Shown: in pieces, positions 1 through 64,000 of the stretch
How the letters are laid out: each line of letters opens with the position of its first letter
How positions within the stretch are numbered: the first letter of the stretch is position 1
Assembly (NCBI GenBank): GCA_963846445.1
Contig: CAWJWM010000014.1
Location: forward strand, 21,304 to 85,303
Length of the DNA stretch: 64,000 nucleotides
Source: an uncultured Verrucomicrobiae bacterium
Lineage (GTDB): Bacteria; Verrucomicrobiota; Verrucomicrobiia; Limisphaerales; J093
Direction of reading: 5' to 3'
Position numbers and translations under genes: made by a program
The notes under the pieces: model-generated
What the model saw: only the letters and a program-made list of their open reading frames with translations
Told to the model about the DNA's origin: nothing
The model's database searches: none

Positions 1-24
1 TCACTGAGCAGTTCAAAAAGGAAC

Positions 25-178
25 AGGCGGCTCCCCATGAACCTCCCCCGTACCGCCGACCTCCAGGTCGGCACGGTTGCCGGTGGCGTTGTCCGCACGG
101 TGCCGGCTGGAAAGCCGGCGGTACAGGTTCATGTGCGCCGAGCACGGCCTGCCGGGCCAAGGCGGCTCCCCATGAACC
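25..178. repeat. 19-nt direct repeat (25-43 and 160-178, AGGCGGCTCCCCATGAACC) flanking a ~98-nt imperfect hairpin (arms 36-58 and 116-133)
   Basis: Exact 19-mer seen twice. CATGAACCT..GTACCGCCG pairs with CGGCGGTAC.AGGTTCATG apart from a 5-nt bulge. The second copy contains the likely ATG of the first gene. Confidence 0.6.
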
Positions 179-672
179 GCCACTGCAGCACGTTCATCCG
201 CGCCGCCGGCAGGCTTCGGTTTGTCCTCGTACTCTGGGCTCTCTGCGCCTTGCTGCCCGCCGGGTGTCGCACGGTCACGCTGCCTCGAGCCGACTTGCAG
301 GCGCCTGGGTGGTCGGTGCGGCACGGGCAGGCGGTTTGGGCCAAGGCTGCGAACGAGAAAGGCGTGGCGGGCGACATCCTGCTGGCGACCCGCGCGGACG
401 GGGCGTGTTTCGTGCAATTCGCCAAACCGCCATTCACGCTCGCGACAGCGCGAACGGAGGCCGGGCTTTGGTCAGTTGAGACGGCGACTGCGCGCCGGCG
501 ATCGAGCGGAAGGGGCATGGGGCCAAGGCGCTTTGTCTGGTTCGCGCTGGCCGAGGAAATCGACGGGCGGAGGGCGGGCTGCGGCTGGGTTTTCGAAGCG
601 GGGAAGGGGGCCTCATGGCGCCTGAGCAACGCCTCGACAGGCGAAGCGCTCGAGGGCTATCTCACGCCATGA
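172..672 (+). CDS. putative lipoprotein of unknown function, first gene of the lipid cluster
   Basis: ORF 37..672. The internal ATG at 172 is followed by a basic n-region, a hydrophobic stretch and a lipobox-like LLPAGC. The stop overlaps the next start (ATGA at 669-672). Confidence 0.55.
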   Translation: MNRHCSTFIRAAGRLRFVLVLWALCALLPAGCRTVTLPRADLQAPGWSVRHGQAVWAKAANEKGVAGDILLATRADGACFVQFAKPPFTLATARTEAGLWSVETATARRRSSGRGMGPRRFVWFALAEEIDGRRAGCGWVFEAGKGASWRLSNASTGEALEGYLTP

Positions 673-3600
673 AGTTCATCCGCCGGCATTGGGGCTGGGT
701 GCTTGCGGTGGTCACGATCGCTGTGGGGCTTGCGCGCGTGCGCTTGGACACCGAGGTGTTGAACCTTCTGCCGGGCGCCGTGCCGGCGGTTCGCGGATTG
801 CAGCTCTACCAGAAACACTTTGCCAACTCCCGCGAATTGATCGCGACAATCCGCGCGCCGGGCGCGGATGCAGCGGAGACGGCGGCCCGGTTGCTCGCGG
901 AGTCCCTGCGCTGCGAAACCAACCTCGCCGCCAGCGTGGCTTGGCAGCCGCCGTGGCTCGAGCATCCGGAGCAGATGGCGGAGTTCATTGCCTACTTGTG
1001 GCTCAATCAACCCCCGGAAAGTGTTGCCCGGCTGACCAATCGCCTCGCCCCCGACCGCCTTGCCGCGGTGGCCCTCGAGGCGCGCGACCAGCTTGCCGTC
1101 TCGCTGTCGCCCACAGAAATCGCGTGGCTCAGTTACGATCCCTTTGGACTGACGCAACTGCCGGGCGCAGCCACAGCCGACGTGTTGTCTGACAATCGAC
1201 AGGAGGGATTTGCCTCGGCCGACGGCGCCTTCCGCGTCGTGTTCGTCGAGGCCAGGACCGAGTTCCGCAATTATCGCCAGTGCGCCCGCTGGCTTGCGGC
1301 GGTCCGCGCAGTGGCGGACCGCGTCATCGAGTCGCCGGGCTGGCCACCGGGCGTGGTGGTGCGGTACACCGGCTCGCCGGCCTTCGTGGCGGAGATCGCG
1401 ACGAGCATGGCGACCGATATGCGTTTGACCGTGCTTGCGACACTCGCGGTGATCGCGGGGCTTTTCTGGTGGGCGCACCGGAGCTGGCGTCCGCTGTGCT
1501 GGCTTGTGGCGATGCTGCTGCTCGTGATGGCGGGGGCGCTCGCGGCCTGCGGCTTCGTGTTCGGCACGCTGAACGCCGTCAGCCTCGGCTTCGGAGCGAT
1601 CCTGGCAGGGCTGGCGGTGGATTATGGGCTGGTGGTCTACCAAGAAGCCGCTGCGCGCCCTCACCTGACGCCGTCCGAAGTGCGTCGACCGCTCCTGCCT
1701 GCGTTGACGTGGTCGGCCCTCACGACGGCAGCGGCTTTCCTCCTGCTGAACTTCGCCGGCCTGCCGGGACTGTCGCAACTCGGCACGCTGGTGGGCGTGG
1801 GCGTGTTGCTGACGCCGCTGGTGATGCTGTTCGTGTTTCTGCCGCTGGTTTCGCGCAGGCTAAAGGACCGCCTCCACGGAGGCCCGGTGGCGGCGCCAGC
1901 GCCTCGAGCGCGCCGGTAACCTGGCGATCTGCCGGGTCGCGACGGTCCTTGCGGCGGGTGTTGCCCTGGTCGTGCTTTGGCAAACCGGAGTTCGCGTCGA
2001 TCGGGGAACCGGTGCGCTCGAACCGCGGAACATCCCGGCCAGCGCGGCGCTGCACGAGCTTCGCGATGAGCTGAGCCGAGACGGCGAACCGCTGCTGGTC
2101 GTCGTTTCCGGGAATGACGAGTCTGAGGTCGCGCAGAGCTTGGGTGCTCTCGAGACGCCACCTCGGGCGCGCACTCGCTGGCGGCGCGCAATTCAACCTG
2201 AGGCTGCCCACCGCGCTCTGGCCGCAACCCGGATTGGCAACGGACCAACAAGGCGGCTGTCCTCGAGTTGGTGAAGCGGACGGAGGCGCTGCGCGCCGCA
2301 GCCAGCGAGGCTGGGTTCACGCCCGAGGCGATGGCGCTGACGGAGCGCCTGCTGGGCGTCTGGGGCAACAGCGCCTCTGTCATGGCCGGCGGGTGGCCGA
2401 CGAACGAGTGCTGCCGCTGGCTTCTCGATCGAGCGACAGCCCGAAGCGGCAGCAAGTGGCTGGCCGTTGGCGCCATTTATCCAAAGTCGGATTCACCCGC
2501 GCTCCTGGCGGCGCGACTCGACCCGCATCTGCCGGGGGTCTGGCTGACGGGGTGGACCCTGCTGGGCGAGAGCCTCGTGGGGCACGTCGAGCGGCGCGTG
2601 TTCTGGGTGGCGTTGGCCATCGTGATGGTGGTGGCGCTGTTCCTCTGGCTTGCCTTCCGGCGCTGGGCGGAAGTTGTGATCGGCCTGGGCGCGCTTGGTT
2701 TCACGTTGCTCGTGCTGCAAGCCGTGATGAGTGCCGCGGGGGTCGCCTGGAACCTGATGAGTCTGGCGGCGGTGCCGCTGCTGCTCGGAGCGGGGGTGGA
2801 CTACGGCATCCACGTCCAGATGGCTCTGCGCCGTCACCGCGGCGATCTTGCCGCCATGAGGCGAATCACGGGGCGGGCACTTCTTCTGTGCGCCGCGACC
2901 ACCATAGCCGGATTCGGCTCGAACGCGCTCTCCAGCAATCCCGGCCTCGCGAGCCTCGGTTTGGTATGCGCCCTCGGCATCGCTGCGGCCTACGTCACCG
3001 TGGTCTTTCTGGTGCCGGCCTGGTGGACGCTTCTCTGCCCGGCGAGCCAGTCGACGCCGAACGACCCGGACTGCCTGGCGCGACCTTCCGCCACCTACGG
3101 TCCGAAGGTGTGGCGACTTGGATTTGTCGCCGTCCGGCTGTTGCCACGCCCGGTGTGCCGCGCCATCGGAAAGCTCGGTGCGTCGGCCTACCGGTGGTTG
3201 CGTCCGGAGCGACTCCGGGTGATCGAAGAGAATCTGCTTCCGGTGTTTGGCGGCGACCAACACGCAGCGGGCTCGGGCGCGCGACGGCTGTTGTCCAATT
3301 TCTCGGCCAAAATCACCGACCTGTGGCGGCATGAGAGCGGCGCTGCCACCGGGATCGCCCTGTCGCACTGGAGCGGCTACGAGATTTTCAAGGCCGCACT
3401 CGAACGCAAGCAAGGCGTGCTGCTGGTGACACCGCACCTGGGCAACTGGGAGATTGGCGGATGGCTGCTCGCGCAGAGAGGCGTCCGACTCCTCGTGCTC
3501 ACCCAACCCGAACCGGGCCTCGGCTTTACCGAACTGCGCCAGCAGGCCCGCGCGCGCTGGGGCGTTGAAACGCTCGTGATCGGGCAGGACGCCTTCGCGT

Positions 3601-3986
3601 TCGTCGAAGTCATTCAACGTTTGCAGGAAGGCGCGGTTGTGGCGCTGTTGGTGGACCGTCCGCCGCCGCCCACGGCGGTGACAGTCGAGTTCTTCGGCCG
3701 TCCCTTCCAGGCCTCGATCGCCCCGGCGGAACTCGCGCGCGCCTCGGGTTGCGCGCTGGTGCCAGTTTATGTGGTCGCGGACGCAGACGCCTACGCCGCC
3801 CACGTCCTGCCGGAAATCGCGTACGACCGTCGCGCCATCGGCGAGCGCGAGGCGCGGCGGCGGTTGGCGGGGGAAATCCTGCGTGCCTTCGAGCCGGTCA
3901 TCCGGCAGCATGCCGACCAGTGGTATCACTTCGTCCCGTTGTGGGGCGAAGGCGCGTCGAAGATCAAAGACCGAGAATCCGAATGA
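669..3986 (+). pseudogene. MMPL/RND-superfamily exporter fused in frame to a lysophospholipid (LpxL/HtrB-like) acyltransferase; three apparent +1 frameshifts near 1890, 2160 and 2230
   Basis: The N-terminal half (669-1919) and the ORF 2268-3986 both have MMPL-like TM bundles (GAGVDYGIH, AGLAVDYGLVVY). The protein-like reading path jumps frame 0>1>2>0 between 1864 and 2268 (ARWRRQRLERAGNLAICRV.., ..FNLRLPTALWPQP, DWQRTNKAAVLELVKR). The C-terminal ~300 aa has LPLAT motifs (LVTPHLGNWE). Confidence 0.75.
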
Positions 3987-4672
3987 CACCCTCCGAAAGC
4001 CGCCCGTTCCCTGGCGTGGTCTTGCTTGCGTGCCTGCTCGCGTCGCCGGGCCTCCGCGCGGCGGACACCAATGCGGTGCTCGATGCCTGGCTCGCTGCGC
4101 AGACGAACATCACCACCTGGACGGCGGAGTTCGTGCAGACCCGCTGGTTCAGGGCGCTCAACCAACCGCTGGTGTCCACCGGACGGGTGTGGTTTGCCAG
4201 GCCGAATCGTTATCGCTGGGAACTGGGCGTTCCCGCGCAGACCATCGCTGTCCGGGACGGCCAGCAGCTCCAGGTGATCTACCCGCGCCTCAAACGGGTC
4301 GAGCAATACTCGCTGGATGCCATCCGATCCGGCCCGATGAGCGAGGCGCTCGGCTTGCTGGACGCCGGTTTCCCCAAGGACCGCGCCGATTTCGACTCCC
4401 GCTTCCGAGTCCGTTCTGTTCGGTCCACCGATCAGGCCTGGCAGATCGAACTCGAACCGTCGAGCGCATCGGCGCGGCGCATGATGTCCGCGATCCGCGT
4501 CACGCTGGCGGCCGATCATTTCACTTTGCTCGCGAACGAAATCCAGTTGCCCGACGGGTCGCGAATGCGAAGCGAATATCGGGGCGCGGCGATGAACCAG
4601 AGCTTTCCAGGCGAGACTTTCGCGCCCGCCATCGGGCCTGATTTCACGATCACCAAGCCGCTTACGCCATGA
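3983..4672 (+). CDS. LolA-like outer-membrane lipoprotein carrier family protein
   Basis: ATG at 3983 overlaps the upstream stop (ATGA). Signal peptide VVLLACLLASPGLRA. Length and pattern are typical of the LolA-like proteins found in aryl-polyene-type clusters. Confidence 0.65.
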   Translation: MTPSESRPFPGVVLLACLLASPGLRAADTNAVLDAWLAAQTNITTWTAEFVQTRWFRALNQPLVSTGRVWFARPNRYRWELGVPAQTIAVRDGQQLQVIYPRLKRVEQYSLDAIRSGPMSEALGLLDAGFPKDRADFDSRFRVRSVRSTDQAWQIELEPSSASARRMMSAIRVTLAADHFTLLANEIQLPDGSRMRSEYRGAAMNQSFPGETFAPAIGPDFTITKPLTP

Positions 4673-5148
4673 CCCACGCCCACGTCGGTCTCGCTGAGGC
4701 TCTGCAATTGCTGCCGCACGGGGCCGAGTTTCGCTTTCTGGACCGCCTCTTGCGCCTGACGCCCGGAAAGGAGGCGGCAGCCGAGTACCGGGTGCGCGGC
4801 GACGAACCGTTTCTGCGTGGTCATTTCCCCGGGCAACCGCTGATGCCCGGAGTGCTCCTGATCGAGGCTGGCGCCCAGCTTGCCGGGATTGTGGCGCAGA
4901 CCGATCCGGGAATCGGGCCGCTGGCGGACTTGAAGCTCACAGCCGTCCGCGCCGCAAAGATCACCGGCTCGGCGCAGCCCGGAGACACGATTCAGATTGT
5001 CGCGCGCGTCACGGGCCGGTTGGGACCTCTCATCCAGGGGGAAGTGGAGGTCACGTTGACCGGGAGGCCGCTGTTGAAAGCGACCCTGGCCCTGAGCGGT
5101 GTCAGCGCCGGACTGCGGGACACCATCACGCGCAACCAACACGGGTAA
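4669..5148 (+). CDS. FabZ/FabA-like 3-hydroxyacyl-ACP dehydratase (hotdog fold)
   Basis: Motif FLRGHFPGQPLMPGVLLIEAGAQ. ATGA overlap with the upstream gene. Confidence 0.85.
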   Translation: MTHAHVGLAEALQLLPHGAEFRFLDRLLRLTPGKEAAAEYRVRGDEPFLRGHFPGQPLMPGVLLIEAGAQLAGIVAQTDPGIGPLADLKLTAVRAAKITGSAQPGDTIQIVARVTGRLGPLIQGEVEVTLTGRPLLKATLALSGVSAGLRDTITRNQHG

Positions 5149-5221
5149 CCGGGCCGGGCCGGGCCTGCCTGCCGCGACGGCCGCGCCGCAGTCCGGGGAC
5201 GCGGAGCACGGCCCCAAAAGC

Positions 5222-6489
5222 TCACACAAATGCGCTTCGCCACTGGGCGCGGGCGATCTTGCCGCGGGCGTTGGTCAGGGACTCGTTCTGGATGCGCCAG
5301 AGCCGCGGCACCTGCCATGCCGGCAGACGCTCGATGAGGAACTGGCGCAGGGCGTCTTCCGTCACGCGTGCATCGCACACGACCACCGCCGCGATGGTCT
5401 CCTCGCGGGCATCGGGCCGCAACACGCCAAGCACAACCGCTTCGCGCACCTCGGGATGCCGCAGCAACTCGCGCTCGATCGATTCCGGCGCCACCTTGCG
5501 TCCCGGCGACATGAATGACATCGCCGGCGCGGCCCGTGACATAGACCCGGTCGCTTCGAATGCTCCCCAGGTCGCAGGTGCGGAAGACTCCTCCGCGAAG
5601 CGCCGGGGCCGGTTCCGGCCAGTACCCCTCCGCCACAGCGCGCCCGCGCACTTCGAGACACCCGTCCTCCGCGACCGCCAGCCGGACGTGATCGACCGGC
5701 GCGCCCGCGAGCGCAGCCTCCTGTCGCGGTGTGCTGGTGGCATCGTAGGCGATCCCGCCGCACTCGGAGGATCCGTAGAAATTGTGAATCTTGATTCCCG
5801 TGGCCTGATAAACAGCGTCCTCCAACGCGATTGGCAGCGGGGCGCCGGCGGAGATGGCCAGCCGAACGTTCGGCGGAATGACCTTCGCTTCGTGCCACGT
5901 GCGCCAGAGCGCAGGCACGGCGGGGAGCGTCAGTGCGGCTTCACCTCGTGCGGCCAGGCGGATCGCCTCTGGCAGGGCCGACCGCGCCCAGGATGAGCGG
6001 AATCCCGTGCAGCAGGAGCGGGGTAACGAGGTTCGAGAAGCCATACGAGTGTGCCAGGGAAATGACGCCGAGGTTCGGCCACTCGGGCCGCAAGCCCATC
6101 GTCCGGGTAAGGTTCGCGGCATCGGCGGCCAGTTGCCCGGCCGTGAACGCGATCAGACGCGGGCGCCCCGTGGTCGCCGACGTCGTCTTGACGTGGACAA
6201 TCGGCGCGTCCGGCCACGGGACGTCGGGGCGCGGTTGGTCCGGTTCGAGAGGGCAGACGATCTGGCCGGATCGCCAGGCGCGGAGCACAGTGAGGATGAA
6301 GTCGGCACCCGCGCCCTGCGGGAACACGGCCGGACCGGGTTCGTTCGAGCCGCTCTCGGCGTGCGCCGCCAGTTCGGCAAAGGTCCAACGCACATCGGAA
6401 GCGAGATCGCGCAGGGCGAACTCATGCCGATACTCGTGTGCCACCGTCCGCCAACGTTCGTAGAGCGTTGTCATCTTCCTTATCCACAA
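5222..6489 (-). pseudogene. AMP-dependent synthetase/ligase (acyl-ACP/CoA synthetase-like); two apparent +1 frameshifts near 5983 and 5501
   Basis: Three consecutive minus-strand frames carry TSATTGRPRL (AMP-binding motif), YGSSECGG and GRAGDVIHVAG followed by RKVAPESIERELLRHPEV. Confidence 0.8.
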
Positions 6490-6771
6490 CCGGCGAAACG
6501 CGCCTCACAGCATCCCAGATACGATCCTGGCAGGCAACCTGCGGCATCGCCTTCGGTTCCGGCGCCTCGCTGCACAGAATCCTTGAAGAACCGGACGGAT
6601 CGAGGGAAAACACGACCTGGCCCGATCGCCAGGAACTCGCGGTTTTACAGAGGAATCACCGGGATGCACTCAGACCGTCGACCCTGACGACCCGCCCCCG
6701 CGAGGTCGCGGGGCACCGGCTCCCATCGGATGGGAGAGGGACGGGGTGAGGGGTCGCTGTAGCGTATCCTC

Positions 6772-7556
6772 GTGACTAGATTCAGAAAGAGGTTCCAGCC
6801 TGCCGGTCCGACTCCGATGCCGCAAGCAGTGAACATGTCGTCGCCGTGCCGATTCGACTTCGAGCGCGACACGTTCGCTTTCGCCAATGAACTGATCTGC
6901 GAGTATCAGTTCGATCCTGCCGGCGGACGCCCGAAACTCACTGGCGCGGCAGCCGCGCCCCGACTTTGCGCTGCGGTGTTTTGGCATGGTGCGCGCCGCC
7001 CGGGCGTTTCTTCTACCATGCCGATTTCCAGCCCCAAGAGGCGCCGATCGAGGAACCGGATTACCGACGGTCCATCCGTCACGTCATGACCCAAAACCCG
7101 CGCGTGCCGTCCACGCCGGGACACCGCGTGGCCTTTCCCGGTTTCGCCGGGCTCCGCGCGTTCAGCAAGGCGCACGAGGCTCTGCTGAAGACCGAGTGCG
7201 GCGGCGCCTGGCGATCGTACGTCCTGCGGAGCCATTGGCGCATGGTGCTGCCGATCTCGCGGGCGCACCAGGCCCGGACAGCGCAGAAACTCCAGGAGCG
7301 ACTGGCCCAGGGTGGGGCACCCATCGTTCATCTGGTGCGTTTTCCGCAACTCACGATCAATCACGGGATGCTCCTCATTTCCGCCGAGGCGGGCCGGGGT
7401 GAAAGCCGTTTTGCGGCCTACGACCCCAACGATCCATCGCGCCCGGCCACGCTGGTGTTCAACGAACAGTCTGGCTCCTTCTGGCTGCCGCCCAACCGCT
7501 ATTGGCCCGGCGGAGTGCTCGATGTGCTCGAGATTTGTCGGAGCTGGTGGTTTTAG
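6772..7556 (+). pseudogene. conserved hypothetical protein; two apparent +1 frameshifts near 6958 and 7010; start uncertain (ATG 6817 or 6835 possible)
   Basis: The protein-like path runs through FERDTFAFANELICEYQFDP (frame 1), PDFALRCFGMVRAARAF (frame 2), then FYHADFQP...VLDVLEICRSWWF (frame 0). The TAG stop lies inside repeat F. Confidence 0.5.
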
Positions 7557-7643
7557 CGAGGCTGCGCCTCAGACCGACGAGGCGCGTGAACCACTCGTCT
7601 GCGCTGGGCGCTCACCAGCATCACCGGCGCCCGACGCCTCGCT
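7555..7643 (+). repeat. module F (89 nt, bounded by AGCGAGGC...GCCTCGCT inverted termini)
   Basis: Homologous to 10829-10917 (reverse) and 45835-45916. It begins inside the stop codon TAG 7554-7556. Confidence 0.8.
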
Positions 7644-7653
7644 CAGGGGCCCC

Positions 7654-7713
7654 GCTGCGCGGCGCAAAAACTTGACTCATTGACAACGGATTTCAAAAGG
7701 AGAGTCACTCCAG
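7654..7713 (-). repeat. module X (TTGACTCATTGACAAC...GTCACTC unit)
   Basis: The plus strand reads GCGCGGCGCAAAAACTTGACTCATTGACAACGGATTTCAAAAGGAGAGTCACTCCAG. Other copies are at 36478, 40748 and 63373. Confidence 0.8.
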
Positions 7714-7723
7714 ATCCGAAATA

Positions 7724-7755
7724 TTTCCGCTCCTGCGTCGCGGAAAGATGCGGCC
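7724..7755 (-). repeat. module E, hairpin 2 only (CTTTCCGC..GCGGAAAG)
   Basis: TTTCCGCTCCTGCGTCGCGGAAAGATGCGGCC is the reverse complement of part of 9231-9264. Confidence 0.7.
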
Positions 7756-7787
7756 ACGGATGGAACACGGATCGAACACGGATTAGA
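7755..7787 (+). repeat. 3 x 11-nt tandem repeat CACGGATNGAA
   Basis: CACGGATGGAA CACGGATCGAA CACGGATTAGA. Confidence 0.8.
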
Positions 7788-7885
7788 CAAAGTGTTTGGC
7801 ATCGTTAATCGAAGGCCGTTTTCGGTCACTGGTCAGTGGCTCCAAAACGGTCTGGCGAACGGATCGCAAGCGACTCAATCTGTGG

Positions 7886-8269
7886 TCAATCCGTGTTTGG
7901 TCCGTGGCTTTGATTGAATGGACACGACGAAGTCCGTTTGGGTCCCCAGAAGGCTCCGCCGAAAAAGACCAGACCGCACAGATTGATGCCGGCGATATAA
8001 CCCAGTTTGTAGCTGCGCCCGGAATTGTGCGCCCCGTAGATGCTCACGTCGTGACCCATCACCAGGGCGGGCAGAGCCATCGGCATGCAAGCCCCGTGCG
8101 CCATTCCCCACAGAAAGCCGAACCGTTTCTCGACGGGATAAAGCCGGGGCCCCGCCCAGGCATAGATCCAGCCGAGCAACAGGCCGATCACGAACAGCCT
8201 TGCTGCGCCCAGAAACCAGCGGCGCAGTGCGCGCGGACGAACCAGGCTCTCGAATCGGGGTAGCGGCAT
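7886..8269 (-). CDS. small integral membrane protein, unknown function
   Basis: ORF 7886..8299. The ATG at 8269 lies 1 nt after the GT2 stop, which suggests coupling. Three or four hydrophobic segments. Confidence 0.55.
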   Translation of the reverse strand: MPLPRFESLVRPRALRRWFLGAARLFVIGLLLGWIYAWAGPRLYPVEKRFGFLWGMAHGACMPMALPALVMGHDVSIYGAHNSGRSYKLGYIAGINLCGLVFFGGAFWGPKRTSSCPFNQSHGPNTD

Positions 8270-8270
8270 C

Positions 8271-8990
8271 TCAGACGGTGCGGGGCAGGCTCCGGCCAAC
8301 CGGATGGCGCGCCGGTCGGGTCGCCTCTCGCCACCAGCGCACCCAGCGCAGGGTGTCGGGGATCGCGCGAATCCGGCTGGGCCGCGCCGATTGAATCACC
8401 GGCACGGACACGAACTCGATGCGGAATCCGGCCCGGGCGAAGGCCAGGATGATCTCCGACTCGATTTCGAAATGATCGCATTCAATCCGGAGCCGGCTCC
8501 ACACATCCAGCCGCAACAGACGGAATCCGCATTGGGAATCGGGCAGCGGCAGGCTCGCCAGACGCGAAAGCTGGCGGCTCATCCACCGGTTCACGGCGCG
8601 ACGCACCCAGGGCATTCGCGCGGCGTCGGCAGTGCGGTTGCCAACGACCAGCGCAGCGCCCGTGTTGACCGCCCGTTCCATGAATGCAGGGATCTCCTGA
8701 GGCGAATGCTGGCCATCGCCATCGAGGGTGATTGCCCAACGAAAGCCCAGCGCGCTGGCCCGCGCGAGGCCGGTGCGCAGCGCGGCGCCCTTGCCCAGAT
8801 TGCGCTGGTGCCGTTCCACCCTGGCTCCCGCGGCAAGCGCCACGGAGCCGGTTAAGTCCGTCGATCCGTCGTCCACGACGATGACGCTGGGCACATAAGC
8901 GCGCGCGCGCTCCACCAGCGCGCCGATGGCAGCGGCCTCGTTCCAGCAAGGAATCACGACAACATGCGCGACGGCGGAGTCCACAGCCAC
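8271..8990 (-). CDS. family 2 glycosyltransferase
   Basis: VVIPCWNEAAAI, VVDDGSTD, TLDGDGQH and QCGFRL motifs. GTG start. Confidence 0.85.
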   Translation of the reverse strand: MAVDSAVAHVVVIPCWNEAAAIGALVERARAYVPSVIVVDDGSTDLTGSVALAAGARVERHQRNLGKGAALRTGLARASALGFRWAITLDGDGQHSPQEIPAFMERAVNTGAALVVGNRTADAARMPWVRRAVNRWMSRQLSRLASLPLPDSQCGFRLLRLDVWSRLRIECDHFEIESEIILAFARAGFRIEFVSVPVIQSARPSRIRAIPDTLRWVRWWREATRPARHPVGRSLPRTV

Positions 8991-9094
8991 ACGCTAGGTT
9001 CTTGCCGGCGGACTGTCGATCACATGTTGGCGGCAAAGGCTGATGGACCCACAACAAAGAACCTCTTATACAGAGCGACATCAATGATGCAGCG

Positions 9095-9149
9095 CCGGGT
9101 CAGGGGACCCGGCCTACAAGTCTGTAGGCCGCGTGCCCTCACGCGGCGC
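9095..9149 (+). repeat. module G (three consecutive short hairpins incl. GGCCTACA..TGTAGGCC and GCGTG..CACGC)
   Basis: Homologous to 13500-13569. A partial copy is at 18300-18325. Confidence 0.75.
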
Positions 9150-9195
9150 GACTTCTGACGCCGTGCATGGCCCCTTGTCGGAAAACATCCACCAA

Positions 9196-9264
9196 CATGT
9201 TGTGGATCCCGCTCGAGCCCCGCGCAGCGGGGCCGCATCTTTCCGCGACGCAGGAGCGGAAAGA
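9196..9264 (+). repeat. module E (three hairpins: ATCCAC..GTGGAT, GCCCCGC..GCGGGGC, TCTTTCCGC..GCGGAAAGA)
   Basis: Homologous to 57091-57172. Partial or inverted copies are at 7724 and 36441. Confidence 0.8.
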
Positions 9265-9267
9265 TCT

Positions 9268-9332
9268 AGAATCCTTGACCGGTGAAATGTGTTGTGGCCA
9301 AGTCAAGTTTTGGCGCCGCGCAGCGGCGCTCC
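9268..9332 (+). repeat. module B, left half plus X-like tail (AGAATCCTTGACC...AAGTCAAGTTTTGGCGCCGCGCAGCGGCGC)
   Basis: Aligns to 63212-63260 and, in its tail, to the reverse complement of module X. Confidence 0.75.
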
Positions 9333-9334
9333 TT

Positions 9335-9399
9335 AGCGAGGCGTCGACTGCCGGTTCATGATGTCGAAGATTGGGATTTGGTCTGAGGCGCGCCTCGCT
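9335..9399 (-). repeat. module A, internally deleted copy
   Basis: AGCGAGGCG..TTCATGATGTCGAAGATTGGGATTTGGTCTGAGGCGCGCCTCGCT, 25 nt upstream of the radical SAM start codon. Confidence 0.8.
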
Positions 9400-9424
9400 A
9401 AGCGTCGAGTCTGATTCGCGTCCA

Positions 9425-10826
9425 ATGTCCAGTCGCGTCCTGCTCATCAGCGCCAACTGCTACACCGAGCCGTATGCCGTGTTCCCGCTGGGCTTGGCGC
9501 AGATCAACGCCGCCCTGCGCGCAGCCGGGACACCCGACGCGCTGGGTGGATTGCCTGGCAGACGCCGACCCGATCGAGCGGACGATCGACGAGTTCCAGC
9601 CGGACTTCGTGGGGGTCTCCCTGCGCAACATCGACGATGTCGCGTTTAAGAAGCGCGAGACGTTCTATGGCGCGCTCTTCGACTTGTGCGCGCGCATCCG
9701 CCAGCGCAGCACCGCGCGGATCATCGTGGGCGGGAGCGGTTTCTCGATTTTCCCGGAACGCCTACTCGAACGAAGTGGCGCGGACTTCGGCATTCAGGGC
9801 GAAGGCGAAGCCGGGCTGCTGGCGCTCCTCGCAGCCCTCGAAACCGGGAGCGATCACCGCGCCATTCCCGGCCTGGTCTATCGCGAAAACGGCCGGATCC
9901 GCCGCAATGCGCAGCGGCCCGATCGACTCGACCGCCCTGTTTTGGCCGAGGACCGGCCGGATCGGTTGGTGGACTTCTACCTCGCGCGCAGCCTCATGCT
10001 GAATGTGCAGACCCAACGCGGCTGCGCGCTCGAATGCTGCTACTGCGCCTACCCACTGATCGAGGGGAACCGGCACCGCCGCCGCCCGCCCGAACTCGTC
10101 GCCGACGAATTGGCCCAGCTCGCGGCTCGGGGCGCGCGCTATGTCTTCGTGGTGGACTCGGTGTTCAACTCCTCGCCCACGCACGTCGTCGAGACGTGTG
10201 AAGCCATCCTCGAGCGCGGCGTGAGAATCAAGTGGGGCTGTTTCCTCCGACCGCAAGGGCTCACTGCCGAACTGATGGCCGTCATGGCCCGCGCCGGCCT
10301 GACGCATATCGAGTTCGGTTCCGACAGCTTTTCGGATCCGGTGCTCGAAGCCTACCACAAGAACCTCGATTTCGACGATATCCGGCACTCAGCCCAACTG
10401 GCGTCGGATGCGAAGGTGGATCATTGCCATTTCCTGATTCTGGGCGGGCCGGGAGAGACTCGAGAGACACTGGGCGAAACCCTGGCCAATTCACGCCGGC
10501 TGCCGCGCGCCGTGATGCTGCCGATTGTGGGCATGCGCGTCTATCCGGGCACCTTGTTGCATGCGCGAGCCCTGGCCGAAGGCGCCATCACCCCGGACAC
10601 CGACCTGCTCGAGCCTTACCATTACATCGCCTCTGGACTGAGCGAGGCGTGGATTTTAGGGCGGCTGGCGGACTTCGCGAAGACCGACCCGACCTGGATC
10701 ATCGGCGAACCGCCACCGTCGTTTCTGCACCTCGTCGAGCGCCTGCGCCAGCGCGGCGTGGTCGGCCCGCTCTGGACCTATTTCGACATGCTCCAGCGGC
10801 TGCCCAACATGGGGGTCAAACCATAG
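9425..10826 (+). pseudogene. B12-binding-domain radical SAM enzyme; one apparent +1 frameshift near 9530
   Basis: The N-terminus MSSRVLLISANCYTEPYAVFPLGLAQINAALRAAG (frame 2) continues as HPTRWVDCLADADPIE...(frame 0). CxxxCxxC cluster motif GCALECCYCAY. Confidence 0.85.
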
Positions 10827-10828
10827 TA

Positions 10829-10917
10829 AGCGAGGCGTCGACTTCCGGTTGCCATGGCAACAGCCCAGCGCAAACGAACGGGTGACATACCTCGTCGGTC
10901 TGAGGCGGAGCCTCGCT
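10829..10917 (-). repeat. module F (89 nt)
   Basis: Its reverse complement aligns with 7555-7643. It starts 3 nt after the stop TAG 10824-10826. Confidence 0.8.
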
Positions 10918-10949
10918 CAATAGAATTTCCTGCTCAATAGAATTTCCTT
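10916..10949 (+). repeat. 2 x 17-nt tandem duplication CTCAATAGAATTTCCTK
   Basis: Read directly from the sequence. Confidence 0.85.
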
Positions 10950-11156
10950 GCCAAGCAGAGTGCGATCCCGAAATTCCTGGCGCGTCAAACCATGAGACGA
11001 CCAAGCCCAGCCCTATTCAGCACATTGATTCTCGTGCAGAAAGGAGCCGACGCGTCGCCGACAGACGCCGCAGCGCGCCAGCAACTCGGCATTGGCGGAC
11101 ACCACACCACGGCGGTGGTGGTCAAGTGGAAGTAGAGCGTCGTTCAACACCGAGCC

Positions 11157-12396
11157 GTGCTCTTCCCTCCCCTGTCTCGTGCAGCCCCGCAGCGCGTTGT
11201 CGTCACGGGCGCCGGCATCGTCACCGCGCTTGGCGTTGGCTGGCGCGCGAACGCGGACGGCTTTCGCGCGGGGCGGCGGGCGTTTCGTCCGGTGACGCTG
11301 CTTCGATGTCACCCGGCAGAGAGCCAAGGAGGCCGGCGAGGTGGATCTTCCGGACAGGCTGCCCGACACCCGCCTGAGCGCCCGGACGATGCGGCGACTG
11401 TACCGTGCCAGCCGGCAACTGCTCTGGGCGTCCGCCGAGGCCTGGCGCCAGGCCGGCTGGGAGCCCGGAAGCAATCTGCCGCTGGTGCTGGGCACAACCG
11501 GATGCGGAACCGAATGCGGCGAGCAGTACTACCGGGTTGCCCTCGAGTCGGGTTGCGCCCGGCGGGGCCAACCCACCCGGTCACTGTGCCATCAGGGCCA
11601 ACGTCAGGCACTCGATGTGGCCGAGGCCTTCGGGTTTGAAGGGCCGGTCACGATGATCGCCAACGCCTGCGCGTCCGGATCGAATGCCATCGGCCACGCC
11701 TGGGAACTCGTCCTCACCGGGCGCGCTGAGCGCGTCCTCGCCGGCGGCTACGATGCGTTGAGCCAATTGGCCTTCGCCGGCTTCGACTCGTTGCAGGCGC
11801 TTTCGACCACTCGATGCCGCCCGTTCGATGCCGGGCGGGACGGCCTTGCGCTCGGCGAGGGCGCTGCCCTCCTGGCCCTCGAATCCCTCGACCACGCCCG
11901 CCGGCGCGGCGCGGAAATCCTGGGCGAAATCATCGGCTACGGCGCCGCGACCGACTGCCATCACCTCGCCCAGCCCCACCCGGAAGGCCACGCCGCGCTG
12001 CAATCCATGCAGGAGGCCTGCGCGCGCGCCGGCGTGACGCCCGAAAGGGTCGGTTACGTCAATGCCCACGGCACGGGCACGTTGTTGAACGATGCCGCCG
12101 AGGCGCTGGCCATCAATCGCTGGGCCGGGGTCCGCGCTGCGGATCTCGATGTGAGTTCGACCAAGGGATCCGTGGGCCATCTCTTGGGCGCGTCCGGCGC
12201 AGTCGAAGCCGTCGTCTGCCTCATGGTGCTGCGCGAGCACTGGCTGCCGCCCGAGCCGTACGTCGAGGCCCCTGATCCGGCCTGCGCCTTCCCTTTGGTG
12301 CGCGGATCGCGCGACGCCCGCGTCGAGATCGCTCTGTCGAACTCGTTCGGGTTCGGCGGGGCCAACGCCACACTCCTGTTCCGGAGGTGGCCATGA
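11157..12396 (+). pseudogene. beta-ketoacyl-ACP synthase (KAS I/II-like); one apparent +1 frameshift near 11301
   Basis: RVVVTGAGIVTALG (frame 0), then FDVTRQRAKEAGEV..., ANACASGSNA (active-site Cys), HLAQPHPEG, NAHGTGT, GHLLGASG (frame 1). Confidence 0.85.
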
Positions 12397-13421
12397 TCCG
12401 TGTTTTCGTGCGAGGTGCCGGAGCGGTATCACCGGCAGGCTGGGGTGTCGAACCGCTGCTCGCCGCGTTGCGCGCAGGAGCCCCAATCGCTTCTCATGAG
12501 CTGCGCGCGCCCTCGGGCGACCGCCGCTTCCCAGCCCGGCTTGTTCCGGCGCCGGCGCCGCGTCCGGCCTGGCTGGCGCATCCGCGCCTGCGACGGGCGA
12601 GCGGCGTTTCGCAGTTTGCACTCTCTGCCGCACTCGAAGCACTCGGGCCTTGGCCGGGGAGCGCCCCGAAGGAAACGCGCCTGGGCATTGTCACCGGCAC
12701 TCACACCGCCTCGATCCGCTACTCGGAGCGCTTCTTCGGCGAGGTTCTGCAGAATCCGGCGACTGCGAGCCCGATGCTTTTTCCGGAGACAGTGATGAAC
12801 GCCCCCGCCAGCCACATAGCGGCGTTCCTGGGTTGTTCAGGTCTTTGTTACAGCCTGGTCGCCGATCAAACGGCCTTTGTCCAGGCGGTGCTCGTCGGCT
12901 GCCAATGGCTGGGCGATGACCGGGTCGACGCCTGCCTGGTTGTTGGCATGGACGAAGCCGCGTGGCCCCTGGCGGATGCGCTTGGGCACTTTGCGCCCGG
13001 TCTCGCTTCGAGCGAGGGCGCCGGGGCGCTGCTGCTCACGCGCCAGCCCGACACCCCACCCGCAGTCGAGCTGAAATGCATCACCGACGCCCACCTCTAT
13101 GCGGCGGCTGCAACGAGGGAGCCCGCTGCGCGCGCGATGCGCAGCCAGTTGCCCGCCGAAAGCCCCGGTGAGTTGCTGGTGGATTCGCGGTGCGGAGCGG
13201 CCCGCCCGGACCGCGCGGAGAGACTCGCCTGGGCCGGCTGGCACGGCGCCGTCGTCTCGCCCCGTTCGGTGCTCGGCGAGGGGCTGTGCGCCGCAACCGC
13301 CTGGCAATTCGTGGTCGCCCGCGCCTTGTTAATGGATGGCTCGGCGCGTGCAGCGAACATCAGCGTCGTCGGCTCCAACCTCCAGGCCGTCGGCGCCCGG
13401 TTCGAGCTGGCTGAGGAGTGA
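12387..13421 (+). CDS. beta-ketoacyl synthase-like protein lacking the catalytic cysteine (chain-length-factor-like partner)
   Basis: KS-fold length and pattern. The position equivalent to the ACAS active site reads LVADQTA. Overlaps the upstream KS by 10 nt. Confidence 0.7.
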   Translation: MAMIRVFVRGAGAVSPAGWGVEPLLAALRAGAPIASHELRAPSGDRRFPARLVPAPAPRPAWLAHPRLRRASGVSQFALSAALEALGPWPGSAPKETRLGIVTGTHTASIRYSERFFGEVLQNPATASPMLFPETVMNAPASHIAAFLGCSGLCYSLVADQTAFVQAVLVGCQWLGDDRVDACLVVGMDEAAWPLADALGHFAPGLASSEGAGALLLTRQPDTPPAVELKCITDAHLYAAAATREPAARAMRSQLPAESPGELLVDSRCGAARPDRAERLAWAGWHGAVVSPRSVLGEGLCAATAWQFVVARALLMDGSARAANISVVGSNLQAVGARFELAEE

Positions 13422-13469
13422 CAACACGCACCCTCCCGTGGCCCTGGCTCGGCCGCCTGCGGTTTTCTG

Positions 13470-13602
13470 GTGCATCTGGTTGTTGTCGGTGTTCTGTCGC
13501 CCGGTGAGGGCACCGGGCCTACAACGGATGGAGATTGCCGGTGTAGGCCGCGTGCCCCCACGCGGCGCATACTCGATTCCCACCGACAACCTCCAGATGC
13601 AC
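13470..13602. repeat. 133-nt element closed by a 22-nt imperfect inverted repeat and containing a module G copy (13500-13569)
   Basis: GTGCATCTGGTTGTTGTCGGTG (13470-13491) pairs with CACCGACAACCTCCAGATGCAC (13581-13602). Lies between the CLF-like and ACP genes. Confidence 0.7.
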
Positions 13603-13691
13603 TGGCGGTTTTTTGGCTGCGGTTTCCAGCTTGTTGCGGGGCTGTCCATGCCACAGACTCGATGCCCGAAACTGACGGCTGCACTTTCCAA

Positions 13692-13991
13692 ATGGAACCG
13701 ACAGACGCGCTCAAGGCAGAAATCAAGCAACTCCTCGTTGCCAATCTCATGCTGCAGGTGTCCGAGGACCAGATCGGCGACGATACCCCGCTGTTCGGCT
13801 CCGGGAGTCTGGGGCTCGACTCCGTAGACGCCCTGCAAATCGTGGTCGCGCTCGACAAGCAGTACGGCTTGAAAATCTCCGACCCGGGCGCCGCCAAGCA
13901 GGTGCTCGAAAGCGTTTCGGCGATCGCGACCGCCGTCCGCAAACACCAGGAGCAACAGACCGGTCCGGACACGGACGAGGCGGAATCCTGA
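13692..13991 (+). CDS. acyl carrier protein
   Basis: About 99 aa with the phosphopantetheine-site motif LGLDSVDALQIV. Confidence 0.85.
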   Translation: MEPTDALKAEIKQLLVANLMLQVSEDQIGDDTPLFGSGSLGLDSVDALQIVVALDKQYGLKISDPGAAKQVLESVSAIATAVRKHQEQQTGPDTDEAES

Positions 13992-14000
13992 GAAGCGATG

Positions 14001-14056
14001 AGCGAGGCTGCGCCTCGAACCAGCGAGGCGTGTTGCCAGATCGTTCGCGAGGGTCT
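14001..14056 (+). repeat. module F' (short F variant)
   Basis: AGCGAGGCTGCGCCTCGAACCAGCGAGGCGTGTTGCCAGATCGTTCGCGAGGGTC. The reverse complement of 63560-63618 is nearly the same. Confidence 0.75.
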
Positions 14057-14155
14057 TTCGTCTAAGAAAGAGACCGGTCGCGTGTCTTGATAGGTGAAGC
14101 TTGCGGCAGCAGAGGGAGCGAAACGAAAGCGGCGACGCGGTGATCTAACCAACGA

Positions 14156-14722
14156 ATGGCGACCGTGCGATCAGACCCAGCGGGGGCCGCGTCCCCGAAG
14201 CCCGAGTCCGTCGAAGACCTGTTTGAGGCGCTTGAATCGCCGCTCTTGGGTTATGCCCTCCGGCTCCTGCCCGATGCCGACGCGGCCGAAGATGTTGTCC
14301 AGGAAGCATTCATGCGCTTGCATACCCATTTTGCCGAGGTGCGCGAACCCCGGAGTTGGCTTTACCGGACCACCCATAACCTCGCGCTCAACCACCAACG
14401 CAGGGCGAAGAAGATCGTCCCGCTCGACTCGAGTGGAAATCGCGCCGGAGACGGACCAGACCCAACAAACGACCCGCCCGATCCGCAGCCGCTTCCGGAC
14501 GAACAGACCGCCCGGTGGGAAGGGATCGGTTTGGTGCGTGTGGGGTTGGCGGCCCTCGACACACGCGCGCGCGAACTGGTCGAACTCAAGTTCCACGAGG
14601 ACCTCTCTTACAAGGAAATCAGCGCCCGCACCGGCCTGTCCGTCAGCAATGTCGGGTATATCCTCCATCACGCACTGAAATCTCTCGCCGCCGAGCTCGC
14701 CAAAGCCGGCCTTGTCCCATGA
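14156..14722 (+). CDS. ECF-type RNA polymerase sigma-70 family factor
   Basis: Region 2 (DVVQEAFMRLHTHF, WLYRTTHNLALNHQRR) and region 4 (ELKFHEDLSYKEISARTGLSVSNVGYILHHALKSL). Confidence 0.9.
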   Translation: MATVRSDPAGAASPKPESVEDLFEALESPLLGYALRLLPDADAAEDVVQEAFMRLHTHFAEVREPRSWLYRTTHNLALNHQRRAKKIVPLDSSGNRAGDGPDPTNDPPDPQPLPDEQTARWEGIGLVRVGLAALDTRARELVELKFHEDLSYKEISARTGLSVSNVGYILHHALKSLAAELAKAGLVP

Positions 14723-17700
14723 ACCCAAACAAGCCTTCACCGCCGCCGGACGACTTCGAGTCGAAGATCACGGCGTTGTTGCTGGGCGAATTGGCGCCCG
14801 CCGACGCCCGCGCGGTCGAGCGGTCGATCGCTGCCGACCCGGCCCTGGCCGCGCTGCGGGATCGTCTCCAGAACACAATGTCGTTCGTTCGCGATGCCGT
14901 GACGCAGCCGGTCGGGTCCGCCGCTGCAGGCGCGGTGCAGCCGCGGTTGTCGGACAAACGGCGCGAAGACTTGACGCGCCAATTCAAGCTCGTCGCCCGC
15001 CCGGAACGGTCAGCGTGGGAACGCCGCTGGCTGGCGTGGTTGGTGCCCATGACCGCCGCGGCGGCGCTGGTCGTCATCGCAGCCCTTTTTCTCCCCGCCT
15101 TCGGCAAGGCGAAGAGCAAGAGCCAATCGGTCGCCTATCGACGACCAGGCACGCCCGCTCCTCGCCTCATCACGCGTCTGGGCGTCGAGGTTCCCAGCCC
15201 GGCGCCCAACGCCGAGTCTCTCGAGAGGATCAAAACGCTGCCAGCCCTGCAGACGCGGCTTGCGCGAGGCCACGCGGTGCGCCCAGCCGACGAGCCTGAC
15301 CGCGGCGCGACTGAGGCCAAAGTCCGCGAGTTGTACGATCAAACGGACGGCGACGCCACCGCTGCTCCCATCGATCCGACAACCGGGCTGCCTGTTGTCG
15401 CAGAGTCGGCAGTTGCGCCCGAAGCGGAGTGGGTCCGGATGGAAACGGCTCAACCCGCGCCGACGTCAAGTCGGGAGGGAGTCGAGACGGCGGCCAAGGC
15501 GGGATCAGGCGAGGTTGAGTCGGCCCGGCCCATGACCGATATTCGGATGTTGATGCGCTATGGGCTTCTGCCCAAGGGGCTGAAACTCGTCGAAGAAGCG
15601 GGTGAGTCGGCTGGGGCCACCATCGCGGCTAAGTTCGCCGAGGGGCCGCAGGCGGATGCGAGCAGCCTTGCCGAGAACGCCCCCGCGCAACGACAGCCCC
15701 TGGCGAAGGCGGCAACACCGCCCGCACCCGCCCAGAGTGAACTCGCCCCGCTGCCGCTCGAATTGCCGCTCCCGGCCTTCATGGGCACGCCGACTGACTT
15801 GGCATTCGCGGATGGCGCCCCCAAAGACAAGGCCAAGGCGCCCGAGTCCGCGGGCGTGGGGGAGTTGGCACAAGCGACATCCTGGGGGGAGACAGCCCCA
15901 GGCTTCCCAGGAGTCCGGGAGGATTATTGGTTCTTCGACGCAGAAGCGGCAGGCGGCGTGCAGGTTCATCGCACCGACTCGAGTGGGATGGGAGGGATGG
16001 GAGGGATGGGAGGTGGCGGGATGATGGGCGGAATGGCAGGTGCCGGCGGCGGGGGCGGGTTGGGTGGATTTGGCGGTATGCAAGCCGCTGGTGATCGGAG
16101 TGCGGGGGACTTCGATCTCGGCCAGCAGGTCAAGACCGACCAGCGTGCCGATCCCGCCAAGGATCTCTTCTCCACAATCCGGGCTAAGACCGGTGACTCG
16201 GATTCGGCTGGTCGTCCCGCCAGGCGGGCCGCGGCCCCTGTCTCGGCTCCGGCCACACCGGTGCCGACAACTCCCGTCCCACCCCCCTCGAACGCGCCGC
16301 CGCCGCCCTCATCGGACACCAGGGCGAGCACGGAGCGTTCCGCCGCGGGCTACTATGCATACGGGCTTTCCGCACAGAAAGGCGTCACTGAATTGGCCAA
16401 GGTGCCGGTGCTGGGCGACGTCCCGTTGATCGGCGCCGAGTTCAGATCCTCCACGGTTGAACCCGAGTCCCTGGGGCGTCCCACCAGGGCGCTGGCGAAC
16501 GAGCCAGAAGCCGTCGGCGCACTCGCACCCAGCGCCGGCAAACCCACCGATTCGAGCGTTCGCCGCTTGACCGTGGCCAGGGGCGAACAACGCGGTCGGG
16601 CCCGGGGTTTGGAGCCGCAGCCCTCGGCGACGGAACGCCAGATGGCCGACGAGGATGGGGCGCTTGACCGACTCGGCGAGTCCGAAGGCACACTGCGTGA
16701 TGGCCGACTCGATGTTCTGGCCGTCAACGGTGTCCAGGAGGGCGCCGCGGTGGACGCGCAGGCCGTCACGACGTTTGACGCAACCGCGGCGGCATCCGGC
16801 CTGATCACCAACGCGATGGGGTCTTTCGGGGCGGTCACGTTCGCTGCGCAGGAGGAGGTTACGAACCGCAAAGAAAAGGTCGCCAGTCGACCGGCTGCGC
16901 CGCCGCCCGAGCCACAGCCCGAAGTGGCAACCGCCAGCAATCCGTTCTCGACCTTCTCGCTGAACGTGACCGATGTGTCATTCAAGCTGGCGGGCGCCAG
17001 CCTCGAGCAAGGGGCGCTTCCGGACGCCTCGCGCATCCGCAGTGAGGAGTTCCTCAACGCCTTCGATTACCGCGATCCGGAGCCGGTGCGAGGCGCCCCC
17101 GTCGCGTTCGCTTGGGAGCGGGCCCGCTACCCTTTCGCCCACAATCGCGAGGCGATTCGTTTTTCGGTGCAGACCGCCGCGCGCGGGCGTTCGGCCCTGC
17201 GCCCGCTCAATCTCGTGCTGCTGCTCGACAGCTCGGGCTCGATGGAACGGGCCGATCGCGTCGGCATCGTCCGCGAAGCGCTGACGGTGCTGGCTGCGCA
17301 ACTCAAACCCCAGGACCGCATCAGCGTCGTCGCCTTCGCCCGCACAGCGCGGCTTTGGGTGGATGGCGTGCCGGGCAACCAGGCCAACGAGGTGCTCGAG
17401 CGGATCAGCCAGCTCACGCCCGAAGGCGGCACCAACCTCGAAGACGCATTGAAGGTTGCCTACGAAACGGCAGCGCGCCATTTCGTCAGCCACGGCGTGA
17501 ACCGGGTGGTGCTGCTCACCGACGGCGCCGCCAACCTGGGCGATGTCGATCCCGAATCCCTGCAGCGGAAAGTCGAGTCATCCCGAAAGCAGGGGATCGC
17601 GCTCGATTGCTTCGGGATTGGCTGGGAAGGGTACAATGACGATCTGCTCGAAGTGCTCTCGAGCCACGGCGACGGACGCTATGGATTCGTGAACAGCCCC

Positions 17701-18246
17701 GAGGAAGCCGCCACCGAGTTGGCGGGGCAATTGGCTGGCGCGCTGCAGGTTGCCGCTGCCGACGTCAAGGTCCAGGTCGAGTTCAATCCGCACCGCGCCA
17801 CCGCCTGGCGCCAGATCGGGTACGCCAAACACCAACTCACCAAGGAACAATTCCGCGACAACACGGTCGATGCCGCCGAGTTGGGCGCTGCCGAATCGGG
17901 CAACGCCGTTTACATCCTCGAAGTCAATCCGCGTGGCCAGGGCGACATCGGCACCGTGCGCGTGCGCTACCGCGAGGCGTCGAGCGGCCTTTATCGCGAG
18001 CACGCCTGGCGGGTGCCCTACACCGGCCCGGCGCCGCTGCTCGAACAGTCCAGCCCGGCCATGCGGTTGGCCGTCAGCGCGGTCGCCTTCGCCGAATGGC
18101 TTGCCTCGAGTCCGTTCGCTGGCGAGGTCACGCCGGACAAACTGCTCGGCACGATGTCCGGCGTGACCGACGCGTTCGGGCCGGACGCCCGCCCGAGACA
18201 ACTCGAAGCCATGATCCGCGCAGCCAACTCGATCAGCGGACAATGA
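14719..18246 (+). CDS. membrane-anchored anti-sigma-like protein with long disordered linker and C-terminal vWA (YfbK-like) module
   Basis: The ATG overlaps the sigma stop (ATGA). Anti-sigma-like N-terminus (ITALLLGELAPADARAVERSIAADPALAA) and one TM (WLAWLVPMTAAAALVVIAALFL). Also SEEFLNAFDYRDPEP, the MIDAS motif LLLDSSGSM, EGGTNLEDAL and VVLLTDGAAN. Confidence 0.8.
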   Translation: MNPNKPSPPPDDFESKITALLLGELAPADARAVERSIAADPALAALRDRLQNTMSFVRDAVTQPVGSAAAGAVQPRLSDKRREDLTRQFKLVARPERSAWERRWLAWLVPMTAAAALVVIAALFLPAFGKAKSKSQSVAYRRPGTPAPRLITRLGVEVPSPAPNAESLERIKTLPALQTRLARGHAVRPADEPDRGATEAKVRELYDQTDGDATAAPIDPTTGLPVVAESAVAPEAEWVRMETAQPAPTSSREGVETAAKAGSGEVESARPMTDIRMLMRYGLLPKGLKLVEEAGESAGATIAAKFAEGPQADASSLAENAPAQRQPLAKAATPPAPAQSELAPLPLELPLPAFMGTPTDLAFADGAPKDKAKAPESAGVGELAQATSWGETAPGFPGVREDYWFFDAEAAGGVQVHRTDSSGMGGMGGMGGGGMMGGMAGAGGGGGLGGFGGMQAAGDRSAGDFDLGQQVKTDQRADPAKDLFSTIRAKTGDSDSAGRPARRAAAPVSAPATPVPTTPVPPPSNAPPPPSSDTRASTERSAAGYYAYGLSAQKGVTELAKVPVLGDVPLIGAEFRSSTVEPESLGRPTRALANEPEAVGALAPSAGKPTDSSVRRLTVARGEQRGRARGLEPQPSATERQMADEDGALDRLGESEGTLRDGRLDVLAVNGVQEGAAVDAQAVTTFDATAAASGLITNAMGSFGAVTFAAQEEVTNRKEKVASRPAAPPPEPQPEVATASNPFSTFSLNVTDVSFKLAGASLEQGALPDASRIRSEEFLNAFDYRDPEPVRGAPVAFAWERARYPFAHNREAIRFSVQTAARGRSALRPLNLVLLLDSSGSMERADRVGIVREALTVLAAQLKPQDRISVVAFARTARLWVDGVPGNQANEVLERISQLTPEGGTNLEDALKVAYETAARHFVSHGVNRVVLLTDGAANLGDVDPESLQRKVESSRKQGIALDCFGIGWEGYNDDLLEVLSSHGDGRYGFVNSPEEAATELAGQLAGALQVAAADVKVQVEFNPHRATAWRQIGYAKHQLTKEQFRDNTVDAAELGAAESGNAVYILEVNPRGQGDIGTVRVRYREASSGLYREHAWRVPYTGPAPLLEQSSPAMRLAVSAVAFAEWLASSPFAGEVTPDKLLGTMSGVTDAFGPDARPRQLEAMIRAANSISGQ

Positions 18247-18261
18247 ACGGAAGGCATAACG

Positions 18262-21200
18262 ATGACTACCTCCACAACACACCCTCTGTTGCAGGGGCAT
18301 GTAGGCCGCGTGCCGTCACGCCACGCGATTTCTGCCGCTGGGCATGGCGCCGCACTCTTGGCCTTGTGGCTAACGGCCATCGCCTTCGCAGGCGATCCCG
18401 CCCCAGCGCCCGCCCCGGCCTCGGCGCAGACGCCTGCAGCCACGAGCGTCGCGGACCCGCCGACCATCGTCGAAGTCAACAAGATCGCCCTCGACGGCCA
18501 ACTCGACGCCGAGAAGGCCCGTCTCGTGATCGAGGCGGACCTGCGCGGGCTCACGCCGGCGCGTGACAAATCCATCTACAGCGCAGTCGTTCGCCAGGTC
18601 ATCGGTGTGGCGCGCGAGAAGCTCACCCACGCCATTTCAGTGCAAATCGAGGCCGTCCAGGGTGAATTGAAAGAGGTTGTCCTCCCCTTGTCCGGGGTGG
18701 GCGAGATCAAGCAGGTCACGAGCGATCAGCTTGAAGACTGGAGCGTCCGGCAGGCGCCCGGCGGCGCCCGCGCCCTCGTCCTGCGCGTGAAGAAGGCGGA
18801 GCAGCCGGTCAAGTCGCTCGCCGTCCAGATCGCCGCTGTAACGCCGTTGGGCGATCTCCCGCAAACGGTCACGCCGCTGGCTCTGGTTGGGGAACCGGCG
18901 TCTCTGAGCCATGGCTACGTGCGCATCGACACCCCGTCCGAACTCGCAATTCAACTCGGCAATCCCACCGGCGTGGCGCCGCTCGAATTGGGATTCCTGC
19001 CTGAGGATCTGCGCCCGACCGCGACGCCGGGCGGTCCCGAGGCTCTCGCGTTCCGCTTTCACGGCACAGCGTACGCCTTGCCCCTGACGCTCGCGGCGGC
19101 CGACCCGGAGGCATCCCGTGTCGTGCTCCATCAGTTTCGTTTGCGGGGCCGGCTCAGCGGCGATCAAGCGGCTTTTACATTGAACGCGGTCGCCCGGGTC
19201 AAGAATCCGAAAGGCGGCTCGCTGGCCCTGCTGTGGGGGCGTGCCGCGCTCACCGAAGTCAACTCGACAACCAACTGGCAATGGAAACTCGAAGGAGACA
19301 AGTATGTGGCGCGGTTCGACCGTGCGGGGGTGTACCCGCTTCAGCTCAAGTTCAACGCCGCGGTGCGCCAGACCAACGGCTGGAACGAGATCGATTTCGT
19401 CGTCGCACCCGGCGGGCCGGCCCCGGTGACGTTCGAGGGCTTGAAAGCCGACACCCAGTTCCGGTTCACCGACGCTGCCCGGCCCGAACTCGCGGGTGAT
19501 GAGTTTGTGAGTTTCCTTCCGCCGACCGGCCAGGTGCGGCTTGGGTGGAAAGAAGCCCGGCCCGAAACCGAGGGGACACTGTTCTACGCCGCGGAGGCAT
19601 GGTCGCAGATCGCGATCAGCCCCGGCCTGATGCGGCAGACTGCGCTGCTGGATTTCAAGGTGATGCAGGGCGAACTCAACCGCGTCGCGCTGCGCCTGCG
19701 GGGCGCCGGCGAGGTCACGCGCGTGCAAGGACCAGCCGTGCTGGCCTGGGCCGTCGAGGCGGTTCCCGAGACTGCCGAACGCCGTTTGACAGTGCAATTG
19801 AACCAGGCCCAGAAGGATCAATTCTCGTTTCAGGTCCAGTTGCAGACGCCGCTGGGCGCGTTCCCCCAAGCCGTTGACGCGATGCAGGTGCTGCCCGAGG
19901 GCACCACCCGGTTCGGCGGCTACTTCCGCGTCGTCAACGAAGGCGCCGTGCGCCTCGAAGTGGTGCAGGCCAGCGGCCTGTCCCAGATTTCGCCCGAGCA
20001 ATTTCCGCAGACCGAGGCCACCAAGGCGCTTCTGTCGGAGCAGACCACACAGATGTTTGCCTACCGTTTTTCGGGGGGCGCGTTCGAGTTGCGGGTGCAG
20101 GCGGACAACATCCTGCCCGAGTTGGCGGTGTCGGCGGTGCTGTCGTATCACCTCGGCGAGACCGAGTTGGCGATCGACGCCGAGTTCGAAGTGGACGTGC
20201 GCGAGGCCCCGTTGCGCGAGATGGTGCTGCGTGTCCCAAAGGGCTATGCGGTGGCGCGTCTGAACGCGCCTGGTCTTAGCGACTATTTCCCCACTGAGAG
20301 CGCCGACCAGCCCGACGCCCAAATCCGGCTGGTGTACGGCAGCCCCGTTTCGGGCCGACAGGCTGTGCAGTTGCGTCTCGAACGCAACCAGCCCCTGGCC
20401 GAATCCGCCTGGCGCCTGCCCCGGATCGACGTCGTGAAAGCGAAATCGGTGCGCGGACACGTGGGCGCCACCGCGGACGCCGGCTTTCGCCTGACGCCCG
20501 GCGCGACCCAAGGGCTGACCGAGATCGCCGGGGCGTTTTTTCCAAGAAAGCTGGCCAACATTCAGGCTGCTTTCCGCGTGAGCGACGCGGCGTGGCAGGC
20601 GACGCTGAACGTCGAGCGACTGCCGCAGTCGATCCAGGCCGATGTGTTCCACCTGTTTTCGATTGGCGAGGGCATTGCCTACGGCAGCAGCATCATCAAT
20701 TACGTCGTTTCCGGCGCGCCGATCGCGACTTTCCGGATCGAGTTGTCGGGGGAGTACTTCAACCCCGAGTTCACCGGCAAGGATGTGCGGAGCTGGCAGA
20801 AGACCGATGGTGGCTACCAGGTTCAATTGCACACGCCGGTCGCCGGAGCGTACACGTTGCTGGCCACCTACGAGCGTCCGTTCAAGGCCCAGGGCGAAAC
20901 CCTCACCTTCGCCGGCGCGCGCCCGCTCGACGCGCAGTCGGAACAGGGCCACACGATTGTCGTGAGCGCCTACCAGTTCCAGGTGGAGCCGGTGAACCTC
21001 TCGAGTTCGCTGCTGCCGCTCGAAACGGGCGAAGTGCCCCCCGAATACCGCCTGTTTTTCGACGCGCCGATCCTCGCCGCGTACCGCTACACCGCGCGCC
21101 CCTTCAACCTCCAGCTCGAGTTGAAGCCGCTGGCCCAAGGCGAGACCATCCGCCAGGTCGTGGACCGCGCATCCCTCACCACACGGATCTCGGACGAGGG

Positions 21201-24200
21201 CCAAGTGGTCACCGACGCCCGCTACTTCGTGAAGAACAAGGGCGCGCCCCATCTCCGCGTCGTCATTCCGGAAGGAACCCAGCTCTGGTCGGTGACCGTC
21301 AATGGCGCGCCGGTCGTCCCCGTGACGAGCGACCGCGCGCATCTGATCCCGCTGCCGCAACACGCCGATGCCAACGCGGTCAACGACCTGCAGATCAAAC
21401 TGGCCGCCCGCGCCAAGGATCGCCAGCGCCTCACCGTCGCCGCCCCGGTCGTGTCCGCGCCCGTGCTGCTCGCCGAATGGCATCTGATCCCCGACACATC
21501 CCGGCGATTGGTCTATCGCCGAGGCCCATTGACGCCGGTCGGCGGTGTGATGGACATCGCCGGATTCGGAGGCCTGCGGCGTCTGCTCGCAGGCGAAACC
21601 CGCGAGCGCCTGCTGTTGGGCCTGGGGATGGCCTTGGCGATGACGATCATCGCCGTCTGGGTTTGGCGTTGGGCGAGCAGCCAAGGCGTGCAGAAGTTCG
21701 CGCTCCGCCATCTCTCGGGCGGCGTCGTGGCGCTCCTGGCGGTCGTCATGGTCGTTGTCATCCTGATGCAGCTCGTCGAGTTGGCCGGGGCAGCCAGAAT
21801 CGAGTCTCCCCGTGAACTGCGTTTCCTCGCTCCCGTCCAACAGGCGGACAGTGCGCTGGCGCTCGATGTCGCCAACGTGCCGTTGTCGCCTTCCTTGTTC
21901 GCCCTGGCATGGGCGCTGGCCCCGGCGGTGCCTGGCGTCCTCCTCTGGCTCTATTCGCTGGTCAGCGCGCGGGCTTGGTCGCGGATCCTCGCGCGGGTGC
22001 TGGGTTGGGTGTTGATCCTCTGGGCCGCGCTGCGCTGGCCCAATGGCGCGCCCCTGTTCTTTGGGATGCTGCTCGCCTTTGCGCTGCTTCACGTGTTCCT
22101 GCCGTGGTTCTGGCGCTGGTGGCACGCGCCCCGCAAACCCAGCCCGGACGCAGGAGGCATCGCGGCGACCACCGCACTGCTCATGCTCGGGGCCTGGTTG
22201 TTGCAGCCGGACGCGGCCCTGGCTCAATCTGTGCCAGCCACTGCGCCGGCGACGGAGAAGACGCCTCCCCTGGCCGAGTCCGTGATCCAGGACATCCGCG
22301 TCGAAGACCAGCATGCCATCGGATCGGCCCGAATCCGGTGGCAGGCGCGCAAAGGGGAAATCCTGCCCTTGCTACATGCGCCCGGCGTTTTGACACGGAT
22401 CGAGTACCCGACCAACCGCGCGCGGCTGGTCCAGGTGCCGGTGGCGGATTGGCGCGACCCGGCATTGCTGGCGGAGCAGACGGGGCTGTGCGACATCCAA
22501 CTGGAATACCAAGTGCAGACCGCCAGCCGCGAAGGAGAGCGTGGCTTTGGCCTGCCGACCGCGCATGGCCTGGTGAACCGCGTGACGCTCACGCTGGTTG
22601 GACTCGATGTCGAGTTGAACGCCCCCCAGGCGGTCTCCGTGCAACCCGACGCTTCAGGCCCATCCACCAACACCGTTGGGCGCTTGGTGCTGGCGCCGAC
22701 GCCCAACCCCTGGATCGGATGGCGACCCCGCAGCCGCGACACGCGGCTCGAGAAAGCAGTGTTTTATGCCGAGTTGAGCCAGCTCTACGTGCCCGGCGCC
22801 GGCGTCGTCGAGGGGTTGCATCAAGTCCAATTGCGGCCCGCACAAGGCGAACTGAGCGAACTCACGTTCGATGTGCCGTCGGGTTCGACCATCACGGATG
22901 TTGTGGCGCCGGGGCTCTCCCTGTGGCGATTCGATCCTCAGACCGGGCAGTTGCGGGTGCGTCTCACGCCGGCGCAGGCCAAGCCGTTCAGCGTGCTGGT
23001 GAAATCCCAGATCGCGACCGGTCCATTGCCCTTCGAGCAGACCGCCGGCCTGCTCGGCGTCCGAGGGGCGGCGGGACAACTGGGGCTGCTGGGAGTCGCC
23101 ACAGGCAACGAAGTGCAGTTGGACGACGTGCGCGCCGAGGACCTCTCCCCGATCAACCTCGAGGATTTTCCGGGCGCCGTGCTCGATCCCCTCCGCCCCG
23201 CCCTCCCCGGCCTGACGTTGCGTCGGGCCTTTCGGTACGCGGAGGCGCGGTCCACGGTGGCGCTCCGGGCGTCCGCCGTCGAGCCGGACATCCGTGTCGA
23301 GACCCAGCAGACGTTGTCTCTGGGCGAAGATCGGACGGTGCTGGCCGCCAACATCGAGGTCGAGGTGACGCGCGCCGGCATCTTCAAGCTGAGCTTCGTC
23401 CTGCCGGACACCCTCGACGTCGAGTCCATCAGCGGGGGCGTCTTGAGCCATTGGACCGAACTCAAGACCGATGCGGGGCGCGTGGTCACGCTGCATCTCA
23501 AGAGCAAGACGGAGGGCAAACAGACGTTCGCCGTCAGCCTGGCTGGGCCTGGAGTGCGAGCCGCGACGGGCTGGGCCGTGCCGCGCCTCAGTGTGCGCGA
23601 GGCGGGCAAACAGCGGGGGCAGTTGTTGATCGTGCCCGAGCAGGGCTTGCGTCTCCAGGTCGCCACGCGCGAAGGCGTGACCCAGCTTGACCCGCTCAAA
23701 GCCGGCGTCCGGCAGAAAGGCGTGCTCGCGTTCCGGCTCCTGCAATCGGACTGGCGCCTGGCCATGGATCTCGAGCGCGTGGATGCCTGGACCCAGGTGA
23801 CCAGTCTGCAGCACGTTGTCATTGGCGACGCGCAACTCAAGGTCGCCGTCAATCTCCAGTACGAAATCGAAAACACCGGCATCAAGGTCCTCGGGATCCG
23901 GCTGCCGGCCAACGCCGAGGGCGTCCGATTCCGCGGCGATCAAGTGGCGGATTTCCGCCCGCTCGAAGGTCCGACCAACACCGCCACCCGCGATTGGGAG
24001 GTCAAGCTCAACCGCCGCGTGATCGGCAAATACCTGCTTCAGGCCAACTACAGTTTGTCCATCCCCGAGCAGGCCGTCGAGACGGGCATCGTCGGCGTCG
24101 AAGCTCGGGACGTGAACGTGCAACGCGGATTCCTGACTGTGCAGGCCAGCGGGCGCTTGCAGGTGCGCCCCGACGCCCCGGCCGAATCCCTGCAACCCGC

Positions 24201-25413
24201 CGAATGGCAGTCGATCCCGCGCGCGCTCCAGCAGGATGTCGCCGCCACCGCCGCCAACTACACGTTCCGGCTGGTCGAGCCAGCCTACCGCCTGCCGGTG
24301 CGGATCGAGCGGCACGCTGCCGCCAAGCTGCTCCCAGCGCGCGTGCACAACGTCACGCTCACCTCGGTTGTGTCCGATGACGGGATCCTGCTCACCCAGG
24401 CGCGACTCGAGTTGGTGCCCGGCGACAAGCGGTTGCTGCATTTGATCCTGCCGGAGCGGGCGCGTTTCTGGTTCGCCTTTGTCAACCAAAGCAGCGTCTG
24501 GCCCTGGCGCGAGACCAACCAGGTGCTCATCCCGCTCGAACAACACTCGAAGACCGGCCAGTCCACGACCGTCGAGTTCTTCTATTCCGTCCAGGCCGGC
24601 ACCGCCCGGACACGCGCGCTCGACCTCGACTTAGTGGGCCCGCAGTTCGATCTCCCGCTCGAGAACATTACCTGGCGCATTTACCTCGGAGAACAATGGA
24701 AGCTCACGGACTGGAAAGGCGCGCTCCAACTCCAGGAGCAGCAACTGCTGGACGCCGGAGCTGCGATTGACCTCGAGACCTATGTGCGCAACGAAACGAC
24801 TCTCCAGCAGGAGAAAACCAGGGAGGCCGAACAGCTCCTCAGCATGGCCAATCGCCTGCTGGTCGAGGGCGATCCCGAACAGGCGCGCCGGGCGTTCACC
24901 ACGGCGTACGGCCTCTCCCAACACGACGACGCCTTCAACGAAGACGCCCGCGTCCAACTGCACAACCTCAAAATGCAGCAGGCGCTGGTCGGTCTGAACG
25001 TGCGCCAGGCCAAGGTCGCTGGGGAACCGGCGACCCTCGCCGCGACCCCGCGCAGCATGCGCGAAAGCCAGATCGCCAACTACACCCAGCAGGAAGCCAA
25101 ACAACTGATCGAACGGAATACCGCCGAAGACAACGCCTTTCAGATGCGCCTGGCCGAACGGCTCATCCAACAGCAGGACGCCGCCACCGCCAGCCCGGCC
25201 GCTATTCGGGCCACCGTCCCGGAACATGGCCGCCTGTTGACGTTCACCCGGCCCCTCGAAGTCGATCCCTGGGCCGATCTGAACCTCCATCTCGAAGCCC
25301 GTATTGTCCGGCCCACCGGCTTCTTCTTCCGCCTGGGCATCCTCATCGGCATGGTGGTCCTGGTCGCCCTGCTCGCCTGGCTCGGGCGCGCGAAACCAAC
25401 GGCAAGCAGGTGA
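18262..25413 (+). CDS. giant (2383 aa) membrane protein of unknown function: two homologous ~1000-aa extracytoplasmic modules separated by a TM cluster, plus a C-terminal coiled-coil-like region and TM anchor
   Basis: Uninterrupted ORF with GGAAGG 8 nt upstream of the ATG. Signal-like HGAALLALWLTAIAFAG. TM cluster ~21610-22210 and a terminal TM at 25321-25386. Confidence 0.8.
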   Translation: MTTSTTHPLLQGHVGRVPSRHAISAAGHGAALLALWLTAIAFAGDPAPAPAPASAQTPAATSVADPPTIVEVNKIALDGQLDAEKARLVIEADLRGLTPARDKSIYSAVVRQVIGVAREKLTHAISVQIEAVQGELKEVVLPLSGVGEIKQVTSDQLEDWSVRQAPGGARALVLRVKKAEQPVKSLAVQIAAVTPLGDLPQTVTPLALVGEPASLSHGYVRIDTPSELAIQLGNPTGVAPLELGFLPEDLRPTATPGGPEALAFRFHGTAYALPLTLAAADPEASRVVLHQFRLRGRLSGDQAAFTLNAVARVKNPKGGSLALLWGRAALTEVNSTTNWQWKLEGDKYVARFDRAGVYPLQLKFNAAVRQTNGWNEIDFVVAPGGPAPVTFEGLKADTQFRFTDAARPELAGDEFVSFLPPTGQVRLGWKEARPETEGTLFYAAEAWSQIAISPGLMRQTALLDFKVMQGELNRVALRLRGAGEVTRVQGPAVLAWAVEAVPETAERRLTVQLNQAQKDQFSFQVQLQTPLGAFPQAVDAMQVLPEGTTRFGGYFRVVNEGAVRLEVVQASGLSQISPEQFPQTEATKALLSEQTTQMFAYRFSGGAFELRVQADNILPELAVSAVLSYHLGETELAIDAEFEVDVREAPLREMVLRVPKGYAVARLNAPGLSDYFPTESADQPDAQIRLVYGSPVSGRQAVQLRLERNQPLAESAWRLPRIDVVKAKSVRGHVGATADAGFRLTPGATQGLTEIAGAFFPRKLANIQAAFRVSDAAWQATLNVERLPQSIQADVFHLFSIGEGIAYGSSIINYVVSGAPIATFRIELSGEYFNPEFTGKDVRSWQKTDGGYQVQLHTPVAGAYTLLATYERPFKAQGETLTFAGARPLDAQSEQGHTIVVSAYQFQVEPVNLSSSLLPLETGEVPPEYRLFFDAPILAAYRYTARPFNLQLELKPLAQGETIRQVVDRASLTTRISDEGQVVTDARYFVKNKGAPHLRVVIPEGTQLWSVTVNGAPVVPVTSDRAHLIPLPQHADANAVNDLQIKLAARAKDRQRLTVAAPVVSAPVLLAEWHLIPDTSRRLVYRRGPLTPVGGVMDIAGFGGLRRLLAGETRERLLLGLGMALAMTIIAVWVWRWASSQGVQKFALRHLSGGVVALLAVVMVVVILMQLVELAGAARIESPRELRFLAPVQQADSALALDVANVPLSPSLFALAWALAPAVPGVLLWLYSLVSARAWSRILARVLGWVLILWAALRWPNGAPLFFGMLLAFALLHVFLPWFWRWWHAPRKPSPDAGGIAATTALLMLGAWLLQPDAALAQSVPATAPATEKTPPLAESVIQDIRVEDQHAIGSARIRWQARKGEILPLLHAPGVLTRIEYPTNRARLVQVPVADWRDPALLAEQTGLCDIQLEYQVQTASREGERGFGLPTAHGLVNRVTLTLVGLDVELNAPQAVSVQPDASGPSTNTVGRLVLAPTPNPWIGWRPRSRDTRLEKAVFYAELSQLYVPGAGVVEGLHQVQLRPAQGELSELTFDVPSGSTITDVVAPGLSLWRFDPQTGQLRVRLTPAQAKPFSVLVKSQIATGPLPFEQTAGLLGVRGAAGQLGLLGVATGNEVQLDDVRAEDLSPINLEDFPGAVLDPLRPALPGLTLRRAFRYAEARSTVALRASAVEPDIRVETQQTLSLGEDRTVLAANIEVEVTRAGIFKLSFVLPDTLDVESISGGVLSHWTELKTDAGRVVTLHLKSKTEGKQTFAVSLAGPGVRAATGWAVPRLSVREAGKQRGQLLIVPEQGLRLQVATREGVTQLDPLKAGVRQKGVLAFRLLQSDWRLAMDLERVDAWTQVTSLQHVVIGDAQLKVAVNLQYEIENTGIKVLGIRLPANAEGVRFRGDQVADFRPLEGPTNTATRDWEVKLNRRVIGKYLLQANYSLSIPEQAVETGIVGVEARDVNVQRGFLTVQASGRLQVRPDAPAESLQPAEWQSIPRALQQDVAATAANYTFRLVEPAYRLPVRIERHAAAKLLPARVHNVTLTSVVSDDGILLTQARLELVPGDKRLLHLILPERARFWFAFVNQSSVWPWRETNQVLIPLEQHSKTGQSTTVEFFYSVQAGTARTRALDLDLVGPQFDLPLENITWRIYLGEQWKLTDWKGALQLQEQQLLDAGAAIDLETYVRNETTLQQEKTREAEQLLSMANRLLVEGDPEQARRAFTTAYGLSQHDDAFNEDARVQLHNLKMQQALVGLNVRQAKVAGEPATLAATPRSMRESQIANYTQQEAKQLIERNTAEDNAFQMRLAERLIQQQDAATASPAAIRATVPEHGRLLTFTRPLEVDPWADLNLHLEARIVRPTGFFFRLGILIGMVVLVALLAWLGRAKPTASR

Positions 25414-25452
25414 GATGCCCGGCTCTGAACGAAAACACGGAGATTGCGCGGG

Positions 25453-27676
25453 ATGAACCGGCGTCAGTTCCTGCAGGCGGGCGCGGTGGCCGGGGTCGCC
25501 CTGCGCACGGCGGGGCGATCCCGGGCGGACGAAGCCGCTGCGGTTCGCCCGTTCGCATTCGATCCCAGCCAGAACCTCATCCCCGCACCGCGGAATCCGA
25601 GCCAGTGGGAAACGTTTCGCAGGCAACTCGCAGCCTGGCGCGGCGCGGCGCGGCGTGAACTCGATTACGCCGACGCGCTGTACCGGCGACCGGATTTCGC
25701 GTGGGTCTCGCGTTGCTTTTCGTGCTGCTTCCTGATGCTGTGCGACGAGCGCTTCTACGATTCCCACTCGGGGCGATACCGTGTCGAGACCTTCCTCGCA
25801 GATGCCGACCTCGAGTTTGGCGGGTTCGACGGCGTCGTGCTCTGGCACGCCTACCCGCGCATTGGCGTGGACGACCGCAACCAGTTCGATTGCTATCGGG
25901 ACCAGCCCGGCGGCCTGGCGGGGCTGCGTCAGGCAAGCCGGTGTTTTCATCGTCACGGCGTGGCCGTCTTTGTCGACTACAACCCGTGGGACACGGGCAC
26001 GCGTCGGGAAGGCCGGAGCGACCTCGACGCGCTCGCCCAGATTGTGGGAGCGATCGAAGCCGACGGCATTTTCCTCGATACGATGAGTCAGGGTGCGGCC
26101 GAGTTCCGGGCCAGGCTCGACTCGGTGCGTCCGGGGGTCGCCCTCGAAGGCGAACTCGCCCTCCCGCTCGAGACACGTCCACGATCATCATCTCTCCTGG
26201 GCGCAGTGGTTCGACGACAGCGAGACACCGGGCGTGCTGCGGAACAAGTGGTTCGAGCGGCGCCACATGCAGCACCAGATCAAACGCTGGCACCGCGACC
26301 ACACCGGCGAACTGCACTGCGCCTGGATGAACGGCAGCGGCATGATGGTCTGGGACAACGTGTTCGGTTCGTGGGTTGGCTGGTGCGAACGTGACAAAGC
26401 CATCCTCCGTTCCATGCTCCCCATCCAACGCCGCTACGCCGATCTCTTCTGCGGCGAAGGATGGACGCCCTTGGTCGCCACCGAACAGGCCGGCATTTAT
26501 GCGAGTTTGTGGGAGTTGCCCGGTCGCCGTCTCTGGACGCTCGTGAACCGGACGACCAAGCCGGTCGAAGGCGCGCTCTTGCGCGCGGTGTTGAACCCAG
26601 GCGAGCGGGTCTACGACTTGATCCGGGGCGGCCCGGCGCCAGTGAGAATGCAGGCGCAGGCCGCGAGCAAGACCGACGTCGCAAGCGGACCGATCGCCTG
26701 GAGCGGAGCGGAGTCCACTGCCGTCGAGGGCCGCATTCCCGCCCGCGGAATCGCCGCGTTTCTCGCCGCCGATCGCCGGCACCTGGGCGGGAGCTTCAAA
26801 CGATTCCTGCGCCGACAAGCGCAAACCAGCGCGCGGGCGAGCGATGACACGGCCTTCCCGGCACGATCGGCTGTGCTGGTCGTGCCGGACCGGGTGGTGA
26901 GCCCCGCGGTTGCGGCGCCGCCGCAGATGGTGGGGATTCCCGGCATTCGTTTCACGCTGCGCTCGGTTTTCCGGCTGCGCGAGTGCGGGTGCTACGAATC
27001 GGTCCACACCCACTTCTCCGCCGGGGGCAGCCCGAAATTGCACGAGCCGATCGCGTTCGAACGCGAAGTCACTCTGACGCCTTATGCCATCGACTTGACA
27101 CCGGTGACCAACGGACAGTTCGCGCGGTTTCTGGAACAATCGGGGTATCGCCCGCGACACCGCGAGAACTTCCTCAAACATTGGCGCGCAGACAGTCCTC
27201 CTCCGAAGCTTCAGGATCATCCGGTGGTCTACGTCGACCTGGAAGACGCCCGGGCTTACGCCCGCTGGGCCGGCAAGCGGCTGCCGACGGAAGCGGAATG
27301 GCAGCACGCCGCCCAGGGACCAGACGCGCTCCGTTTTCCCTGGGGCAACGAGTTCGATCCAAACCGCTGCAATGCCGGCGCGCAGGGAGGCACCACGAGC
27401 ACCACGGCATTTCCCAACGGACGGAGTCCGTTCGGGTGCTATGACCTGTGCGGCAACGTCTGGGAACTGACCGAGAGCGAACGCTCGGACGGCAGCACGC
27501 GTTTCTGTTTGCTCAAGGGAGGCTCGTTCTTCCGGGCGGAGGGATCGGCTTGGTACTTTGATGGCGGACCGCAGCCCAACGCGTTTGTCGTCAAGTTGCT
27601 GCTCGCATGGCCAGGGCTCGACCGGTGCGCGACGATCGGTTTTCGGTGTGCCGTGGACATGGCCCTCGCTCGCTGA
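25453..27676 (+). pseudogene. TAT-signal protein: N-terminal TIM-barrel/glycosidase-like domain fused to a C-terminal FGE-sulfatase (SUMF1-like) domain; one apparent +1 frameshift near 26173
   Basis: MNRRQFLQAGAVAG twin-arginine signal. The path ..EGELALPLE (frame 1) continues as HVHDHHLSWAQWF (frame 2). C-terminal motifs VTNGQFARFLEQSGY, RLPTEAEWQHAA, GNVWELT and IGFRCAVD. Confidence 0.75.
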
Positions 27677-27887
27677 CCTCGGACCGACCGCCCTGCAGGG
27701 TACCCTCAGCCCACATTTTTCGTGAAAGAACGGCGGGGCCATGGTATTCCGCGCTCACGAACCACGAACCAGCCGAGTCGGTCCGCCGCAGTCGACTGTC
27801 TGAACCGACGCGAGCGCTCAGCGGACAGACGCCTGGGGCAGAGCGTGCGCACCGCAAGACTCGGTGGGGCGGAACGAACATGAGCCT

Positions 27888-28901
27888 ATGACCGGACGAG
27901 AACGCGTGCTGAATCACTTGGAAGGCCAGTCGCCGGATCGCTTGCCCCTGATGCCGATCACCATGCTGTTCGCCGCCACCCAGGCCGGCGTGCGGTATGG
28001 CGACTACGCCAGAGACCACCGGGTGTTGGTCGAAACCCAGATGCGCATCGCCGAGCATTTCCACTTCGACCACGTCTCCTGCATTTCGGACCCGGCGCGG
28101 GAAGCCGCCGATTGCGGCGCCAAGATTCAGTACTTCGACGATCAGCCACCCGCGCTGGTCGAGACCGAGGCGCGGTTGGCCGACAAGTCGGAGCTCATTC
28201 GCCTCAAGCCGCCCGATCCGTTGGGCGGAGGACGGATGACCGACCGCGTGCGGGCGGCGGCTCTGTTCAAGCAGAAGGTGGGAACCGAGAAGTTGATCGA
28301 AGGCTGGATCGAAGGCCCCTGCGCCGAGGCGGCGGACTTGCGCGGGATCAACACCCTCATGACGGATTTCTTCGATGATCCTTCCTTCGTGCGCGATCTG
28401 TTCGATTTCGTGATCGACATGGAACTCCGCTTTGCTGGCGCCCAGGTCGACGCGGGCATCGACCTGATGGGTGTCGGCGACGCGGCGGCGTCGCTCGTTG
28501 GCCCTCAGATCTACGAGGAATTCGTCTGGCCCTACGAGAAGCGTCTCGTCGATGGGTTGCATGCCCTCGGCACCCGAGTCCGATTGCACATCTGCGGCAA
28601 CACCCGGCGCATCCTCGACGGCATGGGCCGCCTGGGCTGTGAGATCGTCGATCTCGATTACCCGTCACCCGTCGGCGACGGACGCGCGCGGATGGGCCCC
28701 CAGCAGGTGCTGCTGGGCAACCTCAACCCAGTCGCCGTTGTGCGGGACGGCACACCGGACTCGATCACGGCCGCCATCGCCGAGTGCCATCGGCAGGCGG
28801 GCCCGCGTTTCATCGTCGGCGCCGGATGCGAAATCCCGCGGGGCACCCCGGAGCCTAACCTTCGGGCCCTGTGCGCCTACGCGCAGACGCATCGGCCATG
28901 A
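27888..28901 (+). CDS. uroporphyrinogen decarboxylase (URO-D) family protein, MtaA/CmuA-like methyltransferase subgroup
   Basis: 338-aa ORF. Pattern ERVLNHLEGQSPDRLPLMP...ISDPAREAADCGA...GVGDAAASLVGPQIYEEF...HICGN...IVGAGCEIP. Confidence 0.75.
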   Translation: MTGRERVLNHLEGQSPDRLPLMPITMLFAATQAGVRYGDYARDHRVLVETQMRIAEHFHFDHVSCISDPAREAADCGAKIQYFDDQPPALVETEARLADKSELIRLKPPDPLGGGRMTDRVRAAALFKQKVGTEKLIEGWIEGPCAEAADLRGINTLMTDFFDDPSFVRDLFDFVIDMELRFAGAQVDAGIDLMGVGDAAASLVGPQIYEEFVWPYEKRLVDGLHALGTRVRLHICGNTRRILDGMGRLGCEIVDLDYPSPVGDGRARMGPQQVLLGNLNPVAVVRDGTPDSITAAIAECHRQAGPRFIVGAGCEIPRGTPEPNLRALCAYAQTHRP

Positions 28902-31705
28902 GGGCAAAGGCGCGCGCTCAGCCAAGCGCCAAGCCGACGTCCGCCTCGAACTGCGGACCCGAGGCGAGCCCGTGGTCCCGGATGGCGCCGCTCCTCATGG
29001 ACTGCGCCCGAGTCCTCATCAGCACTCGTGACGAGGCCGCGCTGACGCACGATGTCTGCCGATTGTTGGTGCGACGGGGCGGTTATCGTGCCGCTTGGAT
29101 CTGCCTCAAGCGGGATGGCGCGCCCGGGAGCTATCGCCTGTCAGCCTCGTGTGGCCCCCGAAGCGCTCTGGCTCCGAACCCCTGTGGCCCGTGTACCGGC
29201 GAGTCCCAGAGGGCCTGTCCGATCGATTCTCCGGTCCGCTCCGATGCGGCTGGGACCTCCGGCCTGCTGGTTCTGTCGTTGAAGGAGGGGCGGGAAATGC
29301 TGGGAAACCTGCACCTCGGATTGAAACCTCACACGACGGCGCGCGCCGAAGAAGTGCAGGCACTCGAACACCTGGCCGGGACTTTGGCGCTGCGGATCGC
29401 CCGGTTGCGTGCCGGTCGGCGCCATCGCCAAGCCAAACACGCCATCATCGACGCACTGCGGCGGTTCCATGGCGCGCTCCAGGCAACACCGCTGGTCGCC
29501 ATCCAGCGGTTGGACCGCACCGGCTTGGTGCGGCACTGGAATGAAGCCTCGACTCGACTCTACGGGTTTGCGCCTGAGCGCGCGCTCGAACACCGGTTGG
29601 CCGACCTTCTGCTCGATGGCGAACAAGCTGCCGCCTTCGATCGGCTCCTCCAGTCTGCCTGGGAGGTCGGGCGGGGCGGGCCGACAGCCCAATGGCGAGT
29701 CGTGTGCGCCGATGGCAGTCACCGCCACGTGACCGCCAGCCTGATTCCGATTCGCGAGCACGACAAGGTCGTGGATCTGTTCTGCATGGAAGTGGATGTC
29801 ACCGACCGGCGCCGAGCCGAAGACGCGCTCGAGGAGAGCGAGGCGCGGTATCGGGATCTGGTGGACGCCGCGCCGCTGGCGGTTCTGGTGCACCAGGAAG
29901 GCATGGTTCGGTTCGCGAACGCCGCCGCGCTCGAATTGCTCGGGGCGCACCAACCCGACGAATTGTGCTGGCGCCCCCTGGCCAGCCTGGTTCACCCCGA
30001 GGCTCAAGGCCGGCTCGATGACGTCAGCCGCGATGGCGCACGTCACCCGTTCGCACTCGATCTGGTGCGCCTGGACGGAGGGGTGGTGAATGCCGAAGTC
30101 GCCTCGGTTCCACTGCGCTGGGAGAATCGACCAGCCGAACAGTGGCTGATCCGCGACCGCACCCTGACCCACCGAATCCAGTGGGAACTCGAAGCCGCCC
30201 GCGGCAAGCTGGCTCGCATCTTCGAGTCCAGCCCGGCGGCCATCTTGATCTGTTCCCTCCCCGAACACCGCCTGCTCGAAGCCAACCCCGCCTTCTGGCG
30301 ATTAGTCGGGTACGAGCGCAAAGACCTGCTCGGCCGAACACTGACGGAGTCGGGCTTTTGGCCTGAAGACCAGCCGGCCCGCATGCCCTCGGCCTCGCGG
30401 CCTCCCACCCCAAAAACGCCCAGCTTCGAACTCCCCATCCAAACACGCGACGGCGGCCTCCGCCAGATGTTGGTCTCGGTGGACGATTTCGATTTCGGCG
30501 ATCAGCGCAGCCGGCTGTTGATCATGATCGATATCACCGAGCGAAAACGGCTCGAGTCGGATTTGCGCGAATCGCAAAAACTCGAAGCAATGGGCCTCTT
30601 GGCCCGCGGTGTCGCCCATGACCTCAACAATATCCTCACCGTCATCCAGGGCCACCAAAGCCTCATCCCCCTGGGCAGCCGCTTGGCCCCCCAAGCGCAG
30701 AACTCCCTCGCCGGCATCAGCGAAGCCGTCGAGCAAGCCTCGGAACTGACCCGCCAATTGCTCTCGTTCAGCCGCAAGCGCCCAATGGAAGCGCGTCGGG
30801 TCGACCTCAATGAGTTGATCGGCAGCGTTGCCGGAGTTCTGCGGCGGATGCTCGGCCCCCGAATCCAATTGGCGCTGCGGTGCGCCCCGCGGCTCGGGTG
30901 CGTTTGGGCGGATCCCGGCATGCTTGAACAAGTCATCATCAACCTCGCCGCCAACGCCCGCGATGCCATGCCCCAAGGGGGACGGCTCACGCTGGCCACC
31001 GACCTTCGCTTCGTCCGCCACCCGCCCGCCCACTTGCACCCCGCTGCCGCCGCCGGCGATTACCTCTGTCTGTCAGTCCAGGATACGGGGCGGGGGATCG
31101 CCCCGGAGAACCTCAGGCAGGTGTTCGAGCCGTTCTTCACCACCAAGGCGGTCGCCAAAGGCACCGGCCTCGGTCTGGCCACCGTGCGCCATATCGTTCA
31201 ACAACACCAGGGTTGGATCGATGCCGATTCCTCCGAGGATGAAGGGACGACCTTCCGCGTCTATTTGCCCGCCGTCGTCAATCCCCGGCGGTCTGCGTCC
31301 AGGTCGAAACCCGCCTCATCCGCGGGCGGCAGCCGCCAGGCCATCCTGCTCGTCGAGGACGAGCCCGCCGTCCGGGACTTGACACGTCAGGTTCTGGAGC
31401 GTTCCGGTTATCGCGTGCTGGCCGCCCAGGACGAATCTTCCGCCACACGGCTTTGGCGAAAGCACGGAGCCGCCATTCGCTTGCTCATCGCCGATCTCGT
31501 CCTGCCAGGCGGCATGGATGGAGGCGAGTTGGCGCAGCGCCTCCAGGCGGAGCGACCCGGTCTGCGGGTGATTCTGAGCACCGGGTACGGACTTGACCTG
31601 GACGACGGCAGATGGCAGGCGCTCGCGTCGGCACGCCTGTTGCCCAAACCTTTCTCCCCCGACGCCTTGGCACGGTATGTGCGCGAATGCCTCGAGGAGC
31701 CTTAA
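28898..31705 (+). CDS. hybrid sensor histidine kinase (GAF, multiple PAS, HisKA, HATPase_c, receiver)
   Basis: The ATG overlaps the upstream stop (ATGA). H-box [18 protein letters not shown]-box GTGLGLATV, receiver [13 protein letters not shown]...[14 protein letters not shown]. Confidence 0.85.
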
Positions 31706-31713
31706 GGCCCCCC

Positions 31714-32529
31714 ATGCTCCGCTTCCAACCGATTGATTCCTTCGATCTGCCGGGGTTGGCGCCCTATCGCACAATGCGCCTCCCGCACGAGCACCTGGTC
31801 GAGCGCATCTTCGTCGCCGAAGGCGAAAAGGTCGTGCGCCGGCTTCTCGAAAGCCGACTCGACGTCCTGTCCGCCCTCATGCCGGAGCATCACGCCGAGG
31901 CGATGCGGCCCTTGCTCGAAGCGCGGGCCCCGGGCATTCGAGTCTATACGGCCGCACGCGTCCTGCTCGAACAACTGGCCGGGTACTCGATGTATCAGGG
32001 CGTGCTGGCCGTCGGGCGGATGCCAGAACCGTTGGCCCTCGAAACCGCCTGGCAACGCAGCGCGCGCCCCAGGCTCTTCGTCGCCGTCGACGGACTGGCC
32101 AATGCCGAGAACCTGGGCGCCGTGGTGCGCAACGCCGTCGCCTTCGGCGCACACGCGCTGATTGTCGGCGAGACGTCCAGCAGCCCGTACCTCCGCCGGG
32201 CCGTTCGCAGCTCGATGGGCACGGTCTTCGACCTCCCAGTGGTTGAGACCAACGATCTCCCGGCCGCGCTGACCCAGTTGCGCGCCAAAGGCATGCTCTG
32301 CGTCGCCGCCCACCCGCACACCGACCAGCGCACAATCGCCCAAACCCAACTCGCCGCCGATTCCTGCCTGGTCTTGGGCAATGAAGGCGACGGGATCGCC
32401 CCCTCCGTGCGCGCCGCCTGCGACGAGTGCGTCGCCATCCCCATGCCGCCTGCCGTGGACTCGCTCAATGTGGCCAGCGCCGCCGCCGTGTTTCTGTTCG
32501 AGGCCAATCGCCAGCGGGGACGCATGTGA
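31714..32529 (+). CDS. TrmH/SpoU family RNA 2'-O-methyltransferase
   Basis: NAENLGAVVRNAVAFG, LVLGNEGDGI, IPMPPAVDSLNVASAAAVFLFE. Confidence 0.85.
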   Translation: MLRFQPIDSFDLPGLAPYRTMRLPHEHLVERIFVAEGEKVVRRLLESRLDVLSALMPEHHAEAMRPLLEARAPGIRVYTAARVLLEQLAGYSMYQGVLAVGRMPEPLALETAWQRSARPRLFVAVDGLANAENLGAVVRNAVAFGAHALIVGETSSSPYLRRAVRSSMGTVFDLPVVETNDLPAALTQLRAKGMLCVAAHPHTDQRTIAQTQLAADSCLVLGNEGDGIAPSVRAACDECVAIPMPPAVDSLNVASAAAVFLFEANRQRGRM

Positions 32530-32715
32530 GGAAGACCACGGATCCCCCGGCCAAACCGAATCTGGACGGGGCGGTTTTCGGGTTGAATCGCCAGCGCGGG
32601 GACGCAAGATGGACCGGTGAACGCTCCGCACGCGCACCCCCCGGTGGGTGGATGGCCAGGGCTCCTGGATCAGCCGAGGCCGCGCCCCGGGGCGATGAGC
32701 GGTCCTCCTGCACTT

Positions 32716-34071
32716 ATGAACGCATCCGAAACTCTCACGCGCCGGTCTTTCCTGGAGAAGGCCGCGACACTCTCGGCCATTGGATTCGCCGCTCCGGCGA
32801 TCGAGGCGGCGGACGCGCCGCGCCCGGCTCGGCGGATCGGCCCCAACGACCGAATCCACCTTGGCCTGTTGGGTTGCGGCGGCATGGGCCGGGCCAATCT
32901 CAACGAGTGCGCGAAGCATGCGGACGTTGTCGTCACGGCGGCATGCGACGTCTGGCAAGCGCGGCGCGACGCCGTCTGCGCGCAGTTCAAGGACACCTGC
33001 AAGCCGTATCGCGACTATCGCGAGATGTTGGCCCAGCCGGATCTGGATGCCGTGATTATTGCCACGCCGCCGCATTGGCACACGCTCACCGCGATCGAGG
33101 CCTGCGCAGCGGGGAAGGATATCTATCTGCAGAAGCCGATGACGCTTCATCTGGGCGAAAGCCTGGCGGTGCGCAACGCCGTCAAGCGTCACGGACGCAT
33201 CAGTCAGATCGGCACCCAAATCCACGCCGGCGACAACTACCGCCGGGTGGTCGAGTTTGTCCGGTCGGGCAAACTCGGCCCGATCGGCGTGGCACGCACC
33301 TTCAACGTCATGAACCAGGGGCCGGAGGGAGTCGGCACCAGTCCCGTCACCACGCCGCCGGAGGGGATGGACTGGGAGTTCTGGTGCGGCCCGGCGCCAC
33401 GGCGCCCCTTCCATCCGATTCTCGCCGAGAACGCCTACAACCACGGATCCTGGATGGACTACAGCGGCGGGTGGACGCCGGGCATGGCCCCCCACATCAT
33501 CGACCTCCCGGTATGGGCGCTCGATTTGGGGTACCCGACCGTCACCAGCGCGGCGGGCGGACGCTACATTGTCCAGGACGACGGAGACGCCTACGACCAT
33601 CACGAAGTGTTGTGGCAGTATCCCAAGTTCACCCTCACCTGGATGTCGTCTTTGACCAACAGCTACGACTTCACGATGCGGGGCGATGCCGAACCCGAGC
33701 GGCGTTTGGGCATCTATTTCCAGGGCACCAACGCCACGCTTTACGCCAATTACGGAATGTACCGGCTCCTGGCGGAGGGCAAGCGTCTCGAAAGCAAGGA
33801 ACCGCCGCCGGCGACCATCCCGCCCTCGCCCGGGCACGAGCGCGAATGGCTCGACTGCATCAAATCGCGCCAGCAGCCGGGTTGCAGTGTGTTCTATCAC
33901 GTCAAAGTCGACGTGCCGATTGTCCTGAGTCTGCTCTCGTTGAAGTTGGGCCGAGCGATCCGCTTCGACCCGGCCACGGAGCGGATTGTGGGCGACACGG
34001 AAGCCGCGCGACTGGCGGTCCCCGAGTATCGTGCGCCCTGGAAATTCCCGCGTGAGTATCTCGACGCTTAG
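32716..34071 (+). CDS. Gfo/Idh/MocA family oxidoreductase with twin-arginine signal
   Basis: MNASETLTRRSFLEKAA, Rossmann motif LGLLGCGGMGRANL, IATPPHWH. An alternative ATG is at 32695. Confidence 0.85.
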   Translation: MNASETLTRRSFLEKAATLSAIGFAAPAIEAADAPRPARRIGPNDRIHLGLLGCGGMGRANLNECAKHADVVVTAACDVWQARRDAVCAQFKDTCKPYRDYREMLAQPDLDAVIIATPPHWHTLTAIEACAAGKDIYLQKPMTLHLGESLAVRNAVKRHGRISQIGTQIHAGDNYRRVVEFVRSGKLGPIGVARTFNVMNQGPEGVGTSPVTTPPEGMDWEFWCGPAPRRPFHPILAENAYNHGSWMDYSGGWTPGMAPHIIDLPVWALDLGYPTVTSAAGGRYIVQDDGDAYDHHEVLWQYPKFTLTWMSSLTNSYDFTMRGDAEPERRLGIYFQGTNATLYANYGMYRLLAEGKRLESKEPPPATIPPSPGHEREWLDCIKSRQQPGCSVFYHVKVDVPIVLSLLSLKLGRAIRFDPATERIVGDTEAARLAVPEYRAPWKFPREYLDA

Positions 34072-34165
34072 CCCGCATTTCTCACCAACTTTCGATGTCA
34101 TCTGACCGGTCACCGTCCCATTTCACTTCAAATGCGGGCTGTCAGAAACCCGTGCCCCAAACAGA
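34070..34165 (+). repeat. diverged partial copy of module D (5' hairpin plus start of long stem)
   Basis: AGCCCGCATTTCTCACCA...AAATGCGGGCTGTCAGAAACCCGTGCCCC compared with AGCCCGGATTTCTCACCA...GAAATCCGGGCTGTGGCAAAACCGCGCCC. It starts in the stop codon of the preceding gene. Confidence 0.6.
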
Positions 34166-34284
34166 TGGACCCAATCTCGATCCACAGTGTGTCCGCGTGC
34201 CCGGGTCGCCCAAGCGGCTGGGGAGCGTCCCGGCGTTGATGAACCGATGAGCCAATTCTGCTTGCTGGGCGCGGGTTTCATCAG

Positions 34285-34349
34285 ACCCGGACATCTCACC
34301 CGCGGACTGTCAGGTATGCCGCGACCGCCCCTCTGGTGAGATTTCCGGG
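34285..34349 (-). repeat. module H (65-nt long hairpin, CCCGGAAATCTCACC...GGTGAGATNTCCGGG)
   Basis: Its reverse complement is ~90 percent identical by eye to 38361-38424. Confidence 0.75.
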
Positions 34350-34359
34350 TGAGCGAGGT

Positions 34360-36494
34360 TCATTTCGCATCGAGGTTGATCTCTCCTGCCCAGTCGGGCG
34401 GCGGCGGGTTCTCCTGCAGGACTCGAATTTGACCCAGGTAGAACTGGGAGGGGCCGTCTGTCCCCCGCAGTCGACAGACTTCCTGGAAAGCCGCCTCCGC
34501 CACCCCCCAGGCGCGCCGCCGAAAATGGTGCAGACCGAGGGCGAACTGGTCCCGCCAGGACGCCGAAGCCGGATCGGACGGCGGCGCGAGTTCGAGAAGT
34601 TCGCACACTTCGACAACGCGGTCGAAGCCTTTGAACCGGAACTGGCCCACAGACCGGCTGACAACGTGCGGTTCGATTTGGTGAGAGAAATCGCGCGAGG
34701 CGAGGATGGACGTGCCCAGCCGTTGGTTGAGGCCCTCGAGACGTGAGGCCAGGTTCACGGCATCGCCGATGGCCGTGTACTGGAAGCGGTCCGGGCTCCC
34801 CAGGTTGCCCACGCAGACAGGCCCGGTATGCAGCCCGATCCGGGTCCGCAGAGGAAGTTCGGACGAGGTCTCGTCCAGCACCAGCGAACACTGGTTCAAT
34901 AGGAAAGCCGCCTGGCACGCCCGCGCGACGTGATCGTCGTTGTTCCTGGGGCGCGTTCCAAAGCGCGAAAATGGCGTCGCCGATCAGACTCACCACCGTG
35001 CCATCCTGCTCGTGGATACAGGCAATGGTCCGGGCGTAGTACTGGTTGAGCCAGTCCAGCAGACCGGCCGCGTCCATCCGTTCCGCACGCTTCGAGAAAT
35101 TGGCGATATCACTGTAGAGGATGCTGACCGTCTGCTCGCGCCCACCGGGGTGGAGCAACTCGGGGTGTTTGAGGAGGCGACCGACCTGTTTGGGCGAGAG
35201 GTAGAGCGCGAGCGATCGTTCGAGAACGCCGCTTTGGACTCGGGCCTTGGTTGCGTGAAACACAACTCCCCAGACCAGACCGGCAGGAATCTGCACGGCC
35301 AAAATGATGGCCCAGGGGAACCAGAGGCGCAGGCCGGTCTGCAGCGCGCACGCCCCCGCAAAGACCGCCACGGCAGATCCGACCGCCACCGCCAGTCCGA
35401 CCAGCGGATGCCAGCGCGTCAGGAGCACCCCGGCCGCCACACCGCTAAGGACAATCGCCAGCAAAGTCGGGATCATCGGTACCTCCCGCAGCCATCGACC
35501 CTCGATCAAATTAGCGCACGCGGTGGCATGGACCTCCACGCCGTCGAATCTCCGCCCGCCTGCGTACGGGCTGCCGGAACGTGTCGGCGTCGGGCGGGGC
35601 GAAGGCCGTCCCGGTAAACGACACCCCGCGGCGCTCGCCAATGAAGACAATGCGGTTGCTGAAGAACCCGTCGCAGGCGTTGCTCAAGACGCGCCAATAG
35701 GGCACAGGCTCGATCGTGCCGGGCGGACCGTAGTAATTCAGATGCCAACTTGTCGGCGGCGCGTTCGACCGCGCATTGAGGCCGGCACCGCCCGCCGCCG
35801 CCGCAACCCACGCCAGCGTGGGATAATTCGTTTGCGCCTCGTTCCGCCCCGCCGCATGGCCATCCGGAATCCATGGCAACAGCCGACGCACCGTCGTGTC
35901 TGGGTCCTTGAGGAGTTCGATCGCGCCGTGCCCGAGCGCCGCTGAAAGGAGCATGGGCTGCGGCAGGCGCAACAACGGCCGCGGCGGTTCGCTGCTCTCG
36001 CTTTGGAAGCGCAGACTGCTTCCAAGGACCACCCCGCCGGCGTCGCGGATGGCCGACGCCAGCGGCGTATAATCGACGCTGCGCTGCTCCTGGAAGAGAA
36101 TATCGAACACGACCAACCGGGCGCCGGCTCCGCGCAACCGCTCCACTACGCGCGCGTGGAGCGCTGGATCCCACGGCATGCCGTAGTCTTGTTGGTGGCG
36201 TCGATGCGAGTCATCGTCCAGGGCGACAATGACCACGTCTTCGGGCGCCGTTGGCAACCGAACGGAGCAGGCGAAGGGCAGATTGTAACTGACTCGGCGC
36301 AGGCCGGCCCCGATATAGGGATTGAGGAACACAAGGCCTGCCACGACGGTGAGCAGGCTGCCCACCAGAGCCCCGAAACCGTTCCGCAGCACTCGATCTG
36401 GCAGTCTCACAGCGCGTCCATCGACCGAGCCCGGGCCGGCATCTTCCCGCTCCTGCGTCGCGGGAAGATGCAGCGCCGCTGCGCGGCGCAACAA
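34360..36494 (-). pseudogene. CHASE2 sensor domain - TM - class III adenylate/guanylate cyclase; two apparent +1 frameshifts near 35573 and 34941; start 36494 or GTG 36410
   Basis: CHASE2-like N-terminus (VVIVALDDDS..VVFDILF..IVFIGE), then SPYAGGRRFDGVEVHATACANLIEG and TMs. Cyclase motifs ILYSDIANFS, IGDAIFALWNAP, RIGLHTGPVCVGNLGS, YTAIGDAVNLASRLE are spread over three frames. Confidence 0.8.
36441..36489 (-). repeat. module E (inverted), with compensatory change in hairpin 2 (TCTTCCCGC..GCGGGAAGA)
   Basis: ATCTTCCCGCTCCTGCGTCGCGGGAAGATGCAGCGCCGCTGCGCGGCGC. Confidence 0.75.
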
Positions 36495-36537
36495 CTTGAC
36501 TCATTGACTACAGATTTCATCGAGGAAGTCACTCTAG
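36478..36537 (-). repeat. module X
   Basis: GCTGCGCGGCGCAACAACTTGACTCATTGACTACAGATTTCATCGAGGAAGTCACTCTAG. Confidence 0.8.
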
Positions 36538-36772
36538 CCCGGATTTCTCACCACCGGGAAGATGACACGGAAATCCGGGCTGTGGCAAAACCGCGCCCGG
36601 ACAGGGGAAAACAAGGGTCAGAGCATCCCCGAAGCCGCCCTGGCTCGGCGACACTCTGTTGCCCGGTTCCATCCATCCACTCGGGCGCGGTTTTGCTTTT
36701 CTAGCGCGCATGGCTGCCTCTCCGGATGACATCTGCTTCGCGTTGCACAAAACCTGGTAGAAATGCGCGCTA
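36536..36772 (+). repeat. module D copy 1: ~237-nt structured element (candidate ncRNA or structured MITE)
   Basis: About 88 percent identical by eye to 44826-44993 over the first ~168 nt. Contains a 12-bp hairpin, a 15-bp long-range stem and a 10-bp 3' hairpin. Confidence 0.75.
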
Positions 36773-36857
36773 GCGAGGCGCGCCTCAGACCAAATCCCAA
36801 TCTTCGACATCATGAACTGCCCTTTCGCTTTCCTGTCCTTCTCTCCCGCGCCTCGCT
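36772..36857 (+). repeat. module A, full 86-nt copy with 11-nt terminal inverted repeats AGCGAGGCGCG / CGCGCCTCGCT
   Basis: Aligns with 63289-63374 (reverse), 44745-44825, 9335-9399 (reverse) and 40689-40745. Confidence 0.85.
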
Positions 36858-36861
36858 CCTT

Positions 36862-36934
36862 AGAATCCTTGACCCCTTCAACGCAGCATAGAAACTTGAC
36901 TTGTCTGCAACACATTTGACCGGTCAAGGATTCT
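36862..36934 (-). repeat. module B: 73-nt hairpin with perfect 13-bp stem AGAATCCTTGACC / GGTCAAGGATTCT
   Basis: The loop is the reverse complement (~83 percent identity by eye) of the loop at 63225-63271. Confidence 0.85.
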
Positions 36935-36963
36935 CGTGAGATGCGCCCCCATTGCCTTTCTCT

Positions 36964-38302
36964 CTAATTCAGTTCGGGCTCGTTGTTGGCGATGATCGCC
37001 TTGTCGCCGATTTCGTTGGTGATTTCCACGCCGCGCACGCCGTTGTTCTCGGTGACGATGGCGTGCTGGAGGCCTTTCTTCAGCGCGATGCTGGGTTCGT
37101 CGGTGCCGAAGCTGCAGCCGCGCACCTGGAGTTTGCCGCCGTCGGCCTCGACGAGCGCGACACCCGGGTTCTTCGCGCGCCCGGTGCTGCTGAGGTAGCA
37201 GTCCGAGAGCGACACGAAGCTCTTGCTGTGCGAGACGACGCATTGGCGGTTCGGCCCCCAGAACGCGCAGTTCACCAGCCGCACCGAGCCGCGACAGGTG
37301 TTCTCGACCAGCACCGGAATGCGCGTGTCGCCGTGCATGCAGACGAACTGGCCGTTCGAGATCAGCAGGCCCATCGGCTGGATGTCCTCGACCTTCACGC
37401 ACACCTGCGCCTCGTCGGCGCCGATGCCGGAGAACTGACCGTTGGCCGCGCCCGCCTGGGTCTTGATGAACCGGTAGCCGATGTTCACCGGGAAAGACGA
37501 AGGTGTTGTTGACGTATTCCCAGTCGGTGCGGCCGAAGATGAACGCCTCGCAGTTCCTCCACATGAACTCGTGCACCGGCTTCCAGTCGCCGCCAACCTG
37601 CCGCGGCCGACCACCAGTGGCAGTGGAACTGGACGTTCTCGATGCGGCCGATGTCGGTGCATGCGTCCACGAAGATGCCCCGGCGCAACACGCAGCCGTA
37701 GACGCTGCGGATGCGGTGGCGCACGTTGCCTTCCGGGCCGATGCGGATGCCGTTGTAAGTGTTGATGAGCGTGACGTTCTCGACCGTGTTGTCGTGGCCT
37801 TGCAGGTGGAAGGTCCAGGCGTAGGGGTGAATGTTGGTGGTCTGCTGCTCCGGATAGAAGACCGTCAGGCCGCGCACCGCGGAGGAATGGCCCATCTCGA
37901 ACAGCGCCGGGCCGTCCTCGTTGTCGCGTCCGCCGGTGGCCAGGATGATCGAGCCTTTCAGCGGTTCGCTCCAGACCGGCGACTCCATCACGCCTTGCAG
38001 GGTCACGCCGGGCGGGATCGCGCAGGCTGCCGGCGACCAGGTAGCGCGCGGGCGGCAGCAGCACCTCGCCGCCGGCCTGGGCGGCTTGGTCCAAGGCCCG
38101 CTGGAGAGCAGCGGTGTCATCGGCGATGCCGTCAGCCCGGACGCCCGGGAAACCCGCGGCTGCGGATGCTAAAGATGGCAGGTCGGCGTCTGCTGCCCGG
38201 GTTGTGGGGACGAGACAGGAGCGACCAGGCTGCCAGCGCTGTCACCAGCACGTTCGTGGGAGTCGAGGGGACAGAAGAGATGCGCTTGGATGCGTGTATC
38301 AT
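36964..38302 (-). pseudogene. secreted right-handed beta-helix (pectate-lyase fold, GH28-related) protein; four apparent +1 frameshifts near 38200, 38022, 37593 and 37490
   Basis: The path runs MIHASKRISS..LVTALAAWSLL, then FPGVRADGIADDTAALQRALDQAAQAGGEVLLPPARYLVAGSL, then AIPPGVTLQGV...NVTLINTYNGIRIG...HCHWW, then GDWKPVHEFMWRNCEAFIFGRTDWEYVNNTFVFP, then VNIGYRFIKT...IANNEPELN. The frame steps 1>0>2>1>0. Confidence 0.75.
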
Positions 38303-38359
38303 GGATCGGAGTCTGGATCGGCCCGGAGATGCTCGCAAACCCGAAAACAGAGGGCCATA

Positions 38360-38426
38360 ACCCGGAAATCTCACCGGTGGGGCGGTCGCGGCATGCCTGA
38401 CAGTCAGCGGGTGCGATTTCCGGGTC
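38360..38426 (+). repeat. module H (long hairpin)
   Basis: CCCGGAAATCTCACCGGTGGGGCGGTCGCGGCATGCCTGACAGTCAGCGGGTGCGATTTCCGGG. Confidence 0.75.
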
Positions 38427-38616
38427 ACAAATACAGTGAGAGGTGGTTTTTCTCGACCAGCGCAATCACCGAAATGCCGTGCCCATGAGCGCTGGTCATT
38501 CCTCCAAGCGTCCTTCGGATTGCCGCGTGTGGTAGCATGGCCTCGTCATGGACAAGATTCAGAACACGATTGACGAAGCCTATTTTTCGCTGGCCAACGA
38601 GGCCATTCCACTCCGG

Positions 38617-40691
38617 CTACTGCATCGCTTCCAAACAGTCCACCGGCAGCGTGGTCCCGCTCAGGCCCGTCACCACCAGGGCATGGAAACCGTCGCCGAT
38701 GCGCTCCGCTCGAGCACCGGCGCCGAAGCCGCTGCCGGACCGGACAGGTCGATCTCGCCCAAAGGAACGCCGTCCAGCTTGACGGCGACACGCCCGAACT
38801 CCGGTCCCCTCGGGAGCCAGAGGCGAAAGCCGCTGCCGCGGATGTTCCACTTCACCCGCTCGCGCGGGTTCTTGCAGAGCGCCCCGGTCCCAAAGCGCCA
38901 TTGGGAGCCGTCGGTCTTCTCGTAGGCGCCCTCGGCAACGCCCGCACCCGAGATCGCCTCGCTCGATAGCCACGTATGGACCGCAGGCTGCGGCGATCCC
39001 GTGACCTCCAGTTTGTCGACCGTCAGGTGCGTCCCCGGCTCGAGCAACAGCCCGATCGCCCCGGTCTCAGACGGGACGGCCCCCGACCAAACCGGCTGGC
39101 CCGAGATCGTCACAGCGGTCCGGTCCGCAGCGACCTCGATTCTGACGGCGCGCCGATCCTCAGGTGCAAGCGCGCCCTCAGCCACGACGGCGGCGTCGGG
39201 CGTCTTGCCTGCCTCGACCAGTCGCCACCGATCTCGAGTGAGCTCGAGGGCACGGTGGCGCGTCCAGCAGAGCGGGTGCGGTCGTCCGTCAGCGCGTCCT
39301 TCGGCGCCCAGCGGCATCTGACACGCCCACGCCAGGCGCGCCGTGCCGGAGCGCAGGACAACCTCCGCTGCCAGATCGAACGCGGCGTACGCGACGCGGG
39401 TGAGGCTGAGGGCGCGCCCGCCGTGCGCCGTGATGGTGAGATCGGACTTCCGCAACGGCTGCGTCCACGGACGCGACGCGGAGCCGATGGTTCCGACGCC
39501 GCCCTCGATGTGACGAGACGGGTAGAGCACGCGCATCGTGCCGTCGGTGTCGATGCGCGCGGCCAGCGTTTGGCCCCAAATCCCGTAGCCCTCGTGAGGC
39601 ACAGGCTCTGCGTGCCAGACGGACCCGTGCTGCCACAACTCCCATGCGTCGGGATCGAGCGCATGTTCGATCGGCGCGCGGAAGATGGCCTGGAAGTTCC
39701 GATTCAGCCCCACCGACGTACGCGGGTCGTAGACATAACCGGCGTGGGCGAACGCCGGAAAAGCCTCGATAGGCGACGGATAGTAGCGATCCCCTTCGAG
39801 ATCGGTGATGACGACCGGTTTGGACCATGTCCCGAGCGGGTCTGTGGCCCTCATGCCGATCTGGCCCCACGCGTAGTGCGCGCCCGAGTCCAGGTCGGAG
39901 ATCACAAGCCAGTCATTGGCGCGGCGGACCATCGAGCTGGCGTAGACGCGGCGATAGCGTGAGCCGGGCCCGGCCAGCCTCTGCCACTCCGAAGTCCGCA
40001 GGATAGGGCGCGGGCTCCGGTGGAACGGGCCCTCGGGCTTGTCGGCCCAGGCGTAGGCCACCCCGCTGTCGGCTCCACCGCTGGGAGTCGACGCATTGGC
40101 CCAGGTGGTGTTGGACGTGCACCAGTCGTAGGCCATGTGATACCGGTCATCGTGGTACACCACGCACACGTCCGGCGCGATGGAGGCGGGGTAGGCGTCG
40201 CCTTCGAACCGGAAGCCTGAATCGTCGAAAACGGGTCCCACCTGTTTCCAGGTCTGACCCTGATCGACCGAGCGGAAGACCCTGCAGTGCGTGGGCTCAC
40301 CCTGCGGCACAAGGGCGTAGCCTTCGTAGTAGAAGCCGACGTAGGCGTACCAGCGGTTCGACACCGGATCGATCAGCAACGACACGTTGACGGGCCATTG
40401 GAACGGCGCGGCTCCCTTGACGAAGGGGTTGCCATCCGCCCGCCGGAACGAATCGAACGAAGGGTCGCCCAGGATCGGGTGCCGCATCCAGGCGTCGGCG
40501 TTCGCGGCCTGCGCGAAGTCGAGGGCGGTCGTTTGCATCGGCGGCTGCTTCCACAGAGGCGGCCACTGCGGCACGACGACGCCGGTCTTCGTCCCCGCGC
40601 CCGTCGCTGGCAGCACCGCCGCCGCGCAGACCGCGGCAGCCAGGATGCCGAGCGATGCGCGCCTCCAGCCAACCCAGAATCTCGTCGTCAT
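38617..40691 (-). pseudogene. large secreted protein of unknown function (possible beta-propeller glycosidase-like N-terminus, lectin-like C-terminus); probable 1-nt deletion-type frameshift near 38705; GTG 40706 is an alternative start
   Basis: ORF 38670..40706 with signal peptide ASLGILAAAVCAAAVLPATG. The tail ..APVLER continues more plausibly in another frame as IGDGFHALVVTGLSGTTLPVDCLEAMQ, ending at 38617. The 5' UTR and first codons derive from module A. Confidence 0.6.
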
Positions 40692-40745
40692 GAAGAAGCC
40701 TTTCACTGTCTCGCCCCTGTCTCCCGCGCCTCGCTCTCTGGAGTG
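40689..40745 (+). repeat. module A fragment serving as 5' UTR and start codon of the minus-strand gene 38617..40691
   Basis: The minus strand reads AGCGAGGCGCGGGAGACAGGGGCGAGACAGTGAAAGGCTTCTTCATGACGACGAGATTCTGGG. This aligns with module A AGCGAGGCGCGGGAGAGAAGGACAGGAAAGCGAAAGGGCAGTTCATGATGTCGAAGATTGGG. Confidence 0.7.
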
Positions 40746-40747
40746 AC

Positions 40748-40811
40748 CCTCTTTTGAGATCTGTTGTCAATGAGTCAAGCTTTTGCGCTGCGCCGCGGCG
40801 CCCGTTACGGG
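40748..40811 (+). repeat. module X (its TTGAC-containing strand faces gene 38617..40691)
   Basis: CTGGAGTGACCCTCTTTTGAGATCTGTTGTCAATGAGTCAAGCTTTTGCGCTGCGCCGCGGCGC. Confidence 0.8.
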
Positions 40812-40961
40812 GTTCGGGGTCGGACCGCCGGAACCTGTTCTGGTTTGAGCCCGCACTTCAGACCACGCTTGCCGGGGGGCGGTCCAATTGGCAACGTCAA
40901 GCTTCGTGAAGCCGAACCACAAGTCTTTCGTTTCCCCCGGCTTTTTCCAGGCACAGGAGCT

Positions 40962-42932
40962 ATGAGCACGCATGCCATTGTTGTATGGGCAGGGTTCTTG
41001 GTGGGCGCGTCCATCGCCGAGGCGCAACTGGCGCCGCCCATTGTGAACCCGACCGGGCAGTCTCTCGACTGGGGGGACTACCGGATCGAGGTGAACCAGT
41101 ACGGCGATCTGGGCCGGAACTGGCCCACGCCCGGCGAGTTTTGGAAAGGCTACGAACGGCTGAAACACAAGGCCAAGGCCAATCCTGCGCCGCCCAACAC
41201 ACTGCGCGCCCTTCTGCTTGTCATTCCGCGCGTCCAGGCGACCGCGGTCAAGCAGGTCGACGGCAAGGAGGTCGTCGTCGGACGGAAGTCGACCGAGATG
41301 ACCTCGGCCGAGATCAAGTGGAATCTCGAACAATGGCGCGCGTTCGAGGACATGGTCTACGTGTTCTCCGCCGGCAATGCCTGGCTGCGCACGGACATCA
41401 AGGTCATCGACGAACCGCTCGAGGTGGTGACGGACGAGAACTGGGAGTTTTGGGCTGGCCAGCAGCGGAAGCTGCTCGAGAAGTATCTCCCCTTCGAGCG
41501 GGGCGATTACCAGAGCTACAACTGCATTTACAATTCAAAAGGCCTGAACGCCAACCCGCACGGCGGCACCATCGGCGCCGTCGGCGGCATCAAGGGCTGC
41601 GGCACCTCTGACAACGCGTTCTACGGCGGCGGCCCCTCCATTGACGAACGAAGCGGGTACGTCGCTCTGCACGAGTGGCTCAATCAGCAGTGCTCTGCCA
41701 CCAGCAACATGATGCCTTACCCCGACGGCGAGGCCCTCTGGAACAACTACGTCCTCCACCTGATGGGTTATCGCGAAGACACGCAGCTCAATGCCTGGCC
41801 CTGGATCAGCCACCGTCGCGACATCATGACGCAGATCATCCGCCCCACGATGTGGCGTCGGTGGAGCGCGCTGGATCCGTACGTCTCCCTCCCCCTCGGG
41901 CGATGGCTGCTGTTTGCCGGCCGCGGTCCGGAGGCCGCCCGCGCGGTCACCCAAGCGCCGGACGCAGACGGCGAACTCATCGAGCGCGATCTGGATCGCT
42001 ACGGCAAGATCAGCCTCACCGTTCAGAGCGGAGCCGAGGCGCCCGACATGCCCGCCGGCACCCTTTACTTGCGCACTTACGTCGAGGCCGACCAGGATCA
42101 GGAAGTCCGTCTGTGGACCGGTGCGGATGAACGGTTTCAGGTCTGGCTCAACGGCGTGATGATCCGCGACGGTTGGGGTTGGAACTCCTTCGACGACGAC
42201 GGCGCGCTGGTGGAAAAGGTCGCCTATCCCACACTCGAGCGGGGCATCAACACACTCGTCCTGGTCTTGCCGAACAAGGACGAGAAGGCGGAGTTCCGCC
42301 TGCGCTTCTGCCAAACCGACGGCTCGGGCCGTCCGCCGACCGGCGTGCGCGCGTTCCCTCGGCTCTCCCCAGGGCAGCGACCCGTCGCGCTGGAGGACCC
42401 GGTGCGCCACGATTTCAAGAACCCGACGTTCTTCAAGTGGGCGGAGGTCAAGGACGATCCCTGGCTCCAGTTGCCGCGGTTGGATGAGGCCGCCTTGCGG
42501 GATCTGACGGGGATTGAATCGCTGACCATCAAGACCGACGGCACGCCCTGGACCGCCCCCGACGGGACAGAGTACAACCCGCCAGGTCAACATCTCTTCC
42601 TCGATGTCCCGGAGACGGCGGTCGCGTCCCCCTGGGTTCGCGAGCCCCAGGAGAACAGCGCCGCGCTGAACAACGATCTGGACTTCAATTGGAAATCGAT
42701 GGCGTGGCTGCGGCTCGAGGATCGGATGGAACCCAGAGATTTGGTGCTCGTCCGGTTCGACATCGCGGAGCCGCTGTTGCACCTGCTGATGACGCGGGGC
42801 CGACCGGCGCACGAGAGCCTGGTGGGTTGGCTCCTGGTGAACCACAAACTGGCCTACGTGACTCTGGTGAACCTGGACTTCGATCGAGGACCCCGGCGAG
42901 CAGTCGAACTGCTGGCGCAGCAGCCGAGATAG
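40962..42932 (+). CDS. secreted hypothetical protein (656 aa)
   Basis: ATG preceded by AGGAGC. Signal peptide MSTHAIVVWAGFLVGASIAEA. No family recognised. Confidence 0.7.
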   Translation: MSTHAIVVWAGFLVGASIAEAQLAPPIVNPTGQSLDWGDYRIEVNQYGDLGRNWPTPGEFWKGYERLKHKAKANPAPPNTLRALLLVIPRVQATAVKQVDGKEVVVGRKSTEMTSAEIKWNLEQWRAFEDMVYVFSAGNAWLRTDIKVIDEPLEVVTDENWEFWAGQQRKLLEKYLPFERGDYQSYNCIYNSKGLNANPHGGTIGAVGGIKGCGTSDNAFYGGGPSIDERSGYVALHEWLNQQCSATSNMMPYPDGEALWNNYVLHLMGYREDTQLNAWPWISHRRDIMTQIIRPTMWRRWSALDPYVSLPLGRWLLFAGRGPEAARAVTQAPDADGELIERDLDRYGKISLTVQSGAEAPDMPAGTLYLRTYVEADQDQEVRLWTGADERFQVWLNGVMIRDGWGWNSFDDDGALVEKVAYPTLERGINTLVLVLPNKDEKAEFRLRFCQTDGSGRPPTGVRAFPRLSPGQRPVALEDPVRHDFKNPTFFKWAEVKDDPWLQLPRLDEAALRDLTGIESLTIKTDGTPWTAPDGTEYNPPGQHLFLDVPETAVASPWVREPQENSAALNNDLDFNWKSMAWLRLEDRMEPRDLVLVRFDIAEPLLHLLMTRGRPAHESLVGWLLVNHKLAYVTLVNLDFDRGPRRAVELLAQQPR

Positions 42933-42959
42933 CGACATGGTCCGGACGGAGTGCGGGGG

Positions 42960-44765
42960 CTATTCGGTCGCGATCCAGCGCGTGTAGGCACGTTCGCCCA
43001 GATACTCGTAACCGCGGTTCTCGTCCGAGGTGCCGGCGAGCAATGCGTGCATGAGACCGTTGCGCTCGACGAGGACCGTGTGGAGGATTCTGCGCTCCGG
43101 GTTTTCTTGCAGGAGGAATTGGACGCGCCCTCCCAGAGCAGAGTGGAGGTGGAGACCGGCGGCGTTGGTCCGACTGCTGATCGCGAAGGACGCGCGGAGT
43201 GCGGCGAGCATCGCGTGGCTGCGTCCCCATGTGCCTCCCTCGGGGCTGACGAAGGGTTTCCCGTCGAGCAGCGCAACGGCGTCGTTGTAGGCGAAGACGC
43301 AGAGACACCGCCGATCGCCGGTGTCGAGCCATCGGGCGAGCTTTGTGGCGTGGCCGCGCGCGGCGTCGAAGGCGTAGGTGCTGTCGAGAAACGCGATTCG
43401 CACGACGTCGCTGGGGATCTCATCGAGGGCGTTGAGGTAGCCGAAAGTCAGGCTTCCACCGCCGCTGTGGCCGGTGAGGACCAGCTCGAGTTGGTGATTC
43501 GGAAGAACTCGCTTCACGCGGGCGATCAGGTCCGGGATGGCGTGATCGCCGTGCTGATGGCGCCAGGCAGGCCAGCTTCTGGTATTGGCTTCGAGGTAAG
43601 CGATGACCACTGTGTGGTTCGTAGCGAGCGCACGCAGGAACCGTACTTGCGCGCCGATGTGCTGAGCGTCGAAGCGCCAGTCGTCGCCGGGCCGGGGCGC
43701 GCGTCCGATGGTTTGGGCCGTGGTATTGCCGTTGGGCAGGGCGTACAGGACCAGCAGGACCGGTTTATCTGGGGGGAAGTCCTCCACACCTGGAGCGTTG
43801 AGATGCACTGTCACGCCGGGATCGAGCGCGACATCGGCGGTCTGTTCGCCGAAGGCGCCGGTGGGGTTGAATTCCACTGCGGTTGTGGGCGAGCGATGGT
43901 CTCGATCGGGCAGCGGTGCCGGCGGATTGGTCGCATAGCGCGATTGGGCGAGCGCGCCTTCATCGCTCAACAGGCCGGCCAGGCTGGGGTCGGCGAGGAC
44001 CTGGGCCACGGACGCAGTCGAGCCGTTGACTTGCAGCGTTTGCTGCACGAGCCGCACACCGTGGCTGTAATCCACCCAGTTGACGGTGTGGCCAGAGTAG
44101 AGCGGCTGGATCGCGACTCCGTTGGTTTGATGCCAGCCGTAGATGGCGACCTTGTGTGGCGTCCGAGCGAGTCCCGCGGAAACCACGACATCCTTCTTGT
44201 GGCCTGCGACGAGGGAACCCAGCGGCTGGGTTGCCAGCCAGGCCAGCCGCTGGGTTCGAACGACATCGTTGTGTGCGACGAACACGGGCACGGTTGTCAT
44301 GGCTGGACTGGGAGGAATCGGGGCCGGCGGGAGTTGGACTTTCGCCGCGGCGTGGATCGCATCTGTCATCTTCCGCGTGGGGAGGCAACAGCCGAGTTGG
44401 TCAACGAGGTGTTGGGCGGTCATGGGGGTCAGCGGCACGAGAAGCGCGTCGTCGTTCGAGCCCACGCAGAGGTATTCCGGAGCGGCAAAGAACGTGGCAC
44501 GATTCGTCCGCCCGTCGGCGACGTTCGTGACCGTGACGGGGCAGAATCGCCGCAGGAAGTCAGGCACATTGCCAGAGAGGACCTGGCCCAGGATCGCCTG
44601 TTCCCGTTGCGCAGGTGCCAGCGGCTCGATGGAGCTGGCGAAGGCGTGTCCGGAAGGGGCGTGAAGGGCGCGCTCGGGCAGGACAAGCGTCTGCGCCAGG
44701 GCCAGCGGACGGACACAGAAAACGAGGGTGCCGAGCGCGAACCAAGCGAGGCGCGCCTCGACCAA
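42960..44765 (-). CDS. secreted hypothetical protein with C-terminal alpha/beta-hydrolase-like region (GHSGGG elbow)
   Basis: 601-aa ORF with signal LAWFALGTLVFCVRPLALA. The TTG start at 44765 lies inside a module A copy. The ATGATG at 44785 could be the real start if one base is missing near 44755. Confidence 0.7.
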   Translation of the reverse strand: MVEARLAWFALGTLVFCVRPLALAQTLVLPERALHAPSGHAFASSIEPLAPAQREQAILGQVLSGNVPDFLRRFCPVTVTNVADGRTNRATFFAAPEYLCVGSNDDALLVPLTPMTAQHLVDQLGCCLPTRKMTDAIHAAAKVQLPPAPIPPSPAMTTVPVFVAHNDVVRTQRLAWLATQPLGSLVAGHKKDVVVSAGLARTPHKVAIYGWHQTNGVAIQPLYSGHTVNWVDYSHGVRLVQQTLQVNGSTASVAQVLADPSLAGLLSDEGALAQSRYATNPPAPLPDRDHRSPTTAVEFNPTGAFGEQTADVALDPGVTVHLNAPGVEDFPPDKPVLLVLYALPNGNTTAQTIGRAPRPGDDWRFDAQHIGAQVRFLRALATNHTVVIAYLEANTRSWPAWRHQHGDHAIPDLIARVKRVLPNHQLELVLTGHSGGGSLTFGYLNALDEIPSDVVRIAFLDSTYAFDAARGHATKLARWLDTGDRRCLCVFAYNDAVALLDGKPFVSPEGGTWGRSHAMLAALRASFAISSRTNAAGLHLHSALGGRVQFLLQENPERRILHTVLVERNGLMHALLAGTSDENRGYEYLGERAYTRWIATE

Positions 44766-44825
44766 AACCCAATCTTCGACATCATGAACCGCCCTTTCGT
44801 TTTCCTGCCCTCCTCGCGCCTCGCC
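44745..44825 (+). repeat. module A (81 nt) overlapping the 5' end of gene 42960..44765
   Basis: AGCGAGGCGCGCCTCGACCAAAACCCAATCTTCGACATCATGAACCGCCCTTTCGTTTTCCTGCCCTCCTCGCGCCTCGCC. Confidence 0.8.
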
Positions 44826-45060
44826 AGCCCGGATTTCTCACCACGGGGAAGATGACAACGAAATCCGGGCTGTGGCAAAACCGCGCCGCACAGGGGAAAA
44901 TGAGGTTCAGAGCGCTCCCGAATCCTCCCGGGTGCAGCGACACTCTGTTGCCCAGTTCCCTCCATCCACTCGGGCGCGGTTTTGCTTTTCTAACCTGCAT
45001 GTTGACTTCCTTTGAGGACTCCGGCTTCGCGGTGGAAAAAGTGGTGAGAAATGCAGGCTA
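44826..45060 (+). repeat. module D copy 2 (~235 nt)
   Basis: See copy 1. The 3' hairpin is CCTGCAT...ATGCAGG here, versus GCGCGCAT...ATGCGCGC in copy 1. Confidence 0.75.
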
Positions 45061-45789
45061 GAACAGCGTCGGAAAGACCTGGATCAGGTCCTCGATGTTC
45101 GTCGCGGTCGCGAGGAGAAAGCGCGCCTCGAACTCGGCGTGGAAATCGCGCTCGAGGCCGGCGGTCTCCGGCGGAGCGCCGGGACGGTTCAGCACGGCGG
45201 CGACGATCTTGCCGGAGGCGAACGCGGCGACGATCGCATTCGCGTCGCCGACCAGACGGAGGTCCGGAAGCAGGAGGGCGATTCGCGGCGTGGGCCGGCG
45301 CCAGGATTCGAGGGCCTGCACCCCCGCGGGCAGACCGATCACGCTCACCCAAAGACCGGCGTCCGGGTGCTTCGACGCCAGTGCGTCCCAGGCGCCTTCC
45401 ACCGTCATGAAACTCAGCGGCGTGGTCACGTCCGGCGGCAGCGGGACGGACGCCGGGTTCTGTCGCGCAGCGGGGCTCAGTTCGGGGTAATCGACGCCGG
45501 CCAGGCGGATCCGATCGCCCCAACCGTCCTTCAACCCCCGGATGGCGGCCTCCTCGAAGGCGCGGACTTCCGGGGGTTGGCCAGGCATCCGGCCGAAGGG
45601 ATTGGCGACGATGAGCGCCGTTTGGCCGGGGGTCTGTTGGGCCACGTATTCGCCCAGGACGCGCAAGGCAATTTCGCGCCGGTCCAGCGCGCGCCCGCGC
45701 ACGACCCGGTCCTGGGTGCGGAACATGCGCCAACCCATGACGGCGGCGGCAACGAGAAGAACCGCGACAAGAACAGGTTTAGCCTTCAT
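45058..45789 (-). CDS. membrane-anchored periplasmic hypothetical protein (possibly substrate-binding-like)
   Basis: ATG at 45789 with N-terminal anchor MKAKPVLVAVLLVAAAVMGW. 243 aa. Confidence 0.6.
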   Translation of the reverse strand: MKAKPVLVAVLLVAAAVMGWRMFRTQDRVVRGRALDRREIALRVLGEYVAQQTPGQTALIVANPFGRMPGQPPEVRAFEEAAIRGLKDGWGDRIRLAGVDYPELSPAARQNPASVPLPPDVTTPLSFMTVEGAWDALASKHPDAGLWVSVIGLPAGVQALESWRRPTPRIALLLPDLRLVGDANAIVAAFASGKIVAAVLNRPGAPPETAGLERDFHAEFEARFLLATATNIEDLIQVFPTLF

Positions 45790-45834
45790 GGAACCGGCTG
45801 ACGGAGTATGGGAAATGCCTTTTCGGGAATGCTG

Positions 45835-45916
45835 AGCGAGGCTTCGCCTCAGACCGAGGTGGAGCGTGAACAACTCGTCTGCGCTGGGCGGCCACCACGA
45901 TCACCGGCGTCCGACG
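45835..45916 (+). repeat. module F (3' terminus missing)
   Basis: AGCGAGGCTTCGCCTCAGACCGAGGTGGAGCGTGAACAACTCGTCTGCGCTGGGCGGCCACCACGATCACCGGCGTCCGACG. Confidence 0.75.
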
Positions 45917-46026
45917 GGAGCAGGATGGTCTGCCTGCCGAAGCCTCCGCCGTCGCACGTGTTTCGGCGGACAGGCGGGCGCGGGCAGGGGGTGAGGGGGC
46001 AGTTCATGGGGCGCGCGTGATCCGTT

Positions 46027-46683
46027 TCAGCCGCCACCGCCGAAGTAACCGGGAATGGTGTCGGCTTCGAACAGGGCGGTGATGCCCAGGCTTTGGAGGC
46101 GCTTGCGATTGCAACTCTCGACGTGCCCATCGAGGAATAGGCCATTGGCCTTTTGCGTGTGGCGGGCGTGGACTTCGTTCTCGCTGGCGGCGCGGAAGAA
46201 GTAGAATTGCTGGGACCCGAATCCCTGGCGCCCGCGACTTGTGGTGTCCGCCACGTGCAAGTATTCGAGCGGATTGAGGACGCTGTCGATGTGGAGGAAT
46301 TCGCCGAACGAGCCGCGGGTGTAATTGGTGGGCGGATCGAGGCGCACGCCGTAGGTGCGAAACCAGTTTGTGATCTTCGGCGGCGGGTAGGTCGGGCACA
46401 GGAACAGCTCGAACGGACGCAGATTCTCGTTGGTGCTCAGCAACGAGGCCCACGTGGCGCTCGGGTCCAGAGGCACATTGATCGGCACCAGCCCGGCGTT
46501 GTCCTGGGCGTAAGCGATTGTGGCCAAACCGATCTGTTTGAGATTGTTGACGCACTGGATCTGCTTGGCGCGCCCCTTCGCGTTGCTCAGTGCGGGCAAC
46601 AACAAACTGGCGAGGATCCCAATAATGGCGATCACCACAAGGAGTTCAATCAGGGTGAACCCCGTTGGAATTCGGCGGCGCAT
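46027..46683 (-). CDS. prepilin-type N-terminal cleavage/methylation domain protein with C-terminal H-X9-DG motif (pseudopilin-like)
   Basis: [32 protein letters not shown], and the C-terminal [13 protein letters not shown]. Confidence 0.85.
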
Positions 46684-46726
46684 GAAGTCCTTCCGTCTCT
46701 GTCCGACTCGAACGCGTTGATAGTCT

Positions 46727-46761
46727 GTGATCCGTGATGCGTGATGCGTGATCCGTGATCC
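46727..46761. repeat. 5 x 7-nt tandem repeat GTGATSC (plus a degenerate sixth unit to 46768) in a divergent promoter region
   Basis: GTGATCC GTGATGC GTGATGC GTGATCC GTGATCC ATGACCT. Confidence 0.85.
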
Positions 46762-46844
46762 ATGACCTGCATTTGTGTTTTGGCTCGCCACGCGCATTGG
46801 TCTCTCTAGCATATCGCAGGCCATGACCGGGTCAATCCATAGCC

Positions 46845-48248
46845 ATGCTGTTTAACTCGGGCGTCTTTCTCCAGTTCTTCGCCGCGTTCCTGCTGCTCTA
46901 TTACCTGGTCCGGAACCACTTGGCGGCGCGGAACCTGCTGATCGTCCTCGCCAGCTACCTCTTTTACGGATGGTGGGATTACCGGTTCCTGTCCCTGCTG
47001 ATCGTATCGAGCCTGCTCGACTACGGCGTGGGTCGGGCGCTGGGTCACTGTGCGGAACCGCGGCGCCGAAAGCTCTGGCTGGCCCTGAGCCTCACCGGAA
47101 GTCTCGGCCTGCTCGGCTTCTTCAAGTACTACAATTTCTTCGTCGACTCCGCTGCGGCTCTGCTCGGGCAATTGGGGCTGCACGTCGAACCGCGCACCCT
47201 CAACATCATCCTGCCCGTTGGCATCTCCTTCTACACGTTCCAGACCATGAGCTACACGCTGGACGTGTACCGCCGGACCATAGCCCCGACGCGGGATCTG
47301 CTCGGTTTTCTGGCGTACGTCTCGTTCTTCCCGCAACTGGTTGCAGGCCCGATCGAGCGCGCCAGCAGCCTGCTGCCCCAGTTCTCCCAGACGCGCTCGA
47401 TCACGCGCGAACGCTTGATCGAGGGCGCGTGGCTGATGATTTGGGGCATGTTCAAGAAAGTGGTCGTGGCGGACAACCTGGCGCCCCTTGTCGAGATGGT
47501 GTTCGATCACCCGGCGCCGGCTGGGCCCATGGTCGTGCTCGGCACGGTCGCTTTCGCCTTTCAGATCTATGGGGACTTCTCGGGCTATTCGGACATGGCC
47601 CGCGGCCTGGCCAGCGTGCTCGGATTCGATCTGATGCTCAATTTCAACCTGCCCTATTCGGCCACCAGCCCCCGTGACTTCTGGCGGCGCTGGCACATCA
47701 GCCTCTCCACCTGGCTGCGGGATTACCTCTACATCACGCTGGGCGGCAATCGCCGCGGGATCGGGCGGACACGACTCAACCTGCTCCTGACCATGGTGCT
47801 GGGAGGACTCTGGCACGGCGCAGCGTGGAACTTCGTGCTCTGGGGCTTTTGGCACGGCTTGGGCCTCGTGTTGACGCGCCCCTCCGGACGTGGCGTCGCA
47901 GCGGACACCCGCGCGAACTGGCGGCTGCTGCCGTGGGCCGCCACCATGCTCTTCGTGCTGTACGGCTGGCTCCTGTTCCGCGCCGGCTCATTCAGTCATA
48001 TCGTCGAACTGACATCCGCCCTGGCCCGTTGGGAGTGGCCGGCCTGGGGGCAGAGTTATGTCATGAATCTCATCGCATTCACCCTGCCTTTGGCGCTCGC
48101 GCAGGTGTGGCAGGCGCGGGCTGGCGATCTGCTCGCCCCGGCGCGCTGGCCGGCCTGGAGTCGCGCCGTGGTGCAGGGCGCCCTGTTGCTGACCATCGTC
48201 GTCTTCTGGCAGAAAGACGCTGCCCCGTTCATTTACTTCCAGTTTTAA
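46845..48248 (+). CDS. MBOAT family O-acyltransferase (AlgI/DltB-like)
   Basis: Multi-TM 467 aa with the motif [27 protein letters not shown]. Confidence 0.85.
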
Positions 48249-49258
48249 TGCGCAGTCATCAGAGCACATTCACCGTGCGCGATCTGGCCACAGTCGCGGG
48301 CGCCCCGATCGGGGCGCTCCTCCTGTTCGCCGCCGTGCTCCACGTCGCGGCGGCGGCGCGCTGGTTGCCGGCGCCGCGCCCGACGCTCGACATGGACCGC
48401 ACCCTGCTGATCCACCAGGCGGACGCGAGCCGGTCGATCCAGGACGCCACGGTCCTCTTGGTTGGCGACTCGTCCTGCCTGATGGATGTGTCGGCGACGG
48501 GCCTGACGCAGCAACTCGGCCGGTCTGCTGTGAACGTGGGACTCTTGAGTTACCTCGATCTCCCCAGCTTCGGCCTGTTGGTTCGGAACTTCGCCGAGGC
48601 CAATCCCGGGCGCCTGGAGACGGTTGTCCTGTTGCTGCACCCCGAGAGCCTGCGACTCGAGGTTCCCTCCGCCTACCATCGCGCGCAGCTTGCGGATTAC
48701 CTGGCTGGACGCGACTCCCGACCGCCGCGCGGGATCGGGGCGCGGCTCCAGGCGGTGTTGGGCGCCGACCGGCTGCGCGGGAGGTTGTGGGCGCGGTTCA
48801 TGCCTGTTCCCCTGCACGGCGAGGCCGGACGTTTCTACGGGTTTACGCACGACTTTTCGCGCTGGTTATCCGCACACAGGGGCAGCGCGGTCGACCCGGG
48901 TCGATTCGACCGGAGCCAGGCACAAGGCAATGCCGAGTATCGCCTGGCCAGGCGGTTCGAGTCCGAAAGCCGGCAATTCAAGAAATGCCTGCCGCCTGGT
49001 GTGCGGCTTGCCGTCGGCCTGACTCCTGCGCCGGCATCCTTCGTCAACCCCAACCACGCGGCCGCTTGCGGGCAAATGCTCGAACAATGGGCGGACTGGT
49101 TGGAGGCAGAGGCGGCGCTCGTCGGGCTCCCGGCAGCCTGGCCTGATGACCAATTCGCGAGCGTCACCCATCTGACCGAGGAGGGACAGAAGCGGTTCAC
49201 GGAACGGCTGGCTGCCGAATTGCAGGCGATTGCAGGGAGCAACCGATCGGCTCTTTGA
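48248..49258 (+). CDS. SGNH/GDSL-like partner protein of the MBOAT (AlgJ/AlgX-like role inferred)
   Basis: The start overlaps the MBOAT stop (TAATG). N-terminal TM, then the LLVGDSSCLMDV block. Confidence 0.6.
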   Translation: MRSHQSTFTVRDLATVAGAPIGALLLFAAVLHVAAAARWLPAPRPTLDMDRTLLIHQADASRSIQDATVLLVGDSSCLMDVSATGLTQQLGRSAVNVGLLSYLDLPSFGLLVRNFAEANPGRLETVVLLLHPESLRLEVPSAYHRAQLADYLAGRDSRPPRGIGARLQAVLGADRLRGRLWARFMPVPLHGEAGRFYGFTHDFSRWLSAHRGSAVDPGRFDRSQAQGNAEYRLARRFESESRQFKKCLPPGVRLAVGLTPAPASFVNPNHAAACGQMLEQWADWLEAEAALVGLPAAWPDDQFASVTHLTEEGQKRFTERLAAELQAIAGSNRSAL

Positions 49259-49284
49259 GCATGGCACCTCTTCTCTGCTTCAAC

Positions 49285-49570
49285 TTGAGCCCGGAGGCAC
49301 GCGCGACAGCATCAATGGCGGCGCGTTCTGCGTCGACATGACCGGCTATTCCGACCGGCCGCAAAGCTGGCGGATCATTGATTACCCGGCAAGCTACCAC
49401 AATGGCGCCAGCGGCTTTTCCTTGCCGATGGCCATGCCGAAATCCGCAAGTGGAAGGGCGTCCGCACCGTGCCGAAACTCAAGAAGAACCGAGACTTGGA
49501 CTTGGATGTGGCGTCGCCCAACAACCTGGACGTGCTTTGGATGCAGCAACGGTCGACGCGCGCCAAGTGA
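49285..49570 (+). pseudogene. 3' remnant of an H-X9-DG pseudopilin-like gene (no N-terminal methylation domain; one missing base near 49421)
   Basis: GGAFCVDMTGYSDRPQSWRIIDYPASYHNGASGFS continues in the -1 frame as ADGHAEIRKWKGVRTVPKLKKNRDLDLDVASPNNLDVLWMQQRSTRAK, with the stop at 49568-49570. Confidence 0.55.
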
Positions 49571-49620
49571 GGCCCGCGACTGCCGGGCGACCTGATCTCC
49601 TCGGGGCCCTGCTCGGCCCC

Positions 49621-50734
49621 TTACTTGACCCATTCGACCTGGATGGACTGGGGATCGCTGGTGCCGATCTCGACCAGCGTGGCATTCTGGTAGAGTTGGA
49701 GGTTGGGTTTGACGGCCAACGCCCCGACGAGCGCGCGCTGGCGTTCGAGTTCCTCGATGGAGAGCACGTCCAACGCCACGGGGTCGGCGCTGAAGCGGAG
49801 TTGATCCAGGACAACCGTGTAGTGGAGGAGACTGCGCTCCTCGCCATGGTATTGTGCCAGAAGCGCGTCGACGATGTTCAGGACCACCCGATCGCCGAGG
49901 ACGGGCAGGGCGTAGATCTCCGGCACCGCGAGCGCGAGCTGTCTGGCGTCGTCTATGAACCGCACGGTATTGTCGACGCTGCCGAGCGCAGAGACTGAAC
50001 AGGTTGCCTGAGACGCTTGCGAAGTTGTGATTGAGCAGGGGGGTGATGTTGATGATCTTGGTCATTTGCCGGGTGACGAGCTTCGAGACGTAGGACTTGC
50101 GCCCCACGCCCGGCCCGCGCTGCCCGAACTCGTGGTCGCCCCAGACCGGTTGTCCCATGAAAGCGCTTTCGTAAGAATGGTCCGCGTCGTAGCCGGTCTC
50201 AGTGCTGGCCTCGATCCGTATTCCGTACCGTTCGGCGAGGGCGAAGTACCCGGCCAGACGCAGATGGCCGAGCTGGCGGTCCCAGACGATCACGCGGGAG
50301 GGGGAATGACCCGCCTCGAGCAGGGATTGGATCACCCCCTCGACCACGGCCGGGCGGGTGCCGCTGGTGGCCCCGGGCGCGGAAAAGACCTTCAGTCCGA
50401 CCACATCTTCGGGGCAGACCAGACTCCGCCAGGCCTCCTGGATCGTCGCCTTGAGCGTCAGATTCGTCAGTCCCCGGTCCACCATGCGCCGGATGACCTC
50501 CAGGCGAGGGTTGAAAGAGACGATGGCGCCCGGTTCTTCGACGACCACGACCCGCGCTCTCGGCGCGGGCGAGGCACCCTGAACGGCGAGAGCGCGAGCC
50601 GGCAGACTTTCCCCAGCCTCCGCCAGCGCGGCCAGACAGCCGGCCAGCACCAACACGCCCCAAAACCGGGACTTCAACGCCGGGAGGAGGGGCGACGCCG
50701 GGTTGCTGACCAGCTTGGAGGTTCGCGCGCTCAA
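49621..50734 (-). pseudogene. DUF362-like domain protein; one apparent +1 frameshift near 49992; start uncertain (TTG 50734 or 50677)
   Basis: ..VVGLKVFSAPGATSGTRPAVVEGVIQSLLEAGHSP..ITPLLNHNFASVSGNLFSL, then (next frame) ALGSVDNTVRFIDDARQLALAVPEIYALPVLGDRVVLNIVDAL..QVEWVK. Confidence 0.6.
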
Positions 50735-50791
50735 CGCAGGTAACGGTGCCTTTCTTGACTCGTCGGGCGCGCGATGCTACCACCGGACCAC

Positions 50792-53023
50792 ATGCTGACC
50801 ACCAAAAAGTGGCGCTTCGCCATTGCCGTCGAGGTCACGACGATTCGTCGCGGCATTGCCGGATCTCTCGGCGCGCTGCTGGCGGTTCTTGTCCTGACAG
50901 GATGCTCTCCCCCCGGACGCCGGAACCTCCTGCAAGGCGAACGGCTCATCCGCCAGGGCCGCCCCGCGGAGGCGATTCGGCCACTTCAGGAGGCCGTGAC
51001 CCTGTTGGCAACCAACGCCCCGGCTTGCGCCCAGGCCTGGAACTTCCTCGGGCTGGCCTACCACTACGCCAATCAACCCGCCGGCGCCGCTCAGGCCTAC
51101 CAAAACGCCCTCGCCCATGATTTCAATCTGGTCGTCGTTCGCTTCAACCGCGGCTGCCTCTTCCTGGAGCAGAACAACCTCCCGGCCGCCATCAACGAAT
51201 TGACCACGTACACCACACACCAGCCCAAAGACGCCCTCGGTTGGACAAAGCTGGGCGCCGCTCAGATGCGCTCCCGGCAGGTCGAGCCCGCAGAAGCCAG
51301 CTTCCGACGCGCGCTCGACTTGAGTCCGCGCCCGGCCCTGGCGGCTGAAATCCTCAACAATCTCGGTTTGTGCAGCGTCCTCCGCCGACGCCCCGACGAT
51401 GCCTTGAAGTACTTCAACTCCGCGCTCCGACAAGAAACCAACCATCCGCCTGCCCTGCTCAACCAAGCCATCATCGCGCATCAGCAGAATCACGACCTCC
51501 CGCTGGCCCTCGACCGATATCGCGCCTACCTCAACACGCCCAGCTCCCGCCCCCACGCCGCCGCAGTCTCCAATCTCGCCAGCCAGATTGACACGGAGCT
51601 TCGTTTGCGCGCCGCAGCCACAAGCGTGGTGCCAACTCTGGTCTTGGTCACGAACTTGCTGCCTCAACCGACGAACGCTCTCCTGACCGCGCGGCCTCCC
51701 GCAGAGCCGCCTGTGGCGGTGACCAGCCCGCCACTCCCGGCGCTGCAACCGACCCCACCCTCGCCCGCCACCAGTGTTGTCCACCTTGCCGCCTCGCCTC
51801 CCGCGCCTGCGACGGCGTCCACCCCGGTCGCTCCGGAACCGCGCACTCCCCACGGGCCGACCAACACGGCCCAGCCTCCGCCCATCGCGAAGATCGAGGT
51901 CCCCACGCCCGCGCCTCCGACCGCGCCCGTCACAGCGTCCGCCACCGTCGCTCCGGAACCGCGCACCGCGCCCGCACCCACGAACCAGGTGCAACCTCCC
52001 GCAGCGGTCGTCAGAGTCGAGCCGCCACCAACGCCTGAAGCGGAAGCCCCCTCAGCTCCCGTCGAAGTGGTGCGCCTCGAAACGGAGCGGGAAGTCAAGA
52101 CCGCCCAGGACATCGCCGTTCCCGTTCGAACCGCTCTTCTGCCCACAGCACCCCCTTCGGAACCCGCGCCCAGGGTCGCCTCGCCCTCCCCTGCGCCTCC
52201 GTCGACAATCACCCCGACCCCGGCGCCTTCGGCTGCGAGGCCGGCGGTTGATTCGAGATCGAGTTCCCCGCCGCCGCCGAAGAAGAAATCCCTCGTGCAG
52301 CGGCTCAATCCGTTGGGCTGGATCGGAGGTAAGGACAAGACCGGAGAGCCGCCGCGGATGGAGACTGCGACCACACCACTAGCGAGTCCCCGGGGAGTCG
52401 CTCGAGAATCGGGCGGTACGACGAGTTCCGCCGTGTCGAGTCCGCCCGTGACGCCCCGCCCCGCGACTGCGCCTGCCCCCGCAACGCCCCCGGCGCCGGC
52501 GGTTGCCCGCTACAATTACCTGCGTCCGGGAGTCCCCGCCCCCGGCAATCGCGCCCGCGCCCAGGACGCCATCGCCCAAGGGATTCAGGCGCACAGGAGC
52601 GGGCAATACGCTCAAGCCCTGGCGGCGTACAAAGCGGCTGTCCGGGAGGATCCATCGTTCTTCGAGGCGCAGTATAACCTCGGGGTCGCCGCCTTTGATG
52701 CCGGCAGTTGGTCGGAAGCTCTGGTGGCGTTCGAGCAGGCGCTGGCCCTGAGGCCCGAGGATTCCAGCGCGCGGCTCAACTTCGCGTTATCGCTCGACCG
52801 AGCCAACTACCCGGCGGACGCGGCCCAGGAGCTCGAACTGCTGTTGGTCCGGGCGCCCGGGAGCATCGACGCCCACGCCACGCTCGCCAACCTGTACGCC
52901 GAGAAACTGGCGGACAACGACAAGGCGCGGGTTCACTACACCAAGGTGCTTCAACTGAATCCGCGGCACCCGCAAGCGGCGGCCATCCGCCGCTGGCTCA
53001 CGGTCCACCGGCTCCGCCCGTAA
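50792..53023 (+). CDS. TPR-repeat lipoprotein with ~300-aa proline-rich disordered centre
   Basis: Lipobox LVLTGCS. TPR-like repeats at both ends (AWNFLGLAYHYANQPAGAAQAYQNAL, FEAQYNLGVAAFDAGSWSEAL). ATG 50774 is an alternative start. Confidence 0.8.
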   Translation: MLTTKKWRFAIAVEVTTIRRGIAGSLGALLAVLVLTGCSPPGRRNLLQGERLIRQGRPAEAIRPLQEAVTLLATNAPACAQAWNFLGLAYHYANQPAGAAQAYQNALAHDFNLVVVRFNRGCLFLEQNNLPAAINELTTYTTHQPKDALGWTKLGAAQMRSRQVEPAEASFRRALDLSPRPALAAEILNNLGLCSVLRRRPDDALKYFNSALRQETNHPPALLNQAIIAHQQNHDLPLALDRYRAYLNTPSSRPHAAAVSNLASQIDTELRLRAAATSVVPTLVLVTNLLPQPTNALLTARPPAEPPVAVTSPPLPALQPTPPSPATSVVHLAASPPAPATASTPVAPEPRTPHGPTNTAQPPPIAKIEVPTPAPPTAPVTASATVAPEPRTAPAPTNQVQPPAAVVRVEPPPTPEAEAPSAPVEVVRLETEREVKTAQDIAVPVRTALLPTAPPSEPAPRVASPSPAPPSTITPTPAPSAARPAVDSRSSSPPPPKKKSLVQRLNPLGWIGGKDKTGEPPRMETATTPLASPRGVARESGGTTSSAVSSPPVTPRPATAPAPATPPAPAVARYNYLRPGVPAPGNRARAQDAIAQGIQAHRSGQYAQALAAYKAAVREDPSFFEAQYNLGVAAFDAGSWSEALVAFEQALALRPEDSSARLNFALSLDRANYPADAAQELELLLVRAPGSIDAHATLANLYAEKLADNDKARVHYTKVLQLNPRHPQAAAIRRWLTVHRLRP

Positions 53024-53143
53024 GTCTGTCAGATTCAATCCGTCTTTGACTTCCGGCGTCTTTTTGGCGACGTTTGCCGCGCTTTTGTCCAAAGGGGCCG
53101 CGGCGAACCGGCCTGCGGCAGGCAGGGATATCGCGCACTGCAC

Positions 53144-55981
53144 ATGGGAAAGGAACTCATCATCGCGGAAAAGCCGTCGGTGGCCGCCGACATCGCGAAG
53201 GCGTTGGGCGGATTCAAACGGCACGAGGATTACTTCGAAAGCGATCAGTTCGTTCTTTCGTCGGCGGTGGGCCATTTGCTCGAACTGGCGGTGCCCGAGG
53301 AGTTCGAGATCGCACGCGGCAAGTGGACATTCACCCACCTCCCGCACTTGCCCCCGCGGTTCGACCTGGCGCCGATCGAGAGAAACGCGAACCGGCTCAA
53401 GGTGCTGCAGAAGCTGATCCGGCGAAAGGACGTCGACCGACTGATCAACGCGTGCGATGCGGGACGAGAAGGGGAGTTGATCTTCCGCAACGTTGCCGGG
53501 TACACGCAAGCCAAGCAGCCCATCCGCCGCCTCTGGCTCCAATCGATGACCCCTGCCGCCATCCGGGATGCCTTTGCCCACCTCCGAACCGACGACGAGA
53601 TGCGGCCTTTGGCGGACGCCTCGATCTGCCGGGCGGAAGCCGATTGGCTGGTGGGGATCAACGGCACGCGGGCGATGACCGCGTTCAATAACCGCACCGG
53701 CGGGTTCAATAAGACGACCGTCGGCCGCGTCCAGACGCCCACCCTGGCCATCGTGGTCGAACGCGAACAGCGAATTCGGGCGTTCCGCCCGAGAGACTAC
53801 TGGGAGGTCCATGCGACGTTCGCCGCCGCCAGCGGAAGTTACAAGGGCCGCTGGTTCGATGCGAAGTTCACCAAGGACACCGACGGCGCCGACGGCGAAA
53901 AAGACGATCTCAGGCCGGAGCGGATTTGGGATCAGGCCCGGGCCGAGGCCATCCGCGCCAAGTGCCTGGGCCGCCCGGGCGTGGTCACCGAGGAAAGCAA
54001 ACCCACCACGCAGCTCTCGCCGCTCCTCTACGACCTCACCAGCCTCCAGCGGGAAGCGAATAACCGCTTCGGCTTCGCCGCGGCGAGCACGCTCAAGATC
54101 GCCCAGGCCCTCTACGAAAGACACAAGGTCCTCACCTATCCGCGCACCGACTCGCGCGCTCTGCCGGAGGACTACGAGGCTACAGTGAAAGCCACACTCG
54201 AGTCCTTCCGCGAAGGCGCCTATGGCGCATTTGCTCAGCACATCCTCGATCATCACTGGGTGCGGCCCAACAAGCGAATCTTCAACAACGCCAAGGTCTC
54301 GGACCATTTCGCGATCATTCCGACGCCCCTGGCGCCCAAGCACCTCACGGAGGCCGAGCAGAAGATCTACGACATGGTGGCCAAGCGGTTTCTCGCGGTG
54401 TTCTACCCGGCCGCGGAGTTCCTGGTCACCACCCGCATCACACGGGTCGAGGCCGAGCCGTTCAAGAGCGAAGGCAAGGTCATGGTCAACCCAGGCTGGC
54501 TCGTGGTTTACGGGCGCGCTGCCCAGGACGACGACTCTCCCAGCCTGCCCCGCGTCGCGCCCAACGAGACCGTCTCGACCGTCGAGCTTGTCGTCCAGGC
54601 CTGCCAGACCAAACCTCCCGCCCGGTTCACGGAAGCCACCCTGCTCTCAGCCATGGAGGGCGCGGGCAAACTCGTCGAGGACGACGAGTTGCGGGAAGCC
54701 ATGGCCGAGAAGGGCCTGGGCACGCCTGCCACCCGCGCCCAGATTATCGAGGGCCTCATCGCAGAAAGCTATCTCCTCCGCCATGGGAAGGAACTGCAGC
54801 CGACTGCGAAGGCCTTTTCGCTGATGGTCCTGCTGAACGGGCTCGGGGTGGAAGCCCTCACCAAACCGGAACTGACGGGCGATTGGGAGTATAAGCTCAA
54901 ACAGATGGAACGTGGCCGTCTGAAACGCGACACGTTCATGAAGGAGATCCGCGGGCTGGCCGAAGACATCGTCCGGCGCGCCAAGGCCTACGAACACGAC
55001 ACCATCCCCGGCGATTTCGGCCTCCTCAGCGCGCCTTGCCCAAAATGCGGCGGCGAAGTGCACGAGAACTACAAGAAATTCCAATGCCAGAATCCAGCCT
55101 GCGATTTCGGCCTCTGGAAGATCGTCTCCGGACGCCAGTTCGAGGCGGCGGAAATCGATCAGTTGATCACCCAGAAGCAGATCGGCCCGCTCCAGGGGTT
55201 CCGCAGCAAACTGGGCAAGCCTTTCGCAGCCGTGATCCGGCTGAATCCCGACTACAGGATCGAGTTCGATTTCGGCAACGACACTCAGGACGGTCAGCAC
55301 GGTGGCCCTGCGGCCGAGGTCGATTTCACCGGCAAGGAACCCGTGGGCGCCTGCCCCAAATGCCGCCACCGGGTTTTCGAGAACGGTATGCACTACGTCT
55401 GCGAGAAAGCCGTCGGCGCCAAACGGGCGTGCGATTTCCGGGCCGGCGCGGTCATCCTGCAGCAACCCGTCGACCGCACCCAGTTCTCGAAGCTCCTGGC
55501 CCAAGGAAAAACCGACCTGCTCAAAGGCTTCGTCTCGAAGAGGAACGGCCGGAAATTCGAGGCCTTCCTCGTCCTCAAAGACGGCGCCGTCCGTTTCGAG
55601 TTCGTCCCTCGACCGGCACGGACCCGAAGCGACCCCGCCGGCAAGAAATCGGCCCCCTCGAACGCCCCGCTCGATTTCACCGGCCAAGAATCGCTCGGCG
55701 CCTGCCCGCTCTGCGGCGGACGTGTCTTCGAATCGGACCGGCACTACCTCTGCGAGCGAACACAGGACAAAACCAAACCCTGCAAGTTCAAGACCGGACG
55801 CGTCATCCTGAGTCGCCCCATCGAGCGTGCCGAACTCGGCGCCCTCCTGACCCGAGGACGCACCGAGTTGTTGTCCCAGTTCACCTCCAAAACCGGACGC
55901 CCCTTCTCCGCCTACCTCGTCATCGGCGAGGGCGGCAAGGTCGGCTTCGAGTTCCCACCCCGGGATGGCGAGCCGGGCTGA
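53144..55981 (+). CDS. topB: DNA topoisomerase III with three C-terminal zinc-ribbon repeat units
   Basis: LIIAEKPSVAADIAKAL, GHLLEL, CDAGREGELIF, LTYPRTDSRALP. Three CPxCGG..-type repeat units, each ending ..FEF/FDF. Confidence 0.85.
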   Translation: MGKELIIAEKPSVAADIAKALGGFKRHEDYFESDQFVLSSAVGHLLELAVPEEFEIARGKWTFTHLPHLPPRFDLAPIERNANRLKVLQKLIRRKDVDRLINACDAGREGELIFRNVAGYTQAKQPIRRLWLQSMTPAAIRDAFAHLRTDDEMRPLADASICRAEADWLVGINGTRAMTAFNNRTGGFNKTTVGRVQTPTLAIVVEREQRIRAFRPRDYWEVHATFAAASGSYKGRWFDAKFTKDTDGADGEKDDLRPERIWDQARAEAIRAKCLGRPGVVTEESKPTTQLSPLLYDLTSLQREANNRFGFAAASTLKIAQALYERHKVLTYPRTDSRALPEDYEATVKATLESFREGAYGAFAQHILDHHWVRPNKRIFNNAKVSDHFAIIPTPLAPKHLTEAEQKIYDMVAKRFLAVFYPAAEFLVTTRITRVEAEPFKSEGKVMVNPGWLVVYGRAAQDDDSPSLPRVAPNETVSTVELVVQACQTKPPARFTEATLLSAMEGAGKLVEDDELREAMAEKGLGTPATRAQIIEGLIAESYLLRHGKELQPTAKAFSLMVLLNGLGVEALTKPELTGDWEYKLKQMERGRLKRDTFMKEIRGLAEDIVRRAKAYEHDTIPGDFGLLSAPCPKCGGEVHENYKKFQCQNPACDFGLWKIVSGRQFEAAEIDQLITQKQIGPLQGFRSKLGKPFAAVIRLNPDYRIEFDFGNDTQDGQHGGPAAEVDFTGKEPVGACPKCRHRVFENGMHYVCEKAVGAKRACDFRAGAVILQQPVDRTQFSKLLAQGKTDLLKGFVSKRNGRKFEAFLVLKDGAVRFEFVPRPARTRSDPAGKKSAPSNAPLDFTGQESLGACPLCGGRVFESDRHYLCERTQDKTKPCKFKTGRVILSRPIERAELGALLTRGRTELLSQFTSKTGRPFSAYLVIGEGGKVGFEFPPRDGEPG

Positions 55982-56018
55982 GACGGCGCCGTCCCATACC
56001 CCCCGCCGCAGCACCCCT

Positions 56019-56513
56019 ATGCCTGCCAATCAAGTCCTGGTTGCGGTGACCGCCGAGACGGCCTTCTTCCGGCTGCGCGGACAGGCCACCGCAAGCCAAT
56101 CCACCGGCTTCAAAAACGCCGCCGAACGACTGCGATCCCAGGGACTGGCCAGTTTTGTCATCGACTTGACCGAGTGCCAATCGATGGACAGCACCTTCAT
56201 CGGCGTCCTGGTCGGTCTGAGTCGCCGGCTGTGTCGCGCAGGAGGCCAGGTCGAACTGATCAACGCGACCGACCAGGTCAAGCGGCAGTTGGACGACCTG
56301 TTCGTGCTCGATCAGTTCAGGCTGACCCAGTGCCACCTCGAGCCGGGCGCGGCCTTTGCGCCCGTCCAGGCGGCCCCCCCCAATAAGAGCGAGTTGTGCC
56401 GCCTGATGCTCGAAGCCCACCAAACGCTGATGGCCGCAAACCCCTCGAATATCCCCAAGTTCAAACTGGTCTCGGAATTCCTCGAACAGGACTTGCAGCA
56501 GTTGAACGGTTAA
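56019..56513 (+). CDS. STAS domain protein (anti-sigma-factor antagonist-like) with C-terminal extension
   Basis: FVIDLTECQSMDSTFIGVLVGL...VELINATDQVKRQLDDL. Confidence 0.7.
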   Translation: MPANQVLVAVTAETAFFRLRGQATASQSTGFKNAAERLRSQGLASFVIDLTECQSMDSTFIGVLVGLSRRLCRAGGQVELINATDQVKRQLDDLFVLDQFRLTQCHLEPGAAFAPVQAAPPNKSELCRLMLEAHQTLMAANPSNIPKFKLVSEFLEQDLQQLNG

Positions 56514-56673
56514 ACGGTTTTTCGGACGTTCGAAGGTTCGACCCGACTGGACTGCACGCTGAGTGGCCTGTCATGTGTCATTATGCATTCTGCAGGAGCA
56601 TGTTACGGCATTGCGTTGCGGAGTGGCACGGGGTTTGCGTGCATGTCGTTCATGCAGCGATGCGTTCAGGAAA

Positions 56674-57078
56674 ATGAACTCGGATCCAGACAAGCCGCCG
56701 ATTGTTGAGGTCGACGAGGGGGATTTTGATCGGGAGGTTCTGGGCTCCCGGCAGCCGGTGCTTGTCGCGTTCGGGGCGCATTGGAGCCGCCCGTGTCGGA
56801 TCCTCGAATCCACCCTGGACGAGGTGGCGTATGCGTGCGTCGGGAGGGTAAGAGTGGTGAGGGTCAACGCCGACGATAACCCTGACCTTAGCATTTGCTA
56901 CGAAATCCAATCGATTCCCACGCTGCTTCTCTTCGTCGACGGAAAGGTCCGCGCCAAAGTCGTCGGGACAGTCAGCAAGGAGGCCGTTCTTTCCCGACTG
57001 CAAACCGTCCTCCCCTGCACCCAATCGCCCCCGCCGCCCCCCGAAGTCGCCAATGAACATGAACTCCGCAATCAGTAA
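56674..57078 (+). CDS. thioredoxin-fold protein with atypical WSRPC active-site motif
   Basis: PVLVAFGAHWSRPCRIL...IQSIPTLLLFVDGKV. The first Cys of the canonical WCGPC motif is replaced by Ser (TGGAGCCGCCCGTGT at 56781-56795). Confidence 0.75.
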   Translation: MNSDPDKPPIVEVDEGDFDREVLGSRQPVLVAFGAHWSRPCRILESTLDEVAYACVGRVRVVRVNADDNPDLSICYEIQSIPTLLLFVDGKVRAKVVGTVSKEAVLSRLQTVLPCTQSPPPPPEVANEHELRNQ

Positions 57079-57090
57079 CTTCTTCTCGGT

Positions 57091-57172
57091 GCAACATCGA
57101 CACGATGTTGTCGTCTCCGCTCGAGCCCCGCGCAGCGGGGCCGCGTCTCTCCGCAACGAACGAGCGGAAAGA
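57091..57172 (+). repeat. module E (three hairpins) immediately after the thioredoxin-like gene
   Basis: CAACATCGACACGATGTTG, GCCCCGCGCAGCGGGGC, TCTCTCCGCAACGAACGAGCGGAAAGA. Aligns with 9196-9264. Confidence 0.8.
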
Positions 57173-57286
57173 CATGGACAACCCCTGGACTCCAAAGCCT
57201 GGAGCCCTCAAGTCGAGGTTGCCCCTCTTTCCTCCCGGTTCGCCGAGTCCGCAGCGTACGATCGGAGGGGGGCCTGGCCATGGAAG

Positions 57287-58519
57287 ATGGACGACGCGCA
57301 GTCCAGAGGGTTCAAGTGGCCAGCGGCTGTGGCGATGGTCTGTTGCGCGTTGTTCCTGAGTGCCTGCGGTCGACAGCAACAGGCGCCACCGCCCGCCAGC
57401 ACGCCCGAAGTGGCCGTGGTGACGGTGGCAGCCCAGCCGATCGTGTTGACGATCGAAATGCCCGGTCTCACCTCGCCCTTTCTCATCGCGGACGTCCGTC
57501 CGCAGGTCAACGGCCTCGTTTTGAAACGCCTGTTCACCGAAGGATCCGATGTGAAGCAGGGCCAGCAGCTCTATCAAATCGATCCCGCCCCCTTCCAGGC
57601 GGCGCTCGACAATGCGAAGGCGGCCCTGGGCCGGGCTGAAGCCAGTCTGCCCGCGTTGCGGTCGCGCACGGACCGCTTCAAGCAAGCCCTGGTCGACAAA
57701 GCAGTCAGCCAGCAGGACTTCGACGACGCGGACTCGGCGCTCAAACAGGCTGAGGCGGACGCGGCCTATTGGAAGGCGATGGTGGAGAGCGCCCGTATCA
57801 ACCTGGATTATGCGCAGGTCGTTTCTCCCATTTCGGGCCGAGTTGGGAAATCGTCCGTCACAGACGGCGCAATTGTGACGGCTTACCAGCCGAGTCCCCT
57901 CGCCACGATACAGCAGTTGGATCCGATCTACGTGGACGTGTCGCAATCGGCGACCGAGTTTCTCCGTTTGCAGCGCCGCCTCGAAGAAGGTCTCCTGAGC
58001 CAGAGCGGAACCAACTTCAACAGGGTCGGACTCTATCTTCCCGACGGCACCAAGTACTCCGAGGAAGGCACACTCCAGTTTCGCGACGTCTCGGTCGATC
58101 CCACAACCGGCTCCGTGACCGTGCGGATGGTCTTCCCCAATCCGAACTCGGTCCTCCTGCCCGGCATGTTCGTCCGCGCAGTGATCAAAGAGGGCGCGAA
58201 TGAACAGGCGATCCTGGTGCCACAGCAGGCGGTGTCTCGGGATCCCAAAGGCAATCCCCTGGTCATGGTGGTCAACGCCGATGGCCAAGTGGAACAACGA
58301 CAACTTGGCCTCGACCGGGAAATCGGCGATCAATGGCTCGTGTCGTCGAATCTGGCGGCCGGCGACCGGGTGATCGTCGAAGGGAAGCAGAAAGTGCGTC
58401 CGGGTGTGCCGGTGAAAGCCGTGCCGTTCGACCCGAGCGCGCAAGCCGGTGGCGCGCCGCCCGCACGCCCCGCCCCGTCACCCGCCACGGCGGCCCAACC
58501 GGCCCCGGAATCGAAGTAA
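57287..58519 (+). CDS. RND efflux periplasmic adaptor (membrane fusion protein, AcrA-like)
   Basis: Lipobox ALFLSACG. YQIDPAPFQAALD, ARINLDYAQVVSPISGRVG. Confidence 0.9.
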   Translation: MDDAQSRGFKWPAAVAMVCCALFLSACGRQQQAPPPASTPEVAVVTVAAQPIVLTIEMPGLTSPFLIADVRPQVNGLVLKRLFTEGSDVKQGQQLYQIDPAPFQAALDNAKAALGRAEASLPALRSRTDRFKQALVDKAVSQQDFDDADSALKQAEADAAYWKAMVESARINLDYAQVVSPISGRVGKSSVTDGAIVTAYQPSPLATIQQLDPIYVDVSQSATEFLRLQRRLEEGLLSQSGTNFNRVGLYLPDGTKYSEEGTLQFRDVSVDPTTGSVTVRMVFPNPNSVLLPGMFVRAVIKEGANEQAILVPQQAVSRDPKGNPLVMVVNADGQVEQRQLGLDREIGDQWLVSSNLAAGDRVIVEGKQKVRPGVPVKAVPFDPSAQAGGAPPARPAPSPATAAQPAPESK

Positions 58520-58531
58520 GGGAGTCGCGCC

Positions 58532-61500
58532 ATGCTATCGAGATTCTTCCTGGATCGACCCGTCTTTGCGTGGGTCATCGCCATTGTGGTCATGGTGTTG
58601 GGTGGGCTGGCGATTCATAACCTGCCCATCTCCCAATACCCGCCCATCGCGCCGCCGTCCATCGCCATCGACGCGTTCTACCCGGGCGCGTCGGCGGAGA
58701 CGGTCGAGAACAGCGTCACCCAGATCATCGAGCAAAAAATGACGGGCTTCGACGACATGTTGTATTTGTCCGGCACAAGCGATTCGGCGGGCGGCGCCCG
58801 CATCGAATTGACTTTCAAGCCCGGCACGAACCCCGATCTGGCGTGGGCCAAGGTCCAGAACAAACTCCAGCTTGCCATGACAAGCCTCCCCGAAGTGGTG
58901 CAGCGCTCCGGCGTCATGGTCAGCAAATCCACCCGCAACTTTCTCATCATCGTGGGCTTGGTCTCCAACGACGGCAGCATGGATGGCAACGACTTGCGGG
59001 ACTATGCCCAATCCAACCTCGAGAAGATCCTTGCGCGCGTGCCCGGCGTCGGCGAGGTGACAACGTTCGGCTCGCAGTATGCCATGCGCGTCTGGCTCAA
59101 CCCCGACCGGCTCACCGACTATCACCTGACCGTCGAGGACGTGATCGCGGCCCTGAGAACCTACAACGTCGAGGTGTCCGCCGGGCAGTTCGGAGGGGCG
59201 CCGGCGGCCGAAGGCCAGCGGCTGAACGTCTCGATCATCGTGCAGAACCTGCTCCACACCCCGGACGAGTTCGCGGCTATCCCGCTGCGCACCAATCCCG
59301 ACGGTTCGGTGGTGCGCGTCCGGGATGTGGGCCGGACCGAGTTGGGCACGGAGTTTTACGATGTCGAGGTGTTCCACAACGGGCGTCCTGCGGCTGGCCT
59401 GGCCATCCGCCAAGCGCCCGGGGCCAACGCCCTCGATACGGCCGACGCCATCAAGGCGCGATTGACCGAGCTGAGTGCCTTCTTCCCGCGCGGGCTCGAG
59501 GTCGTCTATCCCTACGACACGACGCCGTTCGTGAAAGTGGCCATCGACGAGGTGATCAAGACGCTTTTCGAGGCGGTCTTCCTCGTCTTCTTGGTCATGT
59601 GGCTGTTCATGGGAAACATCCGCGCCACGCTGATCCCCACCATTGCGGTGCCCGTGGTGCTCCTGGGCACGTTCGCCGTGTTGGGGGCGTTCGGGTTCTC
59701 CATCAACATGCTCACCATGTTTGCCATGGTGCTGGCCATCGGGTTGCTGGTCGACGACGCCATCGTGGTCGTCGAAAACGTCGAGCGCATCATGACCGAA
59801 GAAGGGCTTCCACCCCGAGAAGCCACCGCCAAATCCATGGACCAGATCACACCCGCGCTCATCGGCATCGGCCTGGTGCTCGCCGCGGTCTTCGGGCCCA
59901 TGGCGTTCTTTGGCGGCTCGACCGGTGTCATCTACCGCCAGTTCTCGGTCACCATCGCCTCGGCTATGCTGCTCTCGGTAATGGTGGCCTTGATCCTGAC
60001 ACCGGTGTTGTGCGCCACCATGCTCAGATCCGTGCCCAAAGGACACGAGCCCTCCGAAAACGCCATCTGGTTCCTGCGCCCGTTCCTGCTTTGGTTCGAC
60101 CGCATCTTCTTCGGCGTGCGGACCGCGTCGGTCAGATTGGTAGGCCACGCGTTGACCCGGCGGCTGCGCTACGTCGCGGTGCTTCTTCCTGATTGTGGCG
60201 GGATTGGGTTTCCTCTTCGTGCGGATGCCCAGCTCGTTCCTGCCCGATGAGGATCAGGGCATTCTGATGTGCCAGGTCATGCTGCCCACCGGCAGCACTC
60301 TCGAACAGACCCAGGTCATCGCCGATGATGTCCGACGCCACTTCATGGAGACCGAAAAGGAAGCCGTGGAATCGTGCATGACCATCGCCGGCATGGGCTT
60401 CGCCGGCCGCGCCCAGAACAACGGCATGGTCTTCGTCAAGCTCAAGGATTGGGAACTGCGCGATCGTCCGGATCTGCGTCTGAAAGCAGTCGCCGGCCGC
60501 GCCATGATGGGCTTCTCCCGCATCCGCAACGCCATGGTGTTCGCCTTCGCGCCCCCGCCCGTGGTCGAGTTGGGCTCAGCCCGGGGTGTGGACTTCCAAC
60601 TGATCGATGCCGGCGGCCTCGGGCACGAGGCGTTCATGGCAGCCCGCAACCAGTTCCTGGGCATGGCGATGCAGGATCCGCACCTGGCCAATGTCCGCCC
60701 CAATGGCATGGAGGATGTGCCCCAGTTCCGCGTGGACGTGGATTGGGAAAAGGCGGGAATGCTGGGCCTGCCCCTGACCTCGATCCACAACACACTCGCC
60801 GCGGCCTTCGGCAGCGCCTACGTCAACAATTTCATTCAGGGCGGACGCGTCAAACGCGTGTATGTCCAGGCCGACGCCCCTTACCGCCGGCTCCCGAGCG
60901 ACCTGCACAAGATCTACGTGCGCAACACCACCGGCAAGATGGTGCCCTTCGCCTCCTTTGCCTCGACGCGTTGGGACTCGGGATCGCCCCGCCTGGAACG
61001 GTTCAACGGATTTCCCAGCCTGAACATTCAGGGCGAACCGGCACCAGGCCGAAGCACCGGCGAAGCGATGCACGCCTTCGAGGCCATCGTCGCCAAACTG
61101 CCGTCGGGCGTTGCTTTCGATTACACCGGCGCCTCCTATCAGGAACGAATGGCCAGCGCCCAGAGCGCTCCGCTCTACGCCTTCTCGATTCTCGTCATCT
61201 TCCTCTGCATGGCCGCCCTTTACGAGAGTTGGCCCATCCCCATCTCGATCCTGCTGGTGCTCCCGCTGGGCGCGCTCGGCGGCGTCATCGCGTCCACGTT
61301 GCGCGGGCTGCCCAACGACGTCTATTTCCAGATCGGTCTCCTGACCACTCTGGGCCTGACCACCAAGAACGCCATTCTCATTGTTCAATTCGCCAAGGGA
61401 CGCGTCGAGCAAGGCATGGGGCTGATCGACGCCGCCCTCGAAGGCACCCGCCTCCGGTTCCGCCCCATCGTCATGACCTCGCTCGCCTTCGGCTTTGGCG

Positions 61501-61706
61501 TCCTGCCCCTGGCTCTGGCCACCGGCGCCGGCGCCGGCGCCATGAACGCCATCGGCACCTCGGTGCTGGGCGGGATGATCACCGGCACAGCGCTCGTGAT
61601 CCTGTTCGCCCCGCTCTTCTTCGTCCTGATCGAGAAGACGTTCGGCAGAAAGAGGATCGCAGACAAGATCCCCAGCTCGACGCCGAGTGCGCCGGAGATT
61701 CGCTGA
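58532..61706 (+). pseudogene. RND multidrug efflux transporter (HAE1, AcrB-like); one apparent +1 frameshift near 60182
   Basis: MLSRFFLDRPVFAWVIAIV... (frame 2) to ..RLRYVAVL, then FFLIVAGLGFLFVRMPSSFLPDEDQG... (frame 0) to the stop at 61706. Confidence 0.85.
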
Positions 61707-61707
61707 C

Positions 61708-63213
61708 ATGAACCTGAACGCATTTGTTCTCACTCACCCGGGTATGGTTCCCCGCAATGCTCTCAAGATGACCGCGCGCTCGGTGCGCCGCCTGTTCGTT
61801 CCTCTGAGGCGGGCCTCGCCAGGTCTCTTGATCGCCCTGGCCGGATGCACTCTGGCTCCGAAATACCAGCGCCCGCCGGCTCCCGTCCCGTCCGCCTGGC
61901 CCCAAGGATCCGCCTACGCCCCGAACACAACGGCATCGAGCCTCCCCGAGGCCCGCGACCTGGGATGGCGAGAGTTCTTCCCGGACCCGAGACTCCAACA
62001 GGTCATCGCCATCGCCCTGGCCAACAACCGCGACTTGCGGTTGGCCTCCCTGAATGTCGAGCGCGCTCGGGCCATGTACCGCATTCAACGAGCCGAATTG
62101 TACCCGGCGCTCGATGCCATCGGCAGCGGCAGCAAAGCGCGCATCCCCGCCGACCTCTCGAACTCGGACCAGCGACAAACCATCGAACGCTACGACGCGA
62201 GTCTCGGGCTCGCTTCCTGGGAAATCGATTTCTTCGGCCGCATCCGCAGCTTCAAGAACCGCGCCCTGCTCGAATACCTCGCCACCGAACAGGCCCGCCA
62301 CAGCGCCCAGGTTCTCCTGGTCTCTTCGGTCGCCAACGCCTACCTCGCCCTCGCAGCAGATCGGGAGAATCTCGGACTCTCCGAAACCACACTCGCCGCA
62401 CAGCAGAGCGCCTACGAACTGGTCAGACGACGACAGGAGCTTGGACTCGTCCCCGAATTGGATCTCTACCGCGCCCGGATCCCACTGGAGGTTGCCCGTC
62501 GGGACGTCGCGCTCTATACCCAACAGGCCGCACACGCCGAAAACGCCCTGAACCTCCTGGTCGGCACCCCCGTCCCCAGCGAACTGCTGCCCGCCGAATT
62601 GGGCCACATCAGCCCGCCCGCGACGGTCGCCGCCGGTCTGCCTTCCGACGTCCTGCTCCGCCGGCCGGACGTGGTTCAGGCCGAGGATATGCTCAAGGCA
62701 GCCTATGCCGATATCGGCGCCGCCCGAGCAACCTTCTTCCCGCGCATCTCCCTCACTGCCGCCGTCGGCACCGCCAGCAGCGAACTGTCCGGACTCTTCA
62801 CGTCCGGTTCGGGCGCCTGGAGTTATGCGCCCCAGGTCGTCATGCCCATCTTCGACGCCCGCACGTGGTCCGCACTCAAGGCCAGCAAGGTCCAGAGACA
62901 AATGGCCGTCGTCCAATACGAAAACGCCATTCAGAACGCCTTTCGCGAAGTGGCTGATGCCCTCGCGGTCCAGGGCACGGTGGACCAAGAGTTGGCGGCA
63001 CAACAAGCGCTGGTGCACGCCTATGCGGAAACTTACCGCCTCGCCAATTCGCGCTACGAAAAGGGCATCGACAGCTACCTGGGCGTCCTCGACGCTCAGC
63101 GCTCGCTGTTTGCTTCGCAGCAGGTCCTGGTCTTCCTGCGCCTCGCCAAGCTCGAGAACGACGTCAGGCTTTACGCCGTCCTCGGCGGCGGCTGGCAGCC
63201 CGAAACCCGCTAG
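61708..63213 (+). CDS. RND efflux outer-membrane factor lipoprotein (NodT/OprM family)
   Basis: Lipobox LIALAGCTLAP. Two OEP-type repeats. The ATG lies 2 nt after the AcrB-like stop. Confidence 0.9.
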   Translation: MNLNAFVLTHPGMVPRNALKMTARSVRRLFVPLRRASPGLLIALAGCTLAPKYQRPPAPVPSAWPQGSAYAPNTTASSLPEARDLGWREFFPDPRLQQVIAIALANNRDLRLASLNVERARAMYRIQRAELYPALDAIGSGSKARIPADLSNSDQRQTIERYDASLGLASWEIDFFGRIRSFKNRALLEYLATEQARHSAQVLLVSSVANAYLALAADRENLGLSETTLAAQQSAYELVRRRQELGLVPELDLYRARIPLEVARRDVALYTQQAAHAENALNLLVGTPVPSELLPAELGHISPPATVAAGLPSDVLLRRPDVVQAEDMLKAAYADIGAARATFFPRISLTAAVGTASSELSGLFTSGSGAWSYAPQVVMPIFDARTWSALKASKVQRQMAVVQYENAIQNAFREVADALAVQGTVDQELAAQQALVHAYAETYRLANSRYEKGIDSYLGVLDAQRSLFASQQVLVFLRLAKLENDVRLYAVLGGGWQPETR

Positions 63214-63284
63214 AATCCTTGACCTGTCAAATGTGTTGTAGATAAGTCAAGTTGTTGTGCTGCGTTAAAAGGGTCAAGGATTCT
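63212..63284 (+). repeat. module B: 73-nt hairpin with perfect 13-bp stem, starting inside the stop codon of the outer-membrane factor gene
   Basis: AGAATCCTTGACC (63212-63224) pairs with GGTCAAGGATTCT (63272-63284). Confidence 0.85.
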
Positions 63285-63288
63285 CAGG

Positions 63289-63374
63289 AGCGAGGCGCGG
63301 GAGACAAGGGCAGGAAAACAAAAGGGCGGTCCATGATGTCGAAGATTGGGGTTTGGTCTGAGGCGCGCCTCGCT
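63289..63374 (-). repeat. module A, full 86-nt copy (inverted)
   Basis: AGCGAGGCGCGGGAGACAAGGGCAGGAAAACAAAAGGGCGGTCCATGATGTCGAAGATTGGGGTTTGGTCTGAGGCGCGCCTCGCT. Confidence 0.85.
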
Positions 63375-63432
63375 AGAGTGACTCTCTTTTTGAAATCCGC
63401 TGCAAATGAGTCACGTTTTTGCGCCGCGCAGC
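63373..63432 (+). repeat. module X
   Basis: CTAGAGTGACTCTCTTTTTGAAATCCGCTGCAAATGAGTCACGTTTTTGCGCCGCGCAGC. Confidence 0.8.
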
Positions 63433-63559
63433 CTCGCTCAACCCGCAAAGCTAAAGCGCCAGAGGACTGGCGCAGTCTCCCGCAGCCGCGGGACTGGCGC
63501 CTTTTCGGACGTCTCCGAACCGCGCGAAGCGTTTTGGAGTGCGGCAGTCTTCTGCCGCT

Positions 63560-63618
63560 CTGAGACCCTCGCGAACGATCTGGCAAGACGCCTCGCCGGT
63601 CTGAGGCGCAGCCTCGCT
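63560..63618 (-). repeat. module F' (short F variant) containing the stop codon of the last gene
   Basis: The reverse complement reads TAGCGAGGCTGCGCCTCAGACCGGCGAGGCGTCTTGCCAGATCGTTCGCGAGGGTCTCAG, which aligns with 14001-14056. Confidence 0.75.
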
Positions 63619-64000
63619 AAAACTCGAGCGGCACGCGCACCACGATCGCTCCCATGACTTCGCCCGGTCGGAAATCGTGCCGGGGACTGCGCGGATGCCG
63701 GTTGTGGCAATCCACACACGACGACAGGCTCGCCACGTCGGCGTAGACCGCGGTGAAGTAACTGCGGCCTCCAAGCGTTTCCTCGGTGTAGAAGCCACGC
63801 TCCGGATTCCGCGCCACGCTCTCGAGTCCGGCCTGTTCCACCTCCGTCTGCGGGCCATGACCGGGGTCGATCGGCCATAACGAACGCAGGACATACGAGA
63901 ATTCCGCCCCCCGCTTCTGAATGCTCGATGCCGCCTCGCGCAGCAGTTGAGCGTGCGTCGGCAGACAATCCCGCTCCTTCCACTGCTCCGAAACCTCGAG
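63617..64000 (-). CDS. DUF3365 (Tll0287-like) domain protein, 5'-truncated by the window edge
   Basis: The frame is open from 64000 to the TAG at 63617-63619. C-terminal pattern YFTAVYADVASLSSCVDCHNRHPRSPRHDFRPGEVMGAIVVRVPLEF. Confidence 0.65.
   Translation of the reverse strand, partial: LEVSEQWKERDCLPTHAQLLREAASSIQKRGAEFSYVLRSLWPIDPGHGPQTEVEQAGLESVARNPERGFYTEETLGGRSYFTAVYADVASLSSCVDCHNRHPRSPRHDFRPGEVMGAIVVRVPLEF

Follow-up and report, generated by a model that had tools for sequence, protein, structure and literature searches.

The three adjacent genes were best explained as one conserved operon, in which a dedicated ECF sigma/anti-sigma pair is encoded together with its main cargo, a giant membrane protein. 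On balance, we favor a self-regulated operon for an envelope response, with the giant protein as the probable conserved and co-transcribed target of the sigma factor, and we take this reading with moderate confidence. The features were located as follows in the window, which is the whole 64-kb stretch of DNA that was analyzed.

14059–14089, + strand: conserved ECF-type candidate promoter, with box 2 CGTCTAAGAAA, N12, and box 3 GTGTCTTG, 67–97 nt 5' of the sigma ATG
14156–14722, + strand: ECF (group 4) sigma-70 factor gene, 188 residues
14719–18246, + strand: anti-sigma gene, with ATG at 14719 and stop codon at 18244–18246
14719–15114, + strand: anti-sigma N-terminal cytoplasmic domain and single transmembrane (TM) helix (residues 1–132; TM residues 103–132), beginning in the ATGA overlap
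15115–16908, + strand: periplasmic low-complexity tether of the anti-sigma factor (residues 133–730, ~600 residues)
16924–18156, + strand: vWF_A/VWA/YfbK_C head of the anti-sigma factor with intact MIDAS (residues 736–1146)
18249–18254, + strand: GGAAGG ribosome-binding site of the giant gene, 7 nt 5' of its ATG (direct sequence reading)
18262–25413, + strand: giant membrane-protein gene, 2,383 residues, with ATG at 18262
18391–21597, + strand: module 1 (residues 44–1112), a predicted periplasmic beta-sandwich array of about six units of ~170 residues
21598–22221, + strand: central hydrophobic helix cluster (residues ~1113–1320; hydropathy scan)
22255–24750, + strand: module 2 beta-sandwich array (residues 1332–2163), the hhalign paralogue of module 1 residues 283–1093
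24772–25185, + strand: helical, weakly TPR-like domain (residues 2171–2308), membrane-proximal in module 2 (AF2 helices)
25303–25398, + strand: C-terminal TM anchor (residues 2348–2379), followed by a short basic tail (hydropathy)

Conservation of the triad and its candidate promoter

The TGA of the sigma gene and the ATG of the anti-sigma gene shared the sequence ATGA at 14719–14722, and the giant gene began 15 nt after the anti-sigma stop codon behind its own GGAAGG. Both readings agreed with the original prediction, and its proposal that the three genes form one unit gained support from the retained ATGA, from a single promoter element 5' of the sigma gene, and from synteny. The triad was found in 57 of 57 Verrucomicrobiota loci, counting the informative loci with sufficient upstream sequence, and the 4-nt overlap was retained in most of them. 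It was also retained in Kiritimatiellia-like relatives and in four of seven deep-branching loci (L081, L082, L086, and L088), where the giant protein was only 24–31% identical. The neighborhood survey that had been called for showed the gene order to be kept in every informative related locus, and the adjacency of the three genes is therefore beyond chance. The genes flanking the triad were not conserved. Two short loci in which the triad seemed to be missing carried insertions of accessory genes or other DNA.

The triad was still kept in two marine loci whose giant gene was divided into two. The module 2 protein of these variants opened with its own signal peptide at the position of the central cluster, and their coding sequences showed that the two giant arrays can be produced as separate polypeptides. 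Among the deep-branching loci, the giant gene had no adjacent sigma gene in L080 and L083 and no vWA anti-sigma gene in L083, L087, and L089, and a different ECF sigma/anti-sigma pair, divergent, adjoined it in L087 and L089. Across the loci, the presence or absence of the vWA anti-sigma factor was not paralleled by the gain or loss of any domain of the giant protein.

The promoter element had the pattern CGTCTAAGAAA-N12-GTGTC, preceded by a box 1 that was GGAGCA in relatives and degenerate in the window. The three-box element had canonical ECF geometry, with an ambiguous box assignment, as box 1/box 2 and box 2/box 3 both suited this geometry. It was the sole match in the window, where chance alone predicts none. 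In 37 related loci the element occurred once per locus, always 5' of the sigma gene; it was never located 5' of the giant gene in triad loci, even with 1–3 kb of inserted genes. From this layout we infer that the sigma, anti-sigma, and giant genes are co-transcribed and that the operon is autoregulated.

In metagenomes, 94 of 113 contigs with the element had a sigma orthologue downstream. The other 19 copies, on contigs not tied to genomes carrying the triad, preceded other genes, which mostly encoded signal-peptide proteins. These included seven alpha-2-macroglobulin genes (MG2, 4.7e-18; bMG3, bMG6, and A2M_BRD) and genes for CarboxypepD_reg proteins. As a cross-check on the predicted regulon, a small secreted protein encoded behind the motif (L198) was 54 and 41% identical to the products of genes inserted within the operons of L054 and L019, respectively. 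In L083, L087, and L089, the sequence GGAGCA-N15-CGTC was located directly 5' of the giant gene (P ~5e-8, estimated from the background rate). Since an ECF-type promoter directly precedes the giant gene where the vWA anti-sigma factor is missing, the sequence data suggest that a dedicated ECF sigma factor has the giant gene among its direct outputs.

The sigma factor and its vWA-type anti-sigma factor

The sigma factor was a small ECF (group 4) protein containing regions 2 and 4 only (Sigma70_r2, 1.8e-14, residues 22–86; Sigma70_r4_2, 6.2e-11, residues 131–177), and it matched the NCBIfam model TIGR02937 (ECF) at 4.7e-23 (81.6 bits; cut-off, 42.9). Its orthologues, present in all triad loci, were 51–79% identical. 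The N-terminus of the anti-sigma factor was conserved across 38 orthologues, and the protein matched NF052375 ('anti-sigma') weakly (E 6e-8, 32.9 bits, under the cut-off of 100). The HxxxCxxC zinc motif of ZAS class I anti-sigma factors was absent from the window protein, because its only cysteine is residue 964; deep-clade orthologues in L081 and L086 matched zf-HC2. Searches of Pfam and NCBIfam gave no FecR domain (PF04773) in the anti-sigma factor, and no TonB-dependent receptor was encoded in the operon.

The tether was rich in Ala, Gly, and Pro and was unconserved, with an identity of 0.1–0.3 and many gaps among the 38 orthologues. Its length varied, and the orthologous anti-sigma proteins ranged from 796 to 1719 residues. 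The spacer had been described as of low complexity, which was correct, and as ~700 residues long, whereas about 600 residues were found. The short motifs RYGL and PVLGDxPxxGxxF were present in 21 and 11 of the 38 orthologues, respectively. A secretin assignment of the tether (PF00263) was rejected, as just 33 residues (549–581) matched and their score of 17.1 bits was under the cut-off of 27.5.

The head was composed of vWF_A (PF12450, residues 736–811), VWA (PF00092/PF13519, residues 831–999; 2.8e-16), and YfbK_C (PF12034, DUF3520; residues 1008–1146; 5.1e-25), and this domain order identifies it as YfbK-like. The vWA domain contained the DxSxS...T...D sequence of a functional MIDAS, and the residues D837-x-S839-x-S841, T905, and D935 were invariant in 38 of 38 orthologues. 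The head as a whole was 65–92% identical among orthologues. Pfam, the TM scan, and the invariant MIDAS thus bore out the predicted architecture of a sigma-binding N-terminus, a single TM helix, and a YfbK-like vWA module with an intact MIDAS. The structures of the vWA domains of ITIH4 and ITIH1, which differ in being eukaryotic serum proteins, were the nearest solved ones to the anti-sigma vWA domain. The same vWF_A (PF12450), VWA, and YfbK_C cassette forms E. coli YfbK, but the latter stands alone, lacks an anti-sigma domain, and has no known function.

The pairing of an ECF sigma factor with a vWA-type anti-sigma factor is already catalogued as ECF289 and is uncharacterized. In ECF classification 2.0, the anti-sigma factor of ECF289 at position +1 has an extracytoplasmic part made up of DUF3520 and a von Willebrand domain in fusion (PMC7826278). 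The group is defined by bioinformatics only, without a known signal or regulon (Casas-Pastor et al. 2021, PMC7826278), and no giant +2 gene is mentioned for it in the text of that paper (PMC7826278). The likeness to ECF289 rests on the same +1 anti-sigma architecture (VWA and YfbK_C, which is DUF3520). The statement that no characterized system has such an architecture therefore stood in part: the vWA/DUF3520 anti-sigma factor is not unprecedented (PMC7826278), whereas ECF289 itself is uncharacterized. The triad and the giant family appear to be undescribed.

The giant membrane protein

No family had been recognized for the giant protein, and the HMM searches agreed, as it had no match in Pfam, NCBIfam, PADLOC, or PDB sequences. 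Its 566 full-length relatives were all labeled 'hypothetical', none with a Pfam domain, and the family comprised 2,424 clusters at 50% identity (E<1e-3). The protein was internally duplicated (BLASTP E 2e-37; hhalign probability 100, E 2e-80, 801 columns). The AF2 models of module 1 (mean pLDDT 85.6), with repeat offsets given by hhalign, and of module 2 (mean pLDDT 85.5) were both all-beta. Foldseek gave generic matches for module 2; for module 1, it matched individual domains only, to integrin alpha legs, ribophorin I, and macroglobulin arrays (TM-scores ≤0.17).

The central cluster contained four to six TM segments, the last of which was signal-peptide-like and ended in ALA-QS, and this layout recurred in relatives at 25% identity. 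The C-terminal TM segment corresponded to an AF2 helix at model residues 1065–1086 and was also present in distant relatives. The models showed a protein predicted to be anchored in the inner membrane by the central helix cluster and the C-terminal helix, with two paralogous arrays of about 5–6 beta-sandwich units each predicted to face the periplasm. This agreed with the forecast of two beta-rich modules outside the membrane, both arrays being all-beta (pLDDT ~85) and on the periplasmic side. The TPR-like domain, with sub-threshold matches to TPR_16 and designed TPR proteins, contained the highly conserved block AFNEDARVQLHNLK. The giant protein was 52–82% identical to its orthologues over all 2,383 residues, compared with 51–79% for the sigma factor. 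The high conservation of the giant protein, the vWA head, and the MIDAS argues for conserved protein partners.

Strings of extracytoplasmic beta-sandwiches, anchored in the inner membrane or membrane-proximal, are also found in bacterial alpha-2-macroglobulins and integrin alpha legs, a likeness at fold level from per-domain Foldseek matches. Since the TM-scores were ≤0.17, it reflects domain type and not homology. An identity as a bacterial alpha-2-macroglobulin was rejected, as neither the whole protein nor ten segments matched MG2, bMG, or A2M at E≤10; a thioester-containing form was rejected as well, because the single cysteine (residue 1410) leaves no CxEQ. An integrin alpha subunit was rejected because the protein had leg-type sandwiches only, with no FG-GAP Pfam match and no beta-propeller, and BatD (PF13584) because none of the protein segments hit that domain, even with the limit set at E≤10. 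The giant protein had no outer-membrane, autotransporter, sortase, or T9SS signal.

Proposed mechanism and alternative explanations

By analogy with characterized ECF systems, the single-pass anti-sigma factor would use its N-terminal domain to keep the sigma factor at the cytoplasmic membrane, and its periplasmic vWA/YfbK_C head, on a tether that is long, disordered, and variable in length, would act as the sensor. A change in the state of the sensor would inactivate the anti-sigma factor, and the freed sigma factor would transcribe its own operon from the CGTCTAAG...GTGTC promoter. The result would be more giant protein and a small regulon of exported proteins, among them alpha-2-macroglobulin-family, CarboxypepD_reg-domain, and small secreted proteins. 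The module reads as a PVC-specific response for maintenance or protection of the cell envelope, and the protection theme is drawn mainly from the alpha-2-macroglobulin members, whose genes carry the same promoter motif as the triad, and from the export signals.

The proteobacterial RpoE-RseA-RseB(-RseC) envelope-stress system has an autoregulated ECF sigma factor, transcribed together with a single-pass anti-sigma factor and a downstream periplasmic protein, and an envelope-protein regulon. The triad resembles it in the sigma factor, the single-pass anti-sigma factor, the downstream envelope-protein gene, and the predicted exported-protein regulon. However, RseA and RseB have no sequence relation to the triad proteins (Pfam, NCBIfam); the triad sensor is a MIDAS-bearing vWA head on a ~600-residue tether, and RseB is a small soluble lipid/LPS binder, whereas the downstream triad protein is a 2,383-residue membrane protein. 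In the FecI-FecR-FecA cell-surface signaling system, the envelope protein is under the control of the system and also sends signals to it. There, too, the genes for a sigma factor, a single-pass regulator, and a large envelope protein lie side by side, but the triad has neither a FecR domain nor a TonB-dependent transducer, and its giant protein is in the inner, not the outer, membrane.

It is plausible that the giant protein is also the ligand of the vWA head, with feedback control. A sensor complex of this kind, as the original prediction had proposed, is a tentative alternative that can coexist with the self-regulated operon. An acidic residue of a giant beta-sandwich unit would complete the MIDAS, and docking or undocking would set the stability of the anti-sigma factor, as RseB does for RseA and FecA for FecR, so that the sigma factor would signal how much of the giant array is present or whether it is intact. 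The strict co-occurrence of the vWA anti-sigma and giant genes, with spacing typical of co-transcription, down to 24–31% giant identity is consistent with such a complex, and the invariant MIDAS and highly conserved head suggest a conserved protein ligand. In L083, where the vWA anti-sigma factor is missing, a VIT-VWA gene pair had the same promoter that precedes the giant gene, and the tether is probably long enough to span an array of ~30 nm. Against the complex, no giant domain tracked the presence of the vWA anti-sigma factor, the giant gene also occurred with non-vWA anti-sigma factors (L087 and L089) and alone (L080), and vWA anti-sigma factors of ECF289 type are catalogued with no mention of a giant partner.

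A more elaborate arrangement, which we regard as improbable, is a new type of periplasmic surveillance device, PVC-wide in its distribution. Here the twin beta-sandwich array would be the docking site of the MIDAS head, so that a vWA subunit and a leg-type subunit pair much as in integrins, and the ~600-residue disordered tether would be a bait, cut once the periplasm is reached by foreign proteases or by damage to the envelope. Either cleavage or undocking would free the sigma factor, which would induce more array and alpha-2-macroglobulin protease traps, and a second ECF sigma factor acting at GGAGCA-N15-CGTC might feed the same operon as a cascade.

BatA/B with BatD is a pairing of vWA proteins with a beta-sandwich membrane protein, and the giant protein could in principle be a BatD-like partner of vWA proteins, of aerotolerance type or chaperoned by MoxR, with the sigma factor as a local regulator only. 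L087 has MoxR AAA_3, DUF58, and Transglut_core genes directly 3' of the giant gene, and in L081 DUF4159 occurs both as a gene and as an inserted domain. The MoxR, DUF58, and TGase genes were absent from all other loci, however, and together with the failure of the BatD search this makes the alternative unlikely.

The original prediction had also proposed cell-surface adhesion, with the giant protein displayed as an adhesin and the vWA domain binding an external host or matrix ligand. Although vWA domains and beta-sandwich arrays are common among adhesins, and Foldseek matched integrin alpha legs, we consider this very unlikely. The central hydrophobic cluster and C-terminal TM helix anchor the modules to the cytoplasmic membrane, facing the periplasm and with no surface-export signal of the types sought. 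The protein is conserved over its full length to the same degree as the sigma factor, unlike fast-evolving adhesins, and its gene occurs in free-living Verrucomicrobiota of sludge, soil, peat, lake, and marine habitats. Chance adjacency or an artefactual giant ORF, for which the many long spurious ORFs of high-GC DNA are the sole argument, was refuted by hundreds of full-length homologues, conserved synteny, and confident AF2 models of the modules.

Bacterial signaling relies on ECF sigma factors as a major route, yet most groups, including the vWA/DUF3520 anti-sigma type, have no known signal or output. The module provides a defined conserved partner, a concrete promoter motif, and a predicted regulon whose exported products include alpha-2-macroglobulins, and it brings in a very large unannotated protein family of over 2,400 clusters at 50% identity. 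The system can be tested directly in any culturable Verrucomicrobium carrying the triad. If the giant protein is a core element of the PVC envelope, it would also bear on how that unusual superphylum builds and monitors its envelope.

Organization and conservation of the predicted three-gene operon

The three open reading frames of the triad lay on one strand of the window, exactly at the coordinates claimed in the original prediction.

Genes of the triad (window positions)
14156–14722, + strand, ECF sigma gene
14719–18246, + strand, vWA anti-sigma gene, with its ATG overlapping the sigma stop codon (ATGA)
18262–25413, + strand, giant gene (2,383 aa), starting 15 nt past the anti-sigma stop, with a GGAAGG site 7 nt before the start

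The sigma protein matched Sigma70_r2 and Sigma70_r4_2 of Pfam and TIGR02937 of NCBIfam and, as judged from these matches, is a typical ECF factor. A genome scan returned 77 Verrucomicrobiota loci, and synteny was scored where the upstream DNA sufficed. The same-strand order of sigma, vWA anti-sigma and giant genes was found at all 57 loci so scored, including L001 and L002 (L-numbers denote related genomes or metagenome contigs, followed by positions within the locus), and most of them kept the 4-nt sigma/anti-sigma overlap. Loss of synteny, named in the original prediction as the main outcome that would contradict it, was looked for, and the gene order was kept at every Verrucomicrobiota locus scored. 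Two short loci apparently devoid of the vWA gene contained inserted accessory genes or repeat DNA. The genes flanking the triad were never conserved among the related loci. The triad is real and not an artefact.

About ten loci carried 0.4–3.3 kb of extra exported-protein genes between the anti-sigma and giant genes. Insertions were located at L002 6632–10014, L019 ~9375, L027 1–2256, L042 7439–9801, L054 ~9189, L056 7609–9775, and L067 8160–9918. Among the products of the inserted accessory genes were CarboxypepD_reg proteins, a family marked by WP[EK]G..L.N at the N-terminus, and a family of small proteins that was also encoded singly behind the promoter motif described below, in L198.

The giant family comprised 566 close full-length relatives with 57–81% identity, all labelled ‘hypothetical’, and 2,424 clusters at 50% identity (E<1e-3), most of which held proteins with two modules and a length of 2,100–2,400 aa. 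The named members belonged to Verrucomicrobiota, Kiritimatiellia, and one Planctomycetota MAG. The seven deep-branching relatives shared 22–31% identity in the giant protein. Four loci (L081, L082, L086, and L088) kept the triad. In L087 and L089, a different ECF sigma and a non-vWA single-pass protein, divergent, adjoined the giant gene, and in L080 and L083 the giant gene had no adjacent sigma gene.

In the Kiritimatiellae locus L081 (7238–8341 and 16938–18479), the anti-sigma spacer contained an inserted DUF4159 domain, which was 49% identical to an independent DUF4159 gene lying shortly after the giant gene. In L087, genes for a MoxR-type AAA_3 ATPase, a DUF58 protein, and a transglutaminase-core protein directly followed the giant gene (11958–16368). 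Both links were rejected as general features because each occurred in one locus only.

The triad was preceded on the same strand by an unrelated lipid or polyketide-like cluster (9474–13991).

Neighboring genes in the window
9474–10826, + strand, B12-binding radical SAM gene of the upstream cluster
11341–12396 and 12387–13421, + strand, ketosynthase pair of the upstream cluster
within 13470–13991, + strand, acyl carrier protein of the upstream cluster
25453–26394, Tat-signal ORF, starting 40 nt past the giant stop
26093–27676, ORF with a C-terminal FGE-sulfatase domain, overlapping the Tat-signal ORF in another frame
27864–28901, uroporphyrinogen decarboxylase gene, preceding the histidine kinase
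28871–31705, hybrid histidine kinase with several PAS domains, HisKA, HATPase_c, and a receiver domain

The Tat-signal and FGE-sulfatase ORFs may be one frameshifted gene. Neither these ORFs nor the upstream ketosynthases and acyl carrier protein were conserved at the other loci.

Domain architecture of the anti-sigma and giant proteins

The N-terminal ~100 residues of the anti-sigma were conserved and gave a weak, sub-threshold match to NF052375 (‘anti-sigma’), and deep-branching orthologues matched zf-HC2. A single transmembrane helix (residues 103–132) was followed by a spacer of ~600 residues rich in Ala, Gly, and Pro, which was unconserved and highly variable in length; the orthologues ranged from 796 to 1719 aa. 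The head was composed of vWF_A/VWA/YfbK_C (Pfam), and its closest solved structures were the vWA domains of ITIH4 and ITIH1. Residues Asp837, Ser839, Ser841, Thr905, and Asp935 of the metal-ion site (MIDAS) were invariant in 38/38 orthologues, and the site was intact.

Within the unconserved tether, two short motifs were observed that may be docking or cleavage sites. The first, RMLMRYGLLPKG (residues 276–287; window 15544–15579), had an RYG[LMVI] core in 21/38 orthologues. The second, the secretin-like VPVLGDVPLIGAEF (residues 562–575; window 16402–16443), was present in 11/38 orthologues and gave a sub-threshold match to Pfam Secretin; secretin membership of the anti-sigma was tested and rejected. 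A Gly/Met-rich tract, GMGGMGGMGGGGMMGGMAG... (residues 423–452; window 15985–16074), was seen in 5/38 orthologues, all of the clade to which the window belongs.

The giant protein had no match in Pfam and NCBIfam (whole protein), in Pfam with ten separate segments at E≤10, in PADLOC, or in the PDB by sequence and profile, with the sole exception that its C-terminal helices weakly resembled TPR repeats. The internal duplication claimed earlier was confirmed: residues 353–1035 aligned with residues 1405–2096 by BLASTP (E 2e-37), and profile–profile alignment of residues 283–1093 with residues 1332–2158 gave a probability of 100 and E 2e-80. Secondary profile alignments at offsets of ~155–190 and ~350 residues indicated that the modules were built of tandem units of ~170 residues, numbering about six in the first module and five in the second. 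An extra N-terminal unit (residues 44–283) was missing from deep-branching relatives, whether or not these had the vWA anti-sigma.

The AF2 models of both halves were confident, with mean pLDDT values of 85.6 and 85.5, and all-beta; at the end of module 2, a helical domain was followed by two strands and a transmembrane helix. Two Foldseek searches against the PDB gave per-domain matches only, with TM-scores ≤0.17, to integrin alpha legs, ribophorin I/Ost1, and macroglobulin/complement arrays. In the models, this likeness is one of domain type, a generic beta-sandwich, and not evidence of homology. Membership in the alpha-2-macroglobulin, BatD, and integrin families was tested and rejected.

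Hydropathy placed a signal or anchor at the N-terminus, a hydrophobic helix cluster in the middle, and an anchor followed by a basic tail at the C-terminus. The central stretch had four segments at the scan threshold, whereas visual inspection under the positive-inside rule assigned six helices. As both counts are even, the two modules would lie on the periplasmic side. The final helix of the cluster, before module 2 (residues ~1299–1323; window 22156–22230), resembled a signal peptide and ended in ALA-QS. In L084 and L085 (10001–13276 in both), one of them a marine (Tara) locus, the giant gene was split exactly at this point into two overlapping genes, the first encoding module 1 and the second module 2 with its own signal peptide. 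Therefore, the two arrays can function as distinct polypeptides. The fused protein may be processed internally at this segment.

Promoter element and predicted regulon

A strongly conserved element was found 5' of the sigma gene, consisting of box 1 GGAGCA(A), N15, box 2 CGTCTAAGAAA, N12, and box 3 GTGTCATA. The window copy (14059–14089), with a degenerate box 1, was the single match in 64 kb, where none was expected by chance. The element occurred once per locus, always before the sigma gene and never before the giant gene, even in loci with insertions, which fits a single operon promoter. An Rfam search of 13000–26000 gave zero matches, and RNAalifold found no conserved leader structure. Terminator and sigma-70 promoter scans were at chance level and uninformative. 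The window sequence was absent from the RNA runs searched, and the matching DNA runs all derived from metagenomes of activated sludge or similar sources.

Scanning metagenomes for box 2 together with box 3 gave 120 contigs, 113 of them with enough DNA to judge the next gene. A sigma orthologue followed the element in 94/113. In the remaining 19, the same extended element preceded other genes, most of which encoded signal-peptide proteins: seven alpha-2-macroglobulin-family genes (MG2 4.7e-18, bMG3, bMG6, A2M_BRD), three CarboxypepD_reg proteins, one prepilin/DUF1559 protein, and several small secreted proteins. The small protein encoded after the L198 motif was 54% identical to the in-operon gene of L054 and 41% identical to that of L019, and CarboxypepD_reg genes were also found inside some operons; these matches cross-validated the prediction. 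The alpha-2-macroglobulin members would give the predicted regulon an envelope-protection flavor.

In loci lacking the vWA anti-sigma, GGAGCA-N15-CGTC was found directly upstream of the giant gene (L083, L087, and L089). In L083, a second copy, with extended sequence identity, preceded a VIT-VWA/VWA gene pair.

GGAGCA-N15-CGTC sites
L083 9772–9796 and 23013–23037
L087 4916–4940
L089 7822–7846

With a background of about 34 matches in 3.6 Mb of strand, this placement, three in four loci, is very unlikely by chance (estimated at ~5e-8). Both the box 1/box 2 and the box 2/box 3 spacings were those of canonical ECF -35/-10 elements. Box 1 (≥5/6 matches) was kept in 80/98 sigma-operon copies, whereas it was kept in 3/15 other regulon copies. 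Tandem promoters for two sigma factors are possible from this arrangement. The GGAGCA-N15-CGTC sites and the box 1 of the main clade hint that these genes are also served by a second ECF sigma.

Predicted mechanism and relation to known systems

Beyond the gene organization, we infer a mechanism by analogy with characterized ECF systems. The sigma factor would be sequestered by the anti-sigma, an altered state of the vWA head would inactivate the anti-sigma, and the sigma factor would then drive its own operon and the motif-bearing genes. On this analogy, the giant protein is at least a conserved predicted output of a dedicated sigma factor. Giant proteins shared 52–82% identity, compared with 51–79% for the sigma factors. 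This sigma-like conservation and the inner-membrane anchoring argue for a structural or machinery function in the periplasm, involving fixed partners, and against the surface adhesin entertained in the original prediction.

An attractive extension is that the vWA head would also bind the giant protein through its MIDAS, in a putative feedback like that of RseB or FecA. Two observations favor such a ligand: the giant gene co-occurs strictly with the vWA anti-sigma, and L083 carries a co-regulated VIT-VWA pair. However, the giant gene was also paired with non-vWA partners, and no giant-protein domain co-varied with the vWA partner, which argues against an obligatory role. A search of the giant protein for a docking candidate, a domain restricted to lineages with the vWA anti-sigma, found none.

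The triad resembled RpoE-RseA-RseB and FecI-FecR-FecA in working principle but had the sensor domains of neither. The architecture of its anti-sigma, in which DUF3520 is joined to a von Willebrand domain, corresponds to the mark of ECF289, which is a catalogued group only (Casas-Pastor et al. 2021, PMC7826278). Literature searches on DUF3520, YfbK, and VWA anti-sigma factors yielded no characterized example of such an anti-sigma, and neither the giant family nor the triad was found described. The triad is an ECF sigma/anti-sigma module with an uncharacterized type of vWA sensor, tied across the PVC group to an unannotated giant family. The predicted promoter and regulon are new from this analysis, and the triad opens an unstudied ECF group and the envelope biology of the PVC group to testing.

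Follow-up and report, generated by a model that had tools for sequence, protein, structure and literature searches.

Element D, a probable new MITE family with an IS5-like target site in uncultured Verrucomicrobiota

Element D is present in two closely similar copies in the window (the whole stretch of 64,000 nucleotides analysed here, from contig CAWJWM010000014.1 of an uncultured Verrucomicrobiae bacterium), and is probably a new family of MITEs with an IS5-like target and dozens of copies per genome. It is not a single-locus RNA gene. The element is short and non-coding, carries terminal inverted repeats, is bordered by a duplication that is recognised by comparison with empty sites, and occurs in many dispersed copies. 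The original prediction had described the element as a candidate for either a new ncRNA or a structured MITE. The MITE reading is supported; the ncRNA reading is contradicted, on the prediction's own terms, by the target duplications and by a spread like that of a non-autonomous transposon.

The two copies lie in the same orientation, both on the plus strand, at 36536-36772 and 44826-45060, as had been predicted. Over hairpin 1 and the central domain they are identical at 146 of 165 aligned positions (88.5%), in agreement with the earlier estimate of about 88%, while only 46 of 73 positions (63%) are identical in the 3' hairpin. They correspond to the top direct-repeat families, D1 and D9, in a repeat search of the window, in which conserved 26-mers of the element occur exactly twice (0.00 expected). 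The body of copy 1 comprises 232 nt, from CCCGGATTTC to GAAATGCGCG (36538..36769, plus strand; nhmmer against a 45-copy profile, E = 2e-63), with terminal inverted repeats placed by terminal-repeat statistics at about 36538-36553 and 36754-36769. Based on the sequence and on comparison with empty sites, it is flanked by CTAG on the left (36534..36537, followed directly by CCCGG) and on the right (36770..36773); the left CTAG is the duplicated target tetranucleotide, which is single in unoccupied paralogues. The body of copy 2 comprises 230 nt (44828..45057, plus strand; E = 1.5e-63), and ends in the terminal inverted repeats CCCGGATTTCTCACCAC and CCTGCATTTCTCACCAC, which agree at 15 of their 17 positions. 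It is preceded by CCAG (44824..44827), probably a decayed CTAG, and followed by CTAG (45058..45061), the first three bases of which (CTA, 45058-45060) form the TAG stop codon of a minus-strand gene (45058..45873). Its 3' hairpin is of the CCTGC type with the internal foot CTAA at 44990-44993.

A third, diverged member of the family, of about 285 nt and assigned to a subfamily named D2, was identified on the minus strand at 34067..34350 (nhmmer E = 3e-6). It has the flanks CTCA and CTAA and the central stem GAAACCCGCGCCC/GGGGCACGGGTTTC, and at its right end it shares bases with the TAG stop codon of the plus-strand gene 32617..34071. Full-length relatives were located in L086 (7650-7934) and L088 (6646-6927). 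In addition, a solo hairpin unit of the D2 hairpin-1 type, ACCCGGAAATC...GATTTCCGGGT, was found as inverted repeat I3 at 38358..38427 (plus strand). The third copy and the solo unit, like the inverted-repeat termini and the flanking CTAG as the true ends, were absent from the original prediction. The repeat module X reported directly upstream of copy 1 is indeed present, but it owes its position solely to the insertion of copy 1 into another repeat.

One conserved 20-mer of the element was located at no fewer than 89 loci in about six Verrucomicrobiota MAGs (those listed with matches being JAXGQW01, JAKLFY01, CAYPUR01, DAOOQY01, MWFF01 and JAKQDD01); three of these MAGs contained 20 or more copies apiece. 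A profile search of related DNA gave about 70 full-length copies plus fragments, at a density of several per 8 kb, and a scan of metagenomes with a subfamily pattern added 16 further loci. The family is found in a clade of uncultured Verrucomicrobiota whose DNA came from anaerobic digesters and from activated sludge and is labelled Verrucomicrobiia or Limisphaerales by the sequence sources. One match, in a 'Planctomycetota' MAG (L005), was discarded as a chance match inside the coding sequence of a P-loop GTPase. The boundaries of the element are sharp and its body, about 232 nt, stays under about 500 bp; subfamilies differ by 1-nt indels, and copies that are truncated or nested are common. 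Terminal inverted repeats of 16 nt with a CCCGGATNTCTCACC-like sequence mark its ends. When the left end was compared with the reverse complement of the right end, positions 1-16 matched in 54-97% of 59 copies, with the exception of position 5, while in direct orientation the likeness of the ends covers 7 nt only. These repeats continue past the stems as far as the loops. None of the reading frames stays open consistently among the 59 copies, in line with the earlier statement that neither window copy lies in a credible ORF.

A YTAR tetranucleotide, in most cases CTAG and otherwise TTAG or CTAA, is directly repeated on the two sides of the element. Asymmetric direct-repeat flanks were observed as TTAG/TTAG (11 times), CTAA/CTAA (four times) and CTGG/CTGG (once). 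Three unoccupied sites carrying a single tetranucleotide were identified: paralogous ones at window 63373 and in L085, and an orthologous one at the queG/peptidase M14 junction. The paralogue of the copy 1 site in the window, at 63310..63445 on the minus strand, aligns as an uninterrupted ...GAGAGTCACT-CTAG-CGAGGCGCGCCTCAGACC... with the CTAG at 63373-63376; here and in L085 the arrangement X-CTAG-CGAGG is in one piece, where copy 1 has X-CTAG-[D]-CTAG-CGAGG. At the queG/peptidase M14 junction, ...CTAA GGGACGAT occurs once in L094, L097, L098 and L099 (in L094 as ...GCACAGACC CTAA GGGACGAT), and the occupied site in L006 reads ...GCACAGACC CTAA [D] CTAA GGGACGAT. An orthologous empty site was also sought for copy 2, but the synteny of relatives at this locus is different and offers no clean counterpart.

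Since all of the empty sites have a C before TAG or TAA, they give a duplication of 3 or 4 nt. The fourth base lies inside the duplication in 4 of 4 copies with CTAA/CTAA flanks, and the first base is correlated between the two sides (T/T in 10 of 13 against 7 of 40), although this base also pairs with the internal foot described below. A duplication of TA only, as in MITEs of the IS630/Tc1-mariner type, was rejected: copies at CTAA targets have A at the fourth position on both sides, whereas their closest relatives have G, and the duplication therefore extends beyond TA. The tetranucleotide CTAG is rare in the window, with 11 occurrences against 203 expected (observed/expected 0.05), and 7 of the 11 are located at boundaries of repeat modules.

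All three stems that had been predicted were found in both copies. In copy 1, hairpin 1 (36536..36581, plus strand) has a stem of 12-13 bp, AGCCCGGATTTC/GAAATCCGGGCT (36536-36547 with 36570-36581), and a loop of about 20 nt. The long-range stem GGCAAAACCGCGCC(CG)/(CG)GGCGCGGTTTTGC (36584-36599 with 36682-36696) is the outer stem of a long irregular central hairpin (36584..36696, plus strand) that was recovered by folding and is compensated in the diverged subfamily; it is present as claimed, but measures 14-17 bp rather than exactly 15. Hairpin 3 (36701..36773, plus strand), of the GCGCGC type, is closed by CTAGCGCGCAT/ATGCGCGCTAG (36701-36711 with 36763-36773), with an internal CTAG at its 5' foot and the flanking CTAG at its 3' foot. 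Across the family, five pairs of helix 1 and seven of helix 3 are changed on both sides. Folding of the two window copies gives minimum free energies of -112 and -97 kcal/mol, with z = -5.9 and -3.0 relative to shuffled sequences, and the reverse strands of both fold equally well (z = -5.2 and -3.7).

Across 59 copies, pairing amounts to 92% over the three helices, and both sides are changed in 14 pairs and 112 cells, a level of covariation reached by none of 500 shuffles; slid controls gave only 29-44% pairing. RNAalifold on a MAFFT alignment recovered the central stem and hairpin 3 only, hairpin 1 being entered through a hand-specified structure. The central domain forms a long irregular hairpin in every subfamily, with an alignment of too low quality there for covariation counts, and none of its inner pairs was column-consistent across the alignment. 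The two compensated base pairs described between the 3' hairpins of copies 1 and 2 were confirmed (G-C to C-G and C-G to T-A), and the foot of copy 2 carries one further change, CTAA against CTAG, which is uncompensated. Selection on structure had been proposed from these pairs. Strong stem covariation does hold family-wide, but the difference between copies 1 and 2 is not the in-place evolution of one RNA: the two copies carry two different, widely shared variants of the 3' hairpin module, the GCGCGC type (19 of 59 copies) and the CCTGC type (at least 12). The nearest relatives by hairpin 3 are not those by hairpin 1 and the centre, and L024 and L041 differ in the 3' hairpin at one and the same locus; both observations speak for parts of the element being mobile. 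Complementarity within the hairpins is stricter than the likeness between the two termini, a point that weighs against the MITE reading.

Hairpin 3 has an internal 5' foot whose sequence is complementary to the tetranucleotide that flanks the element on the right and that ought to be target DNA. An internal CTAA faces a flanking TTAG in 13 of 13 copies of the genome set and in 8 of 9 of the metagenome set, and TTAG..CTAA, CCAG..CTGG and CTGG..CCAG were found as other pairings. The state of foot and flank is largely inherited within a clade, and the D2 subfamily has CTAA..CTAA flanks without a complementary internal foot. This complementarity stands against a plain cut-and-paste model, which does not predict it.

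Insertions are often located on C-TAG or C-TAA stop codons, and because the target is duplicated, a gene hit at its stop keeps that stop. Of 52 copies, 18 overlap the stop codon of a converging gene with their right end and seven that of a co-directional gene with their left end; about one third of copies abut a gene stop codon. Some genes, queG among them, take C-terminal codons and their stop codon from a copy. Based on gene calls from a simple GC3 filter, which makes these counts crude, 16 copies lie between convergent genes, 10 between divergent and 26 between co-directional genes, and the last are antisense in 22 cases and sense in four. Transposition of double-stranded DNA explains this orientation bias only if selection is invoked.

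A family of functional structured RNAs, whether a multi-copy ncRNA gene or a cis-acting RNA (for example a guide-type RNA that is mobile, or a host-adopted stabiliser or terminator in the 3'-UTR), would explain the three covarying helices and fold energies well below those of shuffles by selection on the RNA fold. The same covariation is expected from the inverted DNA repeats of a mobile element. The many copies directly at gene 3' ends, the TTTTCT that follows the central stem on the plus strand in many copies, and the depletion of sense copies between co-directional genes, which would fit a polar, terminator-like effect, are also in its favour. The Rfam 15 search, however, gave no hit at the gathering score over the whole window and chance-level hits only when E values up to 10 were allowed over 36400-37000, and no tRNA or tmRNA was detected at 34000-46000, in keeping with the earlier statement that the element was not recognised as tRNA, tmRNA, RNase P, SRP RNA or 6S RNA. 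Scans for promoter and terminator consensus sequences in or next to both window copies found none; a lone terminator-like site at chance level lies inside copy 1 on the minus strand. Stem G·U pairs on the plus strand and A·C pairs (G·U on the minus strand) are similar in frequency when three fixed wobble positions are excluded, which, like the equal folding of the two strands, gives no sign of a preferred strand. Sharp ends, terminal repeats, duplications and empty sites show that copies arise by transposition, many of them truncated or nested; they lie in varied gene contexts, mostly antisense to their neighbours. We regard an RNA family as quite improbable.

An unlikely explanation, too, is an element moved as single-stranded DNA, of REP/REPIN type or derived from IS200/IS605, with end hairpins recognised on one strand by a Y1 HUH transposase (RAYT/TnpA) and with insertion beside a tetranucleotide selected by an internal guide that base-pairs with it, a part that the 5' foot of hairpin 3 would play. 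It would account for a hairpin at each end preceded by CTAG, recalling the GTAG before REP stems, for stems that covary within each hairpin, for the inherited complementarity of foot and flank, and for the strong orientation bias relative to genes, which is expected from insertion into one replication strand; classic GTAG-plus-hairpin repeats are also present in the window (9123, 13542 and 18300). Against it, element D has true inverted-repeat termini of 16 nt running beyond the stems into the loops, which IS200/IS605 ends lack, and copies at CTAA targets have CTAA on both sides in 4 of 4 cases, from three subfamilies with the internal foot CTAG (one TTAG). The class with CTAA on the left and the element's own right-end tetranucleotide, CTAG, on the right would be expected and was never seen, and D2 has its CTAA flanks with no complementary foot. 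Far less probable still is movement by site-specific recombination, in which a circular form with one YTAR core recombines with an identical core in the target and leaves inherited direct repeats of the core on both sides. The abutted ends would indeed make a 12+4+12 palindromic site, and flanks are partly inherited in sublineages (a TTAG clade; CTGG in L069, L072 and L055; CTAA in L006 and L073). Near-identical copies of the GCGCGC subfamily (96-100%) nevertheless differ in their flanks (TTAG/TTAG, CTAG/CTAG and CTAA/CTAA), which points to fresh duplications and not to an inherited core; no recombinase gene is associated with any copy, and the circular junction was never observed.

Under the preferred MITE reading, element D would be moved by a DDE transposase supplied in trans that makes a staggered cut of 3 or 4 nt at YTAR, as IS5-type elements do. 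The three hairpins may be explained by an inverted subterminal copy of each terminal repeat and a centre that is a long inverted repeat. That the stems are kept complementary more strictly than the termini are kept alike suggests that folding matters to the element or to the host, whether in single-stranded DNA or in the RNA of read-through transcripts; the folded element might act as a REP-like hairpin at 3' ends or, in sense orientation, as a polar terminator. It is a doubtful proposal that the four bases of the internal foot help to set the place or the orientation of insertion, with the flanking target tetranucleotide completing the hairpin. This could come about by element-guided target choice in a duplicating terminal-repeat transposon, or after insertion, through correction templated by the hairpin or through selection.

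A search of related DNA, 0.86 Mb from fragmented MAGs, found no autonomous element with the terminal repeats of element D, which counts against the MITE reading; motif searches for these repeats outside known copies gave no suitable pair, and clustering of 996 ORFs gave no multi-copy transposase. A five-member ORF family adjoining some copies was rejected as a transposase, its products being proteins with a prepilin-type N-terminus (DUF1559-like), and the stretch of 1.6 kb that separates two X modules (7623-9355) holds a glycosyltransferase-like ORF instead of a transposase. The sole IS found, in L056, lies inside a D copy that it splits by 1.9 kb; this DDE_Tnp_1 element was also rejected as the partner, having different ends and a 6-nt duplication.

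Among known systems, the duplications made by IS5 carry the motif 5'-YTAR-3' (PMC5009759). IS5 duplicates 4 nt, preferably CTAG, and the flanks CTAG, TTAG and CTAA of element D match this motif; MITEs of the IS5 family are likewise small, non-coding, high-copy and mainly intergenic, with terminal inverted repeats. Element D differs from them in that no IS5-type partner with its ends was found in the 0.86 Mb, its duplication could be of 3 nt, it folds into three hairpins rather than one, and its duplicated target is the base of the 3' hairpin. REP/BIME/REPIN sequences mobilised by RAYT resemble element D in having hairpin units with a conserved foot tetranucleotide, mosaic clusters in alternating orientation, a position at gene 3' ends and an orientation bias. 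Element D is larger, and its 16-nt terminal inverted repeats past the stems and its duplication relative to empty sites are features that REP-type sequences lack; the repeats extending into the loops and the duplication speak against membership in this group. PATEs derived from IS200/IS605 share subterminal hairpins at both ends and a 4-nt foot complementary to the adjoining cleavage or target tetranucleotide, but have neither terminal inverted repeats nor a duplication. Membership among the PATEs, which insert 3' of a tetranucleotide without duplicating it, is contradicted by the CTAA/CTAA flanks and the missing CTAA-left/CTAG-right class. The Correia elements of Neisseria and the enterobacterial MITEs of ERIC/RU type are intergenic inverted-repeat elements of 100-250 nt, like element D; they are co-transcribed with their neighbours, form stable hairpins and comprise subfamilies of recombining modules. 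Features of the Correia elements are terminal repeats of 26 nt, an IHF site and a duplication of TA. To our knowledge there is no sequence similarity between these elements and element D, which prefers the CTAG or CTAA of stop codons and duplicates at least the TAR trinucleotide.

Element D is thus an ordinary kind of mobile element, although some of its hairpin features are odd. For annotation, the dozens of copies per MAG of Limisphaerales type should be masked as mobile repeats and treated neither as ncRNA genes nor as ORF extensions. The element would explain the mosaic of intergenic modules: CTAG is depleted 20-fold, insertions bring CTAG with them, and elements that target CTAG pile into each other. 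Each insertion would add new CTAG sites that attract further insertions, and this pile-up also helps to explain the fragmentation of such MAGs. If the proposed role of the internal foot is true, folded DNA or RNA that includes bases derived from the host, often a stop codon, would itself be a functional component of element D, whose mechanism would lie between those of classic DDE MITEs and of single-strand transposons that use a guide, with a bearing on how transposons choose their targets.

Module D, a repeat of about 232 nt, is a family rather than a single locus, and is probably a new family of MITEs (small non-coding mobile elements) that have inverted repeats of 16 nt at their termini and duplicate a YTAR target. 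The two same-strand copies of the original prediction were present at 36536-36772 (+; copy 1) and 44826-45060 (+; copy 2). They were the top direct-repeat families in a repeat search, and 26-mers conserved in D each occurred exactly twice in the window against 0.00 expected. Identity was 146/165 (88.5%) over hairpin 1 and the central domain, in agreement with the roughly 88% estimated by eye; the 3' hairpin (hairpin 3) was 63% identical (46/73). On folding, both copies formed the three predicted stems, with energies of z = -5.9 (copy 1) and -3.0 (copy 2) relative to shuffled controls; the reverse complements folded equally well (z = -5.2 and -3.7, respectively). Both of the compensated pairs claimed for hairpin 3 were present, and its foot in copy 2 carried one uncompensated change, CTAA vs CTAG. 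A third, diverged copy (34067-34350, -) and a solo hairpin unit (38358-38427) were also located in the window. Immediately right of copy 1 lie two long ORFs (36964..38094 and 37485..38120; 36964-38120, -) that overlap in different frames, each with coding-like GC3; a gene with a frameshift or a misassembly could account for them.

Based on an exact 20-mer across the boundary between hairpin 1 and the central stem, at least 89 matching stretches were identified in a collection of species-representative genomes. Among the 80 matches listed, 23 were in JAXGQW01 (AnMBR.bin335), 21 in CAYPUR01, 20 in JAKLFY01 (RA.bin27), 11 in DAOOQY01, 3 in MWFF01 (ADurb.Bin006) and 1 in JAKQDD01; the remaining one, inside a GTPase gene from a MAG labelled Planctomycetota, was rejected as a chance match. 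Further copies from relatives, whose collection had been proposed, were gathered with a profile of 45 full copies, run on 8-kb pieces around the matches (L numbers below), giving approximately 70 full-length copies and many fragments, often several per piece. The genome of the window is distinct from the matched MAGs, the flanks being at best ~84% identical, and its proteins group with Verrucomicrobiia/Limisphaerales MAGs (closest homologue 71%).

The boundaries of D were sharp across copies. The body runs from CCCGGAT to ATGCNNG, and the left and right flanking tetranucleotides (L4 and R4) are CTAG in most copies. When the first 16 nt of 59 copies were compared with the reverse complement of the last 16, 54-97% matched at each position except position 5 (G left, C right), whereas in direct orientation the likeness ended after 7 nt; this identifies the ends as genuine terminal inverted repeats. 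Each pairs with an inverted subterminal partner to form hairpin 1 or hairpin 3. At the centre lies a long irregular hairpin. Its outer 14-17 bp hardly vary among the sampled copies, partly because the 5' arm was fixed in the search pattern. The central stem of the diverged subfamily D2 is GAAACCCGCGCCC/GGGCGCGGGTTTC, two compensated pairs away from the main family.

Three comparisons of occupied and unoccupied sites were found. One site is uninterrupted in the window (63310-63445, -) and in L085, reading ...GAGAGTCACT-CTAG-CGAGGCGCGCCTCAGACC..., and is occupied by copy 1 as ...GTCACT-CTAG-[D]-CTAG-CGAGGCGCGCC... Copy 1 is inserted in another repeat, so module X, the repeat upstream, is incidental: it does directly adjoin copy 1, as had been noted, but an X-like left flank was seen in only ~4/70 copies. 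Module X is joined via a single CTAG to 'CGAGGCGCGCCTCAGACCAAATCCCAATCTTCGACATCATGAAC...' in a dispersed composite repeat (window 7649-7758, 9197-9400, 36436-36533 + 36774-36945, 40738-40803 and 63201-63438 (-)) containing several TTGAC motifs and GC-rich palindromes, and it is in that CTAG that copy 1 is inserted. The other site is the conserved junction between queG and a peptidase M14 gene that converges on it, where L094, L097, L098 and L099 carry ...CTAA GGGACGAT once; unoccupied L094 reads ...GCACAGACC CTAA GGGACGAT and occupied L006 reads ...GCACAGACC CTAA [D] CTAA GGGACGAT, both genes keeping their stop codons. Finally, asymmetric flanks are direct and not inverted: CTAA/CTAA in four cases (three subfamilies), TTAG/TTAG in 11 and CTGG/CTGG in one; the D2 copy in L086 is flanked by CTAA/CTAA. 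The nearest relatives of CTAA/CTAA copies begin after CTAG, and the fourth base is therefore part of the duplication; an IS630-type duplication, of TA alone, is excluded by this. The duplication is of 3 or 4 nt, the first base being C at every empty site.

Other elements share these sites. A second MITE of ~265 nt (ends GGTCTGTGCAAAAATTA.../...TAATTTTTGCACAGACC) lies at the queG/peptidase junction in L094 (~3626-3895), on the same CTAA(G), L097 being empty there; it often adjoins D (right flank in L076, left flanks in L006 and L101). In the 357-aa QueG variants of L097 and L098 (~3540-3630) the last ~8 codons and the intergenic spacer consist of a reverse-oriented hairpin-1-type unit and the remnant of a reversed hairpin 3 loop; repeats have thus been absorbed into coding sequence. 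The QueG of L006 (349 aa) terminates in a remnant of the second MITE. The D site at L037 299-536 (MAG RA.bin27) is orthologous to window 63204-63621, which holds 417 nt of other repeat modules, this spot being filled independently by different elements. Classic REP-like repeats, TGTAG followed by the hairpin GCCGCGTG/CACGCGGC, occur at window 9123-9174, 13542-13593 and 18300-18351 and suggest that this genome may also have a RAYT-type system.

Gene context was determined for 52 full copies using crude calls by GC3 filter. Stop codons were targeted: the right end of D lay on that of a converging gene in 18/52, including copy 2 (gene 45058..45873, -), and the left end on that of a co-directional gene in 7/52. 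In D orientation, the C-TAA stop belongs to a converging gene where the flanks are TTAG..TTAG, and to a co-directional gene, e.g. queG in L006, where they are CTAA..CTAA. Between co-directional neighbours D was antisense in 22 cases and sense in 4; 16 copies lay between convergent and 10 between divergent genes. CTAG is rare in the window (11 observed vs 203 expected, observed/expected 0.05), with 7/11 on repeat-module boundaries, four of these in D copies. Other YTAR sequences are depleted 6- to 8-fold (observed/expected CTAA 0.13, TTAG 0.12, TTAA 0.16). The nested, mosaic intergenic regions would result from the targets being rare and carried in by the elements themselves. GATC and TCGA are 2- to 3-fold enriched across the whole window. 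A D copy lay immediately upstream of prepilin-type N-terminal (DUF1559-like) paralogous genes in 4/5 cases (L018, L051, L065, L084), which may be chance, this gene family being very abundant in these bacteria.

The covariation check that had been advised gave a strong signal. In an alignment of 59 full copies with a hand-specified three-helix structure, standard pairs filled 92% of cells, and both-side changes were seen at 14 pairs in 112 cells, a figure reached by 0/500 shuffles; sliding the 3' partners lowered pairing to 29-44%. One hairpin 1 pair takes four types (UA 31, AU 22, GC 5, CG 1). Of the claim of selection on structure, conservation of the structure stands, but the window copies merely carry two old, widespread variants of hairpin 3, the stem of which has at least three (CCCGC; GCGCGC, 19 copies; CCTGC, 12 or more). 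Hairpin 3 recombines freely with the remainder of D. L024 849-1090 and L041 5701-5944 are one locus in two MAGs, with both flanks matching at 84-96% and hairpin 1 shared, and their hairpins 3 are completely different (GCGCGC vs CCCGC/CTAA), which is module replacement at a fixed site. The nearest relatives by hairpin 3 are not those by hairpin 1 plus centre, and each of these modules was found as a stand-alone unit. The 5' part of a D copy (L042 1616-1717) stops precisely on the ATG of a gene resembling those of iron-containing alcohol dehydrogenases, and a solo hairpin 3 unit (2853-2927) begins on its TAG stop, as if the gene sat between parts of one element. In L056 (3733-5621) a 1.9-kb IS encoding a 560-aa DDE_Tnp_1 transposase (ends CGGAGATTCCAGTGAG/CTTAATGGAAGTTCCG) has entered a D copy in the linker that precedes hairpin 3, duplicating 6 nt (TTTCTA).

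No Rfam family was matched at gathering thresholds in the whole window, and raising the limit to E = 10 around copy 1 gave nothing beyond chance. The scan found neither tRNA nor tmRNA, and no frame was consistently open across D copies, both as predicted. Neither a sigma-70-like promoter nor an intrinsic-terminator consensus was found in or beside either window copy, and G·U vs A·C counts in the stems preferred neither strand. With no Rfam match, promoter/terminator consensus or preferred strand, the suggested new ncRNA is unsupported, while the structured MITE proposed beside it is supported by inverted termini, duplication relative to empty sites and copy number. Complementarity inside a hairpin is stricter than likeness between the two termini. 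This suggests that the folded form matters, be it DNA or RNA.

The duplication motif reported for IS5 is YTAR (PMC5009759), which that of D matches. D would be mobilised in trans, probably by a DDE transposase making a short staggered cut; 0.86 Mb of related DNA yielded no partner IS. The hairpins might serve as subterminal transposase binding sites or in a single-stranded DNA intermediate, might give REP-like 3'-end protection to read-through transcripts, or might act in sense orientation as a polar terminator. TTTTCT follows the central stem on the + strand in many copies, and such a terminator would account for the 22:4 orientation bias.

I4, the internal 5' foot of hairpin 3, complements R4, although R4 is expected to be target DNA. 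The pair I4..R4 is CTAA..TTAG in 13/13 genome copies and 8/9 new metagenome copies; TTAG..CTAA (L028), CCAG..CTGG (L069) and CTGG..CCAG (L067, L050) also occur, and the CTAA state of I4 is largely clade-inherited. Guide-target pairing of this kind is predicted by a single-strand HUH mechanism, but so is a class with CTAA left and CTAG right, which was never seen, and the inverted termini are left unexplained; movement of D by this route is rather improbable. Possible explanations of the pairing are that copies survive only where the target completes the stem, that D biases its own target choice, or that the stem is corrected after insertion, the classes TTAG/CTAG/CTAG and CTAG/CTAA/TTAG looking like corrections either way. 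This coupling is the one unexplained feature of D and is worth an experiment; the practical value of the family lies in the annotation of Verrucomicrobiota MAGs.

Follow-up and report, generated by a model that had tools for sequence, protein, structure and literature searches.

Module A, an 86-nt repeat present in five copies in the window (the whole stretch of DNA analysed here, 64,000 nucleotides or 64 kb), is best explained as a lineage-specific, recently amplified, non-autonomous inverted-repeat element whose host is an uncultured activated-sludge member of the Verrucomicrobiota. In agreement with the original prediction, two unrelated secreted-protein genes, as judged by reading their ORFs, appear to start inside copies of this module. 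Module A is probably a MITE-like repeat that has occasionally been co-opted as a new N-terminus, and not a dedicated gene-start cassette.

That the repeat is real is clear from the exact 19-mer CATGATGTCGAAGATTGGG, which occurs at 9357 and 63332 on the forward strand and at 36796 and 44768 on the reverse strand; none is expected by chance, and none of 100 shuffles contained a single match. The fifth copy in the window is diverged and lacks the exact 19-mer (Table 1). The two full-length copies lie where they had been predicted and have the perfect 11-nt terminal inverted repeats AGCGAGGCGCG/CGCGCCTCGCT ascribed to them; such ends are present in 16 of 18 full copies of module A, among which the mean pairwise identity is 91% (95–100% for most pairs). 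Variants of 65 and 81 nt accompany the 86-nt form, and at <300 bp, as in MITEs, there is no coding capacity for a transposase. Predicted folding gives only a terminal stem with an unstructured interior, and the palindrome GAGGCGCGCCTC noted previously is present at 44748–44759. On one strand of the module, ATGATG follows a purine-rich tract whose AAGGG lies 6 nt ahead of it, and the frame read from that ATG meets no stop codon up to and through the right inverted end; the palindromic CATG creates an ATG on the opposite strand as well. Searches of Rfam at both gathering and permissive thresholds gave no meaningful match to module A, and the tRNA gene search run beside them found none. The short copy at 9335 ends 25 nt before the start of a radical SAM gene, as originally described, and the reading frame of that gene begins at ATG 9425.

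Table 1. Repeat modules and associated genes in the 64-kb window
Feature	Coordinates	Strand	Remarks
Module A, full, 86 nt	36772..36857	-	Perfect 11-nt inverted ends
Module A, full	63289..63374	+	Preceded by C (63210–63288), followed by B (63375–63438)
Module A, short variant, 65 nt, internally deleted	9335..9399	+	Same variant in contig L091
Module A copy, 81 nt	44745..44825	-	Distal inverted end with 1 mismatch; ATGATG 44785–44780, TTG 44765
Diverged module A	40651..40736	-	~74% identical to consensus; both ends, AAAGG and ATG kept
Secreted protein, 601 aa, no Pfam match	42960..44765	-	First 7 codons (M/L-VEARLA) from module A right end
Upstream same-strand gene	45058..45873	-	Stop codon TAG is part of CTAG junction
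Secreted protein, 673 aa, weak GH43-like match	38670..40691	-	N-terminal MTTRFWVGWRRAS from diverged module; hydrophobic core directly after
Module B	40738..40803	+	Directly upstream of diverged A; usual polarity relative to AGCGAGG end
Module C (inverted ends AGAATCCTTGACC)	36858..36934	-	Usual left neighbour of A
Element E, ~231–234 nt, 19-nt inverted ends AGCCCGGATTTCTCACCAC	44826..45059		At GCT^AG junction, left end of A
E-type composite insertion between B and A	36536..36771		Absent from syntenic sister-strain contig L093
Sibling family D7	7555..7643	+	Ends AGCGAGGC...GCCTCGCT as in A, similar length, different interior
Further D7 copies	10829–10917 (-), 45835–45916, 63589–63618 (-)

The 44745 copy was thought to overlap the start of gene 42960..44765, and the only in-frame start codon that keeps the signal peptide of this gene, TTG at 44765, does lie inside the copy; the module ATGATG, however, is out of frame with the gene in the window because one base of the consensus is missing from the copy between 44759 and 44760 (GGTC-GAGG versus GGTCTGAGG), and it is for the same reason that the gene begins at TTG here. 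In sister strains X1 and X8, whose contigs are anchored in unique flanking sequence, the missing base is present, ATGATG is in frame, and the ORF reaches the module ATG, giving MMSKIGFWSEARLAWF... at its N-terminus. In these strains module A alone forms the whole spacer between the stop codon of gene 45058..45873 and the start of the next gene. Removing A in silico from between the two genes leaves the downstream one with no start codon; the locus is therefore not explained by A having simply inserted between neighbouring genes that were both intact, and that reading was rejected.

The window comes from a metagenome-type assembly and differs by single-base indels from the sister strains at 44759/60 and ~9527, features that would be expected if the gene-repeat junctions were chimeric joins made at a high-copy repeat. 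We regard such an assembly artefact as very improbable: independent contigs from two other runs (X1 record 1 and X8 record 17) show the same order, passing from unique gene sequence through module A into the unique gene upstream, the 36.5-kb locus is confirmed by the sister-strain contig L093, and the ORFs run seamlessly into their signal peptides.

At the second locus the original prediction gave the gene as 38617..40691 (690 aa) and the diverged copy as 40689–40745, both of which required correction to the boundaries in Table 1; its central point held, in that ATG 40691 of the diverged copy is the start of gene 38670..40691. The AAAGG, its spacing and the ATG survive in this start-serving copy while the rest has drifted, and a diverged intergenic copy elsewhere (L090b) has lost AAAGG. 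The statement that every copy encodes MMSKIG.WSEARLA fails for both the 44745 and the 40651 copies. No start codon 3' of module A would keep the signal peptide of either gene. Sequence comparison found no relationship between the two secreted proteins, and paralogy was therefore rejected as the explanation of their common 5' region. Homologues of both proteins carry ordinary, unrelated signal peptides.

Several types of short inverted-repeat module (A, B, C, D7 and E) make up the mosaic of which module A is part, C+A being the common composite. The tetranucleotide CTAG occurs only 11 times in the 64 kb (base composition predicts 203 and a Markov model 36), and seven of these occurrences coincide exactly with module junctions, the repeats making up 4.2% of the window (binomial P ~7e-8). 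At 63210–63288, module C begins at a CTAG that contains the stop codon of gene 61687..63213. No consistent direct repeat is seen around A and the junctions are often CTAG or YTAR, a pattern that fits a 4-bp CTAG duplication that may have been blurred by later nested insertions. The sister strains lack element E at 44826–45059 (a joint in X1 and X8 skips 241 nt), and for both E insertions the absence is precise and a GCT^AG junction lies at an A end, so that filled and empty sites are seen for E at two loci; the same comparison gave no empty site for A. A separate REP-like family, D4 (GTAG plus a hairpin), is also present in the window at 9123, 13542 and 18300, and no RAYT gene was seen.

MITEs commonly derive from an insertion sequence by internal deletion with both ends retained. 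Module A could accordingly be a relic of the 5' end of a gene or insertion sequence that keeps the transposase RBS and first codons (MMSKIG.WSEARLA), and it has an RBS-like tract and then an ATG just within one end, as insertion sequences usually do. Such an origin is compatible with the MITE-like explanation, and we consider it quite unlikely. Neither the window nor the metagenome loci contain an autonomous element with AGCGAGGCGCG ends or a pair of AGCGAGGC ends at insertion-sequence spacing, and a profile of the 14-residue peptide (built from 10 sequences, a query of low sensitivity) had no match at E <= 10 among 5.8 billion protein clusters, of which only 46 candidates had any short word in common with it. 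As an alternative, the original prediction had suggested that the 5' end of a gene became mobile; this gained no positive support, as no protein family in those clusters begins with the peptide.

The module is very abundant. Its summed contig depth is 185–364x that of unique flanks in three sludge metagenomes and ~20x in a fourth, thinly covered one, which indicates some 10^2 copies for each genome equivalent. We found 19 further loci, all in one activated-sludge assembly; the search pattern included the ATG, so conservation of the ATG among these extra copies is partly by construction. Module A was not found in relatives at ~70% protein identity; in the nearest of them the orthologous loci lack it and have different neighbours upstream.

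The copies agree in their ATG, RBS-like tract and first 14 codons, as they would if each module encoded a micro-protein or leader peptide beginning MMSKIG. This is most unlikely. Past codon 14 the frame enters neighbouring sequence, so that length and sequence vary from locus to locus with no common stop codon, and no database protein matches; moreover, the copies are 95–100% identical at all codon positions, so that purifying selection on a protein is not in evidence.

Gene context was tallied for 27 copies, drawn from the window and 19 metagenome contigs, a small sample on fragmented contigs. About 5–7 of these copies face a gene start in sense, at it or up to 30–150 nt before it, and in two copies the opposite-strand ATG is a gene start. 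Twelve abut another repeat module, five abut the 3' end of a convergent gene, and five are C+A composites upstream of divergent genes. Gene fusions that favour the MITE-like explanation are seen at metagenome loci too: at L084 an M14 peptidase begins at the opposite-strand ATG, at L082 an ORF begins at that of a diverged copy, and at L090 the reading frame of an MlaE-like ORF is open as far back as the module ATG. The bias of orientation toward gene starts that the original prediction implied is absent from this sample, and its portable cassette of 5' UTR, start codon and signal n-region is not supported: most copies lie away from gene starts, and in the window the two genes use different frames across the module's palindromic end.

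A related possibility is that A is a selected mobile expression cassette like Neisseria REP2/CREN, which drives or co-regulates genes and supplies the n-region of signal peptides. The AAGGG and outwardly open frame described above, the minority of copies in sense at or before gene starts, and the retention of AAAGG and ATG in the diverged copy used as a start all agree with it. So do the sense copies in both examined spacers of one mla operon (locus L090), a C-like sequence in one relative at 70% protein identity, and the precedents of REP2 and Borrelia IR (PMC3184786). We nevertheless think it unlikely. Copies facing 3' ends, divergent genes or other repeats are as many as those facing gene starts, and module A is not predominantly in sense and immediately upstream of ORFs as in REP2/CREN; no match to the sigma-70 promoter consensus was found in C+A+B; the window genes differ in the frame they use; and module copies interrupt a toxin-antitoxin pair at L079.

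Another version makes A, with C, a mobile two-way translation-start donor, a transposable form of the REP2/CREN idea in which the central CATGATG would supply a start codon on each strand, an RBS-like leader preceding one of the two. This reading too seems improbable to us; if it were true, insertion would amount to recurrent, selected rewriting of the start codon, the n-region and perhaps the expression of secreted-protein genes, and either it or the cassette would provide a mobile route by which N-termini and expression are rewired.

Under the preferred, MITE-like explanation, modules A, B, C, D7 and E would stack into mosaics joined at CTAG/YTAR, sites otherwise almost absent from the genome. 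Because these sites are scarce elsewhere, insertions would accumulate next to earlier ones and immediately behind TAG stop codons, and so at gene boundaries. A copy that landed in or near the first codons of a gene could then replace the start codon with the module ATG or a nearby TTG, and the fused gene would gain up to 14 module-encoded residues; since signal peptides tolerate changes in the n-region, such fusions may survive mainly in genes for secreted proteins. Transposition of A, a transposase acting on it, real use of the module start codons and selection through signal-peptide tolerance are what we infer from these arrangements. Weighing against this explanation are the lack of a consistent target-site duplication around A, of an empty site for A and, in the window and the metagenome loci, of an autonomous element with the same ends, together with the retention of AAAGG and the ATG in the start-serving diverged copy. 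In addition, a gene start coincides with the central ATG, on one strand or the other, in roughly a fifth of the copies, a rate that is high for pure accident, and in three truncated copies, independent of one another, the break lies within ~12 nt of the ATG.

These modules constitute a new family of small repeats, nested, bounded by CTAG and very abundant, in poorly studied Verrucomicrobiota of activated sludge. They include clear cases in which a repeat has supplanted the start codon and opening residues of a signal peptide, and in one case the repeat is the entire intergenic spacer. For annotation, gene starts, small ORFs and contig breaks near the modules are unreliable, and the single-base indels of the window shift reading frames.

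Among known systems, the bacterial MITEs (Correia/CREE of Neisseria, ERIC, RUP, Nezha and Chunjie, among others) resemble A in being <300 bp, having TIRs and no transposase, occurring as tens to hundreds of dispersed, mostly intergenic copies at gene boundaries, having sibling families with the same ends, and occasionally fusing with host ORFs; MITE ORFs fused in frame with host ORFs have been described (PMC10969869). Unlike them, A shows no consistent target-site duplication in its flanks and no parent insertion sequence in the window or the metagenome loci, its copies lie in nested arrays with CTAG junctions, and its interior is not a long hairpin. The REP/BIME elements of enterobacteria and pseudomonads likewise form intergenic arrays of several short palindromic units, but these are 20–40-nt hairpins with a GTAG head and a RAYT, whereas A is 86 nt long with a terminal stem only. 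Neisseria REP2 (CREN) and Borrelia IR-A repeats are also among the closest known systems; REP2 has a defined promoter, no terminal inverted repeats and most of its copies directly upstream of genes, whereas A has inverted ends, no recognisable sigma-70-type promoter and a minority of its copies at gene starts. Rickettsia palindromic elements (RPE) and intragenic ERIC/RU are, like A, mobile palindromic repeats whose own frame is fused to host proteins, to which they add a conserved peptide in frame (PMC10969869, PMC2759123). RPE lie inside ORFs and encode internal segments, whereas the fusions of A are at the extreme N-terminus, where it supplies the start codon, and at L079 one copy disrupts a toxin-antitoxin pair. 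By analogy, Neisseria REP2, Borrelia IR, RPE and ERIC may all be viewed as precedents for a repeat co-opted in the way we propose for module A.

The window (65.6% G+C) carries five copies of module A, a repeat with inverted ends, one strand of which has an RBS-like tract followed by ATGATG and a frame that is open through the right end (see the table). As predicted, the two full copies are 86 nt each with perfect 11-nt inverted ends (AGCGAGGCGCG/CGCGCCTCGCT). The 19-mer CATGATGTCGAAGATTGGG matches exactly four times, at 9357(+), 36796(-), 44768(-) and 63332(+), with no matches in shuffled sequences. The diverged copy had been placed at 40689-40745 and the gene it adjoins at 38617..40691 (690 aa); the copy in fact spans 40651-40736, and the gene is 38670..40691 (673 aa). 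Folding of either strand of module A gives the 11-bp terminal stem alone, with no significant structure in the interior, and Rfam gave no match.

The intergenic regions are filled by several repeat modules, of which module A is one. Module C (inverted ends AGAATCCTTGACC) is its usual left neighbour, so that C+A is the common composite, and module B is a further member of this set; no sigma-70-type promoter was found in C+A+B. Family D4 is REP-like (TGTAG, then the hairpin GCCGCGTG-NNNN-CACGCGGC), and family D7 shares the ends of module A (AGCGAGGC(T)GCGCCTCAGACC ... GCCTCGCT) and is about as long, but differs from it inside; these common ends suggest that one enzyme moves several families. A 67-nt inverted repeat (34284-34350 / 38360-38426; 91% complementary, arms 4 kb apart) brackets the 34.3-38.4 kb segment that holds the 36.4-36.9 kb repeat cluster, and its arms belong to a further repeat module that also matches the metagenome loci. 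Direct repeats in coding sequence at 51789-51999 (120-nt period, proline/alanine-rich stretch) and at 55313-55731 in the 945-aa ORF 53144..55981 (351-nt period, zinc-ribbon-like units, CPxC...) look like ordinary protein repeats outside the module system.

Repeat copies and the settings of module A (L0xx, metagenome contigs carrying module A; right end, the end toward which the ATG frame is open)
Feature	Position or contig	Strand	Remarks
Module A, full, 86 nt	36772-36857	-	perfect inverted ends
Module A, full, 86 nt	63289-63374	+	perfect inverted ends
Module A, 81 nt	44745-44825	-	
Module A, 65-nt variant	9335-9399	+	internal deletion; variant recurs elsewhere
Module A, diverged	40651-40736	-	~74% identity; both ends kept
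D4, REP-like	9123-9174, 13542-13568, 18300-18351		
D7	7555-7643, 10829-10917, 14001-14056, 45835-45916, 63563-63623		
Right end to gene start, sense	9335, 44745, 40651		9335: +25 nt
Right end to gene start, sense	L090a		MlaE-like ORF open in frame
Right end to gene start, sense	L090b		~27 nt before mlaF
Right end to gene start, looser	L083		likely true start ~150 nt downstream
Right end to gene start, looser	L079		truncated ParE-like toxin
Right end to 3' end of convergent gene	L082, L085, L086, L088, L092		within 0-35 nt
Right end to another repeat module	12 copies		
Right end unclear	2 copies		
Opposite-strand ATG start	L084		M14 peptidase, MNRPLAPAH...
Opposite-strand ATG start	L082b		ORF, MTTQPRS...

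Activated-sludge metagenomes contain the window sequence, and the 601-aa window protein has homologues in metagenome bins of Verrucomicrobiota and Limisphaerales. When Logan contigs of sludge metagenomes were aligned to 44300-45300, unique-flank depths in three runs were 5.5, 19.7 and 12, and the summed depth of the module core was 1,000-7,000, or 185-364 times that of the flanks. The ratio is an upper limit, since related populations may add to it; five copies per 64 kb extrapolate to a few hundred per genome, in agreement with this ratio. Scanning metagenomes with a pattern of 24 bases, the ATG among them, gave 19 loci, all in one activated-sludge assembly and on short contigs that break at repeats, and BLAST inside these loci found four further copies. 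The 18 full-length copies have a mean pairwise identity of 91%, most pairs being 95-100% identical. Relatives at ~70% protein identity lack module A and possess C-like sequence and a GAGGC-NNN-GCCTC hairpin motif.

The tetranucleotide CTAG is strongly depleted in the window (11 occurrences, versus 203 expected from base composition and 36 from a Markov model), and seven of these fall precisely on module junctions, the repeats making up 4.2% of the window (P ~7e-8); several junction CTAGs overlap TAG stop codons (45058, 63210). Element E, a further module of about 231-236 nt bounded by 19-nt inverted repeats (AGCCCGGATTTCTCACCAC), occupies 44826-45059 and is precisely absent from the sister strains in sludge-metagenome runs X1 and X8, and an E-type composite at 36536-36771 is precisely absent from contig L093, whose identity to 34302-36538 is otherwise 97%. 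Both insertions are next to an end of module A, and in both the junction is GCT^AG. These two sister-strain comparisons show directly that the modules form a system that moves, or did so until recently, and that its target is CTAG. No empty site was found for module A itself, and its copies are not consistently flanked by a target duplication.

Two unrelated window proteins, of 673 and 601 aa, appear to begin within module A. In gene 42960..44765 the only start that would preserve the signal peptide is TTG 44765, inside the module, which would give M/L-VEARLA from the module end and then WFALGTLVFCVRPLALAQT; in its homologues the signal peptides are ordinary, 20-25 aa long, and end in AQT. The original description also needs correcting here: in the window the copy is one base short (GGTC-GAGG vs GGTCTGAGG), so ATGATG is out of frame with the gene. 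X1 and X8 contigs, which run from the unique coding flank through module A into the unique upstream gene, have the missing base, so their ORF starts at the module ATGATG (MMSKIGFWSEARLAWF...), and module A is the entire spacer from the upstream TAG stop, itself part of the junction, to the start codon. The window differs from sister strains by single-base indels at 44759/60 and, within a GGG run, at ~9527; these may be assembly errors. The B12-binding radical SAM gene (9425-10826) is frameshifted (ATG 9425 in ORF 9371..9649; main ORF 9474..10826), and a sister-strain contig one letter shorter at ~9527 restores a single ORF, so the gene in the window is a genuine pseudogene or the product of an assembly indel. 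Gene 38670..40691 starts with MTTRFWVGWRRAS from the diverged copy, the hydrophobic core following directly; its homologues have unrelated signal peptides and a conserved domain from ~residue 55. The frame in which the palindromic end is read differs between the two genes in the window. All fusions that clearly require a module ATG are in proteins with signal peptides.

Among 27 copies from the window and metagenome contigs, no bias in orientation or toward gene starts is evident. In five cases a C+A composite, on the side away from the right end, is 15-96 nt upstream of a divergent gene, and in two copies a secreted or membrane protein starts at the opposite-strand ATG (CATG being palindromic). 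In L079 module A (~778-862) lies between a truncated "addiction module"-type antitoxin (...RLAAGEE) and a ParE-like toxin without its first ~20 residues, and appears to have replaced ~150 nt of the pair. The mlaE-mlaF operon of L090 has sense module A in both spacers: one copy is where the MlaE-like ORF begins, and this ORF is open in frame from the copy's ATG, and the other, a diverged C+A, sits precisely in the interval from the mlaE TAG stop to the mlaF start. Genes start at the central ATG in about one fifth of copies, truncated copies break close to the ATG, and the diverged copy used by 38670..40691 retains AAAGG, spacing and ATG, while the diverged intergenic L090b lacks AAAGG. These features would fit a start or expression cassette maintained by selection, which we consider improbable.

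The evidence is most economically read as a MITE-like family of repeats whose copies build up at CTAG sites. Most such sites would be TAG stop codons or the junctions of earlier elements, which would crowd the copies at gene boundaries. Module A happens to carry an ATG behind an RBS-like tract, in a frame that is open outward, and would therefore sometimes be co-opted as a new start, the n-regions of signal peptides presumably tolerating added residues. In-frame fusion with host ORFs is known for Rickettsia palindromic elements and ERIC elements (PMC10969869, PMC2759123). Most copies of the Neisseria repeat REP2 are directly upstream of ORFs, and REP elements are short hairpins whose head is conserved; module A differs from both. 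It has most of the properties of a MITE, the exceptions being a parent element and a target duplication that can be demonstrated.
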